This document shows, in pieces, positions 1 to 64,000 of a stretch of DNA of 64,000 nucleotides. The stretch is taken from positions 500,362 through 564,361 of the forward strand of contig OZ242281.1 of assembly GCA_965207365.1 (NCBI GenBank), read 5' to 3'. A program made the translations under genes and the position numbers. The notes under the pieces are model-generated. The model saw nothing but the letters and a program-made list of their open reading frames with translations, was not told where the DNA came from and did no database searches. The stretch is from Dehalococcoidia bacterium (lineage in GTDB: Bacteria > Chloroflexota > Dehalococcoidia > Bin125). Positions within the stretch are counted from its first letter, which is position 1; every line of letters begins with the position of its first letter.

Positions 1-809
1 GGCGGCGCGTTCAGATCCCAGGCGACCGCATGAGCGCCCGACCAGTTGCCGAACGGCTGCGCGCCAGCGTCAATGGCTGCCTGAATCGCATCGCCCGTGT
101 TGAACCGCGAGCCGCGCACCTTCGCCATATCCCAGCCGGGACCCAGGTAGCGAGTCCGCATCTCGATGTTCGCCTCAAAGCCGCCCGCCGCCAGCACCAC
201 AGCGTCCGCTTCCATCTCCTCAACCGCATCATCCGTCCAAAGCTCGACGCCACGGATGCGCCGACCCTCGCGCAACAGATTCACAACCTTGCAGCCGTAG
301 CGCACATGCACACCGACCCGTGCAGCCGCCTCAAACTCCTGGTCCGACAGCCCCTTCCCTGCCCCTACAGCCTCCACCGTCAGACCGCCATAGAAGACCA
401 GCTTCCCACCGACCTCGTTCGCCTGCCGACCGGTCATCAACGTGAACTTGACGCCCTGTCCATGCAACCATTCCATCGTCGGCGCCGCCTCACGTACCAA
501 CGACGAGGCCATGCCATCGTCAATCAATCCATCGGTGACCCGCGCGAGATCATCGCGAAACTTCGCCGTCGTATAGGAACCGACATCGACCCGCTCGATC
601 TCTGCCTCGCTCAAGTCGGGGATGATTCGCAGGATGTCGCTCATCCCCTCGTAGGGAAAGCGAAATCCGCCACCGGTGAAGTACGTGTTGCCGCCGCGCT
701 CGCCTTCCGGCGCCTTCTCCAGCACCGTCACATCAGCCCCGCGCTCCCTCGCCGCCAATGCGGCGCACAATGCTGCATTGCCGGCTCCAACGACGATGAC
801 ATGGGTCAC
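1..809 (-). CDS. FAD-binding dehydrogenase (fumarate reductase/succinate dehydrogenase flavoprotein-like), C-terminus runs off the window start
   Basis: Reverse-strand translation from a GTG at 809 gives VTHVIVVGAGNAALCAALAARERGADVTVLEKAPEG..., a dinucleotide-binding GxGxxA motif and flavoprotein-like body. GGAGGAG lies upstream of the GTG. The gene overlaps the stop of the MFS gene by 4 bp (GTGA). It is absent from the ORF track because there is no stop inside the window. Confidence 0.55.
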   Translation of the reverse strand, partial: MTHVIVVGAGNAALCAALAARERGADVTVLEKAPEGERGGNTYFTGGGFRFPYEGMSDILRIIPDLSEAEIERVDVGSYTTAKFRDDLARVTDGLIDDGMASSLVREAAPTMEWLHGQGVKFTLMTGRQANEVGGKLVFYGGLTVEAVGAGKGLSDQEFEAAARVGVHVRYGCKVVNLLREGRRIRGVELWTDDAVEEMEADAVVLAAGGFEANIEMRTRYLGPGWDMAKVRGSRFNTGDAIQAAIDAGAQPFGNWSGAHAVAWDLNAP

Positions 810-2482
810 TTCGACTCCTCCTCCACCTGAGCGGTGTTCACCGGTCGTGGCTCACTGACGCCATTGAGTCCGTTCTCCCGGCGCAAACTGTTCTCGATGT
901 GCTCACTATGCGATATCGACTTCTGGCCGCGGAACAGGGGCACCATGAGCGAAATCTCGAACTCGATAGCTTCGCGCACGGCCTGAGCCTGTACCGCCGC
1001 CTTCTCCGCCACCTTGCGCACGCCCCGCTGACCACCAACCAATGAGAACAGGATCGCCGGAGCGGTGATCGCGGCTGCCACGATCAACGCGGTTTGGTAG
1101 CCCGCGATGATCGCGCCGGGCGAATCGCTGGCGACATCATTGGCCGCAGCGAAGGAGAGACCGACAGATGCGTAAACCGCGACCGCGATCGCGCCTCCCA
1201 CGGCGTTGCCTATCGTGCGGGCGGTGGTTTGGGCGGCGGAGGCGGTACCCAAACGCTCAGGCGGCACTGCGGACATGATCACCGCGGTATTGGGCGAGCT
1301 GAAGATGGAGGTGCCGATGCCTAGCAGCAGCATCCGTAGGCCGAAATCGACTGGCGACGTGTTCGCGTCGGTCATCGCCAGCAACGCCAGTGCCCCGCAG
1401 ACCATCATCATCCCGACCGTGGTCAGCGGGCGTGAACCCAGACGGTCGGAGAGACGACCCGAAATCGGCGAGACGACGAGCATCGCCAGTGGCATCGGCA
1501 CCATCATGAAGGCGGCGTCGAGGGTGCTGAACTCGCGTCCATCGATGAGCAGGAAGTAACCCAGATAGAGCGATGCGCTCATGCCCATGAACTGCAAGAT
1601 CGCGGCGAGAATGCCGAAACTGAAACCGCGCCCCTTGAACAGGGCCAGATCGACTACTGGCGAGGACGTGCGTCGCTCGACGATGATGAAAAGCACGGTG
1701 AAGATTACGCCGACGGCGAAGAGGGTCAGAATCAGCAGCGAGGTCCAGCCGGCGCTGCTGCCGCGGTTGATGCCGAAGGTGATGCATCCGAGCAGCCCGA
1801 ACAGCAGCACCGCACCGGGGATGTCGAGCCCGCGCGGTCGTTGCTCGCTCGGTGCGTCAACCAGCAGCCGCCAGGCGAGAAACACGCCCACGAGACCGAA
1901 GGGCACGCGCGCCCAGAAGATCGCTCGCCAGTCAAAGAGTTCAATCAGGATCCCCCCAAGCGGCGCGCCGATCGCAACCCCTGCACCGACGGTAGAGACC
2001 ATCAATCCCAGCCCGGTGCCGCGCTTAGAAGGCGGAAAGGAAGCAGCGATGATCGCGGCGCCATTGGCCATTGTCATTGAGGAGCCGATGGCTTGCAGGA
2101 TGCGGGTGCCGATCAGTTCCTCAAGCGAACCGCTGATAGCCGAGAGTCCGGTCGCCAGCGTGAACACGCCGAACCCGGCTGCGTAGATCATCTTGCGGCC
2201 GTAAACGTCGCCGAGCCGGCCCATAGTCAGCGAGAGGCCGGTGCTGACGACGATGAAGGAAAGAGCCACCCAGATCACATCGGAGGTGGAGCGGTCGAAC
2301 TCGTCCTCAAGGGTCGGCAGGGCGACGTTCGTGATCGAGTTGTCAACCACGCCCAGGAATGTGCCGACGCAAACAACAATCGCGGCGACCCAGTAGTAAG
2401 GAATCGGCCCAAGCGACGGCCCGCTGACCAGCGGACGATCATCCTCAACCTGCTGGCCTCCGGCGCCATTCCTCTGCACCAT
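806..2482 (-). CDS. MFS transporter, DHA2 (EmrB/QacA, 14-TMS) drug:H+ antiporter family
   Basis: The 558-aa ORF has about 14 predicted hydrophobic helices and MFS signature stretches (GRLGDVYGRK, the LGSRP region). Confidence 0.85.
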   Translation of the reverse strand: MVQRNGAGGQQVEDDRPLVSGPSLGPIPYYWVAAIVVCVGTFLGVVDNSITNVALPTLEDEFDRSTSDVIWVALSFIVVSTGLSLTMGRLGDVYGRKMIYAAGFGVFTLATGLSAISGSLEELIGTRILQAIGSSMTMANGAAIIAASFPPSKRGTGLGLMVSTVGAGVAIGAPLGGILIELFDWRAIFWARVPFGLVGVFLAWRLLVDAPSEQRPRGLDIPGAVLLFGLLGCITFGINRGSSAGWTSLLILTLFAVGVIFTVLFIIVERRTSSPVVDLALFKGRGFSFGILAAILQFMGMSASLYLGYFLLIDGREFSTLDAAFMMVPMPLAMLVVSPISGRLSDRLGSRPLTTVGMMMVCGALALLAMTDANTSPVDFGLRMLLLGIGTSIFSSPNTAVIMSAVPPERLGTASAAQTTARTIGNAVGGAIAVAVYASVGLSFAAANDVASDSPGAIIAGYQTALIVAAAITAPAILFSLVGGQRGVRKVAEKAAVQAQAVREAIEFEISLMVPLFRGQKSISHSEHIENSLRRENGLNGVSEPRPVNTAQVEEESK

Positions 2483-2574
2483 CGCCGCCTCTTCACAGAC
2501 ACGTCAGAAGCCGTTCCAGACGCGCCGCAGGCTCAGTTTAGATGGTCAGTTCGGCTGGACGAACTAACTGCGTT

Positions 2575-2715
2575 GCGCTCGAGACCTCCCCCGTTGGGGG
2601 ATGCGCCCCGAAGGGGCGGAGGGGGCCCGCCGGAGACTCCGTTCAGCGCCCCACGAGGGCCCCCTCAGTCGCTCCGCGACAGCTCCCCCATTGGGGGAGC
2701 TCTTGGATGCCGCTC
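2575..2715. repeat. GC-rich multi-hairpin intergenic repeat (family B)
   Basis: Nested short palindromes ctcccccgttggggga, gcgccccgaaggggcg, gagggggcc..ggccccctc and ctcccccattgggggag. A related unit occurs at 4365-4460. Confidence 0.5.
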
Positions 2716-2740
2716 AGCCCAACGCTCTAGACTCACCCAC

Positions 2741-3793
2741 ATGACCACCAAGACCCACACTCTCACCGACGAACTCTCCGCGATCGACTGGTGCTACGAG
2801 CAGGGCTGGACCGACGGCCTTCCGGTCGTCCCGCCTGCCCGTGAGCGAGTTGAACGTTTCCTCATCGCCGCCGGACGCCCTCCTGAGGAAATCGTCGCTC
2901 GGCATCCTGCCACCGGACGCGAATGCAGCGTCCAATCGGCCGCTGTCAATGCGGTCATGGCGGGCTGCCTGCCGCAATACTTCCCAACCGTGCTGGCTGC
3001 GCTCGAGGGTCTGAATGAAGACGCCTACAACTTCCACGGTTCGACCGCCAGCACCGGAGGCTCAGCGCCCGTGGTGATCATCTCCGGAGATATCCGCGAC
3101 GAAATCGGGATGAACGCCAGTGTCAACGTGTTCGGTCCTGGAAACCGCGCCAACGCGACCATCGGACGGGCGATGCGCCTGGTGATCATGAACATCTTCC
3201 AGATGATTCCTGGCATCTCCGATCGCTCGACGACCGGCTGGCCCGGAAAGTACGGCTGTTGCATCGCCGAGAACATCCTCAATAGCCCCTGGGAGCCGCT
3301 GCACGTGTCGCTCGATTTCCCACCCGAGGTCTCGACCGCCACCGTCTTCGCCGCCTCCGGCTTCTACAACGTCGAGAATCACTACACCAGCGACCCCGAA
3401 CTCCTGCTCGACACCTTCGCCGACGCCATGGCCTCGCTGGGCGCACTGACCGATGGACAGTCGCTGGTCGTGATGTCGCCGGAGCACGCGCAGATCGCGG
3501 CCTCGAACGGGATGTCCAAACAGGACGTGCAGGCATACCTCTTCGAGCACGCCAGCCGTGATCCCGAAGAAATGCTGAGCAAGGGCAAATGGCCCGCCGG
3601 GCGCCCAGGCGACGGACTCGCCGAAGGCGAGCGTGGCAATGGCGCGTTTCGCCGAGGTCGCACCCCCGACGACATCCTGCTCGTCGTCGCTGGCGGCGAG
3701 GCTGGCGGACACTCGGCCTTCCTGCCCTCGTGGAGTCGCGGACGCAACTCCATCTATCAGACCAAGGCGATCGGCGTCTGTCTCGATTGCTGA
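2741..3793 (+). CDS. hypothetical protein (about 350 aa), probably co-transcribed with the downstream UGSC selenoprotein
   Basis: The long ORF 2093..3793 has an R-rich, non-protein-like N-terminus. The start was chosen at ATG 2741 (MTTKTHTL...) just after the family-B repeat. A 37-bp gap with GGAGG separates it from the next gene. No family was recognised. Confidence 0.55.
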   Translation: MTTKTHTLTDELSAIDWCYEQGWTDGLPVVPPARERVERFLIAAGRPPEEIVARHPATGRECSVQSAAVNAVMAGCLPQYFPTVLAALEGLNEDAYNFHGSTASTGGSAPVVIISGDIRDEIGMNASVNVFGPGNRANATIGRAMRLVIMNIFQMIPGISDRSTTGWPGKYGCCIAENILNSPWEPLHVSLDFPPEVSTATVFAASGFYNVENHYTSDPELLLDTFADAMASLGALTDGQSLVVMSPEHAQIAASNGMSKQDVQAYLFEHASRDPEEMLSKGKWPAGRPGDGLAEGERGNGAFRRGRTPDDILLVVAGGEAGGHSAFLPSWSRGRNSIYQTKAIGVCLDC

Positions 3794-3829
3794 CCGTCCA
3801 GAACAAACTCGACCAAGACGGAGGCCATC

Positions 3830-4357
3830 ATGTCGCTCGTACTCTTCGACCCCACCGGCGAGCCCACGCCGACCGGCTTCTGCGCCGCGCCCAGGCTGAC
3901 TTCAGTCGAGGGCCTGCGCATCGGCATCTTCTCCAACGGGAAGGTCAACGCCGACAAGCTGCTGCGTTACACCGCCGAGGTCTTCGAGCAACAGGCAAAC
4001 TGCAACGTCGTGATCGACTCCGGCAAGCGCAACGCCAGCCGCATCGCTGAGCCACAGGTGCTGGAGCGAATCGCCAACGATGTCGATTTCCTGATCACCG
4101 CGGTGGGTGATTGAGGCTCCTGCTCAACGTGCAGTGTGCACGACGGCATCACCTTCGAGCAGTACGGCAAGCCCGGCCTGGTCCTCTGCACCCACCCATT
4201 CGACCCCACCGGCCGAATGATCGCCAAAACCCTGGGAATGCCCGACTTCAGGTACGCACTCGTCGATCACCCAATCGGAAGCGCCGGAATCGAAGGCCTC
4301 CAGGCCCGCGCAATGGACGCCTATGACCAGGGCAAGCTAATCCTGCTCGGTGCCTGA
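3830..4357 (+). CDS. UGSC family selenoprotein (in-frame UGA read as selenocysteine)
   Basis: ORFs 3830..4114 and 4136..4357 are in the same frame and separated only by TGA at 4112-4114. Read-through translation gives ...ITAVGD-U-GSCSTCSVHDGITFEQYGK..., the Sec-Gly-Ser-Cys motif that names the family. The second ORF begins with GTG rather than ATG. A hairpin follows the TGA. Confidence 0.7.
4120..4161 (+). promoter_or_regulatory. candidate bacterial SECIS-like stem-loop immediately 3' of the UGA
   Basis: ctgctc (4120-4125) pairs with gagcag (4156-4161), enclosing a perfect 6-bp-stem hairpin cgtgca-gtg-tgcacg (4128-4142). It starts 5 nt after the TGA. Confidence 0.35.
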
Positions 4358-4364
4358 TTCCAAA

Positions 4365-4460
4365 GAGCTCCCCCGTCGGGTGTGCTGTCCAGAAGCGAAC
4401 CTTCCCAAGAGCTCCCCCCTCTGGGGGAGCTGTCCCGTAGGGACTGAGGGGGCTCCCGGC
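4365..4460. repeat. GC-rich hairpin repeat (family B)
   Basis: gagctcccccctctgggggagctg and gggactgagggggctccc hairpins, similar in style to 2575-2715. Together they bracket the two-gene selenoprotein module. Confidence 0.45.
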
Positions 4461-4535
4461 ACGGCGTGTGAGGGAACAACTGCCTTCGTAAGCCTGTTGT
4501 CCACTCCAAACAACCCACTATCCCTTCCCAGTCCC

Positions 4536-4645
4536 CGCTTTACGCGGGGACCTGCTCCCTCCCAGCCCCTTCACATACCAATGAGTCTGCTTTTGGCTGG
4601 GCCCCAGACCGAGCGGGTCCCCGCGTGAAGCGGGGACTGGAATTA
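4536..4645. repeat. inverted pair of family-C hairpin units (ccagtccccgcttcacgcggggacc)
   Basis: ccagtccccgctttacgcggggacctgctccc at 4536 and its reverse complement gggtccccgcgtgaagcggggactgg at 4605-4645. The same unit recurs at 40085/40232 and 57400/63910. Confidence 0.6.
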
Positions 4646-4664
4646 CCATTCACTGGTTGTTAGA

Positions 4665-5819
4665 TCACTCCGGACCAACCAACTCCCGACCAATCAACAT
4701 CCGACGAATCTCCGACGTCCCCGCCCCAATCTCCAACAACTTTGCATCCCTCACATACCGCGCCACCCGACTCTCACTCATGTATCCATACCCACCGTGA
4801 ATCTGCACGGCCTTGTCTGCAACGCGACTCGACATCTCTGCCGAATAGAGAATGGCGGCCGCAGCTTCCTTGTTGCTGCGGATGCCTCGTGATGCAGCCT
4901 CTTCAACCACGTGCGCCGTCCGATAGACCAGCCAGCGGGCTGCCTCCAGCTCGGTGTACATATCCGCGAGCATTGCCTGGATCAGTTGGAAGTCGCCGAT
5001 TCGCTGCCCGAACTGCCTTCGATTGCGCGCGTACTCCACTGCCTCATCCAGCGCCGCTTGCGCGATGCCCAGCGGCTCGCCGGCGAGAAATGCTCGCTCC
5101 ACCGCGAGCCCCTGCATCATCACCGAGGCTCCAGAGCCTTCACCGCGCATCACATTGGACGCCGGCACGATGCAGTCTTCGAGAATCAGCTCCGCGGTCG
5201 GCGAGCCACGATGCCCAACCTTGTCCAGCACCTGCCCCACGCTAAAGCCCTCGAATCCCGACTCCACAATGAACGCCGTCACGCCCTGAGAACCCGCCTC
5301 AGGGTCGGTCTTCGCATAGAGCACCAGCGTGTCGGCCACCGACCCATTGGTAATGAACATCTTGCTGCCATTGAGCCGGTACACATCGCCGTCGCGCACG
5401 GCAGTCGTGCGAATCCCCATCGCATCCGATCCAGCCTCGGGTTCAGTCAACGCCAACGCGCCGATCTGCGTGCCGTCGCAGAGTCCGGGAAGATACTGTT
5501 CTTTCTGTGTTTCGCTACCGTTCGAGGCAATGTTGTTCGCGCAGAGGTTGGCGTGGGCGCCGTAAGATAACGCAATCGACGCGCTCGCCCTCGCGATCTC
5601 TTCAGTCGCAATCACACCTGCCAGCAGTCCGGCGTTCGACCCTCCATACTGTTCTTCGATTGTGACACCCAACAGCCCGAGATCGCCGAGCATTGGCCAC
5701 AAGTGTGATGCAAACCGATCTTCGCGATCAATATCATCCGCAATAGGATCGATTTCGGCACGAGCGAAGTCACGTACTGTTTGTTGTATGAGTCGTTGCG
5801 ATTCGTTGAGTTCAATCAT
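4665..5819 (-). CDS. acyl-CoA dehydrogenase
   Basis: Full ACAD architecture with conserved blocks (LTEPEAGSD, GSKMFITNG, YAKT, the QIHGGYGY catalytic-base region). The start was set at ATG 5819 (MIELNESQ) with a GGAG upstream rather than the ORF-track start 5837. Confidence 0.9.
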   Translation of the reverse strand: MIELNESQRLIQQTVRDFARAEIDPIADDIDREDRFASHLWPMLGDLGLLGVTIEEQYGGSNAGLLAGVIATEEIARASASIALSYGAHANLCANNIASNGSETQKEQYLPGLCDGTQIGALALTEPEAGSDAMGIRTTAVRDGDVYRLNGSKMFITNGSVADTLVLYAKTDPEAGSQGVTAFIVESGFEGFSVGQVLDKVGHRGSPTAELILEDCIVPASNVMRGEGSGASVMMQGLAVERAFLAGEPLGIAQAALDEAVEYARNRRQFGQRIGDFQLIQAMLADMYTELEAARWLVYRTAHVVEEAASRGIRSNKEAAAAILYSAEMSSRVADKAVQIHGGYGYMSESRVARYVRDAKLLEIGAGTSEIRRMLIGRELVGPE

Positions 5820-5896
5820 CTTGCATACTCCGTACATCGCTCTGCCAACCGAGCATCTCAGCGAGCATACATCGGCGCGGCTGCTAGACTCCCGGC

Positions 5897-6406
5897 ATGG
5901 TCACGACCAACCAGCGCGCCGCACAGTTCGCCGAGGGCTTGCACGCCGCCCAGGGCGAGTTCCGCCGTTGCGTTTCCTGGGACGACCTCTGGACATTTGC
6001 AACGTCACTGGGCGATGACTCACCCGTCGTCTCGCCTGCAGCATATGAACAGTTACAGCGTGGACAACTGCCCGACGATAGCGATCCGCTTCGATCCATC
6101 GCCGACCGCCCGGTCGGCATCGCCGTGGCGCGACTGGCCATCGCCGAAACCGGCTCGGTACTACTGATCGAACCATCAACGATCGACCGCGCCGTCTCAC
6201 TGCTGACCAGGCATCTCATCGTGGCCGTGCAGGAAACGGACATCCTCGACGACCTCGCCGAAGGCTTCGACTGGCTCGCGCAACAACCACGCGCGGCGGC
6301 CTACGCCACATTCGTCACCGGTCCCTCCCGGACCGCCGATATCGAGCGGTCGCTCACCATCGGTGTCCAGGGTCCCAGCCGGCTGACCGTGGCGGTGCTG
6401 CCATGA
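5897..6406 (+). CDS. lutC: LutC/LUD-domain lactate utilisation protein C-like
   Basis: 169 aa. It overlaps the downstream LutB-like gene by ATGA (6403-6406). This is the typical lutC position and size. Confidence 0.6.
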   Translation: MVTTNQRAAQFAEGLHAAQGEFRRCVSWDDLWTFATSLGDDSPVVSPAAYEQLQRGQLPDDSDPLRSIADRPVGIAVARLAIAETGSVLLIEPSTIDRAVSLLTRHLIVAVQETDILDDLAEGFDWLAQQPRAAAYATFVTGPSRTADIERSLTIGVQGPSRLTVAVLP

Positions 6407-8574
6407 GCACAACATTCAAACAGCGCTATCGACGGTCGGTCGGGGATCCCGACCTGAAACCGCGACTACTGACCTTCCAGCGCTCGTGGAGAGAAAGCCG
6501 CGACGCACAGGTCAAACGTCTGGAGCAGCGCACCGAACGCTCCTTTGACGACCTGCGCCAAGAGTTCGCCGCGGTCAAGGACCACACCCTCGAGCATTGG
6601 GACGACCACATCGCCCAGTTCCGAGCCAACGCCGAGGCGGCAGGCGCAACCGTCGTAGAGCTGAACACCGCTGAGGATGCGGTCAACTACATCGCGAGCG
6701 TCTGCAAGTCGCGCGGCATCGAACTGATCGTCAAGAGCAAATCGATGGTCTCCGAGGAGATCGAGCTCAACCACGAGCTCGAACAACGAGGCATCACGGC
6801 CATCGAGACCGACCTCGGCGAATGGCTGTTACAGCTCGCCGAAGAGCGTCCCTCGCACTTGGTCATGCCCGCGATCCATCAGAAGCGACAGTACGTCGCG
6901 GAAATCCTGGGTAAGGAACTCGACCGCGAATTTGACCCCGACGACATCCCGGCGATGGTGGCCAGCGCACGCGACGGCCTGCGCGGACACTACCTCTCTG
7001 CCGGCGCGGGGCTGACCGGCGCCAACGCGCTGGTCGCCGAGACCGGCAGCATCATGGTCGTCACGAACGAAGGCAACATGCGGCTGGCCACGTCGCTGCC
7101 CGATGTCCATTTCGTCACTGCCGGAATCGAAAAGCTGATCCCCTCCTGGGCCGACGCTGAGCGCCAACTCCAGCTCCTGCCGCGCTCTGCCACCGCGCAA
7201 ACGCTGAGCACTTACACCACCTGCATCACCGGAGCCCAGCCTGGCAAAGAGATGCACATCATCCTGCTCAACAACGGCCGCCGCGCCATGCGTGAAACGG
7301 ACAGCATCGGCGACGCCCTGCGCTGTATCCGCTGCGGCGCCTGCGCCAACGTCTGCCCGCCGTACCAGGTCGTCGGCGGACACACCTTCGGCCACATCTA
7401 CACGGGCGCAATCGGGCTGGTCAACACGACGTTCCACCACGGCATCGAGGAAGCGGCCGGTCCTCAGGGACTGTGTGTCTCCTGCGGCGCCTGCGAGACC
7501 GTGTGTCCGGTTGCGATTCCGCTGCCCAAGCAGATTCTGGACATCCGCCACCGCGCTCACGAGGCGGGTCACGCGCCACTCTGGGAGCGCGCCGCCCTAC
7601 GGCTCTGGGCCAAACCGAGACTGTTTCACCACCTGATGGGCCTCGGCGCGCTCGCTTCAGGGACCGCGAGACTGCTCGGCCTCGTTCGTCGAGACCACCT
7701 TCGACTGCCATTGCCCAAGCGCCTGCGCTGGCGTTCCGTACCAGCGCTGCCGCTTCGCAACGGACAGACGTTGGTCAACAGCCGAACGTCGCAGCAGCCA
7801 ATCGCCGTGTCGCCCGCGACCGGACAATCTGTCGATCTGTTCGCGCAATGCCTGGCCGACCGCATGCTTCCCAGCGCCGTTGATGCCACAGCACGCCTGA
7901 TCGAGGCCGGCGGCGCATCAGTCAGAATCCCGCAATCGCAGCACTGCTGCGGTCTGCCGGCCTTCGACGCTGGCGACCGGGAATCCGCACGCAAGATGGC
8001 TCGACAAACCATCGAGGCATTGGAAGGCGGCTCCAACCAGATCGTCACGCCGGCGCCAAGCTGCGTCATCGCCATGCAGGAGCACTGGCCCGAACTCTTC
8101 AGCGACGACCCTGAAATGCAGCAACGAGCATCGGCTGTCAGCCGTCGCGTCCACGACCTCGCCGCTTGGCTCGACGGACCTGGACGACTCCCCGACGGCT
8201 GCCTCGAGCAGGCCGAGCAGGACTCATGGACAGCGCACCGTTTCTGCCAAGCTTCCAACCGGGGCGACTCCTTCGCCCGAATCGACCAACTCGTCGAGCG
8301 CCTGACCAGCGAAGCTGCGTTGCCGCTCAAAGAGCCCGAGGTCTGCTGCGGCTTCGGCGGCCTCACGTCGATGGCCGCGCCGGAAGTCGGGCAAGGAATC
8401 CTCGAGCGGAAGCTGGATTGCGTCGCCGAGAGCGGCTGCGACACCCTGATCACCAACAACCCCGGCTGCGCGCTGCATCTGCGAGCTGGAGCGGTGGCCA
8501 GCGGAGCAACACACGAAACCATGCACTACGCCGAGTTCCTCGCCGGCCGCCTACCCGAGAATCCGCAACGCTGA
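6403..8574 (+). CDS. lutB: LutB-like iron-sulfur protein fused to a C-terminal LutA-like CCG-domain (Fe-S)-binding region
   Basis: 4Fe-4S ferredoxin motifs CIRCGACANVCP and CVSCGACETVCP. The C-terminal half carries two cysteine-rich CCG-type motifs (CCGLPAFDAGD, CCGFGG). 723 aa. Confidence 0.8.
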   Translation: MSTTFKQRYRRSVGDPDLKPRLLTFQRSWRESRDAQVKRLEQRTERSFDDLRQEFAAVKDHTLEHWDDHIAQFRANAEAAGATVVELNTAEDAVNYIASVCKSRGIELIVKSKSMVSEEIELNHELEQRGITAIETDLGEWLLQLAEERPSHLVMPAIHQKRQYVAEILGKELDREFDPDDIPAMVASARDGLRGHYLSAGAGLTGANALVAETGSIMVVTNEGNMRLATSLPDVHFVTAGIEKLIPSWADAERQLQLLPRSATAQTLSTYTTCITGAQPGKEMHIILLNNGRRAMRETDSIGDALRCIRCGACANVCPPYQVVGGHTFGHIYTGAIGLVNTTFHHGIEEAAGPQGLCVSCGACETVCPVAIPLPKQILDIRHRAHEAGHAPLWERAALRLWAKPRLFHHLMGLGALASGTARLLGLVRRDHLRLPLPKRLRWRSVPALPLRNGQTLVNSRTSQQPIAVSPATGQSVDLFAQCLADRMLPSAVDATARLIEAGGASVRIPQSQHCCGLPAFDAGDRESARKMARQTIEALEGGSNQIVTPAPSCVIAMQEHWPELFSDDPEMQQRASAVSRRVHDLAAWLDGPGRLPDGCLEQAEQDSWTAHRFCQASNRGDSFARIDQLVERLTSEAALPLKEPEVCCGFGGLTSMAAPEVGQGILERKLDCVAESGCDTLITNNPGCALHLRAGAVASGATHETMHYAEFLAGRLPENPQR

Positions 8575-8583
8575 GGTAACTCA

Positions 8584-9498
8584 ATGCCCACCGTCATCGA
8601 TGTCCACGTCCATCTCTGCCGGACGCCCGAGCAAGAGGCGCTCGTCTTTCCGCGTCGCGGTCTGCCGCTGGATTGGCGCTGGGCCAACGGCGACGCCTGC
8701 GGCGAGTACATGACGCGCAACGATGTCGAGGCGATCGTCGGCCTCAACTACATGGTCGTGCCAGAAATGTTCGAGCAGCAACGAGAGCGCCGCCCTGAGG
8801 CTCCGGCCGAAGACTTGCTGGCAATGCTGCACGAGCGCGTGCGCAGCTTCAACACCTGGACGCTCGAACGGCAGGCCGAGGACCCGAGGATTCGCACCTT
8901 TCTCTGCTGCGACATCGGCACCTGGGTCGATACGGACCTGCTTATGGAAGAGCTGGAACGCGGCGTCGCGATGGGCGCACGAGGCGTGAAGATGCACCCT
9001 GGGCTCGGACGCTACTGCCCCGCCGACGAGCGCATGATGCCGCTCTACGCCAGGCTGGAAGAGCTCGGCCTGCCCATCCTCAGCGACACCGGCGCGCTGC
9101 GAGGCGGTCCTGGCGACGACATCTTCGGCATGCCCGACCATTTCATCCCCGTCTTCGAGAGATTTCCCAGGCTGCAGTTCATCATGGCCCACATGCCCGG
9201 CGCATACTGGGATCAGAGAATCGCCATCGCCAAGCGATTCCCGCAAGTCCTCTTTGACACCGCCGGTGGCTTCAACGACGGACACTTCACCTGTCGAGAC
9301 GGCCGCCAAGCCTGCGCGCTCGAAGACGCAGCCCGACTCATACGAACACTCGGTACAGAACGAGTGCTGTTCGGCTCAGATGCACCAGGAGCCGATCAAC
9401 AACCGCAGATACTACAACTGCTAAGAAGCGGGTTACTCGATAGCGAACTCGATCAGATCTTAGTAGAGAACGCTCGCCCTGTTCTCGGACTATCGTGA
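8584..9498 (+). CDS. amidohydrolase-2 family metal-dependent hydrolase (TIM barrel)
   Basis: N-terminal VIDVHVHL metal-binding motif and a C-terminal FGSDAP-like motif. 304 aa. Confidence 0.65.
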   Translation: MPTVIDVHVHLCRTPEQEALVFPRRGLPLDWRWANGDACGEYMTRNDVEAIVGLNYMVVPEMFEQQRERRPEAPAEDLLAMLHERVRSFNTWTLERQAEDPRIRTFLCCDIGTWVDTDLLMEELERGVAMGARGVKMHPGLGRYCPADERMMPLYARLEELGLPILSDTGALRGGPGDDIFGMPDHFIPVFERFPRLQFIMAHMPGAYWDQRIAIAKRFPQVLFDTAGGFNDGHFTCRDGRQACALEDAARLIRTLGTERVLFGSDAPGADQQPQILQLLRSGLLDSELDQILVENARPVLGLS

Positions 9499-9636
9499 TC
9501 CGGCCAGCAGTTTGACAGCCATTGCCAAACTGGGCACAATGGACGGGACGGGAGGCGAGCGCCGCTGACTTCTATCATTGCGGCGGCCCGGCCGAAAGGC
9601 CCGCCTCCTGTCCTTCCGTCTTTCTGGTAGGTCCCG

Positions 9637-10374
9637 ATGCATCTCCTGTATCTCGATGAATCAGGGTCTACTGACGCAAGTCACTTTGTTGTAGCTGGAT
9701 TCATCGTCAACTGGCGGGGCGTCGTGCCTCTCAAGCTGTCGGTGGAGAACATTGTCTCAAATCGGCTCCCCAATGCTGCGGCTATGGAGCTTCATGCCGG
9801 TCACATGCGTGTGGGAAGACGAAGCTGGTCTCGGATTCCACGAGATATCCGACATCAAATCACCGAGGACATAGTGAGACTGATTGTGGGGCAGTCCGGT
9901 GCTGACGAAAATCCCGTGACGTTGGTCGTCGTCGTCGCAGATCAATCCTCCGATTCCTCCTCAGGGCTATACGATCGTTCTTACAGGGCACTGTTTGGAA
10001 TCTGCGAATCCCTCATCCAGGCAGGCCGGAGTGAATCGCCAATCTTGGCCATTGCCGACAAGACGCGCCAAGAACCACTGATTCAAGCGCTGGTGAATCC
10101 AGCCCTCAGCGACCTGACGGTCGACAGTTCGTCGCGAGCGCCGTATTCCTCCTTACTGGAACCGCCACTATTCATCGACAGCCGCATGACCCGCCTTGTG
10201 CAACTCGCCGATTTTGCAGCTCACTGGCTTTACCGAGCTTACGAACACCACGACAACTCAATACTCGACCAGATTCTTCCCGCCTTTGATCGCAGCGGAG
10301 GCAACATGGTTAGTTTGGTTCACCTCACAGACCGAAGTGATTGCTCCTGCCCCGCCTGCGTCTCCCGACGCTGA
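9637..10374 (+). CDS. DUF3800 domain protein
   Basis: Starts MHLLYLDESGS..., the characteristic DUF3800 opening. Local GC is visibly lower than the flanks (9500-10400). Confidence 0.55.
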   Translation: MHLLYLDESGSTDASHFVVAGFIVNWRGVVPLKLSVENIVSNRLPNAAAMELHAGHMRVGRRSWSRIPRDIRHQITEDIVRLIVGQSGADENPVTLVVVVADQSSDSSSGLYDRSYRALFGICESLIQAGRSESPILAIADKTRQEPLIQALVNPALSDLTVDSSSRAPYSSLLEPPLFIDSRMTRLVQLADFAAHWLYRAYEHHDNSILDQILPAFDRSGGNMVSLVHLTDRSDCSCPACVSRR

Positions 10375-10394
10375 CTACGCCCTAGACTCGCCGC

Positions 10395-11573
10395 ATGACC
10401 AACCAACCCGACCGCAGTGCGCTGCGAAATCTCCAGGACAAGACGGCCATCGTCGGCGTCGGCACGACCGAGTTCGGCTCGATCTACCGCGACCTCGACC
10501 CCGAACGCTCAGCCTACGAACTCGGGCTGATCGCCTTTCGTGAGGCCTTGAAAGACGCCGGTCTGAGGCGCACCGACGTCGACGGGGTGATCGTCTCTCG
10601 ACTGCCCCACTACGGTCGGATGTGTGAGATGATCGGCCTGCGTCATCCTCGTTTCGTCAACGTGCTGCCGGGCGAAGGCAGGCAATCCGGCATCGCCTTG
10701 CAGTATGCGGCGCTGGCCGTGGCCAACGGCATGGCCGACGTAGTCGCCTGCATCTACGGCAACAACGGACGCTCGGCCGGCGCGCGATACGGCGGCGAGA
10801 ATCGCGGTATCTCTACCCAGGCCATGTTCGAAGCGCCCTACGGCATGACCTCGCCTGGCGCGGTCACCTCAATGATGTTCCGCCGCCACCAGTACCGCTA
10901 CGGCACCACGACTGAGCCGCTCGGCCACCTCGCCATCTCCAACCGGGCCAACGCAGCGCTCAATCCGAATGCCGTCATGCAGCGCCCGATCACGATGGAC
11001 GACTACCACGGCGCCCGCTACATCGCCGAGCCGCTTTGCCTGTTCGACTACTGCCTGATCAACGATGGCGGCGTTTGTTTCATCGTGACTTCCGCCGAGC
11101 GTGCCCGCGACCTCAAGCACACGCCGGTCCTCATCCATGCCACGTCACAGGCGTCGGACATCACACCCGTGTATGTAGCCGACGACTTCTGGCACGAGCC
11201 GATGTCGCAGATCGCCGACGATCTCTTTACACACTCAGATGTCCAACGCGACGACCTCGCCTTCGCCCAGCTCTACGACAACTTCACGCCCACGATGCTG
11301 TTCACCCTCGAAGGCATGGGCTTCTGCGAGCCCGGCGAAGGCGGTGACTGGATCACGCCCGAACGCATCGGACTACGTGGTGAACTGCCGCTCAACACCG
11401 GTGGCGGGCATACCAGCGAGTCATACATGCAGGGCTGGGCGCTACATGTCGAGGCGGTCAGGCAACTGCGTCAAGAATGCGGTGACCGCCAGGTCAACGA
11501 GGCACAGTACGGCCTGTATGCCTGCGCCGCTCCACTGGCCACGGGGCACATCCTGAAGCGAGACAACTCATGA
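10395..11573 (+). CDS. thiolase-like protein (SCP-x / lipid-transfer-protein type, thiolase fold)
   Basis: 392-aa thiolase-like sequence (AIVGVGTTEFG..., NTGGGHTSESYMQGW). It overlaps a DUF35 OB-fold partner gene by 4 bp. Confidence 0.8.
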   Translation: MTNQPDRSALRNLQDKTAIVGVGTTEFGSIYRDLDPERSAYELGLIAFREALKDAGLRRTDVDGVIVSRLPHYGRMCEMIGLRHPRFVNVLPGEGRQSGIALQYAALAVANGMADVVACIYGNNGRSAGARYGGENRGISTQAMFEAPYGMTSPGAVTSMMFRRHQYRYGTTTEPLGHLAISNRANAALNPNAVMQRPITMDDYHGARYIAEPLCLFDYCLINDGGVCFIVTSAERARDLKHTPVLIHATSQASDITPVYVADDFWHEPMSQIADDLFTHSDVQRDDLAFAQLYDNFTPTMLFTLEGMGFCEPGEGGDWITPERIGLRGELPLNTGGGHTSESYMQGWALHVEAVRQLRQECGDRQVNEAQYGLYACAAPLATGHILKRDNS

Positions 11574-12007
11574 CGACAGAATCGCAATCTGCGGAACTCA
11601 GCTATGAAAAGCCGCTGCCACCGGCCCTTGAACTGACCAAACCGTTCTGGGACGGCTGCCGCGAAGGCATTCTGCAAATCCAGTTCTGCAACATTTGCGA
11701 TCTCCCCTGGTTCCCGCCGGCCGAAGCCTGCCCCCGATGCCTACAGGACGACTGGGAATGGCGGCCGATCTCGGGGCATGGAACAGTCTGGTCCTGGATC
11801 CGCATGTGGCAGAAATACTTCCCCGGCTGGGAACCCGACGAGTACCCCTACACGGTCGCCCTGATCAAACTCGAAGAGGGTCCCTACATGTACTCAACTC
11901 TCGTCGACATCGAGGACCAAGACGTCAGCTGCGACCTCAACGTCGAAGTAGATTTCCGCAAAGTCAGCGATGAAATCACGCTGCCGGTGTTTCGACCGTC
12001 GCGCTGA
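11570..12007 (+). CDS. Zn-ribbon/OB-fold DUF35 protein (partner of the thiolase-like protein)
   Basis: 145 aa with CxxC...CxxC (CNICD...CPRC) followed by an OB-fold-like region. It shows the classical pairing with an SCP-x thiolase. Confidence 0.8.
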   Translation: MTTESQSAELSYEKPLPPALELTKPFWDGCREGILQIQFCNICDLPWFPPAEACPRCLQDDWEWRPISGHGTVWSWIRMWQKYFPGWEPDEYPYTVALIKLEEGPYMYSTLVDIEDQDVSCDLNVEVDFRKVSDEITLPVFRPSR

Positions 12008-12027
12008 ATGCCGAACACAAGACTTCC

Positions 12028-12558
12028 ATGAGCAGAGGAGCCGAAGCCCACGTCCGAACGGATTCTGAACGCTCTGTCGACGCTCGTGACTTCCTACTTG
12101 ATGAGGCGCACCATGCAATAGATGCTCAGATGCGCTTTCTTTCGTCGCAAGATGTGCGCGTTGTTGCAACGTTCACCATCAGCCTGTTGCTCGTCTCTGC
12201 AACGGGGATCGTTGGCGATATTCGCCTATCGGGTGGGCTGGTTTCAGTCCTCACATTGTCGGCGTTGGCGGTCTCAGTCGTAGTCTGGCTTTGCTGTTGG
12301 GCGTCCTATTACACGAGGAAAGTTGCGTTTAGCGTCGAAATCGACATCCTGGCCCGCAGCTACCGAGATGCCAGCACCGACGAAATGCAGGACGCCTCGT
12401 TGGAGGCCCTTGTCGCGGGATTTGAACAGAACAGCGAAACAATCCCTTCGCAACGAAAGTGGCTGCAATACGCGATAGTCGGACTGGGTATCCAATTGGC
12501 GCTTCTTGCGGCGACAACCATTGCCGGTGCACCAACTGGAGCGGCCTTGGGGTCCTGA
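12028..12558 (+). CDS. hypothetical 3-TM membrane protein (low GC), paralogous to 15227..15743
   Basis: ORF with an N-terminal amphipathic helix, two TM helices, a charged helix and a third TM. GC is lower than in neighbours. Confidence 0.4.
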   Translation: MSRGAEAHVRTDSERSVDARDFLLDEAHHAIDAQMRFLSSQDVRVVATFTISLLLVSATGIVGDIRLSGGLVSVLTLSALAVSVVVWLCCWASYYTRKVAFSVEIDILARSYRDASTDEMQDASLEALVAGFEQNSETIPSQRKWLQYAIVGLGIQLALLAATTIAGAPTGAALGS

Positions 12559-12734
12559 CTGCTAGAGACCTCGCTTGTGAAGCTTTAGCGGCAATGGCCG
12601 ACCCGTCCGTTGCTCGCCAGTGGACTTTGAATCATCCTTGTCCGTAACCGGAGCGGGAACTTTGGCATCTGTCGCTTGCTGTGTCGATTCCATAACGCCA
12701 TCTCGATTCGTTGCCACGCTCTCACCTCCCTATC

Positions 12735-13919
12735 CTATCGACCTTGGTCGGCGCCTGACGAATGCAGTTCAGCAAGCACCTCGTCCTGATGCTCTCCGAG
12801 TCCTGGGGCTGGACGCATGTTCGTTGAGACCGGTGTGCCCTCGAAATCCCAGGGCGGTGCGACCTGTTGCAGCATTGAACCGTCTCCCTGCTCCACATCG
12901 ATGATGGCTCCCACGGCTGCAACCTGCGGATCCCGACTGAGCCGTTCGTAGTCGTGCATCGGGAAGGCCCAGCCGCCGTGACGCTCGATGATTTCGATCA
13001 CTCGTTCCGCCTCAAAGCTGGCGAACCCCCGCTCCCAGAGCGGTTTCAGCTCTGCGGCGTATCGTCCTGCGCCTCCGGCTCCGTCGGTCCGGAGCCGATC
13101 GAAGTCCGGACGTGCACGTGCCCACTCCATACCGAGCTCGTCGATCAACGACTCGAACGCGTCTCCGCGGATGCGTGCCAACGAGAAGTAAATCGGCAAG
13201 TCACGACACTGATAGCCGTGGTCGGGTGGTTTCACGTACGAGTCGAGATGGAATCCCCACCACTCATCCGGGTTCGAGAGCGCCACCCACAGCGTCGACC
13301 GCATCGCCAACAGACTGCCGAAGAGTGAGACCTCAATCCGTTGGCCGCCAATCGGCGCGTACGGATCTGAATCGTCGCGAGCGTACAATCCGGCGCAGAT
13401 CGCCTGAATTGCGTAGTTCGCCGCATACATCGAACCGATATCGCCGCCATGGCGAACCGGTTCCTCACCAATCGTCCCCAAAGATGCCGTCGCTTCACTG
13501 GCCAGTTGCGCGGCAAGTTCCGACATCGGACTGTCGCTCCACGAACCGTGAGGACCGAAGCCCGACATCGCGCAATAGACGAGCCCAGGAGCGTCCAGCG
13601 ACTCCCAGCTCAACTCGCTGGACAAGCCGACCTTATCGACGATTGCGACATCCGCGCCGGCCAACAACTGCCGAGCAGTCTCCAGGTCGCCCTCCGACGA
13701 CCAGTCGAGCATGATGCCGCGCTTGTTACGATTCAGCGCCTGGAACAGCGCCGAAGCTCCGCTTTCCGTCTGTGGCGACCAGCCCCGCGCACGGTCTCCG
13801 GTGGGCTGCTCAATCTTGATCACATCTGCGCCACCGTCTCCGAGCGACATCGCCGTGTACGGCCCGGCTACGCCTTCCGCGATCTCGACGACGCGATATC
13901 CATCAAGCGGACCAGCCAC
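12735..13919 (-). CDS. CoA-transferase family III (CaiB/BaiF)
   Basis: 394 aa. Starts MAGPLDGYRVVEIAEGVAGPYTAMSLGDGGADVIKIEQP, the typical CaiB N-terminus. Confidence 0.85.
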   Translation of the reverse strand: MAGPLDGYRVVEIAEGVAGPYTAMSLGDGGADVIKIEQPTGDRARGWSPQTESGASALFQALNRNKRGIMLDWSSEGDLETARQLLAGADVAIVDKVGLSSELSWESLDAPGLVYCAMSGFGPHGSWSDSPMSELAAQLASEATASLGTIGEEPVRHGGDIGSMYAANYAIQAICAGLYARDDSDPYAPIGGQRIEVSLFGSLLAMRSTLWVALSNPDEWWGFHLDSYVKPPDHGYQCRDLPIYFSLARIRGDAFESLIDELGMEWARARPDFDRLRTDGAGGAGRYAAELKPLWERGFASFEAERVIEIIERHGGWAFPMHDYERLSRDPQVAAVGAIIDVEQGDGSMLQQVAPPWDFEGTPVSTNMRPAPGLGEHQDEVLAELHSSGADQGR

Positions 13920-13920
13920 A

Positions 13921-15150
13921 CTAATCGCCGATCACTGGCGTCGGCTCTGCGGTTGACGCTCGGCGCTTGGTGAGATCGTCGAGGATGTCACCCGTGTGCT
14001 CGCCTGGCATCGGCGTGCCGAACCAGCGGGCCGGCGTTCGAGACAGTTCCCAGGGCGGACCACCGGTCCACACATCTCCCCAGCCAGAAGTGGTGATTTC
14101 CTGCAGGTAGCCATTCTCAATGGTTTGCGCATGATGCTGCAGCGACTCGAACGAAATCGGATAGCCGCACGGCACACCTGCGTCGGCGAGCCGCAACATC
14201 CAATAGTGGCGTGGACGCTGAAGGAATGCCTGCTGAAGCAAAGGCGCCAGTACGTCGCGATGCGCGACCCGGTCGAGGTTTGTCGCAAATCGAGGGTCAG
14301 TCACCAGGTCGCTCAGACCATCGACCTGCGCTTCCGACGCATTCAGAGCCTGGCAGAGGCGGCTCCATTCATCCTCGCTCGTTGCTGCGACACCGATCCA
14401 ATCGCCTCCGTGGCACTGGAATGCCTGATCGGGCGCGGCCGCGAATCCGGCTGATCCCAGTGGTTGATGCTGCATACTTGTCGCGAGGTATTCCGCAATC
14501 CGGCCGCTCTGCAAGGCCATCCCCGCTCTCAACATGCCGACGTGAATTCGCTGTCCCCGGCCGGTCCGCTTGCGCGCCAACAGACCCATGAGCACAGCCT
14601 GGGCCGCGACGTTGCCGGTGCTGGCGTCCATCTGTGTGAAGTGCCGGTAGACCTCAGGTTTGCCGTCTCGCTTGCCGTTCACCGACCAGAACCCGGTGAA
14701 GTACTGACACTGCACATCGGCGCCGGGCTTGTCGCGCATCGGCCCGACCTCACCCCAACCCGTAATCGCCGTGTAGACGATGTTGGGATTGGCTGCTGCA
14801 ACCTGCTCATAGCCAACGCCCATGCGCTCGGCTGCTCCGGGACGCATGTTGATCAGGAAGACATCGCAGGTCTGGAGCAACTCATATGCGGTCTGTCGAT
14901 CGGCCTGTGATTTCAGGTCAAGGAACAGTCCGCGCTTGTTCATGTTCCAGCTGATGTAGCCCACGGATGTGCCATTGATCGCCGGAGGAACGCCGGCGCC
15001 AAGCGTCCGAGGATCGACGCCTGGTTGCTCAATGTGAATCACATCGGCGCCCAAAGCGCCGAGCTGCATCGATGCCCAGGGACCCACCATCCACAACGTC
15101 AAATCAAAGACGCGAACTCCATCAAGCGGTCCCGGCATATCGGCCTCCAT
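13921..15150 (-). CDS. CoA-transferase family III (CaiB/BaiF)
   Basis: 409 aa. GPLDGVRVFDLT...GADVIHIEQPG motif. Tandem with the previous gene, with a 1-bp gap. Confidence 0.85.
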   Translation of the reverse strand: MEADMPGPLDGVRVFDLTLWMVGPWASMQLGALGADVIHIEQPGVDPRTLGAGVPPAINGTSVGYISWNMNKRGLFLDLKSQADRQTAYELLQTCDVFLINMRPGAAERMGVGYEQVAAANPNIVYTAITGWGEVGPMRDKPGADVQCQYFTGFWSVNGKRDGKPEVYRHFTQMDASTGNVAAQAVLMGLLARKRTGRGQRIHVGMLRAGMALQSGRIAEYLATSMQHQPLGSAGFAAAPDQAFQCHGGDWIGVAATSEDEWSRLCQALNASEAQVDGLSDLVTDPRFATNLDRVAHRDVLAPLLQQAFLQRPRHYWMLRLADAGVPCGYPISFESLQHHAQTIENGYLQEITTSGWGDVWTGGPPWELSRTPARWFGTPMPGEHTGDILDDLTKRRASTAEPTPVIGD

Positions 15151-15226
15151 CCCAGGTCATTATCCGTCGCCATGATAGGTCTGACCTAGGCTGTACCAAC
15201 TCGGAAAGCAGAGTCACTGTGCATGA

Positions 15227-15743
15227 CAAGACCCTCTTTGAATTGGCCATATGGCGACTAGAAGAGCAGCTTTCGGAGCTTGACAAGCTGGACAGACGGC
15301 TGACCGCGACGTTTACTGCCGCGACCGCTCTCCTGGTGCTCTTTGCCACATTTGGCGACTTGAATGGCTCACCAGATTCTTCAACGACAGCGCTGGTTGT
15401 CATCTTCTCAGGAACAGCGCCGAGCGAGCGTGACATTGAGATTCCGGTGCTGATCCTGCTGGTGGTAGGCGGACTTGGATATGTCACCCTTCTCGTTGCG
15501 ATCCTTCAAGGAATGAGATTCCGGCCGCTGGTCCTTGGAGCAGACTTAGAACGACTAGCGCGCAGGTCTAGATTTTGGGACGACAGTGAGCTGCGAAGTC
15601 AGGCTGCGACAGACATTCTCGACGCGTTGAGCAGGAATGAACTACAGGTCCGGAGGAAGGCCTTATGGACAAGCTTGGCCATCACGTTATGGGCGCTCGA
15701 GGTCCTTGTGCTTGCCTTGGCGGCCTTTTGGAGCGTGTTTTGA
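15227..15743 (+). CDS. hypothetical 3-TM membrane protein (low GC), paralogous to 12028..12558
   Basis: Probable GTG start at 15227 within ORF 15072..15743. Same helix-TM-TM-charged helix-TM architecture. The charged-helix regions align (LARxxRxxSxxE...K.L). Confidence 0.4.
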
Positions 15744-16031
15744 ACCACTCTTGCCACGGGTAGCCCAGAGTTCACGTGCGGCTTTCCAAGGGAGCGGGAT
15801 TCCTCGATCAACAGTGTTTGAGACGTGCCGTTCATTCTTCCGAGTAGTCGTGGAGCTAGTCCGGCTCGACGATGAATGATTGGTTTGAGCCATTTCAAAA
15901 TGTCCGTTTCTGCGTTCATTCTAGCCGGCTGAACTCGCGGGCCTGAAGCATGGCTTCTTCCTTGTGCAGTGTACGGGCCTCAGGGACTTGAGGTCCCTTG
16001 GGGGGCTCGGAGTGGTCAGCAGCTAATGAGT

Positions 16032-16349
16032 TCAGCCTCCGCCGCGATGGGCTTTCATCATGAAGCGTTCGATCAGCGACTCCATCGCCTCCTCCGATCC
16101 TGCCGTGAAGACGAAGTAGTGCTCGTCCATCTTGGTTGGCAGTTGCGGGTGCATCGAGCGCTGCTCGGTCCGCCAGAGGACCGACCAGCCGTCACCCGAC
16201 ATCGCGCCGTCGGGCTGTACCACGCCATCAGGATCGGTCGCGCCTGGCGACGGTGGATCCACGTCGGACGCTCCGAGCTGTTCCAGGTACTGGCGCAGCA
16301 GCCAGATCGGCATGGCGCGCAGCGTGATCTCCCTGACTGCTCGCGACAT
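16032..16349 (-). CDS. hypothetical protein
   Basis: ORF 16032..16451. An internal Met (MSRAVREI...) is preferred as the start. No family recognised. Confidence 0.3.
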   Translation of the reverse strand: MSRAVREITLRAMPIWLLRQYLEQLGASDVDPPSPGATDPDGVVQPDGAMSGDGWSVLWRTEQRSMHPQLPTKMDEHYFVFTAGSEEAMESLIERFMMKAHRGGG

Positions 16350-16467
16350 GGCAAGAATCCCTTCGAATATCCGTGATAACCGCGTTACATTACCTCGTTT
16401 TGATGTATCGTTTCGCTTCATGGGCAACACCGCCCGCGGTCGCGGGGCCACAGTTCAGGAGGAAAGC

Positions 16468-18465
16468 ATGAGCGAGCGTTCCTATTGGCAACGGATGAGT
16501 CGGAAACGGATGAGCCGTCGCGGCATTCTGAGCGCCTCGGCTCGCGCCGGAGTTGGCGCGGCCGGCCTGGCCCTGGTGGGTTGCGGCGACGACGATGACG
16601 ACGGTCAGTCCGTCGCCCAGGTCCAGCAGCAGCAACAGGCCATGCAGCAGCAGGCCCAAGACCAGGCCATGCAGCAACAACAGCAGCAGGCCATGCAGCA
16701 GGACCAGCAACAGCAGGCCCAGCAGCAGGCGATGCAGCAGCAGGCCCAGGAACAGTCGAGCCAGGAACAGGCCGATCAACAGGCTGCGCAACAGCAGGCC
16801 ATGGTCGCCGAGGGCAAGAAGTACGGCGGCTCGATCATCGAGCAGTCGGCCAACGTCTACGAGACTTACGACGCGCAGCGAACAGTCGCGTCGCCGGTGC
16901 TCCAGGTCCTTGCCAACGTGCAGTCGAAGCTGCTGCGCTTCGAGAATCCCAACACCGGTGTCCTCACCGGCGACCTCGCAGAAGGATGGGAACTGCCCGA
17001 CGCCACCACGATCGTGTTGCACATGCGTGGCGGTGTGAACTGGCACGACGCCGGCCCTGGCGCCGACCATCCATCAGCCGCGCCCGGTCGCGCGCTGACG
17101 CCCGCCGACATCGCCTGGAACATCGATCGACAGCGCAACAAGGTACTCGAGAGCGGCGAGGAAGCCAGCAACTTCGGTCGCAGCGCGTACTGGGGCGGCG
17201 TCGGCTCGATGGACTATGACGACGTCAGCCTCACGCTGAATCTGGCCGAGGCGGACGCGACCTTTGTTCAGGGCCTGGCCAACGAGTTCAACCTGATGAA
17301 CCAGCCGGAACTCGTCGGCGGCACCGAGGACCAGTACACGGAAGTGGACGCCTCCAAGGTCATCGGCACCGGCCCGTACATCCTCACCCGGTGGGATCCC
17401 GGTGAGGGCATCTCGGCAGTCAAGAACCCGGACTTCTACGCGCTGCCCGACAAGCCGTATCTTGACGCCAGGGTCTGGGTGCAGACGTTCCAGGACCCCA
17501 ATGCGTACCGGATCGCGTTCGAGCAGAAGCAGGTCGACTTCATGAGCGACCCGGACCCGAACACGACCCTCGCGATCCACGACAGCCTGCAGGATGAGAC
17601 GTATCTCACCTTCCAGGGCGTCGCCAACACCGTGGCGATCTTCACACCGTCGAACAAGGCGCCGTGGAACGACTTGCGCCTGACACGAGCCATCGACCTG
17701 GCCATCAACCGGCGCCAGTTGATTCAGCAGTTGCACAACGGTCTGGGCAAGGTCTCAGGGCCGGTCACCTGGATGCAGGAAGCCTGGGCCATCCCACAGG
17801 AAGACCTCGAGACTTACCCCGGATACCGAATCGACAAGGACCAGGACGTCGAGGAAGCGCGCGCGCTGTGGAACGCCGCCGGCGGTCCCGAGCTCGGCCA
17901 GATCGACTGGGTCACGTCCGAGCTATGGGCCTCACGCGCGGCCTGGTCGGCGACGCCAGGCATCATTGCCGAGATGTTCAACCAGGCCTTCGACACCGAC
18001 CAGTTCAACGGCATCACCAAGCCGTACCTGGAAATCATCCCGTCCTGGATCGCCAAGGACTTCGATCCGTTCTTCAGTTGGATTCCGAACATCGAAATCC
18101 CCGACGCGCGGGCCGACATGATCGGTGCATTCACCACCGACGCCGGCTCGAACTACTGGGAGATCTCGGATCCGTACATCGACGACACGTTGAATGCGGC
18201 CAAGCAGGAACTCGACTACGAGAAGGCCTACCAGATGGTTCGGGAAGTCCAGGAGTATGTGATGGAGCGCGGCCAGTACGGGCGCAGCATCTGTTACAAC
18301 TACATCTACCCGGCCATTCGCTACAACTACAACCATCCGCAGTTGTCCAGTCCCGAAGAGGGTTGGAACTTCCTGCCCTACAGCCTGAACTCTGTTGAGC
18401 AGTGGGTCGACCTCGATGATCCGTCAGCCGAAGGCCGCCAGCCGACCGCTCCGGTACCTCTCTGA
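16468..18465 (+). CDS. ABC transporter substrate-binding lipoprotein, family 5 (DppA/OppA-like), with twin-arginine signal, lipobox and a Gln-rich low-complexity linker
   Basis: AGGAGG lies 6 nt upstream of ATG 16468. The protein has an SRRGIL Tat motif and an LVGC lipobox, followed by DDDDDG and a roughly 60-aa Q-rich stretch with repeated QQQAMQQ (DNA 16618-16800). The remainder is SBP-5-like. The ORF-track N-terminal extension from 16132 was rejected. Confidence 0.85.
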   Translation: MSERSYWQRMSRKRMSRRGILSASARAGVGAAGLALVGCGDDDDDGQSVAQVQQQQQAMQQQAQDQAMQQQQQQAMQQDQQQQAQQQAMQQQAQEQSSQEQADQQAAQQQAMVAEGKKYGGSIIEQSANVYETYDAQRTVASPVLQVLANVQSKLLRFENPNTGVLTGDLAEGWELPDATTIVLHMRGGVNWHDAGPGADHPSAAPGRALTPADIAWNIDRQRNKVLESGEEASNFGRSAYWGGVGSMDYDDVSLTLNLAEADATFVQGLANEFNLMNQPELVGGTEDQYTEVDASKVIGTGPYILTRWDPGEGISAVKNPDFYALPDKPYLDARVWVQTFQDPNAYRIAFEQKQVDFMSDPDPNTTLAIHDSLQDETYLTFQGVANTVAIFTPSNKAPWNDLRLTRAIDLAINRRQLIQQLHNGLGKVSGPVTWMQEAWAIPQEDLETYPGYRIDKDQDVEEARALWNAAGGPELGQIDWVTSELWASRAAWSATPGIIAEMFNQAFDTDQFNGITKPYLEIIPSWIAKDFDPFFSWIPNIEIPDARADMIGAFTTDAGSNYWEISDPYIDDTLNAAKQELDYEKAYQMVREVQEYVMERGQYGRSICYNYIYPAIRYNYNHPQLSSPEEGWNFLPYSLNSVEQWVDLDDPSAEGRQPTAPVPL

Positions 18466-18587
18466 TCGACTGAAGCTCAAGGACGACGGCATAGGTTGCC
18501 ATTCGTCCGTCGCCGATTCGCCCCGCGGCGTATCGGCGGCGGACTGTAGCCTCTGCCTGAAGCATCAACGGATAACCGGGCTGCAGG

Positions 18588-19547
18588 ATGCAGGGCTACA
18601 TCATCCGCAGAATCATCGGCGCGATCTTCGTCGTGTTTCTGGCCGGTACCTTCTCGTTCTTCGCCATCCGCATCTTGCCCGGCGACGCTGCGTCGGCCGC
18701 ATTGGGCCTTGACGCTGGATCGGCCTCCGCTGAGCAGATCGCCGAGCGACGCGCCGAGTACGGCCTGGACAAGCCGCTCGCGACCCAGTACGGAAACTGG
18801 CTCTGGGACACGATCCGGCTCGACCTGGGCAACTCCTTCACCAATCGCGCCAATTCCGTCTGGTACGAGATCGGTCGGTCGCTGCCCTACTCGATCGAAC
18901 TTGGCGTCCTGATCGTCATCGTCGGCTTTGCCGTCGCGTTCCCGGTGGGACTATTGTCGGCGATCTTCCAGGACCGTTGGATTGACTACACCCTGAGGTC
19001 GCTGGCCATTCTGGCACTGGCCGCGCCCGTCTTCTGGACGGCGGCCATCGCTTCGCTGTTTGTCCTCGAGTGGGAACTGTTCCTGATCGACGTGATTGGA
19101 CAACCACACATCTGGGAGAACCCGCAAGACGCGATCACCTGGTACCTGATCCCGATGCTCGCCGGCGGCTTCGCCGGCACCGCCGCGACGATGCGGCTGC
19201 TGCGTTCGCAGATGCTCGAGGTGATGCGCCAGGACTACGTCCGAACCGCGCGAGCCAAGGGCCTGCGCGAATCGGTCGTGATCATTCGTCACGCGCTGCG
19301 CAACGCCCTGCTGCCGGTCCTGACGGTGATGGGCGTGACCGTCGCCACGATCATCGGCTCGCAAGTCATCCTCGAGAACATGTTCAACATCCCCGGGATT
19401 GGCAACCTGATTATCAGTTCGCTGTTCGAGCGCGACAATCCCGTCTTCCAGTCCGTCATCGTCCTGATTGCCGTCTTCGTTGTCTTCACCAATCTGGTCG
19501 TCGACATCCTCTACGGCATCATCGACCCGCGCATTCGATTGTCATAG
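18588..19547 (+). CDS. ABC transporter permease (DppB/OppB-like)
   Basis: 319 aa, multi-TM, with a binding-protein-dependent transport EAA-like region. Confidence 0.85.
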   Translation: MQGYIIRRIIGAIFVVFLAGTFSFFAIRILPGDAASAALGLDAGSASAEQIAERRAEYGLDKPLATQYGNWLWDTIRLDLGNSFTNRANSVWYEIGRSLPYSIELGVLIVIVGFAVAFPVGLLSAIFQDRWIDYTLRSLAILALAAPVFWTAAIASLFVLEWELFLIDVIGQPHIWENPQDAITWYLIPMLAGGFAGTAATMRLLRSQMLEVMRQDYVRTARAKGLRESVVIIRHALRNALLPVLTVMGVTVATIIGSQVILENMFNIPGIGNLIISSLFERDNPVFQSVIVLIAVFVVFTNLVVDILYGIIDPRIRLS

Positions 19548-19556
19548 GAGAGCGCT

Positions 19557-20537
19557 GTGACTGAAGCACGCGGCGAGGTCATCGTCCCCGAGGGCGACCC
19601 CAACCTGCTCGTCAGGCTTGGTTCCGGTCTGCGTAGCGTGCTTCGCTTCATCCGTGGCAAGCCGCTCGGTGGCATCGGCCTGATCATTGCGGTCGCATTC
19701 ATCCTGATCGCCATTTTCGCCAATCAGATTCAGCGCCACGACCAGGACCAGATTTTCGACGCCCCGAACCCCGACTACAAAGCCAATCCGACTACCCTCG
19801 AGCTCGCCCGCAATCCCGACATCGGTTCGCCTGTGGTTGTTGAGCAGTTCGCCGTGCCCTCCGGCAAACATTGGTTTGGGACCGACAAGTTCGGTCGCGA
19901 CATCTGGTCGCAGGTCATCCATGGTGCACGACTCAGCCTGATTGTGGGACTCGGCGCGTCAGTGATCGCCGTAATCGGTGGACTCGTCATCGGGATGATC
20001 TCGGCCTATTACGCAGGAATCCTGGATCTCTTGATTCAGCGCATCGTCGACATGCTCCAGGCGATCCCCTTCCTGGTGCTGGTGCTCGTCTTCACGCAGA
20101 TCTCCGAGCCGAGAGTGAGTTATGTCGTCTTATGGCTCGGAGTTGCCGGACTGGCGATTACCACACGACTGATCCGATCAGCCGTCTTCGCCGTGCGCGA
20201 GAGCGAATTCGTGCTCGCCGCCCGCGTCGTTGGCGCGAGCGACCTCAGGATCATGGTGCGCCACGTGCTGCCCAATGTCGTCGCGGTGCTCATCATCGCC
20301 TTCAGCATCGGCATCGGAGCCTACATTCTGGCCGAGGCGGCAATCTCCTTCCTCGGCGCAGGACCACAGGGCGTCGCGAGTTGGGGCAAGATGGTTCAGG
20401 CCGGACGCGGCTCGCTCGACCTGCATCCATGGCAGACCGTCTTTGCCGGTGGAGCGATCATGATGATCGTGCTGGGCTTCAACCTGCTGGGAGACGCCTT
20501 GCGTGATGTCCTCGACCCACGCCTGCGCGGCGCTTGA
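19557..20537 (+). CDS. ABC transporter permease (DppC/OppC-like)
   Basis: 326 aa. Its end, NLLGDALRDVLDPRLRG, is typical of DppC-type permeases. No ATPase gene follows. Confidence 0.85.
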   Translation: MTEARGEVIVPEGDPNLLVRLGSGLRSVLRFIRGKPLGGIGLIIAVAFILIAIFANQIQRHDQDQIFDAPNPDYKANPTTLELARNPDIGSPVVVEQFAVPSGKHWFGTDKFGRDIWSQVIHGARLSLIVGLGASVIAVIGGLVIGMISAYYAGILDLLIQRIVDMLQAIPFLVLVLVFTQISEPRVSYVVLWLGVAGLAITTRLIRSAVFAVRESEFVLAARVVGASDLRIMVRHVLPNVVAVLIIAFSIGIGAYILAEAAISFLGAGPQGVASWGKMVQAGRGSLDLHPWQTVFAGGAIMMIVLGFNLLGDALRDVLDPRLRGA

Positions 20538-20608
20538 CGCCGGCCAGCCCATCGGCAAGCCTCCTGAACATGACCATGATGTCAGAGTATGTCGCGACTG
20601 GTCGAGCG

Positions 20609-21097
20609 TTACCGCTGCGCTCCTGGAGGATCAATCCTGTTCAACACGATCCATTCGATCCGCTGCTCGCCTAACTGCTGTTCCTCCGCTGCTTCGCGCA
20701 TCGCTGTCGCTGCGTCTTGCCGTCCGGCGCCCCAACCCGCGCGGAATCCGACCGCCCAAGGTTGTTCGCCGCCCAAACCTTCGTCAATCAGCAGTTCACC
20801 CAGACGCTCAGCGTACGCACGCCCATTCTCGCGTTCCATCGCCTCAGTCCATACGTCGCTGTACTGTTCCTCCAACTTGACGGGATCATTGCGCAGATTC
20901 GGTACTCGGTCATCCAGCTTGATGGCTCCGCTCAGGAAGGCAATCAAGACGGGAACAGCTACGCCCAGCAGCACGCCCGCGAATGTGTGAACACCTATCA
21001 AATCGCGCTTTCGACGCCAGCCCGACTCGGCGGCATCGGGACGCGACCACCCGCTCAACCGAGGCGTGCGACGGCTCATTTGAGCAACTCGATCCAC
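20609..21097 (-). CDS. single-pass membrane protein, member 1 of a 6-gene paralog array (GWxxGWxDA family, unknown function)
   Basis: Arg/Trp-rich N-tail, one TM helix, and a C-domain with VGFRAGWGAGRQDAATAMREAA. Confidence 0.55.
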   Translation of the reverse strand: MDRVAQMSRRTPRLSGWSRPDAAESGWRRKRDLIGVHTFAGVLLGVAVPVLIAFLSGAIKLDDRVPNLRNDPVKLEEQYSDVWTEAMERENGRAYAERLGELLIDEGLGGEQPWAVGFRAGWGAGRQDAATAMREAAEEQQLGEQRIEWIVLNRIDPPGAQR

Positions 21098-21600
21098 TGA
21101 GTGCCGTCCGCCGCCGACCGGAGCTGCAGAATCGCCTCATTCGACGAATCGAGGATTAAGAGATTCCAGCCCTGTCGATAACCTGCTTGATAGCCTGATC
21201 GCTCGCTTCGGCCAGCGAGCAACTCTTCCAACGCCTGTTCAGCTTGCATCCGTCCCAGCAATCTCCCCTGTCTAGTCCCCCACGTGAACGCTGCGCTTCG
21301 ATTGCCAGCATCGTTTTCGGACGGCGACTCGCTCAGGCCGTGATACGCCAGATCACCTCCCGAGCCCTGGTCCAGCGCGAATGCACTGACCGCTACCGCC
21401 GTCGAAAGCATCGCGCCGACGAGGAACGCAATCGCCGAGTGTCGTACCAGATCGATCCGCCAGAGCCTTCTGAAGCGCTCCACCTGATCCAACGCGAACG
21501 CACTGACCACTACCACCGTCGAACGCACCGCGCTGACGAGGAACGCAACCGCTGAGTGTCGTATCAGTTCGATCCGCCAGAGCCTTCTGAAGCGCTCCAT
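21076..21600 (-). CDS. paralog array member 2, carrying an in-frame tandem duplication of its N-tail+TM module
   Basis: MERFRRLWRIELIRHSAVAFLVSAV...ALDQV is followed directly by ERFRRLWRIDLVRHSAIAFLVGAM...ALDQG. The C-domain has YQAGYRQGWNLL. It ends TQWIELLK, like member 6. Confidence 0.55.
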   Translation of the reverse strand: MERFRRLWRIELIRHSAVAFLVSAVRSTVVVVSAFALDQVERFRRLWRIDLVRHSAIAFLVGAMLSTAVAVSAFALDQGSGGDLAYHGLSESPSENDAGNRSAAFTWGTRQGRLLGRMQAEQALEELLAGRSERSGYQAGYRQGWNLLILDSSNEAILQLRSAADGTQWIELLK

Positions 21601-21615
21601 CCGCTCTCTGACCGC

Positions 21616-22074
21616 CTACCTCCGGGTCATCTCTTCCAGAACCCGGAATTCAGTGTAGCTAGCGGGCAGGTCCAGTTCCTCAGCTGCTTCCTCCATCGCA
21701 TCCAGGGCGTCGTTCCAACCTTGAATCCAACCTGTCGCGAATTGCTGTGCGTAGGCGGAGTCAACCCCTGTTCCATCGTTGACGATCTCCGCTCCCAGAT
21801 GCTGGACTTCGCCATATGGCAACCCATCGGCATAGCCCTCCGCTTCGACCGCTGCGTAGGCCTCTTCATAGGCCGCCAGCTCGGCTCGCTTGAGATCGTC
21901 TGAGGTGCGCAGATTCATCGGATCAAGCGTCGCGCCGATCAGTGCCGCCATCGCTACGCCGAGCACGACCGCGAACATCGTGTGCCGGCCAATCGGGTCG
22001 TAGCCGCGTTTCCACCAGACACGCTCACGCTCGCCCTGACCCCAGCCTTCCAGCGATCCACGACGGTCCGTCAT
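21616..22074 (-). CDS. paralog array member 3
   Basis: RERVWWKRGYDP N-tail, TM helix, and a C-domain with FATGWIQGWNDALDAMEEAA. Confidence 0.55.
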   Translation of the reverse strand: MTDRRGSLEGWGQGERERVWWKRGYDPIGRHTMFAVVLGVAMAALIGATLDPMNLRTSDDLKRAELAAYEEAYAAVEAEGYADGLPYGEVQHLGAEIVNDGTGVDSAYAQQFATGWIQGWNDALDAMEEAAEELDLPASYTEFRVLEEMTRR

Positions 22075-22466
22075 CGGCGTAGGTCTTCCCAGGACTCGAA
22101 CGCCGACTCGACCTCAAGTTTGTTGCGCTTGGCCTCGTTCAGCGCCGTGTCGATGGCGTCGTTCCAGGAGTAGTCATACGCGGTTTGGAATCCCACAAGG
22201 GGATCGCCCGATGCCAGCAGTTCCGGCAGCGCCAGCGCGGCACGACCAGCGCCGTCGAGCCGTCCTCGCTCAAACGCCGCCTCATAGCCATCGATTCGCC
22301 CCTCTCGCGTCCCACGCACCTCAGCTGAGGCAATCTCTTCCGCCGTGACCTGGTCAAGCACCGAGATCAGCCAACCAATCGCCGCCGTCACCGCCAAAGC
22401 AATCAGAAACGCAAGCGCGACTTGACGAGGCAGGTCGTAGCGCCACCAAGAGCGAACGATAGACAT
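22071..22466 (-). CDS. paralog array member 4
   Basis: MSIVRSWWRYDLPRQ N-tail, TM helix, and AYDYSWNDAIDTALNEA. It overlaps member 3 by 4 bp. Confidence 0.55.
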   Translation of the reverse strand: MSIVRSWWRYDLPRQVALAFLIALAVTAAIGWLISVLDQVTAEEIASAEVRGTREGRIDGYEAAFERGRLDGAGRAALALPELLASGDPLVGFQTAYDYSWNDAIDTALNEAKRNKLEVESAFESWEDLRR

Positions 22467-22510
22467 TGAGTCAGCCTATCCAGCAACGACTGGACAATCG
22501 ACGAGTTTCT

Positions 22511-22996
22511 TTACGGCCTCGCCTGACGCTGCAAGCCTGCGTTGAGCGTCTGCAACTCCAGTGAATCCTCGGTGGCGCCGGCATCGATCGAAGCGGCACG
22601 CATCGCGTCGAGCGCATCATCCCAGCCGTCCGACCATCCCACGCGAAACCCGTTCGCCCAATCCGACTCGGCGCCAACCTGTTGGTCGGACAGTATCCTC
22701 GCAATCTCGATCGTGATGAATTCCTCCTGAGCATCACGAACGGCATCTCCAATGGTCGCATAGAAGGTCGACTGCAAAGCCTCGTAGCGAATCTTGTCAA
22801 TCTGCCCTTCCTGGGACACAGTTGTCTCTCCAATGACCGAAATCACGAGCCAGCCAAGGATGATGGCTGTGACCGCGCCAATCAGGAACCAGGTCAAACT
22901 CGGTCGAATGCGTTCCCGCGGCGGTAAGCGCCGACCCAGCCTCATGGGTTCTCGAGGTCCGTAGGGAGGAGAAGGCTGCGACGTTTCTGTGGTCAT
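22511..22996 (-). CDS. paralog array member 5
   Basis: RLPPRERIRPSLTWF N-tail, TM helix, and GFRVGWSDGWDDALDAMRAA. Confidence 0.55.
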   Translation of the reverse strand: MTTETSQPSPPYGPREPMRLGRRLPPRERIRPSLTWFLIGAVTAIILGWLVISVIGETTVSQEGQIDKIRYEALQSTFYATIGDAVRDAQEEFITIEIARILSDQQVGAESDWANGFRVGWSDGWDDALDAMRAASIDAGATEDSLELQTLNAGLQRQARP

Positions 22997-23403
22997 CGCA
23001 GCAGCTCAATCCACTGCGTGTGCTCTTCCCCGGCGAGCAGTTGTCGCGGCAAGCGCCGTGCGAGCGTGTTGACAGCATCATTCCAGGCATACTCGTACGC
23101 CCGTCGGTAGGCATCGTCGGCGTCGCCGCTGGAGAGTTGAGCTTCGACCTCATCCTCGGCCAGGCGAGGGGCCGCTTCCATGGCGGACTGTCGCGCCTCC
23201 AACTCGGCCAGGTATCGACCGCGGGCGGCGCCGCCAGCAACAGCGTCCTCGCGCACATCCTCAGGAATAGCGTCTGGGAGCTGCAAGGAAACTGCGCCAA
23301 CAATCGCAACCAGCATGCCCGCAACAAGGAAGCCCAACAGGGCAACGCGGAGATTATGAGGCCACGATGGAACAGAGAAGGCTCCCAAACGTCTGAACCT
23401 CAT
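22993..23403 (-). CDS. paralog array member 6
   Basis: Start set at the internal Met (MRFRRLGAF...) of ORF 22993..23673. It has a TM helix, AYEYAWNDAVNTLA, and ends TQWIELLR. Confidence 0.5.
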   Translation of the reverse strand: MRFRRLGAFSVPSWPHNLRVALLGFLVAGMLVAIVGAVSLQLPDAIPEDVREDAVAGGAARGRYLAELEARQSAMEAAPRLAEDEVEAQLSSGDADDAYRRAYEYAWNDAVNTLARRLPRQLLAGEEHTQWIELLR

Positions 23404-23434
23404 TACACCAACAAGGGTAAGCAGGTCGCCGCGC

Positions 23435-23706
23435 TCAGCCGCCGGCGACTGGTGGGAAGATGTCCAGTTCGCTTTCGGGATTGACCCGGCTATCGAGACC
23501 GTCGATATGTCGGATGTCGCGGCCGTCGACCATGATCGCGACGAAACGGCGCACCGTGCCGTCCTCGTCGAAGAGCTGATCGTGCAACCCCTCATACTCG
23601 CAAGCGAGCCGTTCAAGAATGCCCTTGATCGTGTCCGGCGGATCAGACAGATCAACGCTGCGACCACCGACAAGCGGTCGCAGCGTTGCGTAGAAGCGGA
23701 TCTGCA
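23435..23706 (-). CDS. MoaD/ThiS-family ubiquitin-like sulfur-carrier protein (C-terminal GG)
   Basis: MQIRFYATLRPLVGG...IFPPVAGG. It is about 90 aa, ends in Gly-Gly, and lies immediately downstream of the AOR gene. Confidence 0.65.
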
Positions 23707-23714
23707 TAACTGTG

Positions 23715-23835
23715 CGACCCCTCATCCCGGCCCTCTCCCCGAGGGAGAGGGAGTGCAAAGATCGGGCCCATTCCCTTCGCAAGAAGTGCTTCAGTCCCAT
23801 CTCCCTCTGGGAGAGGGTCAGGGTGAGGGTCCTTC
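23715..23835. repeat. GC-rich hairpin repeat (family D) in the AOR-MoaD intergenic region
   Basis: ccctctccccgagggagaggg and ccatctccctctgggagaggg hairpins. Confidence 0.45.
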
Positions 23836-23846
23836 TCAGGGGGAAT

Positions 23847-25727
23847 CTACGAGATGATCTCGAGCTCGCGCAGCTTGGACTCGCCCACGACGCCGTTGTC
23901 CCAACCGCGAGCGTCGTAGTACTGCTCTTTCATCTGGTCGAGTTCGCAGACGTGACCTTCGGCCGGTCCGGTCGCCGGCTCGTTGAGGAAGCGATCGGGC
24001 AGCGAGTCATCGCTGCCGTCAAATCCTGCGAGGTTGTTGTAGTAGCGCTCGAGGTTGTAGATGCGCTCGCCAGCGACCATCACGTCTTCCTCGGACATGG
24101 GGAGGCCGACGACCGTCTCGTACAACGCGGCGTACTCGGGCGCGCCAACCGCGAAGGCTGAGAACTTGCACAGGTCGAGCGAGTCTGAGAATGCATGCAG
24201 GTCCTGGAAGATCTTCAGCAGCGGACCCTTGCCGTCCCATTCGAGCGGGTCGGTCTTGACCGGAATACCGAGCAGCTCGGAGGCGGGCGTGTAGCCACGC
24301 AGGTGGCAGGCGCCGCGGTTCGAGGTCGCGTAGCCGAGCCCCTCGCCCTTGATCCCGCGCGGGTCGTAAGCCGGTACGGCCTGTCCCTTAACGGTCATCG
24401 AAATCTCCGGGTGACCCCAGGAGGCTGCGGCCTTGGCCGGGCCTTGGCCCAGCGCCTGGCCGATCGACCCAGAGGCGTGCGCAATGTCTTCTGCAGCCTG
24501 GACCATACCTGCGCCGTCGCCCCAGTCGAGCGGCGTGTCGACGTAGCCCCGTTCCGAGGCTTCCATGTACATCGAGATGGCGTTGCCAATTTCAATCGCG
24601 TCCATGCCGTAGTCGTTGCATTGGTCGATGATCTTGGCGATGACAGCCGGATCGTCGTTGCCGCAGTTCGCGCCCAGCGACCAGGCCGGCTCGTACTCAA
24701 ACGACTCCATCTTCAGGCCGGCGTGAACGCCTTCGGTGATCTCAACTTCCTTCTTGCAAGCCACCGGACAGGCGTGACAGGTCGGTTCGGCGGTCAGAAA
24801 GTCGGAGCGCATCGTCTCGCCCGAGACCGCGTCTGCCGCTTCAGGGGTCGTCTGCGTCATCTGCGAGTTCTTCGTGCCCAGCCCACCGATCGAGTTGACG
24901 GCGTTCATCAGCACGTTAGTCCCGAAGGCCGAGAGCGCACCAGAGCCGTCCTTGAGCGATCCGTCATCGTTGACCGAGGACGGCGCCGTCACCGGCGACT
25001 CCATGATCAGCTTCAGGTGAGCGCCCTGCGCCGCGCGGAACTTCTGCCGCGCTTCGCCCTGTTCTGGTCGCCAACGACCGTCACGCGTGCCTCGCACGAC
25101 CACACACTTGAGGTTCTTCGACCCAGCCACCGCGCCCGTGCCGCCGCGACCGGCTGCGCGGTCGTCCTCGTTGAGGATCGAGGCGAACAGCACGCCGTTC
25201 TCGCCGGCCTGGCCGATCGACATGACCGAGACATCGGTCTTGTTGCCGCTGTCTGAACCGAAGTGCTTGACGGTGTCGTGGATACCCATCCCCCAGAGGT
25301 GAGAGGCATCCTTGATCTCGACTTCGCCGTTCTCGACTTCGAGATAGACGGGCGCCGCCGCTTTGCCGGTAATCAGAATGGCGTCGAAGCCGGCCCAGCG
25401 GAGTCGAGCCGCTGACCAACCGCCCATGTGCGAGTCGGTCACGGTTCCTGTCAATGGCGACTTGGTCACGAACGCGAGGCGTCCCGACATCGTCACCTCA
25501 GAACCGGTCATCGGCCCGTTGACCAGGGCCAGCATGTTGTCCGGAGACATCGCGGCGGTATTCGGTCCGTTGTCGAGCAGGTACTTCACGCCCAGCCCGC
25601 GAGCGCCGATGTACTTTCGCGCGTCGTCTTCATTGACGCCCTCGTAAGTGACTGTGCGGTCGCTCAGATTGATCCGCGCCACGCGGTCAGCAAATCCCCC
25701 AAGTGCCATGATCGTTCCCTTCATCAA
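23847..25727 (-). CDS. aldehyde:ferredoxin oxidoreductase (tungsten-containing AOR family)
   Basis: 626 aa with the AOR N-terminal domain and catalytic domain blocks (EPTCHACPVACKK Fe-S cysteine region, GLGYATSNRGACHLRG). Confidence 0.85.
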   Translation of the reverse strand: MMKGTIMALGGFADRVARINLSDRTVTYEGVNEDDARKYIGARGLGVKYLLDNGPNTAAMSPDNMLALVNGPMTGSEVTMSGRLAFVTKSPLTGTVTDSHMGGWSAARLRWAGFDAILITGKAAAPVYLEVENGEVEIKDASHLWGMGIHDTVKHFGSDSGNKTDVSVMSIGQAGENGVLFASILNEDDRAAGRGGTGAVAGSKNLKCVVVRGTRDGRWRPEQGEARQKFRAAQGAHLKLIMESPVTAPSSVNDDGSLKDGSGALSAFGTNVLMNAVNSIGGLGTKNSQMTQTTPEAADAVSGETMRSDFLTAEPTCHACPVACKKEVEITEGVHAGLKMESFEYEPAWSLGANCGNDDPAVIAKIIDQCNDYGMDAIEIGNAISMYMEASERGYVDTPLDWGDGAGMVQAAEDIAHASGSIGQALGQGPAKAAASWGHPEISMTVKGQAVPAYDPRGIKGEGLGYATSNRGACHLRGYTPASELLGIPVKTDPLEWDGKGPLLKIFQDLHAFSDSLDLCKFSAFAVGAPEYAALYETVVGLPMSEEDVMVAGERIYNLERYYNNLAGFDGSDDSLPDRFLNEPATGPAEGHVCELDQMKEQYYDARGWDNGVVGESKLRELEIIS

Positions 25728-25824
25728 CGCTCTCGCGAGCTATCCAGTGCGAGGTCAAAGATAGCGGATCGTCAACAAGGATCAGGCAGCCACTTCGGTA
25801 GAATGGAGGTCGGGAGGAAGACGA

Positions 25825-26144
25825 TGACGACTGAATCGAGACCGAGGCCGGAAGAGACAAATCAGATCCAACAGGCAGCCCTCAAAGAGTCCCTCGCCGA
25901 AGCGCGGCGTAATCGCGAGCGATGGCAGCGTGATTGGAAGAGCATCCGCGAGCAATATCCGACTCACTGGATCGCGATCTACGACGGCGGCCAGACAGTC
26001 GTGGCGCACGAGGACGCACAGGCACACTTCGACCACTTGTTTCAACTCGAGGGGCTCAACAGGTCAACTGCCTTTAGGTGGCCCCCGCCACCCAAACCCA
26101 ACACCCACCGCATTACCAGCGCGTTTCGCCGTCGCGCAACGTGA
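25825..26144 (+). CDS. hypothetical small protein (low-GC islet)
   Basis: GGGAGG lies upstream of ATG 25825. 106 aa. It is immediately followed by a retropepsin-like gene. Confidence 0.4.
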
Positions 26145-26149
26145 GGCGA

Positions 26150-26614
26150 GTGCATGGCTGGCTGGGAGCCGAGTCGAACGATCCCGATGATGGCGCGCCC
26201 TTCGTTGGAGTGCGCCTAATCTACGAGGCCGCGTCGCACAGCGTCGATTTCATGATCGACACCGGCTCGGACGCGACGATTCTGATGCCCAGAGATGCGC
26301 ATTGGATATTTGACGATCACTACTTCGAGATGGATTTTCGGTCCCATCCGGAGAGTGTCCCTCTCCAGGGCATTGGCGGACGAGAGATCTACATGACTCC
26401 GCTCGAAGCCACCCTCGTGCTCACGGATGACACTGACAGTCCGATTGAGTTAGCACAGCGCATTTGGATTGCTGAGCCCCTGCCGAACTATCGATCAGAA
26501 GAAGGCAACTGGCTCGTTCCTTCGCTCTTCGGTCGAGACGCCATCAGACCAGGAGAGTTCGAGCTCAGCTACGTGAACCGCACGGTCACCCTGATTCGAC
26601 CGGAAAACGAATAG
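26150..26614 (+). CDS. retropepsin-like aspartic protease (clan AA)
   Basis: FMIDTGSDATIL contains the D-T/S-G-A/S active-site signature. About 154 aa from GTG 26150. Low-GC context. Confidence 0.55.
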   Translation: MHGWLGAESNDPDDGAPFVGVRLIYEAASHSVDFMIDTGSDATILMPRDAHWIFDDHYFEMDFRSHPESVPLQGIGGREIYMTPLEATLVLTDDTDSPIELAQRIWIAEPLPNYRSEEGNWLVPSLFGRDAIRPGEFELSYVNRTVTLIRPENE

Positions 26615-26619
26615 TCGTC

Positions 26620-28272
26620 CTATGGACGCATCCCGTATCTGATCCTCAATCCGACCTGACTCGGCAGCTCCGTCTCATATGCAGTCTCCAGCCACTCGGC
26701 GAGCATTGGCCTCGTCTCACGAGGATCAACGATGTCCTCGACCGCGAATGCTTCGGCTGCCGCGAACGGATCTCGCAGCGCGATCAACCGCTCCTCGATC
26801 GCCGTCCGATGGGCGATCGGATCCTCGGCTGCCTCAATCTCCCGCCGGTAGGCAGCCGCAACGCCACCCTCAATCGGCAGTGAGCCCCACTCGCCCGACG
26901 GCCAGGCGAAGCGGAAGCAGAATCGGCTGAAGTCCTGGTGCGCGCCGCCCGCAACTCCGTACAGCCGACGCACGACGACCGTCGCCCATGGCACCTGCGA
27001 GTCGTTGATCGCGGCCGCGGCCTTGACTCCGGCTCGCAGCGTCCCCGCGCCCTCTCCCGGACGACCGATGAGGAAGCCCGGCTGGTCGGCGAAGTTGACG
27101 ATTGGCAGATGGAACACGTCGCAGAGATCGACGAATTTCTCGAACTTGCGCGCCTCCTTCGCGCCCATCGCTCCGCCGTAATGCATTGGATCGTTGGCTA
27201 GCACACCGATCGGCATCCCACCAATCCGCGCAAGTCCGGTCACCTGCGACCGACCGTAGTAGCGCCCAATCTCAAAGAAAGATCCAAGATCGACGACCAT
27301 TTCCAGCATCCGGCGCACGTTGTAGCCACGATTGCGATGCTTGGGCACGACTGACGCAAGCCGGTCGTCGCGACGGTCGACCGGATCGTCGCAATCGATC
27401 ATCGGAGGGAGCTGGTGCACGTTGGTCGGCAGATAAGAGAGGAATCGCTGAATCTGAGCGATCGCATCAGCCTCGTCGGCGGCGTCGTTGTCGACGACCC
27501 CGCTGCTGCGCGCGTGGACCTCGTAACCACCGAGTTCCTCCTTGGTCAGCTTCTCGCCCATCGATCGCGCAACCAGCGGCGGTCCGCCGGCAAACACCTG
27601 CGAGCTGCCGCGCACCATCACCGAGAAGTGCGACGCAGGCACTTCGGCAGCCGGCAAGCCTGCGACCGATCCCAGCGCTGCCGAGACGACGGGCACTTCG
27701 GCCATCAGCTTGCCCCAACGCTGCGGCCAGAACAGCTCGGGCAGGTAGGTGCGACCCATCTCGGCAGTCGCGCGAATATCGGCGCCGAAGCCGTCGATCA
27801 GGCGGATCATCGGGATCTTCATCTCGATCGCCAGCGACTCGATGTGTCCAGACTTGTCGCCGCCGCTGTGAATCCGAGCCTTGCCGCCATGGCTGCGCTC
27901 CGCCGCCGACCCGCTGCGCGGACGCGAGGTGAAGTCGCCACCCGACACGGCCACCGGACGGCCGCCGATCTTCGCCGTCCCCGTCACCGTTCCGGACGGG
28001 TGAAATCCAACCAGCTCGCCCGACTCGTCGTAGTAGCCCGCGCCCGACAGCACGCCGCGTTCGCGAAACGAGCCATCGTCGGTGAGCAGCTCGATTCGCT
28101 CGCGGACCGTCAGGTTGCCGCGGTCGTGTTGTTCCTGGACTCGGTCTGCGCCGCCCATTTCGCGCGCCAGTTCCCGCCGCCGAGCGATCTGATCGATCTC
28201 CGGCTGCCAGACCGGCTCTCGCGATCCCTTGCTGCTCGACCTATTGCTGCTTGACCCGTTCTTGTTTGCCAT
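26620..28272 (-). CDS. acyl-CoA carboxylase carboxyltransferase subunit (propionyl-CoA carboxylase beta / methylmalonyl-CoA carboxyltransferase family)
   Basis: 550 aa with two carboxyltransferase domains, including the N-domain GGARI-type block (PVAVSGGDF). Confidence 0.85.
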   Translation of the reverse strand: MANKNGSSSNRSSSKGSREPVWQPEIDQIARRRELAREMGGADRVQEQHDRGNLTVRERIELLTDDGSFRERGVLSGAGYYDESGELVGFHPSGTVTGTAKIGGRPVAVSGGDFTSRPRSGSAAERSHGGKARIHSGGDKSGHIESLAIEMKIPMIRLIDGFGADIRATAEMGRTYLPELFWPQRWGKLMAEVPVVSAALGSVAGLPAAEVPASHFSVMVRGSSQVFAGGPPLVARSMGEKLTKEELGGYEVHARSSGVVDNDAADEADAIAQIQRFLSYLPTNVHQLPPMIDCDDPVDRRDDRLASVVPKHRNRGYNVRRMLEMVVDLGSFFEIGRYYGRSQVTGLARIGGMPIGVLANDPMHYGGAMGAKEARKFEKFVDLCDVFHLPIVNFADQPGFLIGRPGEGAGTLRAGVKAAAAINDSQVPWATVVVRRLYGVAGGAHQDFSRFCFRFAWPSGEWGSLPIEGGVAAAYRREIEAAEDPIAHRTAIEERLIALRDPFAAAEAFAVEDIVDPRETRPMLAEWLETAYETELPSQVGLRIRYGMRP

Positions 28273-28366
28273 CGTGTCCCCCCATCGTTCGGTTCAGTAT
28301 CGCTCACGACCGCCACACTTCTTCAGGCCGCTATCTTCGTGCCAAGACCATCAATCGCAATCAAGG

Positions 28367-29185
28367 ATGACCATGTCCACTTCTGCCATCTCCATCGAAC
28401 CGTTGACTCCCTCGATCGGCGCAACCGTCCACGGCGTCGACCTGACCCAGCCGATCGACCAGGAGACATTCCAGTTCATCCACGACGCCTGGATGGAACA
28501 CCTGGTCCTCTTCTTCCGCGACCAGCCGATGTCGCCTGAGGACCACCTGAGTTTCGGACGCATGTTTGGCGACCTGCATATCCACCCGGCTGCGCCGTAC
28601 GAGCATGGCAACCCTGAGCTGATGAAGATCCACACCGACAAGGACTCCTTCCGCAACAACGGTGAGCGATGGCATTCCGACGTCTCAGCCGATGAAGAGC
28701 CGCCGATGGCCTCGATCCTGCACATCAGCAGCATTCCCACACAGGGCGGCGACACCTGTTGGTCGAACATGTACGCCGCCTGGGATGGTCTCTCGCCGCA
28801 GATGCAAGCGCTGCTCGAACCGCTGAGCGCGCTGCACGCAGCCGATTACTCGGGCCAGTACGGCGACCACAAGCCGCAGCGTGAGTCTCCACGCGCAGAG
28901 CACCCAATCGCCCGCACGCATCCCGTGACCGGTCGCAAGGCGCTCTTTGTCAACTCGAGTTTCACCCGTCGGATCATCGGCCTGCCACTCGAGGAGAGCA
29001 ACGCCATCCTCAACTTCTTGTTCGAGCACGTCAAGAACGTCAACTTCCAATGCCGCTTCAAGTGGGACGCCCATTCGGTCGCCCTCTGGGACAACCGCTG
29101 CACCCAACACATGGCCATCTGGGACTACTACCCCGAGTCGAGAAGCGGCATCCGGGTCACGGTCAAAGGCGACAAGCCGTTCTAG
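28367..29185 (+). CDS. TauD/TfdA-family alpha-ketoglutarate-dependent dioxygenase
   Basis: WHSDVS (His-x-Asp) iron motif and a distal His (HSVALWDNRCTQH). The start was chosen at ATG 28367 within ORF 28229..29185. Confidence 0.8.
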   Translation: MTMSTSAISIEPLTPSIGATVHGVDLTQPIDQETFQFIHDAWMEHLVLFFRDQPMSPEDHLSFGRMFGDLHIHPAAPYEHGNPELMKIHTDKDSFRNNGERWHSDVSADEEPPMASILHISSIPTQGGDTCWSNMYAAWDGLSPQMQALLEPLSALHAADYSGQYGDHKPQRESPRAEHPIARTHPVTGRKALFVNSSFTRRIIGLPLEESNAILNFLFEHVKNVNFQCRFKWDAHSVALWDNRCTQHMAIWDYYPESRSGIRVTVKGDKPF

Positions 29186-29247
29186 GCACCAACCAACCTC
29201 TCGCAGAACAACCAAACTCCAACTCACAGATTAGGAGTTCCATACAC

Positions 29248-31755
29248 GTGGCCACTGCATCTACAGCAGACAACACCATCATCGACTTCATCTCAGGCCA
29301 ACCAGTCCGAGCAACTCCCGAAGAGCTTCATGCAGTCCAAGTTTTCTCCAGATCCCTTTTTCACGATTACAAGTATCCCAAGGAGAACATTCACACACGG
29401 CCACAGTGGCGAGTAAAGGCTCGCCCCTCTGATACCAAGAAGGAATATCCAGTTGACATTGCAGTCTTCTCTGATCACAATCACACTGACGACACTTCAC
29501 TCATTCTCGTTGAATGCAAGAAACCCAACCGGCATGATGGACGTAGCCAGCTCGAAGACTACTTACGCTTCTCTCGCGCACGACTTGGAGTCTGGTTCAA
29601 CGGCGAAGAAAAACTCTTCCTCAAGAAGACGGAGCACGACGGTGCCGTTTACTTTGAGGAGATTCCAAACATCCCCCGCTACGGCGAACGCCTCGAAGAC
29701 ATCGGCCTCTACCGCCGCATGGACCTTGAACCCACTCACAATCTGAAAAGCGTCTTCCGCACGATAAGAAACTACCTTGCGGCGAATGCTAAAGGCATCA
29801 CACGCGATGAGGTCTTCGCCCAACAAATCATAAATCTCATCTTCTGCAAGATATACGGCGAACGCTTCACACGACCTACCGACATGGTTCGCTTCAGGGC
29901 GGGGATTGATGAACCTCCACATTCGGTCCGGCAACGAATCCAAGCCCTCTTTGTTGAGGTAAAGAACCAATACAACGACGTGCTGACCCAAGAAGACGAC
30001 CTTCTGCTAGACGACACCTCCCTTGCCTATGCTGTAGGCGAGATGCACCTCTTCTCGCTGATCGATTCCAAACGGGACGCAATCGCGGAAGCCTTCGAGG
30101 TCTTCATCGGGCCGTCGCTGAAGGGTGGGCAGGGCCAATTCTTCACCCCGAGAAATGTCGTCAAACTCCTTGTCGACATGATCGACGTTTCACCCACAGA
30201 CAAAATCATCGATCCGGCTTGCGGTTCAGGTGGATTTCTCGTTGAATCGCTACGCGAGGTATGGGCAAAAATAGATCAACAGGGAGACGACCTCAACTGG
30301 CCAGAACAGGAGATTTTTTCTGAAAGACAACAAGCCGCCATCAAGAACTTTCGAGGGATAGACAAGGACGATTTCCTCGCCAAAGTTGCAAAAGCCTACA
30401 TGGCCATCATCGGTGACGGGCGAGGCGGCGTGTTTTGTGAAAACAGTCTGGAGAGCCACGAAGACTGGCACGCCACTACACGAGAGCAAGTTCAACTAGG
30501 CACGTTCGACGTGGTATTGACCAATCCACCCTACGGAAAGAAACTCAAAATCGACGACCAGTCCACTCTTGGCCCATATGCGTTGGGTCACAAGTGGACC
30601 AAGACAAAAGAGACCGGTGCCTACGAAAAGAAGGACAAACTCCGGGATGCACAGTCTCCCCAGATTCTCTTCATCGAGAGGTGCCTCGCCCTCCTAAAGG
30701 AAGGAGGGCGACTTGGCATAATCGCTCCTGAATCCATGATGTGCAATCCCTCTCACAGATACATCATTCAATATCTCAAATCGGTCGCACGTATCGTCGC
30801 CGTCGTATCTTTCCCTGAAGAGTTGTTTCAGCCGTTCACACATGCTAAGACTTGTGGCGTTATAGTAGAGAAAACACCTTCTGCTGTAGACGAACCCCAT
30901 TCAATCTTTATGGCCATTGCCAAATGGTGCGGGCATGATTCCCGTGGCCACGCGATTCCGCACGACGACATTCCGCTCATTGCTGCGAGGTTTGAGGATT
31001 ACAAGTCAGGCGAGATTCTCGATTATGACCATTTCGGTTTCCTGATTACAGATGACCAGATTGTCGATGACATCTATCTGCCCAAATACTACAATCCTGA
31101 GATGGACGCTAAGATTGATCAGCTCAGGATGACTCACGATGTCCTTACGCTGGGCGAACTAGTGGATGATGGCGTAATCTCGATTGGTACCGGGCATGAA
31201 GTAGGCAAACTCGCGTATGGCACTGGTCCGATCCCGTTTATACGAACTTCGGATATTGCGAACTGGGAGATTAAACTGGACCCCAAGCAAGCAGTAAGTG
31301 TTGACATTTATGAAGGCCTCAAGGATCGCCAAGACGTTCAGGCAGGGGACATTCTTATGGTGCGAGATGGCACCTATCTTGTAGGAACATGCGCGATGAT
31401 TCAGGAAGCTGACACTGGCATTGTTTATCAAAGTCACATTTACAAGATTCGCTCAGAAGATCATCAAAAGATGAATCCGAGTCTGCTCTTGGCAGCGCTG
31501 TCTAGCCCCATAGTCAGGGAACAGATCTACGCAAAGAGGTTTACTCAAGACATTATCGATACGCTCGGAGGCCGGATATCCGAGCTGCAACTCCCAATTC
31601 CGAAGGATAAAGCAACGCGTGACCAAGTCATTGACAATGTGACACGAGCCTTAGAGCTGAAGGCGAGCGCTCGCTCTCTTGCGCGAACTGCCGCACTCAC
31701 GATTGCGCCGCATGACGGTGGTCTCGACCCTGACTTCCTGACTCTCTCAGGCTGA
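29248..31755 (+). CDS. MmeI-like type IIG/IIL restriction-modification enzyme (fused PD-ExK nuclease, N6-adenine methyltransferase and target-recognition domain)
   Basis: N-terminal VDIAVF...ILVECKKPN (PD-ExK, HsdR_N-like). Central IIDPACGSGGFLV (SAM motif I) and NPPYG (motif IV). The C-terminus has an HsdS-like TRD. GTG start at 29248 with AGGAG at -10. GC is markedly lower than in the surroundings. Confidence 0.7.
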   Translation: MATASTADNTIIDFISGQPVRATPEELHAVQVFSRSLFHDYKYPKENIHTRPQWRVKARPSDTKKEYPVDIAVFSDHNHTDDTSLILVECKKPNRHDGRSQLEDYLRFSRARLGVWFNGEEKLFLKKTEHDGAVYFEEIPNIPRYGERLEDIGLYRRMDLEPTHNLKSVFRTIRNYLAANAKGITRDEVFAQQIINLIFCKIYGERFTRPTDMVRFRAGIDEPPHSVRQRIQALFVEVKNQYNDVLTQEDDLLLDDTSLAYAVGEMHLFSLIDSKRDAIAEAFEVFIGPSLKGGQGQFFTPRNVVKLLVDMIDVSPTDKIIDPACGSGGFLVESLREVWAKIDQQGDDLNWPEQEIFSERQQAAIKNFRGIDKDDFLAKVAKAYMAIIGDGRGGVFCENSLESHEDWHATTREQVQLGTFDVVLTNPPYGKKLKIDDQSTLGPYALGHKWTKTKETGAYEKKDKLRDAQSPQILFIERCLALLKEGGRLGIIAPESMMCNPSHRYIIQYLKSVARIVAVVSFPEELFQPFTHAKTCGVIVEKTPSAVDEPHSIFMAIAKWCGHDSRGHAIPHDDIPLIAARFEDYKSGEILDYDHFGFLITDDQIVDDIYLPKYYNPEMDAKIDQLRMTHDVLTLGELVDDGVISIGTGHEVGKLAYGTGPIPFIRTSDIANWEIKLDPKQAVSVDIYEGLKDRQDVQAGDILMVRDGTYLVGTCAMIQEADTGIVYQSHIYKIRSEDHQKMNPSLLLAALSSPIVREQIYAKRFTQDIIDTLGGRISELQLPIPKDKATRDQVIDNVTRALELKASARSLARTAALTIAPHDGGLDPDFLTLSG

Positions 31756-31867
31756 CTTCATTTGCCAATGGCCAACGCCATCAGTTCGACCGCTGCTTCC
31801 CTCAAGCTGCAAAAGTTCGATACCCTGGCACTGCGGTCCGACCAAGTGCGATCGAGGCAGTGTCGGC

Positions 31868-32722
31868 ATGTTCGACATCGCATTAGCAGACACGCCGTAT
31901 GGACTCGCCCTGGACGTGGCGATCATCGTCACGGCGGTCTGCTGGTTGCTCTCGGCCTTGACCCGCGACTACTCCTGGGTCGATCGCATGTGGTCGATCA
32001 TGCCCTCCGTCTACTGCCTGATCGTGGCAATCGATCTGGACTTCGAATCGGCCCGCGTCAACCTCATGACGGCTGTGGCGCTCGCCTGGTCGATTCGGCT
32101 GACACTCAACCTCACGCTGAAGGGCGGATACAAGGTCGGCCATGGGGACTATCGATGGATTTATCTCAGAAACAACCTCGGGGAGCTGAAATTCCAGGTG
32201 CTCAACCTGACGTTCACTTCGTGCGGCCAGATGGCGATTGTGTGGTTGTTCACGGCGCCCGTTCATCAAGCATGGCAACACGTTGGCCAGTCGTTGGGCT
32301 GGCTCGACTACCTTGCCGCCGTGTTGTTCCTGCTCCTGTTGACGATTGAAACCATCGGCGACATCCAGATGCTTCGGTTTCAGAACAACAAGAAGCGACT
32401 CATCAGCGAGGGAGCCGAAATTGAGCAGCCGTTCATCACAACCGGGTTCTTTCGCTTCTGCCGGCATCCCAGCCACACGTGTGAGGTTGCCATGTGGCTG
32501 GTGTTCTACCTGTTCGCCATCTCAGCGGCTGGCGAGATCTGGCACTGGACCGGAATCGGTGGTGTGGTTCTATTGCTGATGTTCCAGATCTCAACGCGAT
32601 TCGGGGAGAAGCTCTCGCTCGAGAAATATCCCTCCTATGCCCGCTATCAGCAAGCGGTCCCGATGTTCCTTCCGAATCCCCTCCGCATCTGGCGCAGCAA
32701 GACCAGCGCCGGGTCCCATTAG
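31868..32722 (+). CDS. DUF1295 / steroid 5-alpha-reductase-like polytopic membrane protein
   Basis: 284 aa, multi-TM, with the C-terminal FFRFCRHPSHT motif typical of the ICMT/DUF1295/5aR superfamily. Confidence 0.55.
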   Translation: MFDIALADTPYGLALDVAIIVTAVCWLLSALTRDYSWVDRMWSIMPSVYCLIVAIDLDFESARVNLMTAVALAWSIRLTLNLTLKGGYKVGHGDYRWIYLRNNLGELKFQVLNLTFTSCGQMAIVWLFTAPVHQAWQHVGQSLGWLDYLAAVLFLLLLTIETIGDIQMLRFQNNKKRLISEGAEIEQPFITTGFFRFCRHPSHTCEVAMWLVFYLFAISAAGEIWHWTGIGGVVLLLMFQISTRFGEKLSLEKYPSYARYQQAVPMFLPNPLRIWRSKTSAGSH

Positions 32723-32755
32723 GCGAGAAAACCCTATGTCAACCGGTCTCTCTCC

Positions 32756-33005
32756 TCGCTCCCCCTTGAAGAGACTGATGCACAACTCCCCTTCTCCCCC
32801 CTTACGGGGGAGATGCCCCCTGCCTACGCAGGGGCAGGCTCCGGCAGAGGGGGGTCCCTGCCTGTTGGCCTATCTGGTCGTCGCCAGCCGACCCCCCCTC
32901 TGTCACGCTGTGACATCTCCCCCCGCAAGGGGGGGAGAGGGGAATCAGAGGATTTGCATCAGGCTCTTGAAGGGGGATTTGCTTAAGGCTGAAGGGGTCC
33001 TGCCC
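32756..33005. repeat. MITE-like palindromic repeat (family A) plus a short sub-unit
   Basis: gactgatgcacaactcccc...ctccccccttacgggggagatg...cagaggggggtc...gaccccccctctg...catctccccccgcaagggggggagagggg, followed by cttgaagggggatttgc..aaggctgaaggggtcc. Confidence 0.7.
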
Positions 33006-33154
33006 CCCTCAACGCATCGTTCGATCGTCAGTGATCCCTTGATCTGGTTTCGCAGATCAACGCGCGCTGGCCTAATCGGCCCAGACCGACCTTGCCGCAC
33101 TTCGCCAAGACCCAATGGCAAAAGCGGCAGGGCATTCAGGACCTTCCCGGCGTC

Positions 33155-33394
33155 TCAGAAGGTACGCGTCAGTAGCGCGATCAGCATCCCGCCGATCACT
33201 GTGACAATCAGGAATGCAGTCCAGCGCATCTCTCGGTGCAAACCGTCGAACTCCCTGCGCAAACCGTCAATCTCGCGGCGAAGATCATCCTTGACCACCA
33301 TGAGGTCGTCCTTGGTCGCCACTGACCCCCGCATTCTCAGCACGATCAATTCGACCGCGGCTCGCAATGCGCGAGCGTGAGGCGCGGTCACACC
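33155..33394 (-). CDS. possible small coiled-coil protein with C-terminal TM anchor
   Basis: The C-terminal 80 aa of ORF 33155..33685 has KDDLMVVKDDLRREIDGLRREFDGL then a hydrophobic helix. The start is uncertain (TTG/GTG). Confidence 0.25.
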   Translation of the reverse strand, partial: GVTAPHARALRAAVELIVLRMRGSVATKDDLMVVKDDLRREIDGLRREFDGLHREMRWTAFLIVTVIGGMLIALLTRTF

Positions 33395-33573
33395 AGCGTC
33401 AACCAACGTTTGCTCAAGACCTTCCCCGACTATGCCGCTGGAGTCTGGAGGATCAGGCCGCGTTTCAGTCGTCACCTGCCGCCTCCATTGGACTTGCGAC
33501 CTATCGAACGCCGGATGTACGTACCGACATCCTAACTGTCGTTGAGTCGCCCGGCGCTTCTCAGGCGCATCCC

Positions 33574-34614
33574 TCAGCGACCAATCGCCAACGCCGCCAG
33601 ATCTCGGGCCGTGTCCCTTGACACATCGGGGCACGCCATCGGAAACACTTCGGTCCCGTGGATTGTGCCCATCACCTGACGACACCGAGCGGGCACGCCG
33701 GAGGCCAGCAGCAACCGATAGTAGGCAATCCCCTCATCACGCAGAGGATCGCACTCGTTCACCGAGATCGTGGTCGGCGGCAGGCCGATCACATCCTCCG
33801 ACGACGCGAACAGCGGCCAGGCCAACGGATCCTCCGCCTCGAAGGCTTCGATCCCGTATCCCATCGCGCCGTTGTTGTGATGCAGACTGAGCAGGATGCC
33901 GTTGTTTTCAACGGTTGACGGCAGATCGTCGCGAGGCCAGCTCCCCGCGATGTAAGGGCAGAGTGCGTACAGACCCTGGACCAGCCCGATATCGCCGTCG
34001 CGCAGCAGTTTCATCCCGGTCGCCAGGGTCAGGTTGCCGCCGCCGCTTTCGCCCGCGATCACGATCCGCGACGCATCAATGCCCAGAACATCCGCGTGAT
34101 CCGAGACCCACTTCAACCCCGAGACGCAGTCGTTCAGACCCGCCGGATACGGCTCGACCTCAGGCGCCGACGAGGCCACCACGCTGTTGCGGAAGTCAAC
34201 CATCGCCACGGCGACGCCGTTCTGCGCGATGATCCGGCCCCAGGCCTTGTAGTTGGGGTCGTAGCAGGACATCTGCGCCATCCCGCCGCCATGGATGTAG
34301 TAGACGCAGGGCAGCGGCTCGTCCGAGTCGGGCCGGATGTACTGGATGTTGACCGTGTTGCCGTCGGGCGATGAGGTGAAGGTCTCGGTCGTGATCGTCA
34401 GGCCGGCCGAGGGCGCGATCTCTTCCGTATCGGACATCGCCAGGAATGCCTGCAGTCCCTCGAACTGCGCGCGGGACTCCTCGCTGTTGGCTCGCTCGAT
34501 CAACTCCTCCCGAGTCGCCACATCTCCAGCAGCCGGTAGGTCAAACGCGCCGAACAGGGCCTTAATCCTCGGATCGATGCGTCGGTCGTCTGAGAGCTTG
34601 CTCACGAAATCCAC
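33574..34614 (-). CDS. alpha/beta hydrolase (HSL-type esterase/lipase)
   Basis: HGGG oxyanion motif (YYIHGGGM) and a GESGG nucleophile elbow. 346 aa. Confidence 0.8.
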   Translation of the reverse strand: MDFVSKLSDDRRIDPRIKALFGAFDLPAAGDVATREELIERANSEESRAQFEGLQAFLAMSDTEEIAPSAGLTITTETFTSSPDGNTVNIQYIRPDSDEPLPCVYYIHGGGMAQMSCYDPNYKAWGRIIAQNGVAVAMVDFRNSVVASSAPEVEPYPAGLNDCVSGLKWVSDHADVLGIDASRIVIAGESGGGNLTLATGMKLLRDGDIGLVQGLYALCPYIAGSWPRDDLPSTVENNGILLSLHHNNGAMGYGIEAFEAEDPLAWPLFASSEDVIGLPPTTISVNECDPLRDEGIAYYRLLLASGVPARCRQVMGTIHGTEVFPMACPDVSRDTARDLAALAIGR

Positions 34615-34724
34615 CTTCCGCTTGCCATTGCGATGAACATCAAGCTACTACCCGGGAACCCGGGCATGATCACTTGGATGCCGAAAATCCATGCGAGGCG
34701 TATCTGTTTTCCACACTCCCACTT

Positions 34725-34960
34725 GCAGGGACTGATGCATAACTCCCCTTCTCCCCCCTTGCGGGGGAGATGCCGAAGGCAGAGGGGGGTTCCCTGCCTG
34801 TTGGCCCTATCTGGTCGTCGCCAGCCGCCCCCCCTCTGTCACTCTGTGACATCTCCCCCCGCAAGGGGGGGAGAGGGGAATCGGAGGATATGCATCAGTC
34901 TCTTGCAGGGGGAGCTGCCGAAGGCTGAGGGGGTCCTGCTCCCCACCGGCAAGGCCGTTT
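34725..34960. repeat. MITE-like palindromic repeat (family A, full copy with terminal gactgatgcataactcc / ggatatgcatcagtct) plus short sub-unit
   Basis: Near-identical to 61007-61215 and 32756-33005. Confidence 0.75.
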
Positions 34961-35036
34961 GGCGCCATCCTTTCTTCACACACCACGCGAACAAACCCTA
35001 ACCTGATTCCCTCAAACAGGAAGGGCAGCGAACCGC

Positions 35037-35360
35037 ATGAGCAACATCGCCATCTGGGTCAAGGTCAAGGTCAAACCGGAGCGGCTGGAGAAGTTTCTCC
35101 ACGCGATTGAGGTCGATGCGCTGGGATCGGAGCAGGACGAGCCAGGCTGCCTGCGCTTCAACGTCTTGCAGGACGCAAGCGACGACCTGACCTACTACTT
35201 CTACGAGGTCTACGAAAACGAAGACGCCCTCGCCGCGCATCGCGCCGCGCCACACTACGCCGTCTGGTCGGCCGCCCGAGACACCCTCGAAGGCGACATC
35301 GAGATTACCCGAACCGCAACCGTCTTCCCGTCCGACCAGGGCTACTGGTCCAAGGGCTAA
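35037..35360 (+). CDS. antibiotic-biosynthesis-monooxygenase (ABM) domain protein / putative quinol monooxygenase
   Basis: 107 aa with a ferredoxin-like ABM pattern (IAIWVKVKVKPE...FYEVYENEDALAAH). Confidence 0.65.
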   Translation: MSNIAIWVKVKVKPERLEKFLHAIEVDALGSEQDEPGCLRFNVLQDASDDLTYYFYEVYENEDALAAHRAAPHYAVWSAARDTLEGDIEITRTATVFPSDQGYWSKG

Positions 35361-35456
35361 CGCCTCTTCCCCTTGCGGGCAGGACGCCAACACTTCCTCC
35401 GTCGTTCCCACGCTTGACGATGAATCTGCACCGGAACACAACGAGTTGAAGGAGCG

Positions 35457-36239
35457 CTAGTGCATCACTAGGCCGCCATCGACGTTGTAGCCCTGGCCAG
35501 TGATATTACGCGCGCCGGGGCCGGCGAGGAAACGCGCCATGGCCGCGATGTCTTCAGGCGTGTTGGCACGACCAATCGGGATCCGAGCGTCACGCGCCTG
35601 CTCCAGCTCGGCGATGCTCACTCCGGTGCTCTCAGCGCGCTGGCGCATGTTGTTGATTGACAGCTCTGTCACCGTAACGCCGGGACAGATGGCGTTGACG
35701 TTGATGTTGTGCGGTGCAAGCTGATGGGCGGCGATCATCGTCATCGCCAGCACCGCGCCCTTGCTCGCGGCGTAGGCCGCATTGGAAGTGCCCGAGTAGC
35801 CCTTGCCGGCGACCGAAGCGATGTTGATGATCCGGCCGCCATCGCCCTGGGCAATCATCTCGCGAGCGGCCCGCTGCATGCAAAAGAACACCCCCTTCGC
35901 GTTGACCCGGTGGATGCGGTCCCAGTCCTCCTCCTCCACGTCCATCACGTAGAGGTACCGAGTCACGCCGGCATTGTTGACAATGATGTCGATTCGCCCA
36001 AACGCGTCTTTGGCTTCCGCGATCATGCGGTCGATGTCGGCAACGCTGCCCATGTCGGCGTGAATGGCGACACTCTCGCGACCCAGCTCCTTGACTTCCT
36101 CGCTCGTGCCCTCGACATGCTCACGGTCGATGTCTGCCACCGCGACATTCGCTCCCGCCTCGGCCAGGTCCAGCGAGATCGCACGACCCATGCCCCGCCC
36201 CGCGCCGGTCACCACGGCGTTCTTGTATTGCAGCTCCAT
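35457..36239 (-). CDS. SDR-family oxidoreductase (FabG-like)
   Basis: TGAGRGMGRA Rossmann motif, NNAG, and an S...YxxxK catalytic motif (YAASKGA). Confidence 0.9.
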   Translation of the reverse strand: MELQYKNAVVTGAGRGMGRAISLDLAEAGANVAVADIDREHVEGTSEEVKELGRESVAIHADMGSVADIDRMIAEAKDAFGRIDIIVNNAGVTRYLYVMDVEEEDWDRIHRVNAKGVFFCMQRAAREMIAQGDGGRIINIASVAGKGYSGTSNAAYAASKGAVLAMTMIAAHQLAPHNINVNAICPGVTVTELSINNMRQRAESTGVSIAELEQARDARIPIGRANTPEDIAAMARFLAGPGARNITGQGYNVDGGLVMH

Positions 36240-36312
36240 CGGTCTCCGCCCTTCTCATGGCATCGTGCGTCAATCCCTAACTCACCGAGGCACCAAGTCG
36301 AAGTCGCCAAAC

Positions 36313-37359
36313 TCAGTCCGGAATGCTGAGGCCCGGGCCCTCCGGCACGAGCACGTGTCCATCCTCCATCGCTGGCAACGGCGTGTCCGAGGCGAATCGC
36401 ACCCCGTCGGGCACCCACGGAATCTCAAACCAGCGCGTCGCCGATGAGGCGAACCCGTACGCCAGCGACGCATAGAGCGACGGCCCCGGTCGGAAGTTAT
36501 GCGGACTGAGCGCCACATTGTGCATCTCGGCCAGCGTCGCGACGCGCTGAGCCGCGCTGATGCCTCCAATCTTCGTCACCTCCGGCTGGAGGTAGGTAAT
36601 CGCCTCGGTACTCAACAGCCGTTCGAAATCCTCGAGCGTGTACTCATTCTCTCCTGCCGCGATATCGACACCTGCCTCGCGCTGCACGCGTCGCATCGCG
36701 CGATGATCACGCATCGGCCGAACCGGTTCCTCAAACCAGGTCGCGCCGAGGTCTGCGAGCTGCCGACCGAAGGCAACCGCCTCAATCGGGTCGAAGTGAC
36801 CGTTGACATCAACCATGATCGCGAGCTCGTCGCCGAAACGCCGACGCAGGCGCTCGACGTGGTCAATCGTCACCTCGTGCAGCTTGACTCCGCTGATGCC
36901 GGCATCAACGGCGCGTTGCGTCTCACTGACGACCAACTCAGGATCGCGCAGCGGCGGCAGGCTGGCATAGGCAGGCACCGCGTCGTGCCGCGATCCGCCT
37001 AGCAGTTGCAGCACAGAGACCCCCAGCGTATTGCCCAGCAGATCCCAGAGCGCGATGTCGAGTCCGGACAGCGCCATCGGATAGATGCCCTGGTCGGCGT
37101 AGCGGTATCCGTAGTCCCACAGCTCAAACCACAGCCGGCCAATCTCGCCGGCCTCGCGTCCCACCACCCGAGGCGCAAGTATGTCATCGACCACCGAGGC
37201 AATCGCACGAGCCTCAGCGCCCGGCCGTTCTCTGTCGGGAATGCCCCACCAGGTCTCCCCGACCCCACTGCGACCCTCACTGTCGGTCACAGTGACAAAC
37301 GTCTGAGTCAGCCGCGTCGAATCGAGAATGGTCGTCCGGACAGCCGAAATCTGGCTCAC
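36313..37359 (-). CDS. enolase-superfamily enzyme (mandelate racemase/muconate lactonizing enzyme family)
   Basis: 348 aa with an MR/MLE N-terminal domain and a barrel bearing metal-ligand acidic residues (MVDVNG, EEP, AGENE). Confidence 0.8.
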   Translation of the reverse strand: MSQISAVRTTILDSTRLTQTFVTVTDSEGRSGVGETWWGIPDRERPGAEARAIASVVDDILAPRVVGREAGEIGRLWFELWDYGYRYADQGIYPMALSGLDIALWDLLGNTLGVSVLQLLGGSRHDAVPAYASLPPLRDPELVVSETQRAVDAGISGVKLHEVTIDHVERLRRRFGDELAIMVDVNGHFDPIEAVAFGRQLADLGATWFEEPVRPMRDHRAMRRVQREAGVDIAAGENEYTLEDFERLLSTEAITYLQPEVTKIGGISAAQRVATLAEMHNVALSPHNFRPGPSLYASLAYGFASSATRWFEIPWVPDGVRFASDTPLPAMEDGHVLVPEGPGLSIPD

Positions 37360-37442
37360 GTTGCATTCCCGTCCATGGCAATCTCACGGCGGAGCATAGC
37401 TGGACCGATGCTCCCGGGACGGCTGCACAATGGTCAGCACTC

Positions 37443-37592
37443 CCAATCCCCTCTCCCCCCCTTGCGGGGGGAGATGCCGAAGGCAGAGGGGGGTTCCCTG
37501 CCTGTGGCCCTATCTGGTCATCACCCGCCGACCCCCCTCTGTCACTCCGTGACATCTCCCCCCGCAAGGGGGGGAGAGGGGATTCGGGAGCC
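37443..37592. repeat. MITE-like palindromic repeat (family A, core only)
   Basis: ctctcccccccttgcggggggagatgccgaaggcagagggggg...cccctctgtcactccgtgacatctccccccgcaagggggggagaggg. Confidence 0.7.
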
Positions 37593-37654
37593 TTGCAAAG
37601 GTCTCCTACACGCGGGGACGAGCTCCTTCGCCAGGATCAGGAGCGAACAAGAGG

Positions 37655-38707
37655 TCAGGCAAGCGCCAGGATCGCAGCCGGATTCTCCAGCGTAATCGCC
37701 CGAATCTCAGCCTCCCAGAAGCCTTTGCGCCGCATCGTCGGCACGATGTTCTGCAGGATGTGTCCGTATCCATGCCCGCCATATGTCACCAGCCGATGCT
37801 TGGTGAATATGTCATGCCCCAGGACTACGCGGTCGCCATAGCCCGCATCGATCATCCGTCTGACGAACACAAGCCGCTGGGCATCGCTGGGCATGTCTAG
37901 ATTGGCTTGCGGATAGTACGAGCCTTCGTTGCCAAACAGATCCCATTCCAGGTAACACCCCGACTCAGCGATGCGCAGCAGCGTGTCGACGTCAAACACC
38001 GTCCGGTCCAAATGTCCCATGATGACCCGTGATGTATCTGCCCCATTCTCTGCCAGCAACTCCAGGATCTCTGATGGCGCATCCGGGCTTCGGCCGGGAT
38101 GAATCGATATCGCCGCACCCGTCTCTTGCTGCGCGATGGCAGCGGCCGATAACGACTTCCGCTCGTTGGTGGTCAGCGGCCAGCTGCAACCGATCTCGCC
38201 AATGATGCCGGCCTTGGTCCCGCTGCCGTCGACGCCCTCGGTCAGATCCTCGATGATCTCGCGAGCCAGGTCGTACACGCTCCGCTCGTCCATGTCGGGA
38301 GGATGCAGCGCATCGACATAGAATCCGGAGCCCATGACGATGTGGACTCCCGACTCCTGCGAAACCCGCAGCAGCGCGTCCGGATCGCGGCCAATCCTGG
38401 TCGACGTGGCATCCACGATCGCGCCACCGCCCAGCTCGCGGTACTTCACGACTTCCCTAATCGTCGTTTCCAGATCCGTCAACTGCAGATTCGAGCGGTT
38501 GCTGTAGTAGTGACGCCGAATCCAACCCAGATGCTCCATGACCACGGGCGCGTTAGACAGCTCCTCCGACGGTGAGTCCTGTGCCGGACGAAGCATGTAG
38601 GAGAAGTCGGCATACAGGTGCTCGTGCGTCGAGGTGGGACCAAGCTCAGTCGGTGGGATGAGCCCCAGCACCGTTTGAATCAGGCCGCGTCGCTCGTCTC
38701 TGCTCAT
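37655..38707 (-). CDS. phosphotriesterase-family (PTE/Php) metal-dependent hydrolase
   Basis: THEHL metal-binding motif near the N-terminus of the trimmed ORF. The start was set at the internal Met (MSRDERRG) of ORF 37655..38977. Confidence 0.7.
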   Translation of the reverse strand: MSRDERRGLIQTVLGLIPPTELGPTSTHEHLYADFSYMLRPAQDSPSEELSNAPVVMEHLGWIRRHYYSNRSNLQLTDLETTIREVVKYRELGGGAIVDATSTRIGRDPDALLRVSQESGVHIVMGSGFYVDALHPPDMDERSVYDLAREIIEDLTEGVDGSGTKAGIIGEIGCSWPLTTNERKSLSAAAIAQQETGAAISIHPGRSPDAPSEILELLAENGADTSRVIMGHLDRTVFDVDTLLRIAESGCYLEWDLFGNEGSYYPQANLDMPSDAQRLVFVRRMIDAGYGDRVVLGHDIFTKHRLVTYGGHGYGHILQNIVPTMRRKGFWEAEIRAITLENPAAILALA

Positions 38708-38885
38708 CGGCTCCCTCCCGTCCTCAGCGCAGCCCACAGGTGCGATCCGACCAAACTGCATGTGCAACACTGACGATGTCTGGAGGCGTCGACAGGTCCA
38801 CAGCGTCTGGGAAGGGTAGTTGAGTGACGGCTCGTCGCAACGACCTGACATCACAGACTTCCCCACGGGTTGGGAACTCGTCGCC

Positions 38886-40019
38886 ATGAGATTCGCCGCC
38901 TTCACGACCGTCGCAGCCTCAGCCGGAGCATCCACCAGCAGCGCCGGACTATTGGACAACCTCAGACAGCAAACCATCCTGGCCGAAGAGCTCGGCTTTG
39001 AGGCGATCTGGCTCGGCGAGCACCACTTCGGTCCCTACGGCGTCGGCGATATCCCCAATCCAATCCTGCTCGGCGCCGACCTCGCAGCCCGGACCTCGAC
39101 GATTCGCATCGGACAGATGGCGAACATCGCCCCATGGTGGCATCCAATCCGGCTAGCGGAAGACCTCGCGACCCTGGACAACATGTCCGGCGGACGATTA
39201 GAGGTCGGATTCGGTCGCGGCATCTGGCCCTATGAAGGTCCCCAGTTCCATCCCCACGCCGACCCGCGCAAGGACAAAGAAAACCGCGCGCTGTTCGCCG
39301 AGACCATCGACATCGTGCGCGAGATCTGGACCAACGAGTACTTCTCCCACGAGGGGCCTAACTATCGCTTCCCGGTCGAGGACACGGTCTTTTCGCATCC
39401 GCTCTATCCATCAAATCCGGACTGGCAGGACGGTGACAGCGTCACGAAGTTGCGGGTGACACCGAGGCCTATGCAGCAGCCGCACCCGCCAATGTGGATG
39501 ACCGTTTCCACCGACCGATCGGTTGCGACCGCTGCAGAGCTGGGACTACAGGCCTGCTATTGGCAGCCTCCACCGCTGAGGATTCGACAGCGAATGGAGA
39601 TCTACGCCAACGTTCGGTCGGAACGAGAAGGACGATCCTTCGCCGTCGGTGAAGATCAGGCCGTCATGCGCTCGACGTATGTCGCATCATCAATGGCCGA
39701 GGCGCGCCGCGACGCAGAGGAAGGGATTATGTCGTCCTTCGTCTTCAACGACCCGTTCCGCGGCCGGCAGGTATTCACAAACCCGGACGAGGAACTGGAC
39801 CCAGAAGTGAAGCTCGACTGGGACTTCCTGGAACCGCGCACCCTGCTGGTCGGCTCCCCCGACCAGGTAGTCGAAAAAGTCCATGAGCTGCAAGACACCT
39901 GCAATCTCGAATACCTGCTCGTCGAGTTCACGCACATGGGCATCCCCTTGCACAAAACGCTCCGCAATCTCGAGACCTTTGCCACGAAGGTGATGCCCCA
40001 CTTCGCCGAGAGTCGCTGA
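38886..40019 (+). CDS. LLM-class flavin-dependent oxidoreductase (luciferase-like monooxygenase)
   Basis: LGFEAIWLGEHHF motif. The start was chosen at ATG 38886 (MRFAAFTT) within ORF 38820..40019. Confidence 0.75.
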   Translation: MRFAAFTTVAASAGASTSSAGLLDNLRQQTILAEELGFEAIWLGEHHFGPYGVGDIPNPILLGADLAARTSTIRIGQMANIAPWWHPIRLAEDLATLDNMSGGRLEVGFGRGIWPYEGPQFHPHADPRKDKENRALFAETIDIVREIWTNEYFSHEGPNYRFPVEDTVFSHPLYPSNPDWQDGDSVTKLRVTPRPMQQPHPPMWMTVSTDRSVATAAELGLQACYWQPPPLRIRQRMEIYANVRSEREGRSFAVGEDQAVMRSTYVASSMAEARRDAEEGIMSSFVFNDPFRGRQVFTNPDEELDPEVKLDWDFLEPRTLLVGSPDQVVEKVHELQDTCNLEYLLVEFTHMGIPLHKTLRNLETFATKVMPHFAESR

Positions 40020-40084
40020 TTCTCGTTCTCAGCGACTGACACACAACTCCCCTCCCCTCATGAGCCTGATGTTTAACCCGGATT

Positions 40085-40235
40085 CCAGTCCCCGCTTCAC
40101 GCGGGGACCCGCTCCTTCCTCGGCTCCATCGAAGCGAATCTACTTGTCGTCCATCTCTGGTCAACCGGTATCGGTCGTAGCTGACGCGGGCTGGCCAAAG
40201 CGGGTCCTTGCGTGAAGCGGGGACTGGACCATCAG
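40085..40235. repeat. inverted pair of family-C hairpin units
   Basis: ccagtccccgcttcacgcggggacccgctcc (40088-) and gcgggtccttgcgtgaagcggggactgg (40198-40232). Confidence 0.6.
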
Positions 40236-40242
40236 TAATGCA

Positions 40243-40340
40243 TTGGTCTCTTGTAGGGGCGACCCTTGTGGTCGCCCACTCTGGAGGACCTCACTGGTCA
40301 GTCTTGCTATCGACAAGGCGGGCAACCACAAGGGTCGCCC
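40243..40340. terminator. perfect 20-bp inverted repeat (gtaggggcgacccttgtggt / accacaagggtcgcccctac) in a convergent intergenic region
   Basis: The arms are separated by about 55 bp. It lies between the 3' ends of the LLM (+) and proline dehydrogenase (-) genes. Confidence 0.3.
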
Positions 40341-40474
40341 CTACAGGAACACGCAGCAATGTTGGTTTCGTTCACGCACAGGTCTCCACGGGGAGAGAGG
40401 CCGGAAGCGAATGGCAGGCGCCTTGCGCGCAGATCTACCTTGCGGAGAGCATGCGATTCATGCACCAGTCTCAA

Positions 40475-41404
40475 CTAGCGGCCGACCACGGCCCGCAGAG
40501 CAAACAGTGCGTTTGAGGGCCGCTCGGCGATCCGCCGCATGAGATACGGATACCAACGTTCGCCGTAGGGAATACTCACGCGCAGTCGCTCTCCTCGCGC
40601 TCGCATCGACTGTCCCAACTCGGGCCGCACTCCGTAGAGCATCTGGAACTCCCAGGAGCCGACGACGGACGTGTCCGCTGCCAGCCGTCGCGCCGCGCGA
40701 TGCAAGACCGGATCGTGTGTCGCCACGCCGACATCCGCCCCGGCCTGCCAAAGCTGAGCCAACAACTCCTGATATGCCCGCCGAATCGGGCCTGCCCCGC
40801 TATGCGCGATTCGGCTCGGTTCGCTGTAAGCGCCCTTGACCAGGCGCACTCGGGCGATCCCCCCATCGATCAGCGCCTGCGCGTCGTCAGGCGTCCGACG
40901 CAGATACGCCTGCAAGGCCACTCCAGTCTGCTCCGATCTCGCCGCCGCGGCGCGATACAGCTCCAGCGTCGCATCCACGGTGTCCGACGCCTCCATGTCG
41001 AGTTCGACGGTCACATCGTGCTCCATCGCCGTCTCGACGATCCTCAGCAGCCCGCGTTCCGCCGTCTGCTGCGAGATGTCCAGGCCCAGCAACGTCGGTT
41101 TGACCGCGACTCGAGCGTCAAGTTGTGGGGATTCACCGATAGCGGCCGCCAAGGTGCAATACTCAGCCACGGCTTGCTCGGCCTCTGTTGGGTCGGTAAC
41201 CGCCTCTCCCAGAAGCGAGAACATCGCCGCCGCTCCGGGAATGCCATTGGCCATCCGGGACATCCCTCGCGCCACTGCCAGCGCCTCGGCGCTCGTGTCT
41301 CCAGCGACGAAGCGGCGCACCAGCAGGCGTTCCACTCCGGCCGAGCGGGCGCCGCGTTCTGCCCACTCCTGTTGCGAGAGCCAGATCAGCCCTGGCCGCA
41401 GCAT
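40475..41404 (-). CDS. proline dehydrogenase family protein
   Basis: 309 aa. C-terminal blocks (GVATHDPVL, FQMLYGVRPE, YPYLMRRIAERP) are typical of monofunctional PutA-type ProDH. Confidence 0.65.
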   Translation of the reverse strand: MLRPGLIWLSQQEWAERGARSAGVERLLVRRFVAGDTSAEALAVARGMSRMANGIPGAAAMFSLLGEAVTDPTEAEQAVAEYCTLAAAIGESPQLDARVAVKPTLLGLDISQQTAERGLLRIVETAMEHDVTVELDMEASDTVDATLELYRAAAARSEQTGVALQAYLRRTPDDAQALIDGGIARVRLVKGAYSEPSRIAHSGAGPIRRAYQELLAQLWQAGADVGVATHDPVLHRAARRLAADTSVVGSWEFQMLYGVRPELGQSMRARGERLRVSIPYGERWYPYLMRRIAERPSNALFALRAVVGR

Positions 41405-41497
41405 GATCGCCTCAGATCCATCAGCCCCCGCTCGCGGACGCGCAAGCTAGGGCGTGTTCACATAGATGTTGACAACCCATGCTTGGCGCGCCAGCAT

Positions 41498-41560
41498 TCC
41501 CCGCTCCCCCTTGCAGGGGGAGCTGCCGAAGGCTGAGGGGGTCCCACTCCCCATCGACAA
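41498..41560. repeat. short family-A sub-unit (cttgcagggggagctgccgaaggctgagggggtcc)
   Basis: Same about 55-bp unit as at 34905-34960 and 43590-43645. Confidence 0.6.
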
Positions 41561-41748
41561 TGCCCTACACCACCCATACGGTTGTTCGCTTCCCCATGTG
41601 AACAGACCCTAGCAGCGCATTTGCAAGCCGATGAAACCTGCTGCGACGCCGATCAACCTGACTTGCAGCGACCTTTCATTCACTGCTCCGCCACAGCCAT
41701 TATTCTGCACCAACGCCGCAGGCGGCGAAGTCCTGCGGCTCAGCGACC

Positions 41749-42180
41749 GTGAGACAGGAGGAACTGATGGCCAAGCAAGGTGTCGTGCCGGACAGCCTCA
41801 GCCAGCCATTCTGGGACGCCGCGAATGAAGAGCGTCTCGTCATCCAGTACTGCGTGGATTGCGATCAGTTGCAGCACCCGCCCGCGGATACCTGTCGCGG
41901 CTGCACGAAGGGCGATGAACTCGAGTGGAAGACGGTGAGCGGGCGAGGCACGATCTACAACTACGGAGTCGTGCACGACTGTCCCGTACGGTTGCTGCAA
42001 CAAGACCAGCCCTTCAACCTGGCCGTGATCATGCTGGAGGAGGATCCGGGCATCCAGATGTTCTCGCATCTGCCCGGCGTGCCTGTCGACGATGTACCGA
42101 TCGGCGCGGCCGTCGAAGTGATCTTCGAACCCTCAGCCAACGGTCAACTCGTGCCCGAGTGGCGCGTGATCGCCGATTGA
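41749..42180 (+). CDS. Zn-ribbon/OB-fold DUF35 protein (second copy)
   Basis: CVDCD...CRGC zinc ribbon plus an OB-fold. Paired with the downstream thiolase-like gene. Confidence 0.8.
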   Translation: MRQEELMAKQGVVPDSLSQPFWDAANEERLVIQYCVDCDQLQHPPADTCRGCTKGDELEWKTVSGRGTIYNYGVVHDCPVRLLQQDQPFNLAVIMLEEDPGIQMFSHLPGVPVDDVPIGAAVEVIFEPSANGQLVPEWRVIAD

Positions 42181-42222
42181 TCCCGATCTCAGCGACAGCC
42201 CTTATGGCTTGGAGTACTTGCT

Positions 42223-43545
42223 ATGACGACACCAGTTGCAACTGACGCGATGTACCGCAACGACGAAGGACTAGGAATCTGGGAGCACCGAGGAAAAGTC
42301 GCCGCGGTCGGTGTCGGCCATGCGCCGACAGCGCGCCGCTGGGACGGCCGTCCCGAGACCTGCGTCGGCGCGATCAGCATTCAGGCGTTGCGCCAGGCGA
42401 TTGCCGACGCAGGCGTCGCGCCCGATCAGATCGATGGACTGGTCGTCGTCCGCGAAACCACGACCGGCGCGTTCTGGGAAGACGGCAAGCCGCTTCCGAT
42501 GGACGTGATCCAGAGCTTCCAACAGACGGACGATCCACTCGACGGCATCGCAAAGCTCAGCGCCGAGTGGCTGCTGGCCAACATGCCTGAGCTGAGCAAT
42601 GTCAAGTTCACGATGTACGGTCCCGGCTGCATGTCGAATGCACTCAACGTGACGGCCCAGGCCGTCGGCGACGGTCTCGCACACACCTGCCTGGTCGTCA
42701 AGAGCTGGCACAACTTCGAGGGTCGCTACTACCAGGGTGGAGCCAATGCCGGCGAAGCGCTGCCTGGCACCCCCGCCATCACTCAGCTCTGGGGCGGTCC
42801 CGCCTCGTACAGCACGGCGTTGCAATTCGCCGAATATTGCCGCAAGTACGGCAAGACCCACGAGATGATGGCGCCCTTCATGGAGAACTCGCGCCGCAAC
42901 GGCCTCAGGTTCCCCGAGGGCTATTGGGCCCAGCACCGGCCCGAGGAACTGGGACCGGAGGACTATCTCGCCTCGCGCTGGATCGCCAAGCCGGCCAACC
43001 TGTTCGACAACGACATTCCGATCATGATGTCCGGCGCATACCTGTTCTCGACGGCCGAACGCGCCGCCGACATGAAGCAGAAGCCGGTCTACATCCTCAA
43101 TCACGCCTCCAGCAACACGAGGCCGCGCAGCTTGCTGCCCACGCTCGATGAGGTCGAAGACGACACGGCCCGCACCGGCCGCAAGATCTACGAGGGCGCA
43201 GGCATCACCGCCGACGATCTCTCCTTCGAGAACATGTACGACGGCTTCTCACTCTTCCACCAGTTCCACCTGGAAGGCCTGGGTTATCGCGGGATCAAGT
43301 TCGGCGAGGCGCTGGACTTCTATGCGACCGATATCAGCATCGAAGGCCCCAACCCGGTCTCGCCCAGCGGCGGCAACGTCGGCAGCGGACGCAGCCGAGT
43401 CTGGATGCACACCGACTGCATCCAACAACTCCAGGGCCGAGCCGGGGAGAGGCAGGTCACCGGCGTCAAGCCAGAAGTCGCCGTCTCGGGAGGGCCAACG
43501 CCCCTCGGAGGAAACTTCACCGTCTGGAGCGCCAGCCCCGACTAA
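42223..43545 (+). CDS. thiolase-like protein (SCP-x / lipid-transfer-protein type), second copy
   Basis: 440 aa with a thiolase-like fold. Confidence 0.75.
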   Translation: MTTPVATDAMYRNDEGLGIWEHRGKVAAVGVGHAPTARRWDGRPETCVGAISIQALRQAIADAGVAPDQIDGLVVVRETTTGAFWEDGKPLPMDVIQSFQQTDDPLDGIAKLSAEWLLANMPELSNVKFTMYGPGCMSNALNVTAQAVGDGLAHTCLVVKSWHNFEGRYYQGGANAGEALPGTPAITQLWGGPASYSTALQFAEYCRKYGKTHEMMAPFMENSRRNGLRFPEGYWAQHRPEELGPEDYLASRWIAKPANLFDNDIPIMMSGAYLFSTAERAADMKQKPVYILNHASSNTRPRSLLPTLDEVEDDTARTGRKIYEGAGITADDLSFENMYDGFSLFHQFHLEGLGYRGIKFGEALDFYATDISIEGPNPVSPSGGNVGSGRSRVWMHTDCIQQLQGRAGERQVTGVKPEVAVSGGPTPLGGNFTVWSASPD

Positions 43546-43587
43546 GACCATCACACGTGGTCGCGTCCTACCCACCTCGAGCGCACC

Positions 43588-43645
43588 CCCTACTCCCCGC
43601 TCCCCCTTGCAGGGGGAGCTGCCGTAGGCTGAGGGGGTCCCGCTC
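43588..43645. repeat. short family-A sub-unit
   Basis: ctccccgctcccccttgcagggggagctgccgtaggctgagggggtcccgctccc. Confidence 0.6.
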
Positions 43646-43726
43646 CCACTAGCAACCCCATAAGATCAGCATCCATCGTCTCATTCCCCTTGTCTGCGCG
43701 TTTCTCTCACCGACCAGGAGTGGCTC

Positions 43727-44080
43727 ATGGCAATCCTCATCAGCTTCGACATCGACGGCACATTAGAAGTCGGCGATCCACCCGGCCCATTGACGATGGA
43801 CATGGTCCGCCTGGTCCGCGACAAAGGATTCCTGATCGGTAGCTGTTCCGACCGCACGCTGAGCGGTCAGCGGGGCATTTGGGCCACGCACGAGATCGAG
43901 GTCGACTTCGTCATCTCGAAGCACATGCTGCCGGACGTCAAGGCCAAGTTCGAGGCGGACACCTACGTACACATCGGCGATCGCGAGGACCTCGACCGCC
44001 AGTACGCGCTCAAGGCCGGATTCGACTTCCTCTGGCCCGACGAGGCCGTGGCCCATGACTACTTCCAGCCAACGCCCTGA
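43727..44080 (+). CDS. small HAD-superfamily hydrolase
   Basis: FDIDGTL motif I at the N-terminus and an HIGD motif near the C-terminus. 117 aa. Confidence 0.55.
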   Translation: MAILISFDIDGTLEVGDPPGPLTMDMVRLVRDKGFLIGSCSDRTLSGQRGIWATHEIEVDFVISKHMLPDVKAKFEADTYVHIGDREDLDRQYALKAGFDFLWPDEAVAHDYFQPTP

Positions 44081-44171
44081 TCGGCTGACGCCGTCCAGGG
44101 AAAGCGACTCGAACGACCGTCCACGAGCACGAAATCCGAATCCCGGCCCCGCGCAAAGGAGAGTTTTGAAG

Positions 44172-44332
44172 CACTCCCCCTCTCCCCCCCTTGCGGGGGG
44201 AGATGCCGAAGGCAGAGGGGGGGGGTCCGCTGTTCGGGAGCCATATCTGGTCATTGTCAACCGACCCCCCCCCTCTGTCACTCCGTGACATCTCCCCCCG
44301 CAAGGGGGGGAGAGGGGAATCGGGAGTTTTTC
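44172..44332. repeat. MITE-like palindromic repeat (family A core)
   Basis: ctctccccccccttgcggggggagatgccgaaggcagaggggggggg...ccccccccctctgtcactccgtgacatctccccccgcaagggggggagagggg. Confidence 0.7.
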
Positions 44333-44373
44333 GAAGCCCTCCCCAATGCGGACACGGAGAATCAGTCAGCCTG

Positions 44374-44640
44374 CTACTTCTTGGCCCGAATCGGCTCATC
44401 CCAATCGATCCCACAGTTCGAGCACCATCGATTGAGCCACACGTCGCCGGCCGAACTCTCGTCTCCGCGTTCCGCGTGGATCTGTCCGCCGCAGCGGCAC
44501 GGTCGAGGGAACCTGGACAAGCAACCGGCGCAGCGATCATCGTCCTGATGCGTCTGTACGAACTGCGGGTGCAAGGACAAGCTCATCCCCGAGCACCTCT
44601 CCCCCTCGTCTGGAATCGACAGTCTAACGCCTGTTCGCAT
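44374..44640 (-). CDS. small Cys-rich (zinc-ribbon-like) protein
   Basis: CAGC...CRC...CSNC pairs. It lies downstream of the EBP-like gene on the same strand, and the start may be an internal Met. Confidence 0.3.
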   Translation of the reverse strand: MRTGVRLSIPDEGERCSGMSLSLHPQFVQTHQDDDRCAGCLSRFPRPCRCGGQIHAERGDESSAGDVWLNRWCSNCGIDWDEPIRAKK

Positions 44641-44662
44641 CCCGCTCTCGATCGAGCTCGCA

Positions 44663-45373
44663 CTAATCCATGCCCAACACGCTGTAGTCGCCGTCCAGGA
44701 TCAGGCGAATGGAGATGTACATTCCCACGATCGGAATCAACACCCAGACGGCGTTTGGGCCCATGATGTAGATGTAGAACTGCCTCGGGGTGATACGGCT
44801 CCATTTCTGACCGACGAAGAAGCTGACCAGATAAAGCGACGACGCATAGACCCACTGCCAGAACAGCATCGCCCCAACAATGCCGACAGCAACGGCCGGC
44901 AGCACGCCGGCCGTGTACGCCGCGTACAGGACCGCTGTCGACGCAGGAGTGGTGAACCCATTCGCGATATCGATGTTGAATCCGTACGTGTTTCGATCGG
45001 CGTACGCCGAATCAAACATCGAGTAGGTCGCCCAAACATCAACCCAGACCGTCGGAGACAGGACTCGGGCGAGCGGCACCCGCGTGGTCAGGAACACGAG
45101 GGCAGGTGTCCGGCCAGTAGCGCTCCACTCTCTGCGCCAGTGTTCCGCGCGCTCCTCGATGTAGTCCCTGCGGAAGTAGAGGCACACTTCCCAGAAGCAG
45201 ATCAGCAGGTTGGTCGCGAAGAACACGCTGAACAGGAATTGAAAGGCGTTCAGATCGCCATGGATGTAGTAGCGAACGAGGATGCCCGGCAACGCCAGGA
45301 GCGCGATCGCCAGCACTGCGAGCAGACCTGCCGGCGCGCCCCATCCGCCCGTTTGCTCGCTCGCGCTACTCAA
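44663..45373 (-). CDS. EBP-like (EXPERA domain) sterol delta8-delta7 isomerase candidate
   Basis: 236-aa 4-TM protein. FYIYIMGPNAVWVLIPIVG parallels human EBP FWFYFVFMNALWLVLIPGILV. FWEVCLYF...EHW parallels EGWFVLYY...LWKEY. Sterol-pathway context supports it. Confidence 0.5.
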   Translation of the reverse strand: MSSASEQTGGWGAPAGLLAVLAIALLALPGILVRYYIHGDLNAFQFLFSVFFATNLLICFWEVCLYFRRDYIEERAEHWRREWSATGRTPALVFLTTRVPLARVLSPTVWVDVWATYSMFDSAYADRNTYGFNIDIANGFTTPASTAVLYAAYTAGVLPAVAVGIVGAMLFWQWVYASSLYLVSFFVGQKWSRITPRQFYIYIMGPNAVWVLIPIVGMYISIRLILDGDYSVLGMD

Positions 45374-45581
45374 ACCGACAGACCTTCTTCGCTACACAGA
45401 TTGACCCGACCACTCCCGCCAGATCAAGTGTGCATCATAGCGACACTTCACCTCTTCAGAGTCGCTTTGCGCAAGTCGGGTCGCCTGACACTGTCCGTTC
45501 CGATCTTGAAGGTCTACCTGGCAGCGATTATCTTCGACTTCATCCACACCCTGTCAGCCCAATGCACAGTGTGAGAGCCAC

Positions 45582-46676
45582 ATGGACTCAGAGCGATCTG
45601 ACATCGCCTCCGGCACATCAGCGCCGCCCTTGTTCCTGACGGGGGCGGCTGGCCATGTCGGGGCCAATCTGGTGCGCCGCTTGCTCGATGACGGCGCTCG
45701 GGTCCGGGTGCTGCTGAGACACGAGGACAACAACGAAGCCATAGATGGGCTCGACGTCGAGCGCGTCTATGGCGACATCCGCGATCTAGAAGCGACGCGG
45801 CAAGCGCTCGCCGGATGTCATGGCGTCTTCCACACGGCCGCGCTCGTATCCACAATCGACGGCGACGATACGCATCGGCGCGATGTCTTCGAGAGCAACG
45901 TGATCGGCACTCGTAACGTGCTCCAGGCAGCGCAAGAGTTCGACGCTGGACGAGTAGTAGTCACCGGCTCGTTTAGCGCAGTTGGCTACGACCTCGACGA
46001 TCCGTCAGCTCCGTCCAAGGAGTCGATGCCGTTCTTTCCCATGGAACGCACGATGCCATACGAGCGCAGCAAGGCGATGGTCGAAACCGAGTGCTGGCAT
46101 GCGGCGGCAAACGGTCAAGATGTTGTGATTGCCACGTCCTGTGCGGTCGTCGGCGGCAACGACTTCATGCCCTCGCGCATGGGTCGGACGCTGGTCGACT
46201 TCGCCAACGGCAAGCTGCACGCCTATGTCGATGGTGGGTTCGAGTTCGTCGCGGCGGAAGACATCGTGCAGGGACATATGCTCAGCATGGAGCGCGGGCG
46301 AACAGGGCAGAAGTACATCTTCAGCTCCGAGTACCAGACGATCTCCAACATGTTGGATCTGTTTCAGGAGGTTTCGGGCATACGGCGACCGCGGCGGCAG
46401 ATACCCGTCAGCCTGATGTTGCCGATGTCAGTCGTGGTGAGCAACGTCCTCAGCCGGCTGCGCCCAAACGACCCACAGCGATTCACCCCTGGCGCGATCC
46501 GACTCCTGCAGAAGTGCCGTCACGCCGACACCAGCAAGGCGAAAGAGGAATTGGGCTTTCAGCCGACAACGATGCGCGCCGCGGTTCGCGACGCGTACGC
46601 GTTCCACTATCAGCGCAAGGCCATCACCAATTCACGGGCGAAGCGCCCCGAATCGATCGTCCCGGAGGATGAGTAG
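45582..46676 (+). CDS. NAD(P)-dependent 3beta-hydroxysteroid dehydrogenase / epimerase-dehydratase family (SdmB/ERG26-like C-4 demethylation component)
   Basis: Extended-SDR GAAGHVG Rossmann motif and YERSK catalytic motif. Adjacent to a Rieske oxygenase, as in the described bacterial SdmA/SdmB pair. Confidence 0.75.
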   Translation: MDSERSDIASGTSAPPLFLTGAAGHVGANLVRRLLDDGARVRVLLRHEDNNEAIDGLDVERVYGDIRDLEATRQALAGCHGVFHTAALVSTIDGDDTHRRDVFESNVIGTRNVLQAAQEFDAGRVVVTGSFSAVGYDLDDPSAPSKESMPFFPMERTMPYERSKAMVETECWHAAANGQDVVIATSCAVVGGNDFMPSRMGRTLVDFANGKLHAYVDGGFEFVAAEDIVQGHMLSMERGRTGQKYIFSSEYQTISNMLDLFQEVSGIRRPRRQIPVSLMLPMSVVVSNVLSRLRPNDPQRFTPGAIRLLQKCRHADTSKAKEELGFQPTTMRAAVRDAYAFHYQRKAITNSRAKRPESIVPEDE

Positions 46677-46710
46677 TCATGACCAGTCCAGTGACCGCCG
46701 CAACTTCTGA

Positions 46711-47832
46711 ATGGCTCGCGACATGAGTGTCGATACAGATGCAACAACGGTCCGGCCGCCGGCCTTTGGCAGTGAGGGCAACCTGCGCCAACAGGCGCGC
46801 GCGGCGGGCATGAACCCGGACTACTGGTACGCCGTCGAGGAAGTGCGGAACGTCAAGCCGGGCGCGGTGACCGAAGTAGTGTTCTGGAAGCAATCAATCG
46901 CGCTCTACCGGTCGGAGGACGGCTCATTTCACGCGATTGAGAATCGTTGCCTGCACCGCCAGGTCAAACTCTCGCTAGGCGAGGTCGAAGGTTGCCAACT
47001 CGTCTGTGGCTACCACGGCTGGCAGTACGACGAAGACGGCAAGGTCGCTGACATTCCCGACCTGTTCGGTCGCAACCAGGTACCGAAGCTCTCTGTGCGG
47101 TCCTATCCGGTGCAAGTCCGCTACGGACTGGTCTGGATCTTCCCAGGAGATCCAGCACTATCGGAGGAGCGCCAGATCCCGGAAATCCCCGAGCTCGAAG
47201 GGTCCGGGCGATGGGCCTGTGTACCCCTGACGTTCGACCTTGCGGCACACCACTCGATCATCATCGACAACGTGAGCGATTTCTCTCACGCCTACCTGCA
47301 TCGTCAATATCGACCGTTCGACGGCGCCACGCTAACGCGGCATGAGACGATCGGCGACGACGTGCACTTGGCCTACGAGACCCGTGTCGGGCGCGGACGC
47401 ATCTCTGGATTGTTCGTCGATCACGATCGCCTCAACACGAATCACATGGAGCTCTGCTTCGAGTATCCCTACCAGCGATCAAACACAGATGACGAAATCA
47501 AACACTGGCTCTTCGTCCTACCCATCGATGAGCGGAGGACGCGAACGTTCTTCCTCTTCTACTTCAGGTCGCTCAAAATCCCCATGCTTCCGGTTCGCAT
47601 TCCTCGTTGGGCCATGACCACCGTCCTGCGCCTGGCCAATCGCATGTTGATCGGCCCACTGCTCTCACAGGACCGCTGGGCGGTGGAGGCTGAGCAAACG
47701 GGTTACGAGACGAACTGGGATGCCGCTCCCATCGAGGTCAATCCGGTCGTTCGCTCGTTCCAGCAGGTGACAGTCCGCAAGTGGCAGGAGCACCTGGACC
47801 GCGAAACCGCCACAAGCGCGAACGATGCCTGA
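46711..47832 (+). CDS. Rieske [2Fe-2S] non-heme iron oxygenase (SdmA-like sterol C-4 methyl oxidase candidate)
   Basis: CLHR...CGYHGW Rieske motif and a DNVSDFSHAYLH mononuclear-iron motif. 373 aa. Confidence 0.75.
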   Translation: MARDMSVDTDATTVRPPAFGSEGNLRQQARAAGMNPDYWYAVEEVRNVKPGAVTEVVFWKQSIALYRSEDGSFHAIENRCLHRQVKLSLGEVEGCQLVCGYHGWQYDEDGKVADIPDLFGRNQVPKLSVRSYPVQVRYGLVWIFPGDPALSEERQIPEIPELEGSGRWACVPLTFDLAAHHSIIIDNVSDFSHAYLHRQYRPFDGATLTRHETIGDDVHLAYETRVGRGRISGLFVDHDRLNTNHMELCFEYPYQRSNTDDEIKHWLFVLPIDERRTRTFFLFYFRSLKIPMLPVRIPRWAMTTVLRLANRMLIGPLLSQDRWAVEAEQTGYETNWDAAPIEVNPVVRSFQQVTVRKWQEHLDRETATSANDA

Positions 47833-48922
47833 TATCCCCTCGGAGTGGACGGCCGTATCAGGCCAGCGCCTGCTCGAGGCAGCGGGGATATTCCTGCTGT
47901 TCGTCGGAGTTCTGCTGCTCGGTTCAAAATATGTACCGGGCCGCAAGGCGGTAGGCAGGCCTGATCCTGACGGCGTGACGCGCACTTACAACCTCAACGG
48001 GCTGGCGCTGTTCTTGTTCGTCATGCTGCTGGCCGTGCTCGGCGATGTCTTCGACGTCATCTCACTCTCGGTGCTGCACACACACTTTGCCGAGCTGTTC
48101 ATCGTGGCCAACGTCTTCGCCTGTCTACTCTCAGCCGGGTTGTATTGGCAAGGGTCGCGTCTCCGAAGCGAATCGCCCGGTCTGCTGCGCGGGTTCTTTT
48201 TCGGCCGCCAGCTCAATCCATCCTGGCTTGGGGTCGACCTGAAGCTGTTTAGCTACCGACCATCCCTCATTTCGCTGGCATTGTTCAATGTGTCGTTTGC
48301 CGCAGTCCAGTACGACACGCACGGTGAGTTCACGCTACAGATGCTCTTGTACCAGGCGTTCACGTTCATATACGTCCTGAACTACTTTCAGTTTGAGCAT
48401 GGCATGATCTTCACCTGGGACATCGTCGCTGAGCGCTTTGGCTGGATGTTGATCTGGGGAGACTATGTCCTGGTGCCGTTCTTCTATTGCCTGGCAGGAT
48501 GGTGGTTGTTGGATACCACGGACTCGATACCGATCTGGGCGGCGCTATTGATCTGCTTGCTGTTTGTCGTGGGATTCTGCATGTTCCGCGGCGCCAACGA
48601 ACAGAAGCACCGGTTCAAGCAGAATGCGGAGAGTTCTATCTGGGGACGGCCGGCCGAGACACTTGACGGGCGACTGCTGGTGTCCGGCTTCTGGGGTGTA
48701 GGCCGACATCTGAATTACTCCGGCGAGATTTGCGTGTACGTTGCATTTGCGCTGACGACCGCGTTCGCGTCCTGGATCCCGTTTGCATTGCCGGTCTGGC
48801 TGACGGCGCTGTTGTGGCATCGTGCGTGGCGCGACGACCGTCGCTGCCGAACCAAGTACGGCGAACTCTGGGAGCGCTACACGCAGCGGGTACCATACGC
48901 ATTGATCCCGCGCGTCTACTAG
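47825..48922 (+). CDS. sterol reductase, ERG4/ERG24 family (C-14 reductase candidate)
   Basis: C-terminal LLVSGFWGVGRHLNYSGEI...RAWRDDRRCRTKYGELWERYTQRVPYALIPRVY is the family hallmark. It overlaps the upstream gene by 8 bp. Confidence 0.8.
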   Translation: MPDIPSEWTAVSGQRLLEAAGIFLLFVGVLLLGSKYVPGRKAVGRPDPDGVTRTYNLNGLALFLFVMLLAVLGDVFDVISLSVLHTHFAELFIVANVFACLLSAGLYWQGSRLRSESPGLLRGFFFGRQLNPSWLGVDLKLFSYRPSLISLALFNVSFAAVQYDTHGEFTLQMLLYQAFTFIYVLNYFQFEHGMIFTWDIVAERFGWMLIWGDYVLVPFFYCLAGWWLLDTTDSIPIWAALLICLLFVVGFCMFRGANEQKHRFKQNAESSIWGRPAETLDGRLLVSGFWGVGRHLNYSGEICVYVAFALTTAFASWIPFALPVWLTALLWHRAWRDDRRCRTKYGELWERYTQRVPYALIPRVY

Positions 48923-48954
48923 AGTCGGCGCTTCAGGGTCTGTTGAGGTCAGAG

Positions 48955-50343
48955 ATGGTTCAACTGCGCAGCGCTCCGACGGCTCCACAAGATGAACGGG
49001 CACTTCCGGAGCTGAGTGGCGGGGCGCCGCTGATTGGTCACCTGCGGGACTTTCAACGCGACCCGGTGGCCATGATCAGCCGCGGTTGGGATCAGTTGGG
49101 CGAACTGTTCCGATTCCGACTTGGTCCCCGCCAGTTTGTGCTCTTCTGCGGACCCGAGGCGCATGACGCCTTCTTCAGCGCACCCGAGGACCAACTGAAC
49201 GCCAAGGAGGTCTATCAGTTCACCGTTCCAATCTTCGGTCGTGGCGTGGCCTACGATGTCGCGCCCTCGATCATGGACGAGCAGCTCGGCTTTCTCTATC
49301 CAGCACTCCGGGAATCCGCGATGCAAGAGTTCGCCCGGATCATGTACGAGGAAACGGCGCTCCTCGCCGATTCCCTCGGCGAGGAAGGCGTGCTCGATCT
49401 GCCGGAAGCGATGAACGAACTGACCGTGAATATCGCCAGTCGCAGTCTGATCGGACAGGAAGTCCGCGATCAGGTGGACGCGGGCTTCGCCGATGCCTAT
49501 CACGACCTGCAGAAAGGCATCAACACCCTGGGTTTCTTTCTGCCCCGGCTTCCCACTCCCGCGCATCGCAGCCGCGACCGGGCACGTAAACAGGTAGCCG
49601 AAATCTTTGGCCGGATTATGTCGGCCCGTCGTCGTGCCGATGCACGCCCTGACGACTTCATGCAAACGCTCATGGACGCGACCTACAGCGATGGCCGCTC
49701 GTTGAGTGATGACGAGATCACGGGAATCCTCTTGACCGTGTTGTTCGCCGGTCAGCACACCAGCGCAGTGCTCGCCACCTGGACCGGCCTGGAACTCGTC
49801 AAAGCTTCCTCGTACGCGGAACGTGTCAGAGATGAAACGGCCGCCGTGTACGGCGATACCGGGAACATGAGCCTTGAGGGCCTGAGACAACAGGTGACCA
49901 TGGAGCATGCCGTACGCGAGGGGGAACGTCTCCACCCGCCGCTGATCATCCTGATCCGCAAGGTGCTCAAGCCGATGCGCTACGGAGACTACGTGGTGCC
50001 TGAAGGTGCGCTAGCGATGGTCTCGCCGGCGGTTTCTCACCGGTTGCCGCATCTGTTCGCCAACCCGGACCAATTCGACCCGGACCGCTACGCTGAACCC
50101 GCTCGCGAGGACAAACAGCATCCCTACGCCTTGATCGGCTTCGGCGGAGGCAAGCATCGCTGTATGGGCAAGCACTTTGCCGAGATGCAGGTCAAAGCCA
50201 TCTGGACCGTGCTGCTCGATCGCTTCGACTTCAGTCCCGACACTGAGTTTCCGACCCCCAACTACGGCAGTTGGGTCACTGGTCCCGTGACACCCTGCCG
50301 CATCCGATACCGGCGCCGCTCGTCAGGCAGAGTCTTCCGGTGA
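48955..50343 (+). CDS. cyp51: cytochrome P450 CYP51 (sterol 14-alpha-demethylase)
   Basis: FGGGKHRCMG heme-binding loop and the AGQHTS helix-I signature typical of CYP51. The start was chosen at ATG 48955. Confidence 0.8.
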   Translation: MVQLRSAPTAPQDERALPELSGGAPLIGHLRDFQRDPVAMISRGWDQLGELFRFRLGPRQFVLFCGPEAHDAFFSAPEDQLNAKEVYQFTVPIFGRGVAYDVAPSIMDEQLGFLYPALRESAMQEFARIMYEETALLADSLGEEGVLDLPEAMNELTVNIASRSLIGQEVRDQVDAGFADAYHDLQKGINTLGFFLPRLPTPAHRSRDRARKQVAEIFGRIMSARRRADARPDDFMQTLMDATYSDGRSLSDDEITGILLTVLFAGQHTSAVLATWTGLELVKASSYAERVRDETAAVYGDTGNMSLEGLRQQVTMEHAVREGERLHPPLIILIRKVLKPMRYGDYVVPEGALAMVSPAVSHRLPHLFANPDQFDPDRYAEPAREDKQHPYALIGFGGGKHRCMGKHFAEMQVKAIWTVLLDRFDFSPDTEFPTPNYGSWVTGPVTPCRIRYRRRSSGRVFR

Positions 50344-53300
50344 CTGAGACCGGCTTGAGCCGATACGACGTGGCGATCGTCGGCGCCGGACCTGTCGGCA
50401 GCCTGTGCGCGATTGCTCACGCACGCAAGGGTTATCGAGTCGCGCTCTTTGAGGCGAATCCGTCCGCGTCTGAACGACTGGCCGGTGAGTGGCTGCATCC
50501 TCCAGCCGCACGAATCCTGCGTGATTTCGGGATATCGGTTCATGCCGAAGCTCGGGACGGCTCGGGCAAAGGCTTCGCGGTGTTCCCGGATGACGGCCAC
50601 GAGCCAATCGTGCTTCCCTACTCGGACGGATCGCGCGGGTTGGTGTGTGAACACGCGACGCTGGTCACACGCCTACGCGAGACGGCGGACGCGGAGCACG
50701 GTGTCGACCTCAGACTTCACGCCCGCGTACACACCGTCGAAGACGAGCGGATGACGTACTCGCAGGACGGCGCAAGCCACACCGTTGTCGCAGAGCGGAT
50801 CGTCGGCGCCGACGGCCGATCGTCTGTGGTCCGTCGTTCCTTGGGCCTGGCAACAAGATCGAAAACTGCTTCGCGCATGATTGCGCTCACGTTGGAGGGC
50901 GCCCGGCTGCCGCTGGAGGGCTACGGGCACGTCGTGTGTGGCGCTCCGGGCCCGATGCTGATCTATCGCCTGAGCGACGATCTCGTCCGGGCCGTCATTG
51001 ACATCCCACTGGACCATGCGCCTCAAGACTGGAAGGGCCTCCTGTCGGACTCGTATGCCCGCTGGTTGCCGGAACCGCTCCGGGCGCCGTTCGTCGAGGC
51101 GTGGTCGGAAGACCGTGTACACGCCGCCGCCAATGCCGTCAGCCCACGGGTCACCTACGGCACCTCTCGTCGAGTGCTGATTGGCGATGCGGCGGGACAC
51201 TACCACCCCTTGACCGCCACGGGACTCACGCTGGGCTTTGGCGACGCCATCGCACTGGCGGAGAGCGAACAGTTCGAAGACTTTCGGAACGAGCGATTCG
51301 AGGCGACGAGAGTTCCGGAACTGCTGGCGATGGGACTCTACGAGGCGTTTGCCGATCAGCGGGCCGAAGCGGCCGTGCTGCGGCAGGCGATGTTTGGTCG
51401 CTGGAGGACCAGTGCAGCGGTACGTAACCACACCGTGCGGCTGCTTGCCTGTGAAGATACCTCGGTGGCCAGGCTGAGTCGGGAGTTCTCGATGACGGTG
51501 GCCTGGGCGCTAAAGGCCGCTGTCCCGAGATCGCTCGACCCTCTAGCCTGGAGCCGCTTCGGCGAGGTCGCTCGCGGACTGAGCAACCGGATGGGCTGGC
51601 TCCTGCGAGGCGCCTGGAATCTGCACAGCGTCAGACGATCCGGCAAAGCCGGACCCGAACGGCCCACCGAGACGCTGTCCCGCGCATTTCTGACCTCCAT
51701 GCCATCGGCGCCGTCCATGCCATCGGCGCCAACAGGGCGGCCACGAGACGGCGACCTGCGTCAGGCCGATGCCCTGTCGCCCGATGCCGTGCCACCTGAT
51801 GCTGGTCCGGCGATCCAGGACGCCGCCGCGCGTCTGTTGGACCTCCAGGCCGAGGATGGCAGTTGGGAAGGCGAGATGGTCTGGTGCCCAATGATCACGG
51901 CGCAGTGGGTACTGCTGCAACACATCATTGGACGGCCCATCGATCCCAAGCGACGCGAGCAGATCCTGCGTTACTTCGAGCAGTCCCGGTTGCCGGAGGG
52001 ATCGTGGGGCTTGCACGACCACTCACATCCCTATGTGTTTGTCACCGCCCTGGTCTACGTGGCGTCACGACTGCTCAGCGTTGAGCGGGACGATCCGCTG
52101 GTCGAGCCGGCGCGACGATTCCTCCAGCAGGAAGGCACTCTGAGCATCCCAAGCTGGGGCAAGTTCTGGCTGGCGCTGCTCAATCTCTACGAGTGGAGTG
52201 GAATCCATCCCGTGCTCCCCGAGCTCTGGAGCCTACCCCGCCAACTGCCATTGCATCCCTCGAACTGGTATTGCCACACTCGGCTGATCTACATGGCCAT
52301 GGCCGCGATCTACCCGCGTCGGTTCCAGACGCCTGTCACACCACTGATCGAGTCTTTGCGGGAAGAATTGTTCCCCCAGGGGTTTGAAACCATCGACTTT
52401 CCAGCGCAACGCAACCACCTGCGCCAGGCCGACCTCTTCGCCAAGCCGACAGCATTGCTGAGAGCGGGGTACCGGGGCGCGGAGCTGCTGGAGCGATTCC
52501 ATAGCAAAGGCCTACGCGCCAGGTCGATGGATGAGCTGATCGGTCAGATCAAGTGGGAACTGAACACGACTGATCACACGAGCATCTCTCCGGTCAGCGG
52601 CCTGCTCAACATCCTCGCCTTGTGGCTGCACGATCCCGACGACGGCGACTGCAACCGAGCGCTGGAGCAGGTCAACCAATGGTTCTGGGAAGACGAGGAG
52701 CATGGCGCCCGCATGACCGGCGCCAGAAGCGCCTCGTGGGACACCGGTTTCGCGCTGCAGGCGCTGTCGACGGCGCCTCAGATTGGCGACTTGCCCGACG
52801 CGTTACAGCGCGGGACTACTTACCTGCGCCAGCAGCAGGTCGGTACCAGCGTTCCGGGCTATCGCGAGGCGTATCGGAACGACCCGAAGGGCGGTTGGTG
52901 TTTCGCGGCGCAATGGCACGGTTGGCCGGTGACGGACTGCACGGCGGAAGCCGTGCTGGGGATTCTGGCAGCCGATCCCACATCGATCAGCGCGACGGCA
53001 CTCCGCGATGCGATTGGCTTCATGCTGCGTGGCCAGAATCGCGATGGCGGATTCGGCAGCTACGAGGCGCAGCGCTCCAGGATCGAACTCGAGCGAGTCA
53101 ATCCCGCCGAGATGTTCGGCGAATCAATGACCGAGCACTCATTTGTCGAATGCACGGCATCCTGCCTGGCCGCACTCGTCGCTTGCCGGACGCACTTCCC
53201 GGAGATCATCGATCGGGACACGGAACGCGCCATCTTGCAAGCGGACGCCTGCCTCCGCCGGACTCAGCACAGCGACGGCTCCTGGCGCGGAGTGTGGGGT

Positions 53301-53729
53301 GTGCAGTTCATCTACGGCACGTTCTTCGGGATCAAAGGCCTGGTCGCCAATGGAGCGCAGCCGAATGATCCGGCGCTCAACGCGGCATGCAGATGGCTAT
53401 TGGATCGCCAAAAGGACGACGGAGGATGGGGCGAGCATCACAGCGGTTGCATGACCGGCCAGTACGTCCAACACGAGGAGAGTCAGGTGATCCAGACCGC
53501 CTGGGCGTTAATCGCCTTGCTGGAGGCAGGCGCGTCGGACTGGCAGGCCATTGCGCGTGGCGCTCAGTTCCTGATCGACCGGCAGTGCCCGGATGGGACC
53601 TGGCCCAAACAAGACATGGCCGGGGTCTTTTTCCGCACCGCACTGCTGGATTACGTCCTCTACCGCCAGTACTTCCCGTTGCACGCCCTCGGCTTGTACG
53701 AAGAGCGGCGCAAGACCCGCAGCGTCTGA
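50340..53729 (+). CDS. fused squalene monooxygenase (epoxidase) - oxidosqualene cyclase
   Basis: The N-half has a DVAIVGAGPVGS FAD fold and GDAAGHYHPLTATGLTLG (SQMO motif). A linker carries a tandem MPSAPS repeat. The C-half has the VTDCTAEAV (DCTAE) catalytic motif and QW repeats (GGWGEH, DGSWRGVWG). GTG start at 50340 overlaps the CYP51 stop. Confidence 0.85.
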   Translation: MTETGLSRYDVAIVGAGPVGSLCAIAHARKGYRVALFEANPSASERLAGEWLHPPAARILRDFGISVHAEARDGSGKGFAVFPDDGHEPIVLPYSDGSRGLVCEHATLVTRLRETADAEHGVDLRLHARVHTVEDERMTYSQDGASHTVVAERIVGADGRSSVVRRSLGLATRSKTASRMIALTLEGARLPLEGYGHVVCGAPGPMLIYRLSDDLVRAVIDIPLDHAPQDWKGLLSDSYARWLPEPLRAPFVEAWSEDRVHAAANAVSPRVTYGTSRRVLIGDAAGHYHPLTATGLTLGFGDAIALAESEQFEDFRNERFEATRVPELLAMGLYEAFADQRAEAAVLRQAMFGRWRTSAAVRNHTVRLLACEDTSVARLSREFSMTVAWALKAAVPRSLDPLAWSRFGEVARGLSNRMGWLLRGAWNLHSVRRSGKAGPERPTETLSRAFLTSMPSAPSMPSAPTGRPRDGDLRQADALSPDAVPPDAGPAIQDAAARLLDLQAEDGSWEGEMVWCPMITAQWVLLQHIIGRPIDPKRREQILRYFEQSRLPEGSWGLHDHSHPYVFVTALVYVASRLLSVERDDPLVEPARRFLQQEGTLSIPSWGKFWLALLNLYEWSGIHPVLPELWSLPRQLPLHPSNWYCHTRLIYMAMAAIYPRRFQTPVTPLIESLREELFPQGFETIDFPAQRNHLRQADLFAKPTALLRAGYRGAELLERFHSKGLRARSMDELIGQIKWELNTTDHTSISPVSGLLNILALWLHDPDDGDCNRALEQVNQWFWEDEEHGARMTGARSASWDTGFALQALSTAPQIGDLPDALQRGTTYLRQQQVGTSVPGYREAYRNDPKGGWCFAAQWHGWPVTDCTAEAVLGILAADPTSISATALRDAIGFMLRGQNRDGGFGSYEAQRSRIELERVNPAEMFGESMTEHSFVECTASCLAALVACRTHFPEIIDRDTERAILQADACLRRTQHSDGSWRGVWGVQFIYGTFFGIKGLVANGAQPNDPALNAACRWLLDRQKDDGGWGEHHSGCMTGQYVQHEESQVIQTAWALIALLEAGASDWQAIARGAQFLIDRQCPDGTWPKQDMAGVFFRTALLDYVLYRQYFPLHALGLYEERRKTRSV

Positions 53730-53759
53730 CCCTGTCCGCAATGTTCCTCGCCGCGTGGC

Positions 53760-54791
53760 TCAGTTCTCGGTCTGTTCGGGCTTTCGGGCCAGGTAGTAGA
53801 ACATCGGCGTAAACACGCCGGCCTCCCCGCCCTCGACCAGCGCATCCGCGCCCGCATTCAACACGCTGCTGATCTCCCGAGCGCCCTCAGGAACGATCCG
53901 CAGCTTCTCTCCGACTCGCAACGTCAGATTGGTCAAGGCTCGGCCAATCGGCGTTCGTGGCAAACTCGCCAAGCTCAGATCACGGCCCTGCAAGGGGCGA
54001 TACCAGGGGGTCTCCGAATCCGATTCGGGGGCGAGGTCGCGAGCTTCCACGACCTCGAACCCTGCTGCAACCAGCGCCGAACTGATCTCCGATGTGTGCG
54101 CAATATCCGGAAGTCCGTTGCCCTTCATGACGTCCTGCTTGATGCGCACGTGTTCGGCGTTCTCGGGATCGTAAGAATCCGTGAGACACCATTCGAAGCC
54201 GGCAAACTCGCCGCCCGGACGCAGCACGCGGAAGATCTCCCGGAACACTGCGGTCTTGTCGGGCGCGTGCGGTGTGGCTTCGATGTTGATCGCAGCGTCA
54301 AACTGGTCGTCAGCTTCAGGAATGTCCATGTAGTCGCCGTGAATGAATCGGCACTGCGACTGCAAATCCCTCGTGTGGTGTTTGGCGCGATCGATCTGGT
54401 ACGCGTTCAGATTGATTCCAACAAAGTTCGCTCCAGTGCGGCGGGCCAAATTGGCCATCGGTCCGCCGACCCCACAGCCAACATCCAGCACCTGCATGCC
54501 CGAGTTCATGGCTAACTGTTGGGCGAGAAAGTGCTCGTGCCGCAGCATCGATTCGTTGAAACTCTCGCCGCGGCGTCGGGGCGCAAAGTGAAATGACCGA
54601 CCCCAACCGAACTCGTAGAAATCAGTCGCAAGGTTGTAGTAGTGATTGACGACCGCGTGATAGCGATCTTTGCGTTGTTCGAGGCTCCCATCGAACAGCC
54701 CCGAATAGTCCTCAACCGCAGGCTTGATCTCCTCAGGATCCAGGTCGCCAACAGAGCGACCACTCGACCGCTTGGCAAACAGACGGCTCAT
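53760..54791 (-). CDS. sterol 24-C-methyltransferase (ERG6/SMT family)
   Basis: YEFGWGRSFHFA (SMT region I) and LDVGCGVGGP SAM motif. 343 aa. Confidence 0.8.
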   Translation of the reverse strand: MSRLFAKRSSGRSVGDLDPEEIKPAVEDYSGLFDGSLEQRKDRYHAVVNHYYNLATDFYEFGWGRSFHFAPRRRGESFNESMLRHEHFLAQQLAMNSGMQVLDVGCGVGGPMANLARRTGANFVGINLNAYQIDRAKHHTRDLQSQCRFIHGDYMDIPEADDQFDAAINIEATPHAPDKTAVFREIFRVLRPGGEFAGFEWCLTDSYDPENAEHVRIKQDVMKGNGLPDIAHTSEISSALVAAGFEVVEARDLAPESDSETPWYRPLQGRDLSLASLPRTPIGRALTNLTLRVGEKLRIVPEGAREISSVLNAGADALVEGGEAGVFTPMFYYLARKPEQTEN

Positions 54792-55141
54792 GGCCTCTCT
54801 CCTACGGCGCGGCCTGGAGCGCCATCGAAACCAGGAAAATGCCAGTTCCGTCGAGATTTGCGCGCCACCTCAAACTCCCTCATTGCTTTACAAAGACCCT
54901 GGAGTCGACTGGATCGCAACCATGTTAGGCCCTGTGCGCATCGCGTCGACGTTCTGGTAGACCAGCGATGGCAAGCATCGCGACCTCCCCGAGACAACCG
55001 ATCAGGCACGTTCCGCGCAGATGTTGCTCACCAGAAGCTAGGGTCTGGTCACATGGGGAAGCGAACATCCGTGTGGGTGGTTGAGGGCATTGTCGATGGG
55101 GAGTGGGACCCCCACAGCCGTCGGCAGCTCCCCCTGTTAGA

Positions 55142-55340
55142 GAACGATGCATAACTCCCCTTCTCCCCCTTGCGGGGGAGATGCCGAAGGCAGAGGGGGG
55201 TGCCCTGTTTGCTCGCCTATCTGGTCAGCATCGGCCGCCCCCCCTTCTGTCACTCCGTGACATCTCCCCCCGCAGGGGGGGGAGAGGAGAATTGCGGGTT
55301 ATGCATCGGTCTCTGTTAGGGGGAGCGGGGAATGCTGGCG
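55142..55340. repeat. MITE-like palindromic repeat (family A, full copy with gatgcataactcc / ggttatgcatcggtct termini)
   Basis: Highly similar to 34725-34925 and 61007-61205. Confidence 0.75.
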
Positions 55341-55378
55341 CGCCAAGCATGGGTTGTTGGCATCGATGTGAACACGCC

Positions 55379-56468
55379 CTAGGCGACCGATCGCTTGGCG
55401 ATCACCTCTCGGCCGAAGTCGGCGACCAAATCGCGCGCGCCGGCGGCGTTCGTACAGGCAATGGCGACGTTGTCAATGCCGTCCGCTTCCATCTGCTCGA
55501 GCCGTTCGATGATCTGCGCCGGTGTGCCGGTCAGCGTCTGGCCAATCGAGGTCTCGCTGATGAACTGTTCCTCTCCCGGCTTGAGAAAGACCATGTGGCC
55601 CGTATGCACGTCCAGATACCGCCGATCTGGCTGACTGCCACGTGCGTCGCCGTACTCCACGATGTAGCGATGGAACGCAGCAGCAGCGTCGGGATCCTCG
55701 ATCCCCAGGTTCGCTCCCGGCCCATAGTGAGACTCCCACATCGCATGCAGACCCGGTAGCGCGTTCGGGCCCACCCGCTCGACCACACGCGGGGACATGA
55801 GCGACTCGCCGCCGCGCAGCACACAGCCACTGGTCAAGCCGACCGTGTACGGCTTGTCGGTCGACCGCCCGGCGGCGGCAGCGGCGACGCGTATCGTTTC
55901 GAAGCCCGTCTCGAGGTCGCGTGTGAGTGCGCCGGTCACCCAGCCGTCGGCGAGTTCGCCCGTCGCTGCCAGCGCCCTCGGACCATTCGCGGCGAGATAG
56001 ATCGGGATGTCGTCCTCGATATTGATGAAATCTCCACGATCCGGATGCAGCAACCGAATCCAACGCTCTCGCGTGCCTTCGCGAATCAGCACTTCCTCGC
56101 CCTGCAGCAGGCCGCGGACTTGCTGCGTGTACTCGCGGAACTCCGCGGCCGGCACGGCTGGCAGACCCATGGTGTTGCGACCGGTGTAGCCCGTGCCCAG
56201 ACCCAGAATGACCCGTCCGGGCGCCAGGTAGTTGATCGTGGCGATGGCGGAAGCTGTCACCGCCGGGATGCGGTTGCTCGGGATCGCCACCAGGGTGCCC
56301 AGCTTGATCCGGCTGGTGTGCTCCGCCGCCAAAGCCATGGTGGCGTAGACATCGCTGTAGATCAGTTGCGAATCAAAGAACCAGGCGTGCGTGAAGCCCG
56401 CCGCTTCAGCCGCGGCCGCGTCGCGCCACGCATCGATGTATGAGGGAAAGGCAATGCCGTAGTCCATG
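55379..56468 (-). CDS. LLM-class (luciferase-like) flavin/F420-dependent oxidoreductase
   Basis: The start was chosen at the internal Met (MDYGIAFPSY) of ORF 55379..56590. TIM-barrel LLM pattern (WFFDSQL, GLGTGYTG). Confidence 0.7.
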
Positions 56469-56639
56469 GAGCCTCCTGAAGTCGGATCGATTTCGCAAGG
56501 AAGATAGACGACCACAATCTCCCCCCCCCACCTCCCGCGACTGGGTGCCATCGACGCTGTTTCATTTCGTCGGAGCCCGGCCGCTTGCAACGCAAACCAG
56601 GCTCAACCGATGCCATACTGCATCCAAAGGGAACTCAGG

Positions 56640-57155
56640 ATGCGCATCGACATCGGAACCTGTCAGATTCGCCCCTACCGGCAGGACGATGCCCGCTCGA
56701 TGGCTGCGGCGGCCAACAACCGCAACATCTGGCGGAACATGCAGGACGGATTTCCGCATCCCTTCACCCTGGCCGACGCCCAGGCCCGGATCGCACTGAC
56801 GGTGAATCAGGTTCCGCAGCAGACCTTCGCGATCGCTTCCCGGGAGCAGGTCATCGGCGGCATCGGCCTGGAACTCCGCCAGGATGTGTTCCGTCGCTCG
56901 GCCGAGATTGGCTATTGGCTAGGTGAGTCGCATTGGGGCCAGGGCATCGCGACCGCCGCAGTCCGAGCGTTGACGAAGTTCGCCTTCGAGCAGTTCGATC
57001 TGGTCAGGATCGACGCCAGCGTGTTCGAGTGGAATCCGGCATCATGCCGCGTCCTCGAGAAGGCTGGCTACGTGCAGGAGGCGCGCTTGCGCCAGGCCGT
57101 CTACAAGGACGGTGAGACCATCGACCGCCTGATCTACGCCAGGCTGCGCGCCTAG
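56640..57155 (+). CDS. GNAT-family N-acetyltransferase
   Basis: Acetyl-CoA binding motif region (WGQGIATAAVRAL). About 171 aa from ATG 56640. Confidence 0.7.
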   Translation: MRIDIGTCQIRPYRQDDARSMAAAANNRNIWRNMQDGFPHPFTLADAQARIALTVNQVPQQTFAIASREQVIGGIGLELRQDVFRRSAEIGYWLGESHWGQGIATAAVRALTKFAFEQFDLVRIDASVFEWNPASCRVLEKAGYVQEARLRQAVYKDGETIDRLIYARLRA

Positions 57156-57295
57156 CCTGTTCGGATGGGGAGTGAGACACCGGACGAGTGTTACACAGCA
57201 TGGCTGGTGGGGAGCGCGACCCCCTTCAGCCTCAGTCAGCTCCCACTGCAATACATCGATGCCTAACCTGGAATCCGCCCCCGCCTCCGAGGAGA

Positions 57296-57400
57296 CCATT
57301 GAAAACTCCCCTTCTCCCCCCTTACGGCGGGAGCTGCCGAATCCCTGTCCCCTTTCTCCCCCCTTACGGAGACTGATGCATAACTGAGTTTCCCGTCCCC
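57296..57400. repeat. deleted variant of the family-A MITE
   Basis: ctccccttctccccccttacggcgggagctgccgaatccctgtcccctttctccccccttacggagactgatgcataactg. Confidence 0.55.
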
Positions 57401-57540
57401 GCCCCCGAGCGGGGACCCGCTTTGGCCTGGCCCGGGCAGCACGGATCAGTTCCTGTTGACCAGATACGAGCGACAAGCATGGCCGCCGAGCAGAAGCCGG
57501 GGAAGGAACAGGCCCCCGCTCGGAGGCGGGGCCGGTTGAG
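57400..57540. repeat. 140-bp family-C element, left copy of an inverted pair (partner at 63770-63910)
   Basis: cccgtccccgcccccgagcggggacccgctttggcctggcccgggcagcacggatcagttcctgttgaccagatacgagcgacaagcatggccgccgagcagaagccggggaaggaacaggcccccgctcggaggcggggccgg is the reverse complement of 63770-63910. Confidence 0.7.
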
Positions 57541-57542
57541 AG

Positions 57543-57745
57543 GTTGTGCATCAGTCTCTTACGGCGGGAGCTGCCGAATCCCTGTCCCCTTTCTCCCCCC
57601 CTTGCGGGGGGAGATGCCGAAGGCAGAGGGGGGGCCGGCTTGGGCACGAGAGGTGAGATCCGGTGTTGGGAGGTTGCGCGACGTACCCCCCCCTCTGTCG
57701 CAAGGCGACATCTCCCCCCGCAGGGGGGAGAGGGTATTCGGGAGT
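57543..57745. repeat. MITE-like palindromic repeat (family A variant)
   Basis: gtgcatcagtctcttacggcgggagctgccg...ctcccccccttgcggggggagatgccgaaggcagaggggggg...ccccccctctgtcgcaaggcgacatctccccccgcaggggggagaggg. Confidence 0.65.
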
Positions 57746-57896
57746 TTTGCAAAGGCATCCCTCCGAGCGGGAATTGTAGGCGAGCCCTACGTTTGTTCCA
57801 GACAACCATTTGCACACGACCCGGCCAACGCGCCGCCGTCGGTTGCAACGGTTTCGCCGCGGGCCTAGCCTTGCCCTCGAACACGGGAGGGTGTGG

Positions 57897-58211
57897 ATGC
57901 CGTCTCAGTATCCGATCGATCCAAGCCGAACCGATCTCGCTCGAGAGTTCATGGCCAACCCCATGGGTCCTCATAGCGCCGCGCTGCAGCGCATCGTCAC
58001 CCGGATGCGCGACACCGAAGCGGCCGGTCGTTACGTCCTCGTCACGCTGGTGCCCTACAAGGAGTGGGGTCTCGCCCGGCTCTCCGGTCAGCGTGGCGTT
58101 GATGTCACCCTCGACGAGGACCAGGTCTTCACGTCAATCGAAGACGGAGAACGCGCGGTGTTCAAACTGCGCTGGGAACTGATCACCGGCGCCCCACTCA
58201 GCCTCGACTGA
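57897..58211 (+). CDS. hypothetical small protein, possibly the small subunit partner of the downstream DMFase-like protein
   Basis: GGAGG lies upstream of ATG 57897. 104 aa. It is immediately upstream of the large gene. The function is inferred from gene order only. Confidence 0.3.
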   Translation: MPSQYPIDPSRTDLAREFMANPMGPHSAALQRIVTRMRDTEAAGRYVLVTLVPYKEWGLARLSGQRGVDVTLDEDQVFTSIEDGERAVFKLRWELITGAPLSLD

Positions 58212-58232
58212 TGTGGCCAAAGGGAGCGATCC

Positions 58233-60479
58233 ATGCTGGAAAAGAAGATCGCGGGCTACAGCGACGAGATCAGCGTGGCTCCGGGCGAACGTATCCGCTT
58301 CATGGTTAGCTGCGAGCCCGGCGTCGATCGCTACCAGGCCGATATCGTCCGCCTCATCTCCGGCGATCGCCAACCCGGCGGGCCCGGTTATCGCGACGAA
58401 CTCCTGCCAACATCCGTCAGCGGCGAGTACCCAGGCCGCAGGCAAGAGACCTACTGCGGCTCATACGCCATCGTTCCGCACGGTCCGGCCTTTGACGGCC
58501 TTGCCGATCTCTCCCTCCAAGCGACCATCTTTCCTACGCTCCCGAGCCTTCGTCGTGCATGCGTCATCTCCAAGATGGACGTCGACGACGGCCGCGGATT
58601 CGCCCTCTGGACCGATCCCGCAGACGGCCTGGTCCTGCAACTCGGCGACGGTGACGGAGGACTGCAAGAATTCGCCCTCGGCCAGCCCTTCGTCAGCCGC
58701 GAGTGGTACCTGGTCAACGCGACGTACGACGCCGCGACCGGTGAAGTCCACTTGCGGCAACAACTGTTGGGCTCCTACGCGCTGGACACTTCCAGTGGCG
58801 AGGCCGAACACACCAGCGACAAGACCGCTGTCGTCGCCAGCGACGCGCCACTCCTGATCGCGGCCGCCAGTCGTGAAGAGGCTCGCGGAAGACCGATCGG
58901 CGAGATGATCTTCAACGGTCGCATTGAGCGGCCGGTCGTCGCTTCCCGAGTCCTGACGCAGAGCGAGATTGAAGCACTGCGCAGCGAGGATCTTCCCGTC
59001 GCCTTGCGAGTCGACATCTGCGCCGCCTGGGACTTCGCCCGCGCATTCGAGACGGACGAGATCATCGATATCTCGCCCAACCGCGCACACGGCCAGCTCG
59101 TCAACCTCCCGATTCGCGCCGTACGCGGCTCCACCTGGACCGGCGATGAGCTCAGTTTTCGCCACGCGCCGGATCAGTATGCCGCGATCCATTTCCTCGA
59201 CGACTCGCTCTACGACTGCGAGTGGGACGCCGACTTCGAACTGAAAATCCCCGCCGACACGCCGAGCGGCCTCTACGCCGCCCGGATCAGGGCCGGTGAT
59301 CAAGAAGACCACATCACCTTCGTCGTGCGGCCTCCGCGTGAAATCATTGGTCAGAGTCGGGCCGCCGCGTCGCTGGCGTTTCTCATCCCAACGGCCAGCT
59401 ACATGGCATACGGCAACTCGCGCGGCGGGATCGAGACCGGCAATGAGTTGCTTTCCAACAGCCTCCACGTCGTCTCGCCGGACGAACGCTACCTCAACCG
59501 ACACCCGGAGTATGGCAACTCCATGTATGACGTCCACAACGACGGCACGGGCGTCTGTTACTCCTCCCGGCTGCGACCGCTAATCAATATCCGCCCGACC
59601 CACCCCTGGCTCTGGCAACTCAGCGCCGACATGCACCTCGTCGAGTGGCTCGAAGCGCAAGACATCCCCTTCGATGTCATCACCGACGAAGACATGCACC
59701 AGGATGGCGTCTCGCTGCTGGAGCGCTACTCCTGCGTCATGACCTGCAGCCACCCCGAGTACTACTCCACCCCCATGTGGGACGCGGTACACGCCTTCAC
59801 CCAGCGCGGCGGGCGGCTGATGTACATGGGCGGCAACGGCTTCTACTGGCGCGTCGCCTACCGAGATGACAAACCCGGCGCCATGGAGATGCGACGGACC
59901 GAAGACGGATCCCGCTCCTGGGCCAGCGAGCCGGGCGAGTACTACATGGCCTTCACCGGCGAGTACGGCGGACTCTGGTGGCGCGCCGGACGCACCCCGC
60001 AGTCCCTGGTCGGCAACGGATTCATCGCCCAGGGCTTCGACCACTCCTCCTACTTCCGCCGCGCCCCCGGCAGCGACGACCCTCGCGCCGCATTCATCTT
60101 CGAGGGCGTCGACGACGAGATCATCGGCGACTTCGGTCTGATCGGCGGCGGCGCAGCCGGCCTCGAGCTTGACTGGGCCAGCCGTGCCTACGGCACTCCG
60201 CCTCATGCCCTGGTCGTCGCGACCTCCGAGCAGCACACCGACGCCTACATCCGTGTGAACGAGGACATCGGTCACATGCTGCCCGCGATCGGCGGACAGG
60301 ACGATCCCCGAGTGCATGCCGACGTGGTTTTCTTTGAGACGCCGCGCGGTGGCGCTGTGTTCTCCACCGGGTCGATCGGCTGGAGTTCCGCCCTGTTCCA
60401 CAACAATCACGACAACAACATCTCGCGGATCACGCGCAACGTGCTCGACCGATTCCTCGACACCACCGCGTTCACATAG
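58233..60479 (+). CDS. N,N-dimethylformamidase large (beta) subunit-family protein (tentative)
   Basis: 748-aa protein whose size and small-then-large gene arrangement match dmfA1-dmfA2. The C-terminal region has a class-I glutamine-amidotransferase-like block (CVMTCSHPEYYSTPMWDAVHAFTQRGGRLMYMGGNGFYWRV). The assignment rests on recall of the family and was not verified by search. Confidence 0.4.
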   Translation: MLEKKIAGYSDEISVAPGERIRFMVSCEPGVDRYQADIVRLISGDRQPGGPGYRDELLPTSVSGEYPGRRQETYCGSYAIVPHGPAFDGLADLSLQATIFPTLPSLRRACVISKMDVDDGRGFALWTDPADGLVLQLGDGDGGLQEFALGQPFVSREWYLVNATYDAATGEVHLRQQLLGSYALDTSSGEAEHTSDKTAVVASDAPLLIAAASREEARGRPIGEMIFNGRIERPVVASRVLTQSEIEALRSEDLPVALRVDICAAWDFARAFETDEIIDISPNRAHGQLVNLPIRAVRGSTWTGDELSFRHAPDQYAAIHFLDDSLYDCEWDADFELKIPADTPSGLYAARIRAGDQEDHITFVVRPPREIIGQSRAAASLAFLIPTASYMAYGNSRGGIETGNELLSNSLHVVSPDERYLNRHPEYGNSMYDVHNDGTGVCYSSRLRPLINIRPTHPWLWQLSADMHLVEWLEAQDIPFDVITDEDMHQDGVSLLERYSCVMTCSHPEYYSTPMWDAVHAFTQRGGRLMYMGGNGFYWRVAYRDDKPGAMEMRRTEDGSRSWASEPGEYYMAFTGEYGGLWWRAGRTPQSLVGNGFIAQGFDHSSYFRRAPGSDDPRAAFIFEGVDDEIIGDFGLIGGGAAGLELDWASRAYGTPPHALVVATSEQHTDAYIRVNEDIGHMLPAIGGQDDPRVHADVVFFETPRGGAVFSTGSIGWSSALFHNNHDNNISRITRNVLDRFLDTTAFT

Positions 60480-60645
60480 CAGGGACGTCGGAAGCCCCCG
60501 CACGGATGCCAAGCGCTCGCCAAGCGCTCACATCCGCTACACGTCGTCGCACGTCGTCGCAGAGCACTAGCATTCAACGTAGGCCGGTAGGTCGCATGTC
60601 TGCAACACACGCAGACGAGCGGACTGCCGCACTACGGAGGTTCTC

Positions 60646-60951
60646 ATGAAGACGTTAGTCATGGAGATCATCACACTGGTCGTCTTCTGGCCGCTGCGAA
60701 TCGTCTCTCGACTGTTCGGTCGTCGGGCCAACGCCAAGGTACGCCAGTGGCAGGACAACACCTGGACCTGGTGGTTGGGAGCGGCCGCCGTGGGCTACAT
60801 GGTCGGCGACCATCACCTGGGAAGCGACCAGGGACAAGGCGTCGGCGGTTACGAAGGCGGACACTACGACGGCGGACACTCCGGCGGTGGTCACGACGTC
60901 GGCGGCGGCTTCGACGGCGGCGGATTCGGCGGCGACATCGGCAGCTTCTAA
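60646..60951 (+). CDS. small membrane protein with Gly/His-rich low-complexity C-terminal tail
   Basis: N-terminal hydrophobic helix, then GGYEGGHYDGGHSGGGHDVGGGFDGGGFGGDIGSF. Confidence 0.35.
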   Translation: MKTLVMEIITLVVFWPLRIVSRLFGRRANAKVRQWQDNTWTWWLGAAAVGYMVGDHHLGSDQGQGVGGYEGGHYDGGHSGGGHDVGGGFDGGGFGGDIGSF

Positions 60952-61006
60952 GCAACCGCCCGACTCGAGCAGCGGCCATATGACCAGGCGCACCTGGATT
61001 CCCCGC

Positions 61007-61215
61007 TCCCCCTTGCAGAGACTGATGCACAACTCCCCTTCTCCCCCCTTGCGGGGGAGATGCCGAAGGCAGAGGGGGGTCCCTGCCTGTTGGCCCTATC
61101 TGGTCGTCGCCAGCCGACCCCCCCTCTGTCACTCCGTGACATCTCCCCCCGCAAGGGGGGGAGAGGGGAATCGGAGGTTATGCATCAGTCCCTGCAAGGG
61201 GGAGCGGGGAATCCA
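61007..61215. repeat. MITE-like palindromic repeat (family A, full copy with agactgatgcacaactcc / ggaggttatgcatcagtcc termini) plus short sub-unit
   Basis: Reference copy. It is internally self-complementary along its whole length (ctcccccttgcgggggagatg pairs with catctccccccgcaagggggggagagg, and cagaggggggtc pairs with gaccccccctctg). Confidence 0.8.
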
Positions 61216-61522
61216 GGTGCGCTTTGCATAGGCTCTTAGCATCCATGTGAACTGACCCTAGCTACGTGCACTGGAATTCTGATTGCCTGCCTCGTCAGTT
61301 CGGGGCTGGTCACGGCGCCGGCTCGTCGGCCAGGAACTCGGTACACGAGCACAGGTCTTGCTGCTCCGCCGCGACTCCTGGGTGAGGACGTCTCGACCGC
61401 GTATGGATGCAAACGGCCGATGTGCATAGGCTACGGATTCGGACAGATCGAAGAGAGCATGGAGGGGGAGTGGAATGATGACTGATCGACCCAGACCACA
61501 CAGCGCTAACTCGCGCGGACGT

Positions 61523-61537
61523 GGGGGGGGGGGGGGG
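61523..61537 (+). repeat. 15-nt poly-G homopolymer inside the 5' end of a secreted-protein gene
   Basis: GTG at 61521 is followed by G15. The downstream signal-peptide frame is +1 relative to this GTG. A tract of 14 G would give M-GGGG-VRLPRRHRPWFALAAVAALALLAAVATLNSQPAEA, a complete signal peptide. Confidence 0.6.
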
Positions 61538-61581
61538 TACGCCTGCCACGGCGGCACCGACCCTGGTTCGCCCTGGCCGCA

Positions 61582-63549
61582 GTGGCGGCGCTGGCACTGC
61601 TGGCAGCCGTCGCGACGCTGAATAGCCAACCCGCTGAAGCGCAGTGGCAACCCTGTGTCTTCGTGCATCCCACAAGCGTCACCGTCACGGAAGGCGAAGC
61701 GGCCGAGCTGACGCTGACGACGACCACCGTCCTCAAGAAAGCGGTCGAGGTGACCTTGATAGCAGTAGGCGGAACGGCCACAAGAGGAGACAACGACTTC
61801 CCCAGCGCCCCGCTGACGGCAACGATTCGTGCGAACCAGTTCAGGACCACAGTAAACTTCCCGACAACCTGGAATGCCCCGACTGAACCAGATGAGTCGT
61901 TCGAGGTGGACATCCTCGTAACCGGCCTAAACGCTGACCTGGTGCCGTGTGAGAATCGTAGCCGCGCGACGATTACGATCGAGGATGTCCCACAATCCAC
62001 CGTCCATATCACCGGCCGCACGCCGCTGCAGCCATGGTACGAAGGCAACAGCCTCACCTTCGGCGTCTTCGTCGACGACGCTGTGGTCCAACCGATCGAC
62101 TACACCGTTCGCGTGAACCTCAGTGGCGCGACCAACTTCCTGGCCCCGGGCGAGAGCACCACTCGCAACGTCAGGATCAAAAAAGGCTCCATTGGCACGC
62201 ATTTCAAGGTGCGGACGATAGACGACGGCGTCAGCGAATCCGACGGAGACATCACCGCGACGCTGGCGACGCCAGCGACAAGTGCCCGTTATGTGCTGGA
62301 CAGTGACACGTCGCGGCGCTCCCGTGCGCTACGCGTCTCCGACAACGACGGCTCGTCGGGTTTCTCTTCCACGGTGACGTTGGGCGGCACAACCGCCACG
62401 AGCACGACGATCTCCGAGGGCTTCCTGCCACCACGTGAGCAGACGGGCACTCCTGCCAGTACGTACGGCAACGTGGCGAACCTGGCGCTGGCCACGACCG
62501 GCTCATTCGAGCAGGGTCTGGTGCGACTGTTCCTCGAAGTTGGCGGCACCGCCGAGTACGGGGTCGACTATCTGCTGCAAGTCTGGGACCCGGGCTTTGT
62601 CGGCGGCTGGTACAACCTGTCCCGGTCGTACATTCGCCCGCCCGCGGGCGGCAAACTCGGTCAGGTGGAGTGGGTCCCATTCTCGCGGAACAGCCACCTC
62701 CGAGTGGTCGCCCTGGCTGATCGCGACACCGATACCGGCGAAACCATCACGATCAAGGTGGTCAATTGGAACACCACGAAGCTGTACCATCCCCGTGCGC
62801 ACGTGACTCTGTCGAACAATGTCGCCCACACCATCACCATCGGTACGGACATCGTCGGCACGGTGCGGCTCTCCTCCAGTGAGCCGTCAGGTGAGATTGG
62901 CGAGACCAATGGGCACGGAGAGCCGGCCAAGCAGACCGTCGACCCGACGCCGCAGCCGCCATTGGAGAAGTACGCCGCGCTGGTCAAGTCGTTCTACGAC
63001 CGCATCAGCGCCAAGAACCAGCACGGCGACAGCGCCGGCGGCGGCTGGAACAAGCGCTTCCTCAAGGCGATGGGTCACCCGGAGTACGTCGACTACCCGC
63101 AGCCCGCAGTGACGGTCGCGGATGCGACAAGGCTCTGGAATCACGGCGGACAGGGCGCCAACACAGCCTGGGACGGCACGGTCGAAGCGGTAACCTACGC
63201 CAACCAGTACGTCGCGCCCACGCCGACACCAACGCCGACACCCACTCCGACTCCGACGCCCACTCCGACTCCGACGGTCGAGCCTGAGCCGACGCCGCAG
63301 CCGCCGCTCGAGAAGTACGCGACGCTGATCGCGCGGATCAAGACGGACATGCAGAGTCCGAACTACGGCAACGAGGCACACGACCTGAAGCGGGTGCTGA
63401 AGACGCTCGGCGTGCCCGAGTACGCCAACTACGACGGCAACCCGGTCGGAGTGCAAGAGGCGACCAACCGTCGCACGAAGCCCAACGACAACCCGCACTG
63501 GGCAGGCATCGCCGAGGCGATTCAGTACGCGCAGTCGTACACGCCATAG
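61582..63549 (+). CDS. secreted repeat protein with Calx-beta-like domains, a (PT)n linker and duplicated C-terminal domains; the 5' end is apparently frameshifted or phase-variable at the G-tract
   Basis: TVTEGEAAELTLTTT-type Calx-beta signatures. PTPTPTPTPTPTPTPTPT linker. Two homologous roughly 90-aa C-terminal modules each start TPQPPLEKYA. As written the ORF starts at GTG 61582 with a truncated signal peptide. Confidence 0.55.
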   Translation: MAALALLAAVATLNSQPAEAQWQPCVFVHPTSVTVTEGEAAELTLTTTTVLKKAVEVTLIAVGGTATRGDNDFPSAPLTATIRANQFRTTVNFPTTWNAPTEPDESFEVDILVTGLNADLVPCENRSRATITIEDVPQSTVHITGRTPLQPWYEGNSLTFGVFVDDAVVQPIDYTVRVNLSGATNFLAPGESTTRNVRIKKGSIGTHFKVRTIDDGVSESDGDITATLATPATSARYVLDSDTSRRSRALRVSDNDGSSGFSSTVTLGGTTATSTTISEGFLPPREQTGTPASTYGNVANLALATTGSFEQGLVRLFLEVGGTAEYGVDYLLQVWDPGFVGGWYNLSRSYIRPPAGGKLGQVEWVPFSRNSHLRVVALADRDTDTGETITIKVVNWNTTKLYHPRAHVTLSNNVAHTITIGTDIVGTVRLSSSEPSGEIGETNGHGEPAKQTVDPTPQPPLEKYAALVKSFYDRISAKNQHGDSAGGGWNKRFLKAMGHPEYVDYPQPAVTVADATRLWNHGGQGANTAWDGTVEAVTYANQYVAPTPTPTPTPTPTPTPTPTPTVEPEPTPQPPLEKYATLIARIKTDMQSPNYGNEAHDLKRVLKTLGVPEYANYDGNPVGVQEATNRRTKPNDNPHWAGIAEAIQYAQSYTP

Positions 63550-63577
63550 CCGGTCGGCCGCAACACCGCCCGCGAAT

Positions 63578-63760
63578 CCTCTCTCCCCCCCTCGCGGGGG
63601 GAGATGTCACGACTCCCGAATCCTCTCTCCCCCCCTTGCGGGGGGAGATGCCGAAGGCAGAGGGGGGGTCCGCTGTTCAGCAGCCCTATCTGGTCATCAG
63701 CAGCCGACCCCCCCTCTGTCACTCCGTGACATCTCCCCCCGCAAGAGACTGATGCACAAC
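63578..63760. repeat. MITE-like palindromic repeat (family A)
   Basis: ctctcccccccttgcggggggagatgccgaaggcagagggggggtcc...gaccccccctctgtcactccgtgacatctccccccgcaagagactgatgcacaacc. Confidence 0.7.
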
Positions 63761-63769
63761 CTCTCAACC

Positions 63770-63910
63770 GCCCCCGCCTCCGAGCGGGGCCTGTTCCTTC
63801 CCCGGCTTCTGCTCGGCGGCCATGCTTGTCGCTCGTATCTGCTCAACAGGAACTGATCCGTGCTGCCCAGGCCAGGCCAAAGCGGGTCCCCGCTCGGGGG
63901 CGGGGACGGG
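63770..63910. repeat. 140-bp family-C element, right copy (inverted relative to 57400-57540)
   Basis: Reverse complement of 57400-57540 across its whole length. Confidence 0.7.
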
Positions 63911-64000
63911 AAACTCAGTTATGCATCAGTCTCTTGCGGGGGGAGATGTCACGACTCCCGAATCCCCTCTCCCCCCCTTGCGGAGACTGATGCATAACTC
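63905..64000. repeat. partial family-A MITE copies running off the window end
   Basis: actcagttatgcatcagtctcttgcggggggagatgtcacgactcccgaatcccctctcccccccttgcggagactgatgcataactc. Confidence 0.55.

What the first reader, a model, noticed from the sequence alone, without database searches (positions are those of the whole stretch)
2741..4357. UGSC-family selenoprotein with in-frame TGA and downstream SECIS-like hairpin, split into two ORFs by the ORF caller
ORFs 3830..4114 and 4136..4357 share one frame and are separated by a single TGA (4112-4114). Translating through gives ...DFLITAVGD-U-GSCSTCSVHDGITFEQYGKPGLV..., where the Sec-Gly-Ser-Cys tetrapeptide is the defining motif of the UGSC (seleno)protein family. 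The downstream ORF has no ATG and begins with GTG mid-sentence, consistent with read-through rather than a new gene.

A stem-loop (ctgctc...cgtgca-gtg-tgcacg...gagcag, 4120-4161) begins 5 nt after the UGA, where a bacterial SECIS would be expected. The upstream 350-aa protein of unknown family (2741-3793) is separated by only 37 bp and may be a functional partner. The two-gene module is bracketed by family-B hairpin repeats (2575-2715 and 4365-4460).

No selA/selB/selD/tRNA-Sec is present in this window, so the Sec machinery must be encoded elsewhere. A Cys-containing (non-Sec) reading would require a different codon.
Basis: partly seen in the sequence, partly recalled or inferred. Interest (0 to 1): 0.7.

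Follow-up and report, generated by a model that had tools for sequence, protein, structure and literature searches.

The report
UGSC selenoprotein gene with conserved partner
This is a genuine but ordinary member of the known UGSC family of selenocysteine-containing proteins, which gene callers cut in two at its in-frame UGA codon. The more useful result is that it almost always sits beside one unannotated 350-residue partner gene.

Summary
ORFs 3830-4114 and 4136-4357 are one 175-codon gene interrupted only by TGA 4112-4114. The read-through product matches Pfam UGSC (PF24696, E 1.8e-44), and the U aligns with Cys of CGSC homologues.

In 74 of 80 genomes from about ten phyla, a UGSC gene lies beside a homologue of the upstream 350-aa gene. 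All 77 sites carry TGA. Codons after the TGA are under strong purifying selection (dN/dS about 0.1). TGA is also the commonest ordinary stop in the window.

A 6-bp hairpin (4128-4133/4137-4142, loop GUG) pairs in 99% of 75 sequences, with compensatory changes at three pairs. Its loop G23-U24 sits at the same distance from the UGA as in the E. coli fdhF SECIS.

No selA/B/D or tRNA-Sec lies in the window, so the machinery remains untested.

The family has been known since 2007, with function unknown. The added value is the partner:
- It has more than 7,500 homologues, no Pfam family and no solved structural relative.
- It is linked to UGSC in either gene order.
- It is naturally fused to UGSC in one locus.

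This suggests a two-subunit selenoenzyme.

The parts
2741..3793 (+). Partner gene: 350-aa protein of an unannotated, very widespread family. Ends in TGA.
3820..3824 (+). Shine-Dalgarno-like GGAGG, 5 nt before the ATG of the UGSC gene.
   Evidence: Read directly from the sequence. No terminator-like site on the + strand between the two genes.
3830..4357 (+). UGSC-family selenoprotein gene: 175 codons including Sec, with stop TGA at 4355-4357.
   Evidence: Pfam PF24696, E 1.8e-44. NCBIfam NF041046 119.9 bits against a cut-off of 125. All 32 read-through homologues hit PF24696. dN/dS 0.08-0.11 downstream of the TGA.
4112..4114 (+). In-frame UGA read as selenocysteine (U95 of the U-G-S-C motif).
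   Evidence: Aligns with Cys of CGSC homologues. TGA at the same codon in 77 of 77 sites from 74 other genomes.
4128..4142 (+). SECIS hairpin: stem 4128-4133 / 4137-4142, apical loop G4134 U4135 G4136. The stem starts 13 nt after the UGA.
   Evidence: 99.1% of cells paired in 75 distinct sequences. Double compensatory changes at 3 of 6 pairs. It is the only helix that RNAalifold predicts de novo. G23 and U24 are at least 90% conserved and third-codon-position G18 is invariant. The hairpin decays in Cys homologues.
4121..4148 (+). Possible lineage-specific lower extension of the SECIS stem (4121-4123 with 4146-4148, 4125 with 4145). Weak in this window.
   Evidence: Columns 10-12/35-37 and 14-16/32-34 are paired in about 40-95% of sequences, depending on the pair. 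In the window, A15 and A16 face A32 and C33 as an internal loop.
2681..2701 (.). Perfect GC-rich palindrome upstream of the module, inside a larger imperfect inverted repeat (2582-2703).
   Evidence: Role unknown.
4410..4431 (.). Second copy of the same palindrome, downstream of the module and before the convergent acyl-CoA dehydrogenase gene.
   Evidence: No T-run follows; role unknown.

Best explanation
The region 2741-4357 is a two-gene operon.

**The second gene (3830-4357).** It encodes a 175-residue selenoprotein of the known UGSC family. During translation, UGA 4112-4114 is read as selenocysteine rather than stop. The proposed cause is that the mRNA just downstream folds into a short hairpin (4128-4142) that presents G4134-U4135 in its loop. 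This is the kind of element to which the Sec-specific elongation factor SelB binds to deliver Sec-tRNA(Sec).

The product is a small alpha/beta protein of five beta-alpha units. The U95-G-S-C98 motif sits at the junction between strand 3 and helix 3, a position typical of redox-active selenol/thiol pairs.

**The first gene (2741-3793).** It encodes a 350-residue protein of an unannotated family, which is the dedicated partner of UGSC. The two most likely form one enzyme. The large subunit would bind the substrate through its near-universal C76 and C174 and conserved loops. The UGSC subunit would supply the selenenylsulfide/selenol redox centre.

**Shown here**
- Family membership.
- Conservation of the UGA and of the downstream frame.
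- Covariation of the hairpin.
- Purifying selection after the UGA.
- Gene linkage and a natural fusion.

**Inferred**
- SelB binding.
- The existence of selABCD elsewhere in this genome.
- The physical complex, the redox chemistry and the substrate (unknown).
For: **Identity**
- PF24696 at 152.3 bits.
- U aligned with Cys in P0002 and in many CGSC proteins, some of which NCBI names 'UGSC family (seleno)protein'.

**Recoding**
- TGA at the U codon in 77 of 77 partner-linked UGSC sites from Chloroflexota, Gamma-, Alpha- and Betaproteobacteria, Acidobacteriota, Methylomirabilota, Binatia and Actinomycetes.
- 79-90 open codons follow the TGA in nearly all loci. Two have about 105 codons, one is a 437-codon fusion, and three run off their contig.
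- dN/dS after the TGA is 0.11, 0.10 and 0.08, against 0.19, 0.16 and 0.47 before it.
- TGA is the ordinary stop of 18 of 32 Pfam-supported genes in the window, so the code is not reassigned.
- In an exhaustive search of 1.84 billion representatives, most of the 150 best hits are 92-106-aa fragments ending exactly at the U position.

**SECIS**
- The hairpin in columns 17-22/26-31 pairs in 99.1% of cells. Compensatory changes occur at 19:29, 20:28 and 21:27 (CG to GC in 11 sequences). These come with amino-acid changes: Cys to Trp with Val to Leu, and Cys to Gly with His to Leu.
- The loop Ser codon is AGU in at least 90% of sequences, although these genomes are GC-rich.
- Four Cys-type genes keep only 5, 4, 3 and 1 of the 6 pairs, and three of them use AGC.
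- The E. coli fdhF SECIS sequence was verified. It has G23-U24 and the 3' arm U26-G27-C28-A29-C30 at the same distances from the UGA.
- A tRNA-Sec gene lies about 900 bp from the module in Dehalococcoidia locus L051.

**Partner**
- Adjacent in 74 of 80 genomes, in either order and on either strand.
- Also adjacent to Cys-type UGSC in Actinobacteria and Streptomyces.
- Fused to UGSC in L074.
- No third conserved neighbour.
Against: - No selA, selB, selD or tRNA-Sec lies in the 64-kb window, and the rest of the genome could not be searched.
- The hairpin is not unusually stable (z = -0.35).
- The hairpin lacks the bulged U of the E. coli element.
- No Rfam family matches.
- The NCBIfam equivalog score is 5 bits below its cut-off.
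- Part of the hairpin conservation could come from the conserved peptide S-C-S-V-H-D, and only four Cys-type genes were available as a control.
- The complex and the redox role rest on gene linkage, one fusion and a structure model of a 41%-identical Cys homologue, not on any experiment.
- The partner's fold gave no functional lead.
Confidence: 0.9

Rival explanations
1. The TGA is a true stop. The locus would then make a 94-residue N-terminal protein and, separately, a 73-residue protein started at GTG 4136 (a split gene).
For: Mechanical ORF calling gives exactly these two ORFs, and public gene callers do the same in relatives. No Sec machinery is seen in the window.
Against: - The seven codons between the TGA and GTG 4136 encode the most conserved residues of the family: G-S-C is invariant in 32 sequences.
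- The GTG is an internal Val codon that changes to Leu codons (CTG/TTG) in many relatives.
- No ribosome-binding site precedes it.
- Cys homologues are single chains with Cys at the TGA position.
- The structure model places the U at the junction of strand 3 and helix 3 of one compact domain.
Confidence: 0.03
2. The UGA is read through, but not as Sec. A near-cognate tRNA would insert Cys or Trp, either in a genome that has lost the Sec pathway or alongside Sec insertion.
For: The Sec machinery is unverified for this genome. Cys works at this position in natural homologues.
Against: The SECIS hairpin is maintained by compensatory changes, and by a rare AGU codon, in this lineage and its closest relatives (L001, L003, L083). 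That would be pointless without SelB. A lineage without Sec would be expected to fix TGC/TGT, as the Actinobacteria did.
Confidence: 0.04
3. The gene is a pseudogene, or the TGA is a sequencing or assembly error.
For: None beyond the presence of a stop codon.
Against: The same TGA is found in 77 independent assemblies. The frame stays intact with dN/dS about 0.1 downstream.
Confidence: 0.01
4. UGSC and the 350-aa protein are merely neighbours, for example co-regulated members of a pathway, and not subunits of one enzyme.
For: No interaction was tested. One genome has an unrelated AAA_14/DUF4143 gene inserted between them (L084). In six of 80 loci no UGSC lies within 8 kb, and one of those (L038) is a 2-kb contig.
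Against: - Linkage survives changes of order and strand across about ten phyla, while every other neighbour changes.
- Linkage also holds for the Cys forms.
- A natural single-chain fusion exists.
- Zhang et al. 2008 reported a UGSC fusion with an unnamed conserved domain (PMC2398784).
Confidence: 0.25

Closest known systems
UGSC-containing selenoproteins (Pfam PF24696; NCBIfam NF041046 'UGSC family (seleno)protein'; reference ABI76733.1 of Hyphomonas neptunium). One of the most abundant selenoprotein families in the Global Ocean Sampling data.
   Same: Same domain over residues 5-167, same U-G-S-C motif, and same size of about 175 aa. Sec forms far outnumber Cys forms: 255 to 21 in GOS (PMC2398784), and 77 to 0 among the partner-linked genes here. 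Function is still listed as unknown in a 2026 review (PMC13188914).
   Different: Nothing essential differs. This copy comes from an uncultured Chloroflexota lineage; the nearest named relative is MAG SB0664_bin_15, whose partner protein is 85% identical. It scores 5 bits below the NCBIfam equivalog cut-off.
SECIS element of E. coli fdhF (formate dehydrogenase H).
   Same: A short hairpin lies immediately 3' of the UGA inside the coding sequence. Loop G23-U24 and the 3' arm U26-G27-C28-A29-C30 occupy identical positions counted from the U of UGA (fdhF sequence verified; alignment A5). That G23 and U24 are SelB contacts is from my knowledge of the Böck and Engelberg-Kulka laboratories' work and was not tested here.
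   Different: The loop has 3 nt (GUN) instead of 4 (GGUC). There is no bulged U17 in the upper stem. The lower stem is weak and lineage-specific. No Rfam model covers it.
Two-component selenoenzymes in which a small or separate Sec subunit serves a substrate-binding subunit, such as glycine reductase GrdA/GrdB/GrdE and D-proline reductase PrdA/PrdB.
   Same: This is a resemblance in working principle only. A UxxC or CxxU selenol/thiol centre sits on one polypeptide, genetically coupled to a larger catalytic polypeptide.
   Different: There is no sequence relationship. None of 32 UGSC proteins or 60 partner proteins gives even a weak Pfam hit to GRDB, GRDA or Gly_reductase at E <= 10. The carriers here are largely lineages thought to be aerobic heterotrophs (my own knowledge), not amino-acid-fermenting anaerobes.
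Class I (iron-sulfur) fumarate hydratase, the weakest of leads for the partner protein.
   Different: TM-score is only about 0.23, identity 6-11%, and only about 125 residues superpose. This is below any level that would justify homology.

Membership tests
UGSC family (PF24696 / NF041046) | Significant match to the family profile over the whole domain | tested here: met
   Pfam PF24696: E 1.8e-44, 152.3 bits against a gathering score of 25, residues 5-167 on profile positions 2-165 of 172.
UGSC family (PF24696 / NF041046) | Score above the NCBIfam equivalog cut-off used for automatic naming | tested here: inconclusive
   119.9 bits against a cut-off of 125, with U written as C. This is a curated naming threshold, not a property of the protein. 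It means automatic annotation might not name this copy.
UGSC family (PF24696 / NF041046) | Sec or Cys followed by Gly-Ser-Cys at the conserved position after strand 3 | tested here: met
   D94-U95-G96-S97-C98. C/U95, G96, S97 and C98 are invariant in 32 aligned members.
Bacterial selenoprotein genes (Sec decoding of UGA) | In-frame UGA aligned with Cys in homologues, with a conserved coding frame downstream | tested here: met
   dN/dS is about 0.1 downstream.
Bacterial selenoprotein genes (Sec decoding of UGA) | SECIS hairpin just 3' of the UGA, with G/U in the apical loop | tested here: met
   Hairpin 4128-4142. The loop G lies 19 nt after the UGA. 99.1% of cells are paired, with compensatory changes at three pairs.
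Bacterial selenoprotein genes (Sec decoding of UGA) | selA, selB, selC (tRNA-Sec) and selD present in the genome | not testable with these tools
   Absent from the window, and the rest of the genome is not available. Indirect support: a tRNA-Sec gene lies next to the module in relative L051.
Bacterial selenoprotein genes (Sec decoding of UGA) | Selenium actually incorporated at the UGA position | not testable with these tools
   Needs 75Se labelling or mass spectrometry.
Thioredoxin-fold oxidoreductases (the fold suggested for UGSC in PMC2398784) | Thioredoxin fold with the redox motif at the start of helix 1 | tested here: not met
Glycine/proline reductase selenoprotein B (GRDB, PF07355) | Profile match to GRDB | tested here: not met
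   No hit at E <= 10 in any of 32 UGSC proteins, subject to HMMER's filters, which drop most matches above about E 0.1.
E. coli-type SECIS (fdhF) | Loop G23-U24 at a fixed distance from the UGA, plus a bulged U17 | tested here: inconclusive
   G23-U24 is met. The bulged U is not present in the 6-bp stem. Requirements of SelB from Chloroflexota are unknown.

The most novel reading that the evidence does not exclude
UGSC is not a free-standing thioredoxin-like protein. It would be the selenium-bearing small subunit of a widespread two-subunit enzyme. The large subunit is the 350-aa partner, which has more than 7,500 homologues, no Pfam or NCBIfam model, no solved structural relative, and near-universal C76 and C174. 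It would represent an undescribed enzyme family, which could explain why one of the most abundant aquatic selenoprotein families has had no assigned function since 2007.
Probability: 0.55. Interest if true: 0.55.

Novelty: new member of a known kind. Interest (0 to 1): 0.27.

Why it matters
**For annotation.** The two ORFs should be merged into one selenoprotein gene with a translation exception at 4112-4114. Public gene calls for relatives make the same split.

**For biology.** The gene itself adds only one more member, from uncultured Chloroflexota, to a family known since 2007.

The useful by-product is a concrete handle on that family's unknown function:
- Near-obligate linkage, and occasional fusion, with a single large unannotated protein family points to a two-subunit enzyme.
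- Cultured carriers exist in which it could be tested. These include Hyphomonas neptunium among Sec forms (PMC1976440) and Streptomyces among Cys forms. MAGs assigned to Enhydrobacter aerosaccus and Caenispirillum bisanense also carry Sec forms.

The SECIS alignment of 75 sequences also shows clearly how an RNA structure shapes codon and even amino-acid choice inside a coding region.

Tried and rejected
- **Rfam.** Nothing at gathering score over the whole window. At E <= 10 on 4080-4200, only chance hits.
- **Thermodynamic significance of the hairpin.** z = -0.35, so it is uninformative.
Paired in 30% of cells; rejected as a conserved feature.
- **Exhaustive HMMER search with the read-through protein.** The substitute alignment gave a profile of the N-terminal 97 positions only.
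- **Word-index search with the read-through protein.** It found only two hits, because Sec forms are truncated in protein databases. A 32-sequence alignment was needed.
- **Window-wide scan for other in-frame TGAs as further selenoprotein candidates.** 149 candidates in a 62% GC sequence; too noisy to use.
- **A third conserved neighbour gene across 80 loci.** None found. The clustering was also polluted by antisense shadow ORFs.
- **Pfam on 60 partner homologues at E <= 10.** No recurrent family. Sequence and profile searches of the PDB were empty.
- **The AlphaFold-database library.** Not available.
- **Checking that the partner is the 'Unknown_1' domain of Zhang et al. 2008.** Figure S1A is an image and the sequence supplement is truncated. 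This stays an inference.
- **Exact look-up of the window's partner protein in public assemblies.** Not on record.
- **Genes next to the tRNA-Sec of L051.** No selA or selB there; only a class V aminotransferase, an arginase-family gene and an ABC transporter.
Full report
**1. The observation**

The sequence is as described. ORF 3830-4114 (ATG, 94 codons) and ORF 4136-4357 (GTG, 73 codons) share a frame, and a single TGA at 4112-4114 separates them. Translating through gives ...NDVDFLITAVGD-U-GSCSTCSVHDGITFEQYGKPGLV....

A GGAGG lies 5 nt before the ATG. The quoted stem-loop bases are all present.

**2. Family**

With U written as C, the 175-residue product matches Pfam PF24696 'UGSC family' at E 1.8e-44 (152 bits, cut-off 25, residues 5-167). 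It matches NCBIfam NF041046 'UGSC family (seleno)protein' at 119.9 bits, just under the equivalog cut-off of 125.

The U aligns with the first Cys of CGSC in a full-length homologue, P0002, and in dozens more. NCBI names some of these 'UGSC family (seleno)protein'.

The family is well known:
- It is one of the most abundant selenoprotein families in the Global Ocean Sampling data, with 255 Sec and 21 Cys forms (PMC2398784).
- It is still listed among selenoproteins of uncharacterised function in 2022 and 2026 reviews.

**3. Is the TGA really decoded?**

I used the upstream protein, not UGSC itself, to fetch 80 loci from species-representative genomes. They come from Chloroflexota/Dehalococcoidia, Pseudomonadales and other Gammaproteobacteria, Alpha- and Betaproteobacteria, Acidobacteriota, Methylomirabilota/Rokubacteria, Binatia, Poribacteria and Actinomycetes.

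- In 74 of the 80 loci a UGSC homologue lies within the fetched flank.
- All 77 UGSC sites in those loci have TGA at the U codon.
- Only the metagenomic Cys homologue L002 has TGC.
- The frame stays open for 79-90 codons after the TGA in nearly all loci. Two have about 105 codons, one is a 437-codon fusion, and three run off their contig.

Against three relatives, dN/dS is lower after the TGA than before it:

| Relative | dN/dS after the TGA | dN/dS before the TGA |
|---|---|---|
| L001 | 0.11 | 0.19 |
| L083 | 0.10 | 0.16 |
| L013 | 0.08 | 0.47 |

The downstream part is therefore translated and constrained.

TGA is also the ordinary stop of 18 of 32 Pfam-supported genes in the window, including the partner gene. 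The genetic code is therefore not reassigned.

An exhaustive HMMER search of 1.84 billion representatives gave 1,583 hits. Most of the best 150 are 92-106-residue fragments ending exactly at the U position, which is how gene callers truncate Sec forms. Public gene calls for relatives show the same 94 + 72-76 aa split.

**4. The SECIS**

On its own the 71-nt fold is unremarkable (z = -0.35), and Rfam has no matching family. The comparative evidence is strong.

I made a gapless alignment of 75 distinct sequences, with column 1 at the U of UGA. RNAalifold predicts a single helix in it, columns 17-22 with 26-31. That is 4128-4133 with 4137-4142 in the window.

- The helix is paired in 99.1% of cells.
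- Changes on both sides occur at 19:29 (UA to GU, GC or AU), 20:28 (GC to CG) and 21:27 (CG to GC, 11 sequences).
- The covariation score exceeds all 500 shuffles and every slid control.
- The compensatory changes alter the protein: TGC/CAC (Cys...His) becomes GGC/CTC (Gly...Leu), and TGC/GTG (Cys...Val) becomes TGG/CTC (Trp...Leu). The RNA therefore constrains the peptide.
- Synonymous sites are frozen. G18, a third codon position, is invariant in 75 of 75 sequences.
- The loop Ser codon is AGU in at least 90% of sequences, although these are GC-rich genomes.

Four Cys-type genes keep only 5, 4, 3 and 1 of the six pairs, and three of them use AGC for that Ser. This is a small control, but it points the expected way.

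The loop G23-U24 and the 3' arm U26-G27-C28-A29-C30 lie at exactly the same distance from the UGA as in the E. coli fdhF SECIS. I verified my recalled fdhF sequence against 5,420 E. coli genomes. That G23 and U24 contact SelB is from my own knowledge of the literature.

The element differs from fdhF in having a 3-nt loop and no bulged U.

An alternative lower extension (columns 10-16 with 32-37) is present in some lineages but weak in this window.

**5. Sec machinery**

The window has no tRNA gene. None of 30 ORFs of 236 aa or more scanned with Pfam is SelA, SelB or SelD.

One relative, Dehalococcoidia UBA1123 (L051), carries a tRNA-Sec gene about 900 bp from its UGSC gene.

**6. The partner gene**

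The 350-aa protein has more than 7,500 homologues, 57-63% identical even between phyla (for example Pseudomonadales and Alphaproteobacteria), and none has a Pfam domain.

- It has no NCBIfam match.
- It has no PDB relative by sequence or profile.
- Class I fumarate hydratase recurs at the top of both structure searches, but at a level too weak to interpret.

Linkage to UGSC is close to obligate:
- It holds in 74 of 80 genomes, with UGSC downstream, upstream or on the opposite strand.
- It also holds for Cys-type UGSC in Actinobacteria, Streptomyces and others.
- Every other neighbour differs between lineages.
- In L074 one open frame, read through its Sec codon, encodes UGSC followed by a partner domain. 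This is probably the 'UGSC/Unknown_1 fusion' of Zhang et al. 2008, but I could not verify that.

Across 87 relatives, C76 (86 of 87) and C174 (77 of 86) are the near-universal cysteines. The C-terminal C347-x-x-C350 is confined to the window's own subgroup.

**7. The UGSC fold**

The tool would not accept the read-through sequence, so I modelled a 41%-identical Cys homologue, P0273. The model has pLDDT 91.8 and five beta-alpha units, with the U/C at the junction of strand 3 and helix 3.

**8. How it most likely works**

- **Shown:** one gene, a conserved UGA, a covarying SECIS hairpin, a constrained downstream half, and a dedicated neighbour.
- **Inferred:** SelB with Sec-tRNA(Sec) binds the hairpin and inserts Sec at residue 95. 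U95 and C98 form a selenenylsulfide/selenol-thiol redox pair at a helix N-terminus. The small protein works as the redox subunit of an enzyme whose large subunit is the partner. The substrate is unknown.

The surroundings are catabolic: an MFS transporter, acyl-CoA dehydrogenase, LUD/Fe-S proteins, an amidohydrolase and CoA-transferases. They are not conserved, so they give no specific lead.

**9. Rivals**

- A split gene with an independent start at GTG 4136 is contradicted by the invariant G-S-C between the TGA and that GTG, by the GTG being a variable internal codon, and by single-chain Cys homologues.
- Non-Sec read-through is contradicted by active maintenance of the SECIS in the closest relatives.
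- A pseudogene or sequencing error is excluded.
- The partner may be only a pathway neighbour rather than a subunit. I give that about one chance in four.

**10. Verdict**

The feature is a new member of a long-known selenoprotein family, so interest in the finding as stated is low. The side result has moderate interest, because it makes the function of a very abundant selenoprotein family testable: an unannotated partner family with no solved structural relative, tightly coupled to UGSC.

Noticed in passing
window 45582-54791: This looks like a bacterial sterol-biosynthesis cluster. It holds a 3beta-HSD/epimerase-like gene, a Rieske oxygenase, an ERG4/ERG24 sterol reductase and a cytochrome P450. 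It also holds a 1,152-aa fusion of squalene epoxidase with an oxidosqualene/squalene-hopene cyclase, and a methyltransferase with a Sterol_MT_C domain. In a Chloroflexota genome whose nearest relatives are labelled only as Chloroflexi/Chloroflexota MAGs, this may bear on bacterial sources of methylated sterol biomarkers.
   Followed up: partly
window 2575-2715, 4365-4460, 4531-4551, 4617-4637; also near 37550, 44286 and 63727: GC-rich palindromic intergenic repeats are present. The perfect palindrome AGCTCCCCC..GGGGGAGCT occurs only twice in the window, and the two copies flank the partner-UGSC operon. A second hairpin, GTCCCCGC..GCGGGGAC, occurs twice downstream. A related CCCCC/GGGGG-rich unit recurs elsewhere (translated ...SVTPHLPPQGGERG...). 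Their role is unknown; they may be REP-like elements or terminators.
   Followed up: partly
L074 3301-4894: This is a natural fusion. One open frame, read through its Sec codon, encodes a UGSC domain followed by a full partner domain. The same locus also has a separate partner gene and UGSC gene at 8001-9517.
   Followed up: partly
L051 10467-10564 (-): A tRNA-Sec gene (anticodon TCA) lies about 900 bp downstream of the UGSC gene of Dehalococcoidia bacterium UBA1123. A class V aminotransferase (cysteine desulfurase / selenocysteine lyase type) lies nearby at 11793-12986.
   Followed up: partly
proteins P0280 and P0294 (alignment A7): Some 'full-length' database UGSC proteins have Trp (A-W-GSC) or Gly (D-G-GSC) at the U position. 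They are most likely Sec genes translated by pipelines using genetic code 4 or 25, not true substitutions.
   Followed up: no
L087 1-3537: An actinobacterial contig carries two divergently oriented partner + Cys-type UGSC modules on either side of an IclR-family regulator gene. This may be a lead to the inducer or substrate.
   Followed up: no
L084 8276-9433: In one genome an AAA_14/DUF4143 ATPase gene is inserted between the partner and the UGSC gene.
   Followed up: no
window 29050-31755: A 901-aa protein combines N6 DNA methylase, Eco57I-type and HSDR_N domains, a type IIG-like restriction-modification fusion. Its GC3 (0.56) is much lower than that of its neighbours (about 0.8), which suggests recent horizontal acquisition.
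   Followed up: no
window 23847-25727 (-), 61582-63549 (+): The first is a tungsten-type aldehyde:ferredoxin oxidoreductase (AFOR_N/AFOR_C, E 5e-125) in a genome otherwise rich in oxygenase-type enzymes (luciferase-like monooxygenases, Rieske, P450, TauD). The second is a 655-aa ORF with good coding statistics but no Pfam match.
   Followed up: no

What the first reader, a model, noticed from the sequence alone, without database searches (positions are those of the whole stretch)
20609..23403. Tandem array of six diverged paralogous single-pass membrane protein genes with a conserved GWxxGWxDA C-terminal motif
Six consecutive minus-strand genes (20609-21097, 21076-21600, 21616-22074, 22071-22466, 22511-22996, 22993-23403) are tightly packed, with 4-bp overlaps at 22071-22074 and 22993-22996 and a 22-bp overlap at 21076-21097. 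This looks like one operon.

All six proteins share an architecture:
- a short Arg/Trp-rich cytoplasmic N-tail (RRxxRxW, RFRRLWRI, RVWWKRGYDP, RSWWRYDLPRQ);
- one TM helix;
- a roughly 80-100-aa extracytoplasmic domain centred on a (Y/F)xxGWxxGWxDAxxxxxEA motif (AYEYAWNDAVNTLA, AYDYSWNDAIDTALNEA, FATGWIQGWNDALDAMEEAA, GFRVGWSDGWDDALDAMRAA, VGFRAGWGAGRQDAATAMREAA, YQAGYRQGWNLL).

Members 2 and 6 additionally end in TQWIELL(K/R). Pairwise identity is low outside the motif, which suggests an old, diversifying array rather than a recent amplification. I could not assign the domain to a named family. Tandemly diversified membrane-anchored paralogues of this kind are often receptor, anti-sigma, immunity or envelope-stress modules.
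Basis: seen in the sequence. Interest (0 to 1): 0.75.

Follow-up and report, generated by a model that had tools for sequence, protein, structure and literature searches.

The report
Triplicated membrane-protein gene pair in AOR operon
The six small genes are real, but they are three old copies of a two-gene module for paired single-pass membrane proteins of unknown function, found only in one group of Chloroflexota, where it sits inside a tungsten aldehyde-oxidoreductase operon.

Summary
Six tightly packed minus-strand genes (20609-23403) encode paralogous proteins with a single transmembrane (TM) helix and no match in Pfam, NCBIfam, PADLOC, PHROGs or PDB.

The structure of the array needs correcting. 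It is not six equivalent paralogues. It has two subtypes: t2 (F, D, B) and t1 (E, C, A). They alternate strictly as three t2-t1 pairs, and each pair is joined by an ATGA stop/start overlap.

In 18 related Dehalococcoidia/Chloroflexi loci the same module occurs one to three times, always after an aldehyde:ferredoxin oxidoreductase (AOR) gene and a ThiS/MoaD-like gene. Four outgroup operons have AOR, ThiS and MoaD_arch with no pair, so the array is a lineage-specific insertion between two MoaD-like genes.

The t1 and t2 trees mirror each other (r = 0.94). dN/dS is 0.12-0.42. The duplications are therefore old and the genes are under purifying selection.

Both proteins are predicted to be N-in/C-out, with an acidic helical-hairpin ectodomain.

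My best reading is three cognate t2:t1 membrane heterodimers co-expressed with AOR. Their function is unknown. Nothing supports an anti-sigma, receptor, immunity or defence role.

The parts
23847..25727 (-). Aldehyde:ferredoxin oxidoreductase (AOR), first gene of the operon
   Evidence: Pfam AFOR_N 2e-72 and AFOR_C 5e-125. An orthologue lies upstream of the pair array in 17 of the 18 related loci; L018 is cut at that end.
23435..23707 (-). ThiS/MoaD-like small protein ending in GG, 31 bp upstream of F
   Evidence: Pfam ThiS 1.3e-13. It is 100 % identical to the L002 orthologue. In L001, L008 and L013 its stop overlaps the t2 start by 4 bp, and in L017 by 1 bp.
22993..23403 (-). F, the t2 member of pair alpha (136 aa, ends TQWIELLR)
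   Evidence: ORF and TM helix. Start supported by P0025 and L002. t2 HMM score 185 bits. AF2 model: TM helix 14-40, helices 48-92, 95-117 and short C-terminal helices 121-125 and 132-135.
22511..22996 (-). E, the t1 member of pair alpha (161 aa), ATGA-coupled to F
   Evidence: Falls in the t1 alpha clade.
22071..22466 (-). D, the t2 member of pair beta (131 aa)
   Evidence: Helix 1 is a seven-rung GX3 ladder, GTREGRIDGYEAAFERGRLDGAGRA (read from the sequence). Weak FliH hit, E = 0.07.
21616..22074 (-). C, the t1 member of pair beta (152 aa), ATGA-coupled to D
   Evidence: AF2 model: pLDDT 73, TM helix 28-49, helices 57-99, 107-133 and 141-148.
21076..21600 (-). B, the t2 member of pair gamma. 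174 aa as the full ORF, or 135 aa if translation starts at the GTG at 21483, as in orthologues. Ends TQWIELLK.
21366..21599 (.). 117-bp tandem duplication inside B that repeats the N-tail and TM helix
   Evidence: TRF: period 117, 2.0 copies, 89 % identity. 104 of 117 bases are identical. Copy 1 has an Arg inside the TM helix. Copy 2 matches the orthologues.
20609..21079 (-). A, the t1 member of pair gamma (156 aa from the ATG at 21079), ATGA-coupled to B
   Evidence: (P0002 and P0005 start MSRRTPRL/MSGRTPRL).
16468..20537 (+). ABC transporter genes (SBP_bac_5 lipoprotein and two permeases), convergent with the array. They lie between the array and the MoaD_arch-like gene and are absent from the single-pair loci L001, L008 and L013.
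   Evidence: Pfam SBP_bac_5. The same arrangement occurs in L016 and L018. These genes are absent from L001.
16032..16349 (-). MoaD_arch-like gene, the second MoaD-related gene of the ancestral operon
   Evidence: blastp 133 bits to the PF09189-annotated L001 protein. Sequence ends HRGGG. No direct Pfam hit.

Best explanation
The region holds three anciently diverged copies (alpha = F/E, beta = D/C, gamma = B/A) of a two-gene module. The module is specific to one lineage of Dehalococcoidia-class Chloroflexota.

**Expression (inferred).** Each module encodes a t2 protein followed by a paralogous t1 protein whose ATG overlaps the t2 stop codon (ATGA). The two are therefore probably made in equal amounts from one transcript that also carries AOR and a MoaD-like gene.

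**Topology and fold (predicted).** Both proteins are bitopic. They have a short Arg/Trp-rich tail in the cytoplasm and one TM helix. Outside sits an acidic domain of roughly 80-100 aa built from two long antiparallel helices and a short C-terminal helix. Both long helices carry Gly/Ala/Ser at every fourth position. This flat face is of the kind that mediates tight helix-helix pairing in GX3-motif proteins.

**Mechanism (inferred).** Each t2 pairs with its cognate t1 through these ladders and the TM helices. This would give three distinct membrane-anchored heterodimers on the outer face of the cytoplasmic membrane.

**Origin (shown).** The module was inserted between the two MoaD-like genes of an ancestral AOR-ThiS-MoaD_arch operon. 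It was then duplicated, lost and moved as a unit.

**Function (unknown).** I consider an envelope-side structural or accessory complex, co-expressed with AOR but not part of its catalysis, the most likely role.
For: **Pair structure and coupling**
- There are two subtypes and they alternate strictly.
- All three junctions are ATGA overlaps.
- t1 and t2 are homologous.

**Conservation**
- Eighteen related loci carry (t2,t1) x 1-3. In 17 of them the array follows AOR-ThiS. L018 is cut before that position.
- The NJ trees of t1 and t2 show the same three clades.
- Mirror-tree r = 0.937, against a mean of 0.22 for within-locus partner shuffles. None of 2000 shuffles reached the observed value.
- dN/dS is 0.12-0.42.

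**Insertion**
- Four outgroup operons have AOR-ThiS-MoaD_arch with a ThiS/MoaD_arch 4-bp overlap and no pair.
- L001 has AOR-ThiS-t2-t1-MoaD_arch.

**Topology**
- K+R counts in the 15 residues before and after the TM helix are 4.1 vs 1.4 for t1 and 3.3 vs 1.0 for t2. The N side is richer in 31 of 34 t1 and 31 of 35 t2 proteins.
- Mean ectodomain net charge is -11 for t1 and -4.8 for t2.

**Fold**
- Both AF2 models have the same layout of TM helix, long helix, motif helix and short C-terminal helix or helices. The motif helix has the highest pLDDT, 87-93.

**Small-residue ladder**
- In t2, small residues are conserved at positions 54, 58 ... 82 (eight rungs) and 98 ... 110 (four rungs). Lag-4 autocorrelation is 0.60 for t2 and 0.30 for t1.
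- The weaker hits of the family profile are GYxxGY-repeat proteins that match Pfam Yae1_N.
- GX3 motifs mediate Yae1-Lto1 complex formation (PMC4523923).
Against: - Heterodimerisation is inferred, not tested. No multimer prediction was possible.
- AF2 confidence is only moderate (pLDDT 73-76, pTM about 0.35).
- Topology rests on the positive-inside rule alone.
- No family member reaches Pfam Yae1_N, even at E <= 1. The rungs are mostly Ala/Ser/Gly rather than Gly.
- All pair-bearing genomes are fairly close relatives. AOR bit scores are 1054-1217 against 1287 for self. Conserved synteny is therefore weak evidence for a functional link.
- The loci were retrieved with the TQWIELL pattern, so arrays that lack such a t2 would have been missed.
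- Nothing found here indicates what the complex does.
Confidence: 0.6

Rival explanations
1. The pairs are dedicated accessories of the tungsten AOR. They might tether AOR or the MoaD-like proteins to the membrane through the conserved cytoplasmic tails. Alternatively they might link cofactor maturation or metal supply to the envelope. Either role would explain why they sit between the two MoaD-like genes.
For: - Every locus that extends far enough has the array immediately after AOR-ThiS.
- In L018 an extra pair follows MoaD_arch by 23 bp.
- The ThiS stop overlaps the t2 start in four loci.
- The N-tail motifs are conserved within clades: WRRxRDxIGRHT in t1 and RxLWRYDLxRQ in t2.
- In Aromatoleum the two MoaD-like genes of the aor operon are thought to be W-cofactor maturation factors (PMC6365974).
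Against: - AOR-ThiS-MoaD_arch operons exist without the pair in related Chloroflexota.
- Archaeal-type AORs have been characterised as homodimers of one subunit (PMC6365974).
- The conserved bulk of the proteins is predicted to lie outside the cell, whereas the AOR sequence starts without a signal peptide.
- The proteins contain no Cys or His motifs for metal or cluster binding (from the sequences).
- The proteins evolve much faster than AOR (dN/dS 0.12-0.42 against 0.085).
Confidence: 0.2
2. The hydrophobic segment is a cleaved signal peptide. The products would then be small secreted acidic helical proteins, still likely paired, rather than membrane-anchored ones.
For: - The hydrophobic segment is N-terminal and is preceded by Arg residues.
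- B has AFA|LD after its hydrophobic segment (from the sequence).
- Several weak GY-repeat hits of the profile look like lipoproteins or signal-peptide proteins.
Against: - The hydrophobic stretches reach TM length: windows with hydropathy above 1.5 span about 28-31 residues. AF2 models them as helices of 22-27 residues.
- There is no consistent AXA site in the six proteins.
- t1 tails of 30-35 residues with conserved motifs would be unusual for a signal-peptide n-region.
Confidence: 0.1
3. The array is an anti-sigma, receptor, immunity, envelope-stress or phage-defence/lysis module.
For: The single-pass, tandemly repeated architecture is also seen in such systems. A PHROG holin model hits F weakly (E = 0.11, TM region only).
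Against: - No ECF sigma factor, kinase, toxin or bacteriocin gene is a conserved neighbour.
- The cytoplasmic tails are only 12-35 aa and contain no anti-sigma domain.
- There are no PADLOC hits and no relatives in 2.9 million viral contigs.
- The Sigma70_r4-like HTH fused to ThiS in L016 is a sporadic insertion, not a conserved feature.
Confidence: 0.05
4. The ORFs are not real genes. They would be chance ORFs in GC-rich DNA.
For: - GC3 is 0.63-0.69, lower than in the neighbouring genes at 0.76-0.85.
- No family assignment was possible.
Against: - dN/dS is below 0.45 for all six genes.
- About 150 homologous proteins were found in independent assemblies.
- Start/stop coupling and gene lengths are conserved.
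- The t1 and t2 trees are congruent.
Confidence: 0.01

Closest known systems
Yae1-Lto1 deca-GX3 adaptor pair (Pfam Yae1_N, PF09811) and the GX3 repeats of FliH
   Same: Two different proteins each carry a helix with small residues at every fourth position. In Yae1-Lto1 that motif drives heterodimer formation (PMC4523923). The family profile's weaker hits are proteins that match Yae1_N. D gives a weak FliH hit over its ladder.
   Different: - No member matches Yae1_N (0 of 49 at E <= 1).
- The rungs are Gly/Ala/Ser, arranged as 8 + 4 rather than ten Gly.
- The proteins are membrane-anchored with a predicted extracytoplasmic domain.
- They have no link to the cytosolic Fe-S cluster assembly (CIA) machinery or to flagella.
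- The resemblance concerns how they might work, not family membership.
Adjacent bitopic partner pairs that form heterodimers (FtsB-FtsL/DivIC, PilN-PilO, ATP synthase b-b')
aor operon of Aromatoleum aromaticum (aorABCDE), as genomic context
   Same: An AOR gene is followed by two MoaD-like genes thought to serve W-cofactor maturation (PMC6365974). The outgroup Chloroflexota operons AOR-ThiS-MoaD_arch look analogous.
   Different: No AorA or AorC subunits appear among the called genes next to AOR here. In this lineage the two MoaD-like genes are separated by 2-6 membrane-protein genes, and in the window also by an ABC transporter. I found no description of such an arrangement, though my literature search was limited.

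Membership tests
Pfam Yae1_N / deca-GX3 proteins | Match to PF09811 at or near the gathering score | tested here: not met
   No hit for the six proteins at E <= 10. 0 of 49 family members hit at E <= 1.
Pfam Yae1_N / deca-GX3 proteins | About ten consecutive Gly-X3 repeats on one helix | tested here: inconclusive
   A period-4 ladder is present (8 + 4 rungs in t2; lag-4 autocorrelation 0.60). The rungs are G/A/S mixed and split over two helices.
Pfam Yae1_N / deca-GX3 proteins | Motif-dependent heterodimer of the two partners | not testable with these tools
   No multimer prediction was available. Indirect support only: ATGA coupling and mirror trees.
Single-pass anti-sigma factors | Adjacent ECF sigma factor gene | tested here: not met
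   No Sigma70_r2/r4 protein is a conserved neighbour in the window or in the loci whose called genes were listed. The only r4-like HTH is a sporadic fusion in L016.
Single-pass anti-sigma factors | N-terminal cytoplasmic anti-sigma domain | tested here: not met
   The tails before the TM helix are about 12-35 aa, with no Pfam or NCBIfam match.
FliH | Match to FliH models above the cut-off | tested here: not met
   Only D hits, E = 0.07, 12 bits against a cut-off of 293.
Phage holins / anti-phage defence systems | Match to PHROG or PADLOC models, or presence on viral contigs | tested here: not met
   PADLOC gave nothing. The best PHROG holin hit has E = 0.11. No relative was found in viral contigs.
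Tungsten-type AOR operon (context) | AFOR_N and AFOR_C protein followed by a ThiS/MoaD-family gene | tested here: met
   for the window. for related loci.
Tungsten-type AOR operon (context) | Second MoaD-related gene (PF09189 MoaD_arch) | tested here: inconclusive
   The window ORF 16032-16451 has no direct Pfam hit. It scores 133 bits against the PF09189-annotated L001 protein.

The most novel reading that the evidence does not exclude
The t2:t1 heterodimers are a previously unknown membrane component of tungsten-AOR biology in marine Chloroflexota. They might link AOR or its MoaD-like maturation proteins, through the conserved cytoplasmic tails, to an extracytoplasmic acidic helical bundle. 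That link could serve metal or cofactor supply, localisation, or sensing of the aldehyde substrate pool. The three co-evolved pairs would give three specificities.
Probability: 0.12. Interest if true: 0.75.

Novelty: new variant of a known kind. Interest (0 to 1): 0.45.

Why it matters
**What is new**
- It defines an unannotated protein family. About 60 clusters at 50 % identity were found among 1.84 billion representatives, and every hit that carries a source name comes from Chloroflexota.
- The family has a clear organising rule: obligate t2-t1 pairs that co-duplicate and co-evolve.
- It has a recognisable structural principle: small-X3 ladders on a helical hairpin.
- It shows a conserved AOR-MoaD-MoaD_arch operon being split by an inserted membrane module whose copy number varies from one to three between related genomes.

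**What follows**
- If the pairs prove to be linked to AOR function, that would be new for tungsten enzymes.
- If not, they remain a tidy natural system for studying how paralogous heterodimers keep partner specificity.
- Because the function is unknown and the lineage is narrow and uncultured, the immediate impact is modest.

Tried and rejected
- **Profile libraries.** Pfam, NCBIfam, PADLOC and PHROGs scans of the six proteins, and Pfam on 49 family members, gave nothing significant.
- **Solved structures by sequence.** Profile searches found only chance matches.
- **Viral contigs.** No relatives.
- **Exact look-up of B (P0001).** Not on record, so the source record of the window was not recovered.
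- **Consensus promoter and terminator scan.** It found nothing inside the operon. This is uninformative for this phylum.
- **Anti-sigma reading.** Rejected. The Sigma70_r4-like region fused to ThiS in L016 is sporadic. L012 has an equally long ORF and L010/L011 carry a different extension.
- **Two-peptide bacteriocin analogy (GxxxG peptides).** Considered from memory and rejected. The proteins are 130-160 aa, have N-terminal anchors, lack leader peptides, and have no transporter or immunity genes dedicated to them.
- **Accessory role for the adjacent ABC transporter.** Rejected. The single-pair loci L001, L008 and L013 lack the transporter.
- **Direct heterodimer test.** Not possible.
Full report

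ORF listing and translation confirm six minus-strand ORFs at 20609-23403. In transcription order I call them:
- F (22993-23403)
- E (22511-22996)
- D (22071-22466)
- C (21616-22074)
- B (21076-21600)
- A (20609-21097)

Each has the GC1 > GC2 pattern of coding DNA. Each has one strongly hydrophobic 19-residue window (Kyte-Doolittle 2.1-2.7) close to the N-terminus.

Paralogy is statistically sound.
- blastp gives A-C 1e-18, A-E 4e-9, D-B 8e-12 and D-F 1e-7. C-D at 2e-5 bridges the two groups.
- Profile-profile comparison of the two groups gives 90.8 % probability, E = 1.2e-6, over 114 columns from the TM helix to the C-terminus.
- Against the orthologous genes of the closest relative found (L002, a Chloroflexi MAG), dN/dS is 0.12-0.42 for the six genes. 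It is 0.085 for the neighbouring AOR.

So these are real genes under purifying selection.

**2.

The six proteins fall into two subtypes.
- t1 comprises A, C and E. Its motif is G(F)xxGWxxGWxDAxxAM, followed by a C-terminal (Y)TE(F/W)xxL.
- t2 comprises B, D and F. Its motif is (A/G)YxY(A/S/G)WN(D)A. B and F end in TQWIELL(K/R).

In transcription order the types alternate strictly: t2-t1, t2-t1, t2-t1. Within each pair the t2 stop and the t1 start overlap as ATGA.

The 22-bp B/A overlap in the finding comes from using the longest ORF. The orthologues P0002, P0005 and L002 begin at the ATG at 21079, which gives the same ATGA junction. Between pairs there are short spacers of 44 and 15 bp.

B also carries a 117-bp tandem duplication (21366-21599, 89 % identity) that repeats its tail and TM helix.
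- Orthologues are 135 aa and lack the duplication.
- The second copy, which starts with GTG, is the one that resembles the orthologues.
- The first copy has an Arg inside the hydrophobic stretch.

**3. Relatives and context**

*Family size and distribution.* Two word-indexed searches of 5.8 billion proteins returned 61 and 86 hits. All lack Pfam domains. Every hit with a source name comes from Chloroflexota MAGs and is called hypothetical.

An exhaustive HMMER search of 1.84 billion cluster representatives found only 100 proteins at E <= 1e-3. About 60 of them are clear family members. The family is therefore small and lineage-restricted.

*Related loci.* A scan of 185,579 species genomes with a t2 alignment found 14 loci, all in MAGs titled Dehalococcoidia or Chloroflexi. 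Four more loci came from exact-protein look-ups.

In every locus that extends far enough, the arrangement is AOR (AFOR_N/AFOR_C), then a ThiS/MoaD-like gene, then (t2,t1) repeated n times.

| Copies (n) | Loci |
|---|---|
| 1 | L001, L008, L013 |
| 2 | L003, L006, L007, L009, L012, L014, L015, L016, L017 |
| 3 | window, L002, L004, L005, L010, L011 |

L018 is cut at one end. It shows the end of an array and one further pair 23 bp downstream of MoaD_arch.

Signs of decay and recombination also occur.
- L004 has a frameshifted t1.
- L007 has a t1 remnant.
- P0035 is an F/E chimera.

*Co-duplication.* Neighbour-joining trees of t1 and t2 have the same three clades (alpha F/E, beta D/C, gamma B/A), with each t2 next to the t1 of the matching clade. 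The correlation of the two distance matrices over 34 adjacent pairs is 0.937. Shuffling partners within loci gives a mean of 0.22, and none of 2000 shuffles reached the observed value. The pair is therefore the unit that duplicates, is lost and diverges. The three copies predate the split of these genomes.

*Outgroups.* Homologues of the ThiS/MoaD-like protein at 50-59 % identity sit in operons AOR-ThiS-MoaD_arch. There the last two genes overlap by 4 bp and no t2/t1 is present.

In single-pair genomes the order is AOR-ThiS-t2-t1-MoaD_arch. ThiS overlaps t2 by 4 bp in L001, L008 and L013, and by 1 bp in L017. The module was therefore inserted exactly between the two MoaD-like genes of an older operon.

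In the window an ABC transporter (16468-20537, plus strand) has additionally come to lie between the array and the MoaD_arch-like gene (16032-16349). The two CoA-transferase genes follow, as in L001.

An AOR gene followed by two MoaD-like putative W-cofactor maturation genes is known from Aromatoleum aromaticum (PMC6365974).

**4. Anatomy of the proteins**

*Topology.* The positive-inside rule points clearly to N-in/C-out.

| Measure | t1 | t2 |
|---|---|---|
| K+R in the 15 residues before the TM helix | 4.1 | 3.3 |
| K+R in the 15 residues after the TM helix | 1.4 | 1.0 |
| Proteins with more K+R on the N side | 31 of 34 | 31 of 35 |
| Mean net charge of the C-domain | -11 | -4.8 |

*Fold.* AlphaFold2 with family alignments gives the same layout for C (t1, pLDDT 73) and F (t2, pLDDT 76). 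The motif helix has the highest confidence, 87-93.

- In t2, Gly/Ala/Ser are conserved at F positions 54, 58, 62 ... 82 (eight rungs on helix 1).
- They are also conserved at 98, 102, 106 and 110 (four rungs on helix 2).
- Lag-4 autocorrelation of small-residue frequency is 0.60 for t2 and 0.30 for t1, where the pattern is weaker.
- In helix 2 of all six proteins, read directly from the sequences, aromatic residues follow the rungs.

This is the GX3-type ladder. The weaker hits of the family profile are GYxxGYxxGY-repeat proteins that match Pfam Yae1_N. D gives a sub-threshold FliH hit over its ladder. In Yae1-Lto1 the GX3 motifs are what hold the two different proteins together (PMC4523923).

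**5. Most likely mechanism**

*Shown.*
- Paired, ATGA-overlapping genes.
- Homology between the partners.
- Co-duplication and co-divergence.
- Purifying selection.
- Insertion into, and tight packing within, an AOR operon.

*Predicted.*
- N-in/C-out bitopic topology.
- A helical-hairpin ectodomain with small-X3 ladders.

*Inferred.*
- Each t2 binds its cognate t1 through the ladders, and probably the TM helices. This would give three distinct heterodimers on the outer face of the membrane, produced together with AOR.

What the heterodimers do is not revealed by any comparison made here. I rate a role outside AOR catalysis as more likely than a dedicated AOR role, for these reasons:
- The operon exists without the pair in outgroups.
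- The conserved bulk of the proteins is predicted to be extracytoplasmic, whereas the AOR sequence starts without a signal peptide.
- The proteins contain no Cys or His motifs.

The AOR-accessory idea is kept as the main rival, because the conserved cytoplasmic tails and the position between two MoaD-like genes are suggestive.

**6. Alternatives considered**

- *Anti-sigma, receptor, immunity, envelope stress or defence.* No conserved sigma factor, kinase, toxin or defence neighbour was found. There is no anti-sigma domain, no PADLOC or PHROG match and no viral relative.
- *Cleaved signal peptides.* This is possible for some members but unlikely overall, given the TM-length hydrophobic segments and the long conserved tails.
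- *Non-coding ORFs.* Excluded.

**7. Caveats**

- The related loci were retrieved with the TQWIELL pattern, so arrays without such a t2 are not sampled.
- All pair-bearing genomes are fairly close (AOR scores 1054-1217 bits against 1287 for self). Synteny alone is weak functional evidence.
- The AF2 models are of moderate confidence and are monomeric.
- The heterodimer model and the topology have not been tested.
- The source record of the window could not be retrieved. The Chloroflexota assignment rests on the closest relatives.

**8. Verdict**

This is an uncharacterised, lineage-specific family of paired bitopic membrane proteins. It has a GX3-like ladder, is present in three ancient copies, and is embedded in a tungsten-type AOR operon. 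It is a new variant of a known structural theme with unknown function, and of moderate interest.

Noticed in passing
window 21366-21599: A 117-bp tandem duplication inside gene B repeats the cytoplasmic tail and TM helix (89 % identity). Copy 1 keeps the ATG but has an Arg in the hydrophobic stretch. Copy 2 starts with GTG and matches the 135-aa orthologues. The full ORF would give a two-TM protein with conflicting topology signals.
   Followed up: partly
P0035 (89 aa, from another assembly; corresponds to window 22511-23403): This protein joins the N-tail and TM helix of an F-type t2 to the C-terminal motif helix of an E-type t1. It looks like a deletion or recombination between the two genes of a pair.
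   Followed up: no
L004 8387-8889; L007 10228-10590: The alpha t1 of L004 is split by a frameshift into two ORFs. L007 has a 47-bit t1 remnant after its second pair. Both look like decaying copies and show that the array is turning over.
   Followed up: no
L016 3052-4623 (L012 6249-7820 has the same ORF length); L010 and L011 5729-6505: In L016 the ThiS/MoaD-like ORF reads through its GG end into about 430 extra residues with a Sigma70_r4-like HTH. L012 carries an equally long ORF that was not scanned. In L010, and by matching coordinates L011, the extension is about 170 residues and hits DUF5678. These are sporadic insertions or fusions right at the ThiS/t2 junction.
   Followed up: partly
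L018 5658-6920: An additional t2-t1 pair lies 23 bp downstream of the MoaD_arch gene, separate from the main array. The module can therefore relocate next to the other MoaD-like gene.
   Followed up: no
L019-L022 (outgroup loci), genes at about 2160-4580: These loci carry AOR-ThiS-MoaD_arch operons with a ThiS/MoaD_arch 4-bp overlap and no membrane pair. This is the likely ancestral state. It resembles aorB-aorD-aorE of Aromatoleum.
   Followed up: yes
window 16468-18465, Gln-rich part 16612-16806: The SBP_bac_5 solute-binding protein has an RR-containing signal with a lipobox (LALVGC). A 65-residue linker follows that is rich in Gln, with Ala and Met (QQQQQAMQQQAQDQAM...).
   Followed up: no
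L001 14015-16411: A CBASS-like defence cluster (SMODS, bacterial HORMA, AAA ATPase, SAVED) lies about 5 kb downstream of the pair in this relative. It is not present in the corresponding part of the window.
   Followed up: no
window 20609-23403 compared with flanks: GC3 of the six genes (0.63-0.69) is clearly lower than that of AOR and the ABC transporter genes (0.76-0.85). This is compatible with weaker codon adaptation, faster evolution or a different origin.
   Followed up: no

What the first reader, a model, noticed from the sequence alone, without database searches (positions are those of the whole stretch)
29248..31755. Low-GC island encoding a solitary MmeI-like type IIG restriction-modification enzyme
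A single 836-aa polypeptide has three parts in order:
- an N-terminal PD-ExK nuclease core (YPVDIAVF...LILVECKKPN);
- an N6-adenine DNA methyltransferase (IIDPACGSGGFLV; NPPYG);
- a C-terminal HsdS-like target-recognition domain.

This domain order is that of the MmeI/type IIL family, which cut at a distance and hemimethylate, needing no separate M or S subunit. GC content (about 48%) is far below the 65-67% of the flanks, and the gene sits between a TauD gene and a DUF1295 gene with no partner RM genes. Together these indicate horizontal acquisition. Such enzymes have programmable specificity through the TRD and are of biotechnological interest.
Basis: partly seen in the sequence, partly recalled or inferred. 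Interest (0 to 1): 0.6.

Follow-up and report, generated by a model that had tools for sequence, protein, structure and literature searches.

The report
Solitary single-chain restriction-modification gene, horizontally acquired
A single 835-residue gene that joins a DNA-cutting domain, an adenine methyltransferase and one DNA-recognition domain was dropped between two metabolic genes of this bacterium. It is a real but fairly ordinary mobile restriction-modification enzyme, related to BcgI, BsaXI and HaeIV rather than to MmeI.

Summary
A GTG-started ORF at 29248-31755 (+) encodes 835 aa in this order: an N-terminal PD-(D/E)xK domain (Pfam HSDR_N_2), a gamma-class N6-adenine methyltransferase, one HsdS-like recognition domain (TRD), and a terminal helix.

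Gene GC is 50.9% against 62.3% for the rest of the window (z = -7.8). A strain with 95-96% identical flanks has TauD and DUF1295 directly adjacent. So window 29188-31853 (2,666 bp, one gene) is an acquired segment that replaced a 104-bp spacer.

The gene is a single-chain type IIG R-M-S enzyme, but not of the MmeI/type IIL family:
- The only MmeI Pfam model that matches covers just the AdoMet-binding motif.
- Close relatives (65% identity) occur as two genes: an RM gene plus an S gene with two TRDs, the BcgI layout.

This gene is therefore an RM subunit fused to half an S subunit. I infer that it acts like HaeIV, as a homodimer on a symmetric bipartite site, methylating both strands and cutting on both sides.

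The family is widespread (311 species-representative genomes, bacteria and archaea), 60-77% identical including the TRD, and usually solitary and low in GC. Sources that name members call them "N-6 DNA methylase" or type I M protein. It is a new member of a known kind, of moderate interest.

The parts
29188..31853 (.). Acquired DNA segment of 2,666 bp, holding one gene plus 60 bp upstream and 98 bp downstream. It replaces a 104-bp TauD-DUF1295 spacer found in a closely related strain.
   Evidence: blastn of L089 against the window. Synteny at 95.6% identity ends at window 29187 and resumes at 31854 at 94.4% identity. L089 7883-7986 has no counterpart in the window. Gene maps of L089 and L090 show TauD and DUF1295 adjacent. 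The fine GC profile drops at about 29200 and recovers at about 31800.
29233..29237 (+). Shine-Dalgarno-like AGGAG, 10 nt before the GTG start
   Evidence: Read directly from the sequence.
29248..31755 (+). CDS for the 835-aa single-chain R~M~S protein (GTG start, TGA stop)
   Evidence: An identical protein is already in public databases (P0001, 100% identity).
29248..29697 (+). N-terminal PD-(D/E)xK nuclease domain (aa 1-150)
29320..29325 (+). E25-E26 on helix 1, the candidate first acidic residue of the active site
   Evidence: E25 is invariant and E26 at least 90% conserved across relatives down to 24% identity. The catalytic role is inferred.
29455..29520 (+). D70 ... E89-C-K91, the (P)D...ExK catalytic motif
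   Evidence: Invariant in 57 close homologues. D70 and E89 are invariant and K91 at least 90% conserved in diverse relatives. In one search the same columns also hold D90/E105/K107 of BsaXI, whose alanine mutants lose cleavage (PMC11997821). That pairing rests on a weak alignment (domain score -4 bits).
29725..30117 (+). Helical N-terminal part of the HsdM-like methyltransferase module (about aa 160-290)
   Evidence: Secondary structure of the AF2 model. The phmmer alignment to BsaXI RM starts at aa 166.
30118..31077 (+). Gamma-class N6-adenine methyltransferase catalytic domain. Motif X is GQFFTPR at 30133-30153, motif I is IIDPACGSGGFLV at 30205-30243, and motif IV is NPPYG at 30523-30537.
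31078..31608 (+). Single HsdS-like target-recognition domain (aa 611-787). It is preceded by the invariant PKYYNP motif (aa 612-617), which also opens each half of the S subunit of the one split relative inspected.
31609..31704 (+). C-terminal 32-residue helix (aa 788-819), homologous to the helices that follow each TRD in two-TRD S subunits. Predicted dimerisation helix.
   Evidence: AF2 helix 788-819. BLAST alignments to the S proteins of L065 and L069 run through aa 813-822 of the query and reach the S C-terminus. Dimerisation is inferred from established HsdS architecture (PMC3874165).

Best explanation
The gene encodes a stand-alone, single-chain type IIG restriction-modification enzyme of the BcgI/BsaXI lineage. 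It is an RM subunit (PD-(D/E)xK nuclease plus HsdM-like gamma N6-adenine methyltransferase) fused to half of an S subunit (one TRD plus one coiled-coil helix).

Shown here:
- the domain architecture;
- an intact nuclease triad and intact MTase motifs under strong conservation;
- homology to split RM + S(two-TRD) systems;
- solitary occurrence in most hosts;
- recent horizontal acquisition as a one-gene, 2.67-kb segment.

Inferred:
- Two chains pair through their C-terminal helices, giving a (R~M~TRD)2 particle equivalent to the (RM)2S of BcgI and BsaXI.
- The particle reads a symmetric bipartite site and uses AdoMet to methylate one adenine in each half-site, so both strands are modified.

This is the organisation written '2 R~gammaM~[GAY]' for HaeIV. 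No separate M, S or R gene would be needed.
For: Architecture.

Nuclease domain.
- Across N-domains diverged to 24-34% identity, the only invariant columns are E25, L37, D70 and E89. K91 and E26 are at least 90% conserved. This is the E...D...ExK signature.
- The N-domain is as conserved as the MTase (0.68 against 0.66 mean identity to the query).

MTase. Motifs X, I and IV are invariant.

Lineage.
- Best PDB sequence hit is BsaXI RM, 1.3e-23.
- Foldseek top three hits are BsaXI RM chains, E about 1e-25.

Fusion origin.
- 23 of 80 related loci carry an RM ORF of about 600 aa followed on the same strand by an S ORF of about 490 aa.
- In the Paenibacillus locus L065 the RM protein is 65% identical to query aa 1-568. 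Both halves of its S protein are 46-48% identical to query aa 597-813, including the trailing helix.

Solitary state. No flanking gene recurs among the fused loci beyond small groups of related genomes. Contexts vary.

Acquisition.
- Empty site in L089 and L090.
- GC and GC3 deviation.
- The family gene is lower in GC than its flanks by more than 5 points in 58 of 72 loci, and never higher by more than 5 points.

Precedent.
- HaeIV is a single chain with a symmetric site GAY N5 RTC, cuts both sides, and is a homodimer (PMC3874165 Table 4 and text; PMC4027205).
- BplI has a 1:1 A:B ratio and a palindromic site (PMC1892151).
- A distant two-gene relative (27% identity), on Anabaena plasmid D, blocks conjugation genetically.
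- In one N-less relative inspected (M~TRD, Acinetobacter plasmid pA1296_2), the gene sits behind an HTH gene and an unannotated 386-aa ORF, a layout like C-R-M operons. This would fit the N-domain supplying the R function where it is present, but that ORF has no recognisable nuclease domain, so this line is weak.
Against: - No activity, methylome or oligomeric state was measured. The recognition sequence is unknown.
- Dimerisation was not modelled, because only monomer prediction was available.
- In the sequence alignment, the column of BsaXI E73 (essential for cleavage) holds R51 in this subfamily, not an acidic residue. The active site is therefore a variant, or the fourth acidic residue is supplied from elsewhere (E25, E26 or D62).
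- The sequence link between this N-domain and that of BsaXI is weak: the phmmer domain scores -4 bits, and a profile of the N-domain finds no PDB nuclease at significant E (best Cas4, E 0.5).
- PADLOC's best-scoring models are labelled MTase_II and MTase_I rather than REase_MTase_IIG.
- The TRD does not reach Pfam Methylase_S at E <= 1.
- Monomeric type IIG enzymes with one TRD (Eco57I, BpuSI, MmeI) show that a single TRD does not by itself prove a homodimer.
Confidence: 0.55

Rival explanations
1. It is a monomeric type IIG enzyme acting, in the manner of MmeI, Eco57I or BpuSI. One chain binds a continuous asymmetric site through its single TRD, methylates one strand only, and cuts on one side at a fixed distance.
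Against: The MTase and TRD are closer to the HsdM/HsdS and BsaXI RM/S type than to MmeI. No MmeI model other than MmeI_Mtase matches. The closest relatives are split RM + two-TRD S systems in which each TRD-helix unit is homologous to this C-terminus, and that form works with one RM per TRD in BcgI and BsaXI. Solitary MmeI-type enzymes have highly diversified TRDs, whereas this TRD is conserved at about 70% across phyla.
Confidence: 0.2
2. It is an orphan (solitary) DNA adenine methyltransferase with its own TRD. The N-terminal PD-(D/E)xK-like domain would no longer cut DNA and would serve for DNA binding or regulation, so the gene gives epigenetic modification or protection without restriction.
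For: Sources that name the homologues call them N-6 DNA methylase or type I M protein. PADLOC's top models are MTase classes. The BsaXI E73-equivalent column is R51. Relatives without the N-domain exist. Some members are frameshifted or truncated (L048, L053, L055, L056).
Against: D70, E89 and K91 (plus E25) are the most conserved residues of the N-domain across deep divergence, which is the pattern of a catalytic site rather than a decayed one. The N-domain is as constrained as the MTase. The sporadic, low-GC, cross-phylum distribution fits a selfish or defensive RM gene rather than a housekeeping orphan MTase.
Confidence: 0.15
3. It is a fused MAD2-MAD5 component of a multi-gene methylation-associated defence system (MADS-like). 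Restriction would need ATPase or nuclease partners encoded elsewhere in the genome.
For: The best curated family is NCBIfam antiphage_MADS2, at 1e-112 and 377.6 bits over aa 7-570. The C-terminus hits MAD5. PADLOC mad2 scores 2e-44.
Against: Both scores are far below the curated cut-offs (377.6 against 720; 39.2 against 400). The acquired segment holds only this gene. Neighbours in the window and in about 55 fused loci show no recurrent partner genes. The split relatives are two-gene units without further conserved genes.
Confidence: 0.05

Closest known systems
HaeIV (type IIG/IIB, organisation '2 R~gammaM~[GAY]'; site 7/13 GAY N5 RTC 14/9)
   Same: A single polypeptide with an N-terminal nuclease, a gamma-class MTase and one TRD. 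It has no partner genes. It is proposed to act as a homodimer on a symmetric bipartite site and to cut on both sides (PMC3874165; PMC4027205).
   Different: The site, the cut positions and the dimer state of the present protein are unknown.
BsaXI and BcgI (type IIB, (RM)2S)
   Same: BsaXI RM is the closest solved structure and sequence. They share an N-terminal PD-(D/E)xK with D...ExK, an HsdM-like MTase and an HsdS-like TRD followed by a helix. Close relatives of the query keep the same two-gene RM + S(two-TRD) layout.
   Different: Here the recognition module is fused to the RM chain and has one TRD instead of two. The protein is 835 aa and ends in a TRD, where the 916-aa BsaXI RM chain carries its C-terminal 'paddle' region. 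BsaXI E73 aligns with R51. Identity to BsaXI RM is only 19-25%.
MAD2 and MAD5 of the MADS defence system (NCBIfam NF047738, NF047740)
   Same: These are the best-scoring curated models. MAD2 matches from residue 7 to 570, so it shares the N-terminal domain plus the MTase. MAD5 matches the TRD.
   Different: The scores are about half (MAD2) and about a tenth (MAD5) of the curated cut-offs. No other mad genes are present, and here the two modules are one chain.
MmeI family (type IIG/IIL)
   Same: The domain order is R-M-TRD in one chain. Both are solitary and need no separate MTase.

Membership tests
Type IIG single-chain RM enzymes (R~gammaM~S) | N-terminal PD-(D/E)xK cleavage domain with catalytic D...(D/E)xK | tested here: met
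Type IIG single-chain RM enzymes (R~gammaM~S) | Gamma-class N6-adenine MTase (motif order X, I, IV; NPPY/F) | tested here: met
   N6_Mtase scores 109 bits. GQFFTPR (aa 296-302), DPACGSGGF (aa 322-330) and NPPY (aa 426-429) occur in that order. N426, P427, P428 and G430 are invariant.
Type IIG single-chain RM enzymes (R~gammaM~S) | C-terminal target-recognition domain in the same chain | tested here: met
Type IIG single-chain RM enzymes (R~gammaM~S) | Cleavage at a fixed distance from the site, with methylation by the same protein | not testable with these tools
   Needs enzyme assays or a methylome.
MmeI family / type IIL | Full set of MmeI-specific domains (the MmeI N-terminal, helical spacer, MTase, TRD and C-terminal models of Pfam) | tested here: not met
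   At E <= 1 only MmeI_Mtase appears, and it covers profile positions 22-84 of 259 (36.7 bits). No other MmeI model is listed.
MmeI family / type IIL | MmeI is the closest solved fold | tested here: not met
MmeI family / type IIL | Modification of one strand only; cut 18-20 nt to one side | not testable with these tools
   Needs a methylome and cleavage mapping.
BcgI/BsaXI-type type IIB systems | RM subunit homologous to BcgI A or BsaXI RM | tested here: met
BcgI/BsaXI-type type IIB systems | Separate S subunit with two TRDs, (RM)2S stoichiometry | tested here: not met
   There is no S gene in the acquired segment, and one TRD is fused to the RM chain. Relatives at 65% identity do have the separate two-TRD S gene.
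BcgI/BsaXI-type type IIB systems | Double-strand cuts on both sides of a bipartite site | not testable with these tools
   Needs cleavage mapping.
HaeIV-type homodimeric single-chain type IIG (2 R~gammaM~[TRD]) | One chain with R, M and exactly one TRD, followed by an S-type dimerisation helix | tested here: met
   One TRD (aa 611-787) plus a helix at aa 788-819. Both are homologous to each TRD-helix unit of a two-TRD S subunit.
HaeIV-type homodimeric single-chain type IIG (2 R~gammaM~[TRD]) | Homodimer; symmetric bipartite recognition sequence | not testable with these tools
   No multimer prediction or biochemistry was available.
HaeIV-type homodimeric single-chain type IIG (2 R~gammaM~[TRD]) | Sequence homology to HaeIV itself | not tested
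MADS (methylation-associated defence system) | MAD2 and MAD5 equivalog scores above the curated cut-offs | tested here: not met
   MAD2 scores 377.6 against 720, and MAD5 scores 39.2 against 400. The split relative L065 scores 404.9 against 720 and 76 against 400.
MADS (methylation-associated defence system) | Multi-gene operon with the other mad genes | tested here: not met
   The acquired segment holds one gene. The neighbours are metabolic. No neighbour recurs in related loci. The rest of the genome was not available.

The most novel reading that the evidence does not exclude
The family could be a self-sufficient, selfish one-gene mobile unit. That would be a minimal RM enzyme with an essentially fixed specificity (the TRD is 60-77% conserved across bacterial and archaeal phyla) that spreads as a naked gene cassette. 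Its own bilateral double-strand cuts would help its insertion or its post-segregational maintenance. This would explain why it repeatedly sits alone, low in GC, in unrelated intergenic sites without any recombinase, repeats or tRNA. In this window it replaced a 104-bp spacer exactly.
Probability: 0.07. Interest if true: 0.7.

Novelty: new member of a known kind. Interest (0 to 1): 0.35.

Why it matters
The result turns a tempting label ('MmeI-like, programmable type IIL enzyme') into a better-founded one. The gene is an RM subunit fused to half an S subunit, of the BcgI/BsaXI lineage, with the HaeIV-type layout.

This layout has few characterised examples. Yet the family found here occurs in at least 311 species-representative genomes of bacteria and archaea, and the sources that name its members call them 'N-6 DNA methylase' or 'type I M protein'.

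A member with a determined site would add a compact (835 aa) stand-alone enzyme that probably excises its site by double cuts. Such enzymes are useful for tag-based methods such as 2b-RAD.

The strong conservation of the TRD also gives a natural series for relating TRD residues to specificity.

For this genome, the finding is a clean, dated example of single-gene horizontal acquisition, with the empty site preserved in a sister strain.

Tried and rejected
- MmeI family membership was rejected on Pfam coverage and on fold ranking.
- MADS membership was rejected on curated cut-offs and the lack of partner genes.
- I looked for hallmarks of a mobile element around the gene. There are no direct or inverted repeats flanking 29188-31853 beyond chance-level matches of 10-23 nt. 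There is no tRNA in 20000-42000. The surrounding ORFs scanned against Pfam are metabolic, with no integrase or transposase domain. Promoter and terminator scans were at background level.
- I looked for conserved non-coding flanks travelling with the gene in 80 related loci. None were found, and the best DNA identity anywhere is 70%, confined to the ORF. The donor is therefore unknown.
- A profile of the N-domain searched against PDB sequences gave only marginal hits (Cas4 E 0.5). The link to BsaXI's catalytic residues therefore rests on a weak pairwise alignment, motif logic and fold.
- The exact protein is not in the contig index, so the host organism could not be named.
- The MADS paper is not held in the library. 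The MANTIS preprint that came up concerns a different system.
- An Rfam scan of the whole window found nothing.
Full report
**1. What is there**

The window carries an ORF on the + strand from a GTG at 29248 to a TGA ending at 31755. An AGGAG lies ten bases upstream of the GTG.
- The longer reading from ATG 29050 runs through the 3' end of the TauD gene and is not used. Homologues start at the position of the GTG.
- The DNA shared with a sister strain ends at 29187, and no other canonical in-frame start lies between 29188 and 29248.
- The product is 835 residues.

**2. Composition and neighbours**

- Gene GC is 50.9%. The remainder of the window is 62.3%. Windows of the same length elsewhere give 62.3 +/- 1.5% with a minimum of 59.3%, so z = -7.8.
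- GC3 is 56% against 78-83% in the four neighbouring genes.
- Pfam confirms TauD upstream and DUF1295 downstream. A carboxyl transferase, an alpha/beta hydrolase, an SDR and an enolase-family gene lie further out.
- The other large ORFs of the window that I scanned are metabolic or unassigned.
- There is no tRNA within 10 kb and there are no flanking repeats.

**3. Proof of acquisition**

The DUF1295 protein has a 96% identical homologue on a 3.26-Mb ENA contig.
- In that contig the gene order is AFOR, two small ORFs, carboxyl transferase, TauD, DUF1295, a small ORF (weak MJ0349 hit), hydrolase, ABM, SDR, enolase-family. This is the order in the window, except that TauD and DUF1295 are adjacent.
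- A more distant genome (75% identity) shows the same TauD-DUF1295 adjacency.
- blastn places the synteny breaks at window 29187/29188 and 31853/31854, with flanks 94-96% identical. The 2,666 bp between them correspond to an unrelated 104-bp spacer in the sister strain.
- The acquired DNA thus contains exactly one gene. Its donor is unknown: the best DNA match among 80 related loci is 70%, and only within the ORF.

**4. Domain anatomy**

*Family models.*
- Pfam gives HSDR_N_2 (aa 31-143), N6_Mtase (aa 275-608), Eco57I, and a short MmeI_Mtase match limited to the AdoMet motif (profile positions 22-84 of 259).
- NCBIfam's best model is the MADS methyltransferase MAD2 (377.6 bits, cut-off 720), which covers aa 7-570. 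That family therefore shares the N-terminal domain.
- The C-terminus (aa 614-816) matches the MAD5 S subunit and a type I S subunit.
- PADLOC agrees with MTase_II, MTase_I, mad2 and Specificity_I.

*Whole-chain model.* An AlphaFold2 model built on 57 homologues has mean pLDDT 86.7 and pTM 0.80.
- The top three Foldseek PDB hits are BsaXI RM chains, at E about 1e-25.

*N-domain model.* A separate model of aa 1-160 (pLDDT 75.5) finds these best matches:
- restriction-endonuclease-fold proteins;

**5. Is the nuclease site intact?**

- In 57 homologues at 61-77% identity, E25, E26, D70, E89, C90 and K91 are invariant.
- In 19 N-domains reaching down to 24% identity, the only invariant columns are E25, L37, D70 and E89. 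E26 and K91 are at least 90% conserved. This is what a catalytic E...D...ExK site looks like.
- A weak pairwise alignment puts D70, E89 and K91 on BsaXI D90, E105 and K107. Alanine mutants at those BsaXI positions abolish cleavage (PMC11997821).
- One caveat remains. The fourth essential BsaXI residue, E73, falls in a column that holds R51 in this subfamily but E in a more distant subgroup. Either the alignment is off there, or the acidic residue comes from elsewhere (E25, E26 or D62).

**6. The family and what it reveals**

*Distribution.*
- The protein search returns at least 120 clusters at 61-77% identity over the full length. They come from Pseudomonadota, Chloroflexota, Cyanobacteria, Desulfobacterales, Bacteroidales, Treponema, Yersinia, Pseudomonas and Streptomyces.
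- A scan of one genome per species finds 311 genomes with a relative. These include archaea: Nitrosopumilus, Aenigmatarchaeota and Woesearchaeota.
- The exhaustive representative search counts 829 clusters (at 50% identity) at E <= 1e-30.
- The TRD is as conserved as the MTase (0.70 against 0.66 mean identity to the query). This is unusual for RM recognition domains and suggests one specificity, or a few related ones.

*Three architectures.*
- (a) Fused forms of about 835 aa.
- (b) RM proteins of about 600 aa followed by an S gene of about 490 aa (23 of the 80 loci).
- (c) Forms of about 650-700 aa that lack the N-domain.

*What the split forms show.*
- In the split form at L065, the RM protein is 65% identical to query aa 1-568. 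Both halves of the S protein are 46-48% identical to query aa 597-813, up to and including the helix that follows each TRD.
- The query is therefore an RM subunit fused to half an S subunit.

*Context.*
- Among the fused loci no neighbouring gene recurs, and contexts are unrelated: transposases and GmrSD, a prophage-like region, or metabolic genes. In Yersinia an HNH_2 gene and HTH genes lie nearby.
- The gene is lower in GC than its flanks by more than 5 points in 58 of 72 loci and never higher by more than 5 points. The mean difference is -9.9 points.
- Relatives also occur on plasmids and in a Helicobacter prophage.
- An N-less relative on an Acinetobacter plasmid follows an HTH gene and an unannotated 386-aa ORF, a layout like that of C-R-M operons.

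**7. Mechanism**

Established knowledge of gamma-class MTases and type IIG enzymes (Loenen et al., PMC3874165) says the following.
- S components work either singly or as inverted pairs held by antiparallel helices.
- BcgI and BsaXI are 2 RM + S1~S2.
- HaeIV is '2 R~gammaM~[GAY]': a single chain with one TRD, a symmetric site GAY N5 RTC, cuts on both sides, and a homodimer (also PMC4027205).
- BplI, with a 1:1 subunit ratio, also has a palindromic site (PMC1892151).

The present protein has one RM module per TRD and carries the S-type helix. The most economical reading is therefore a homodimer equivalent to (RM)2S. It would recognise a symmetric bipartite site, methylate an adenine in each half-site, and cut unmethylated DNA on both sides.
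- Shown: the architecture, its homology and its conservation.
- Inferred: dimerisation, site symmetry and cut geometry.
- A two-gene relative at 27% identity, on Anabaena plasmid D, blocks conjugation when present. So this broad kind of system does restrict DNA in vivo.

**8. Rivals**

| Rival | Confidence | For | Against |
|---|---|---|---|
| Monomeric MmeI/Eco57I-like action | 0.2 | One TRD; nuclease fold similar to BpuSI and DrdV | Closer kinship to HsdM/HsdS and BsaXI; split relatives |
| Orphan MTase with a non-cutting N-domain | 0.15 | Database names; the R51 column; occasional decayed copies | Conservation pattern of the catalytic residues |
| MADS-like component needing distant partners | 0.05 | Best curated model is MAD2 | Sub-threshold scores; one-gene cassette |

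**9. Comparison and novelty**

- The gene works like, and by architecture belongs with, the single-chain type IIG enzymes. Within them it belongs to the BcgI/BsaXI lineage, with the HaeIV-type layout.
- It fails the tests for the MmeI family and for MADS.
- I found no characterised member of this particular sequence family in the papers searched. REBASE could not be queried, so an already assigned specificity cannot be excluded.
- It is a new member of a known kind. The cross-phylum conservation of the TRD and the naked single-gene insertion are the points of some interest.

Noticed in passing
window 32741-33020, 34710-34944, 37447-37585, 44177-44321, 55127-55324, 57585-57751, 61000-61210, 63574-63745: A dispersed, GC-rich repeat family of about 100-260 bp contains short hairpin-forming palindromes (for example CCCCCTTACGGGGGAG). 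It occurs at eight or more places in the window on both strands, at 74-91% identity, and some copies overlap long mechanical ORFs. It looks like a REP- or MITE-like element. Rfam has no match. One copy begins about 20 bp after the DUF1295 stop, but none borders the acquired segment.
   Followed up: partly
window 48730-53729: A cytochrome P450 ORF (48730-50343) is followed by a 1,152-aa ORF (50271-53729). That ORF joins a squalene epoxidase / FAD-binding N-terminal half to squalene-hopene/oxidosqualene cyclase N and C domains. This looks like a fused epoxidase-cyclase next to a P450, and so a possible bacterial sterol-synthesis cluster.
   Followed up: no
L001 8854-9618 (Yersinia enterocolitica), next to the homologue at 10001-12490: In Yersinia the fused homologue (67% identity) has a divergently oriented 254-aa HNH_2 endonuclease gene upstream and three small HTH genes downstream. 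This neighbourhood is not seen in the other loci. It could be a second nuclease or a separate defence gene.
   Followed up: partly
L048, L053, L055, L056 (loci): In these loci the homologue is broken into a separate N-terminal ORF and a shorter main ORF. Several other loci (L060, L070) have shortened main ORFs. This suggests frameshifts or decay in some hosts, or assembly errors.
   Followed up: no
window 61582-63549 and 2093-3793: Two large ORFs (655 aa and 566 aa) have no Pfam match at E <= 1e-5. Whether they are real genes was not examined.
   Followed up: no
L091 3359-6726 (Acinetobacter baumannii plasmid pA1296_2): A relative without the nuclease domain (M~TRD, 42% identity over query aa 168-802) follows a small HTH gene and an unannotated 386-aa ORF with no Pfam or NCBIfam match. 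This may be an uncharacterised restriction endonuclease paired with this MTase lineage.
   Followed up: partly
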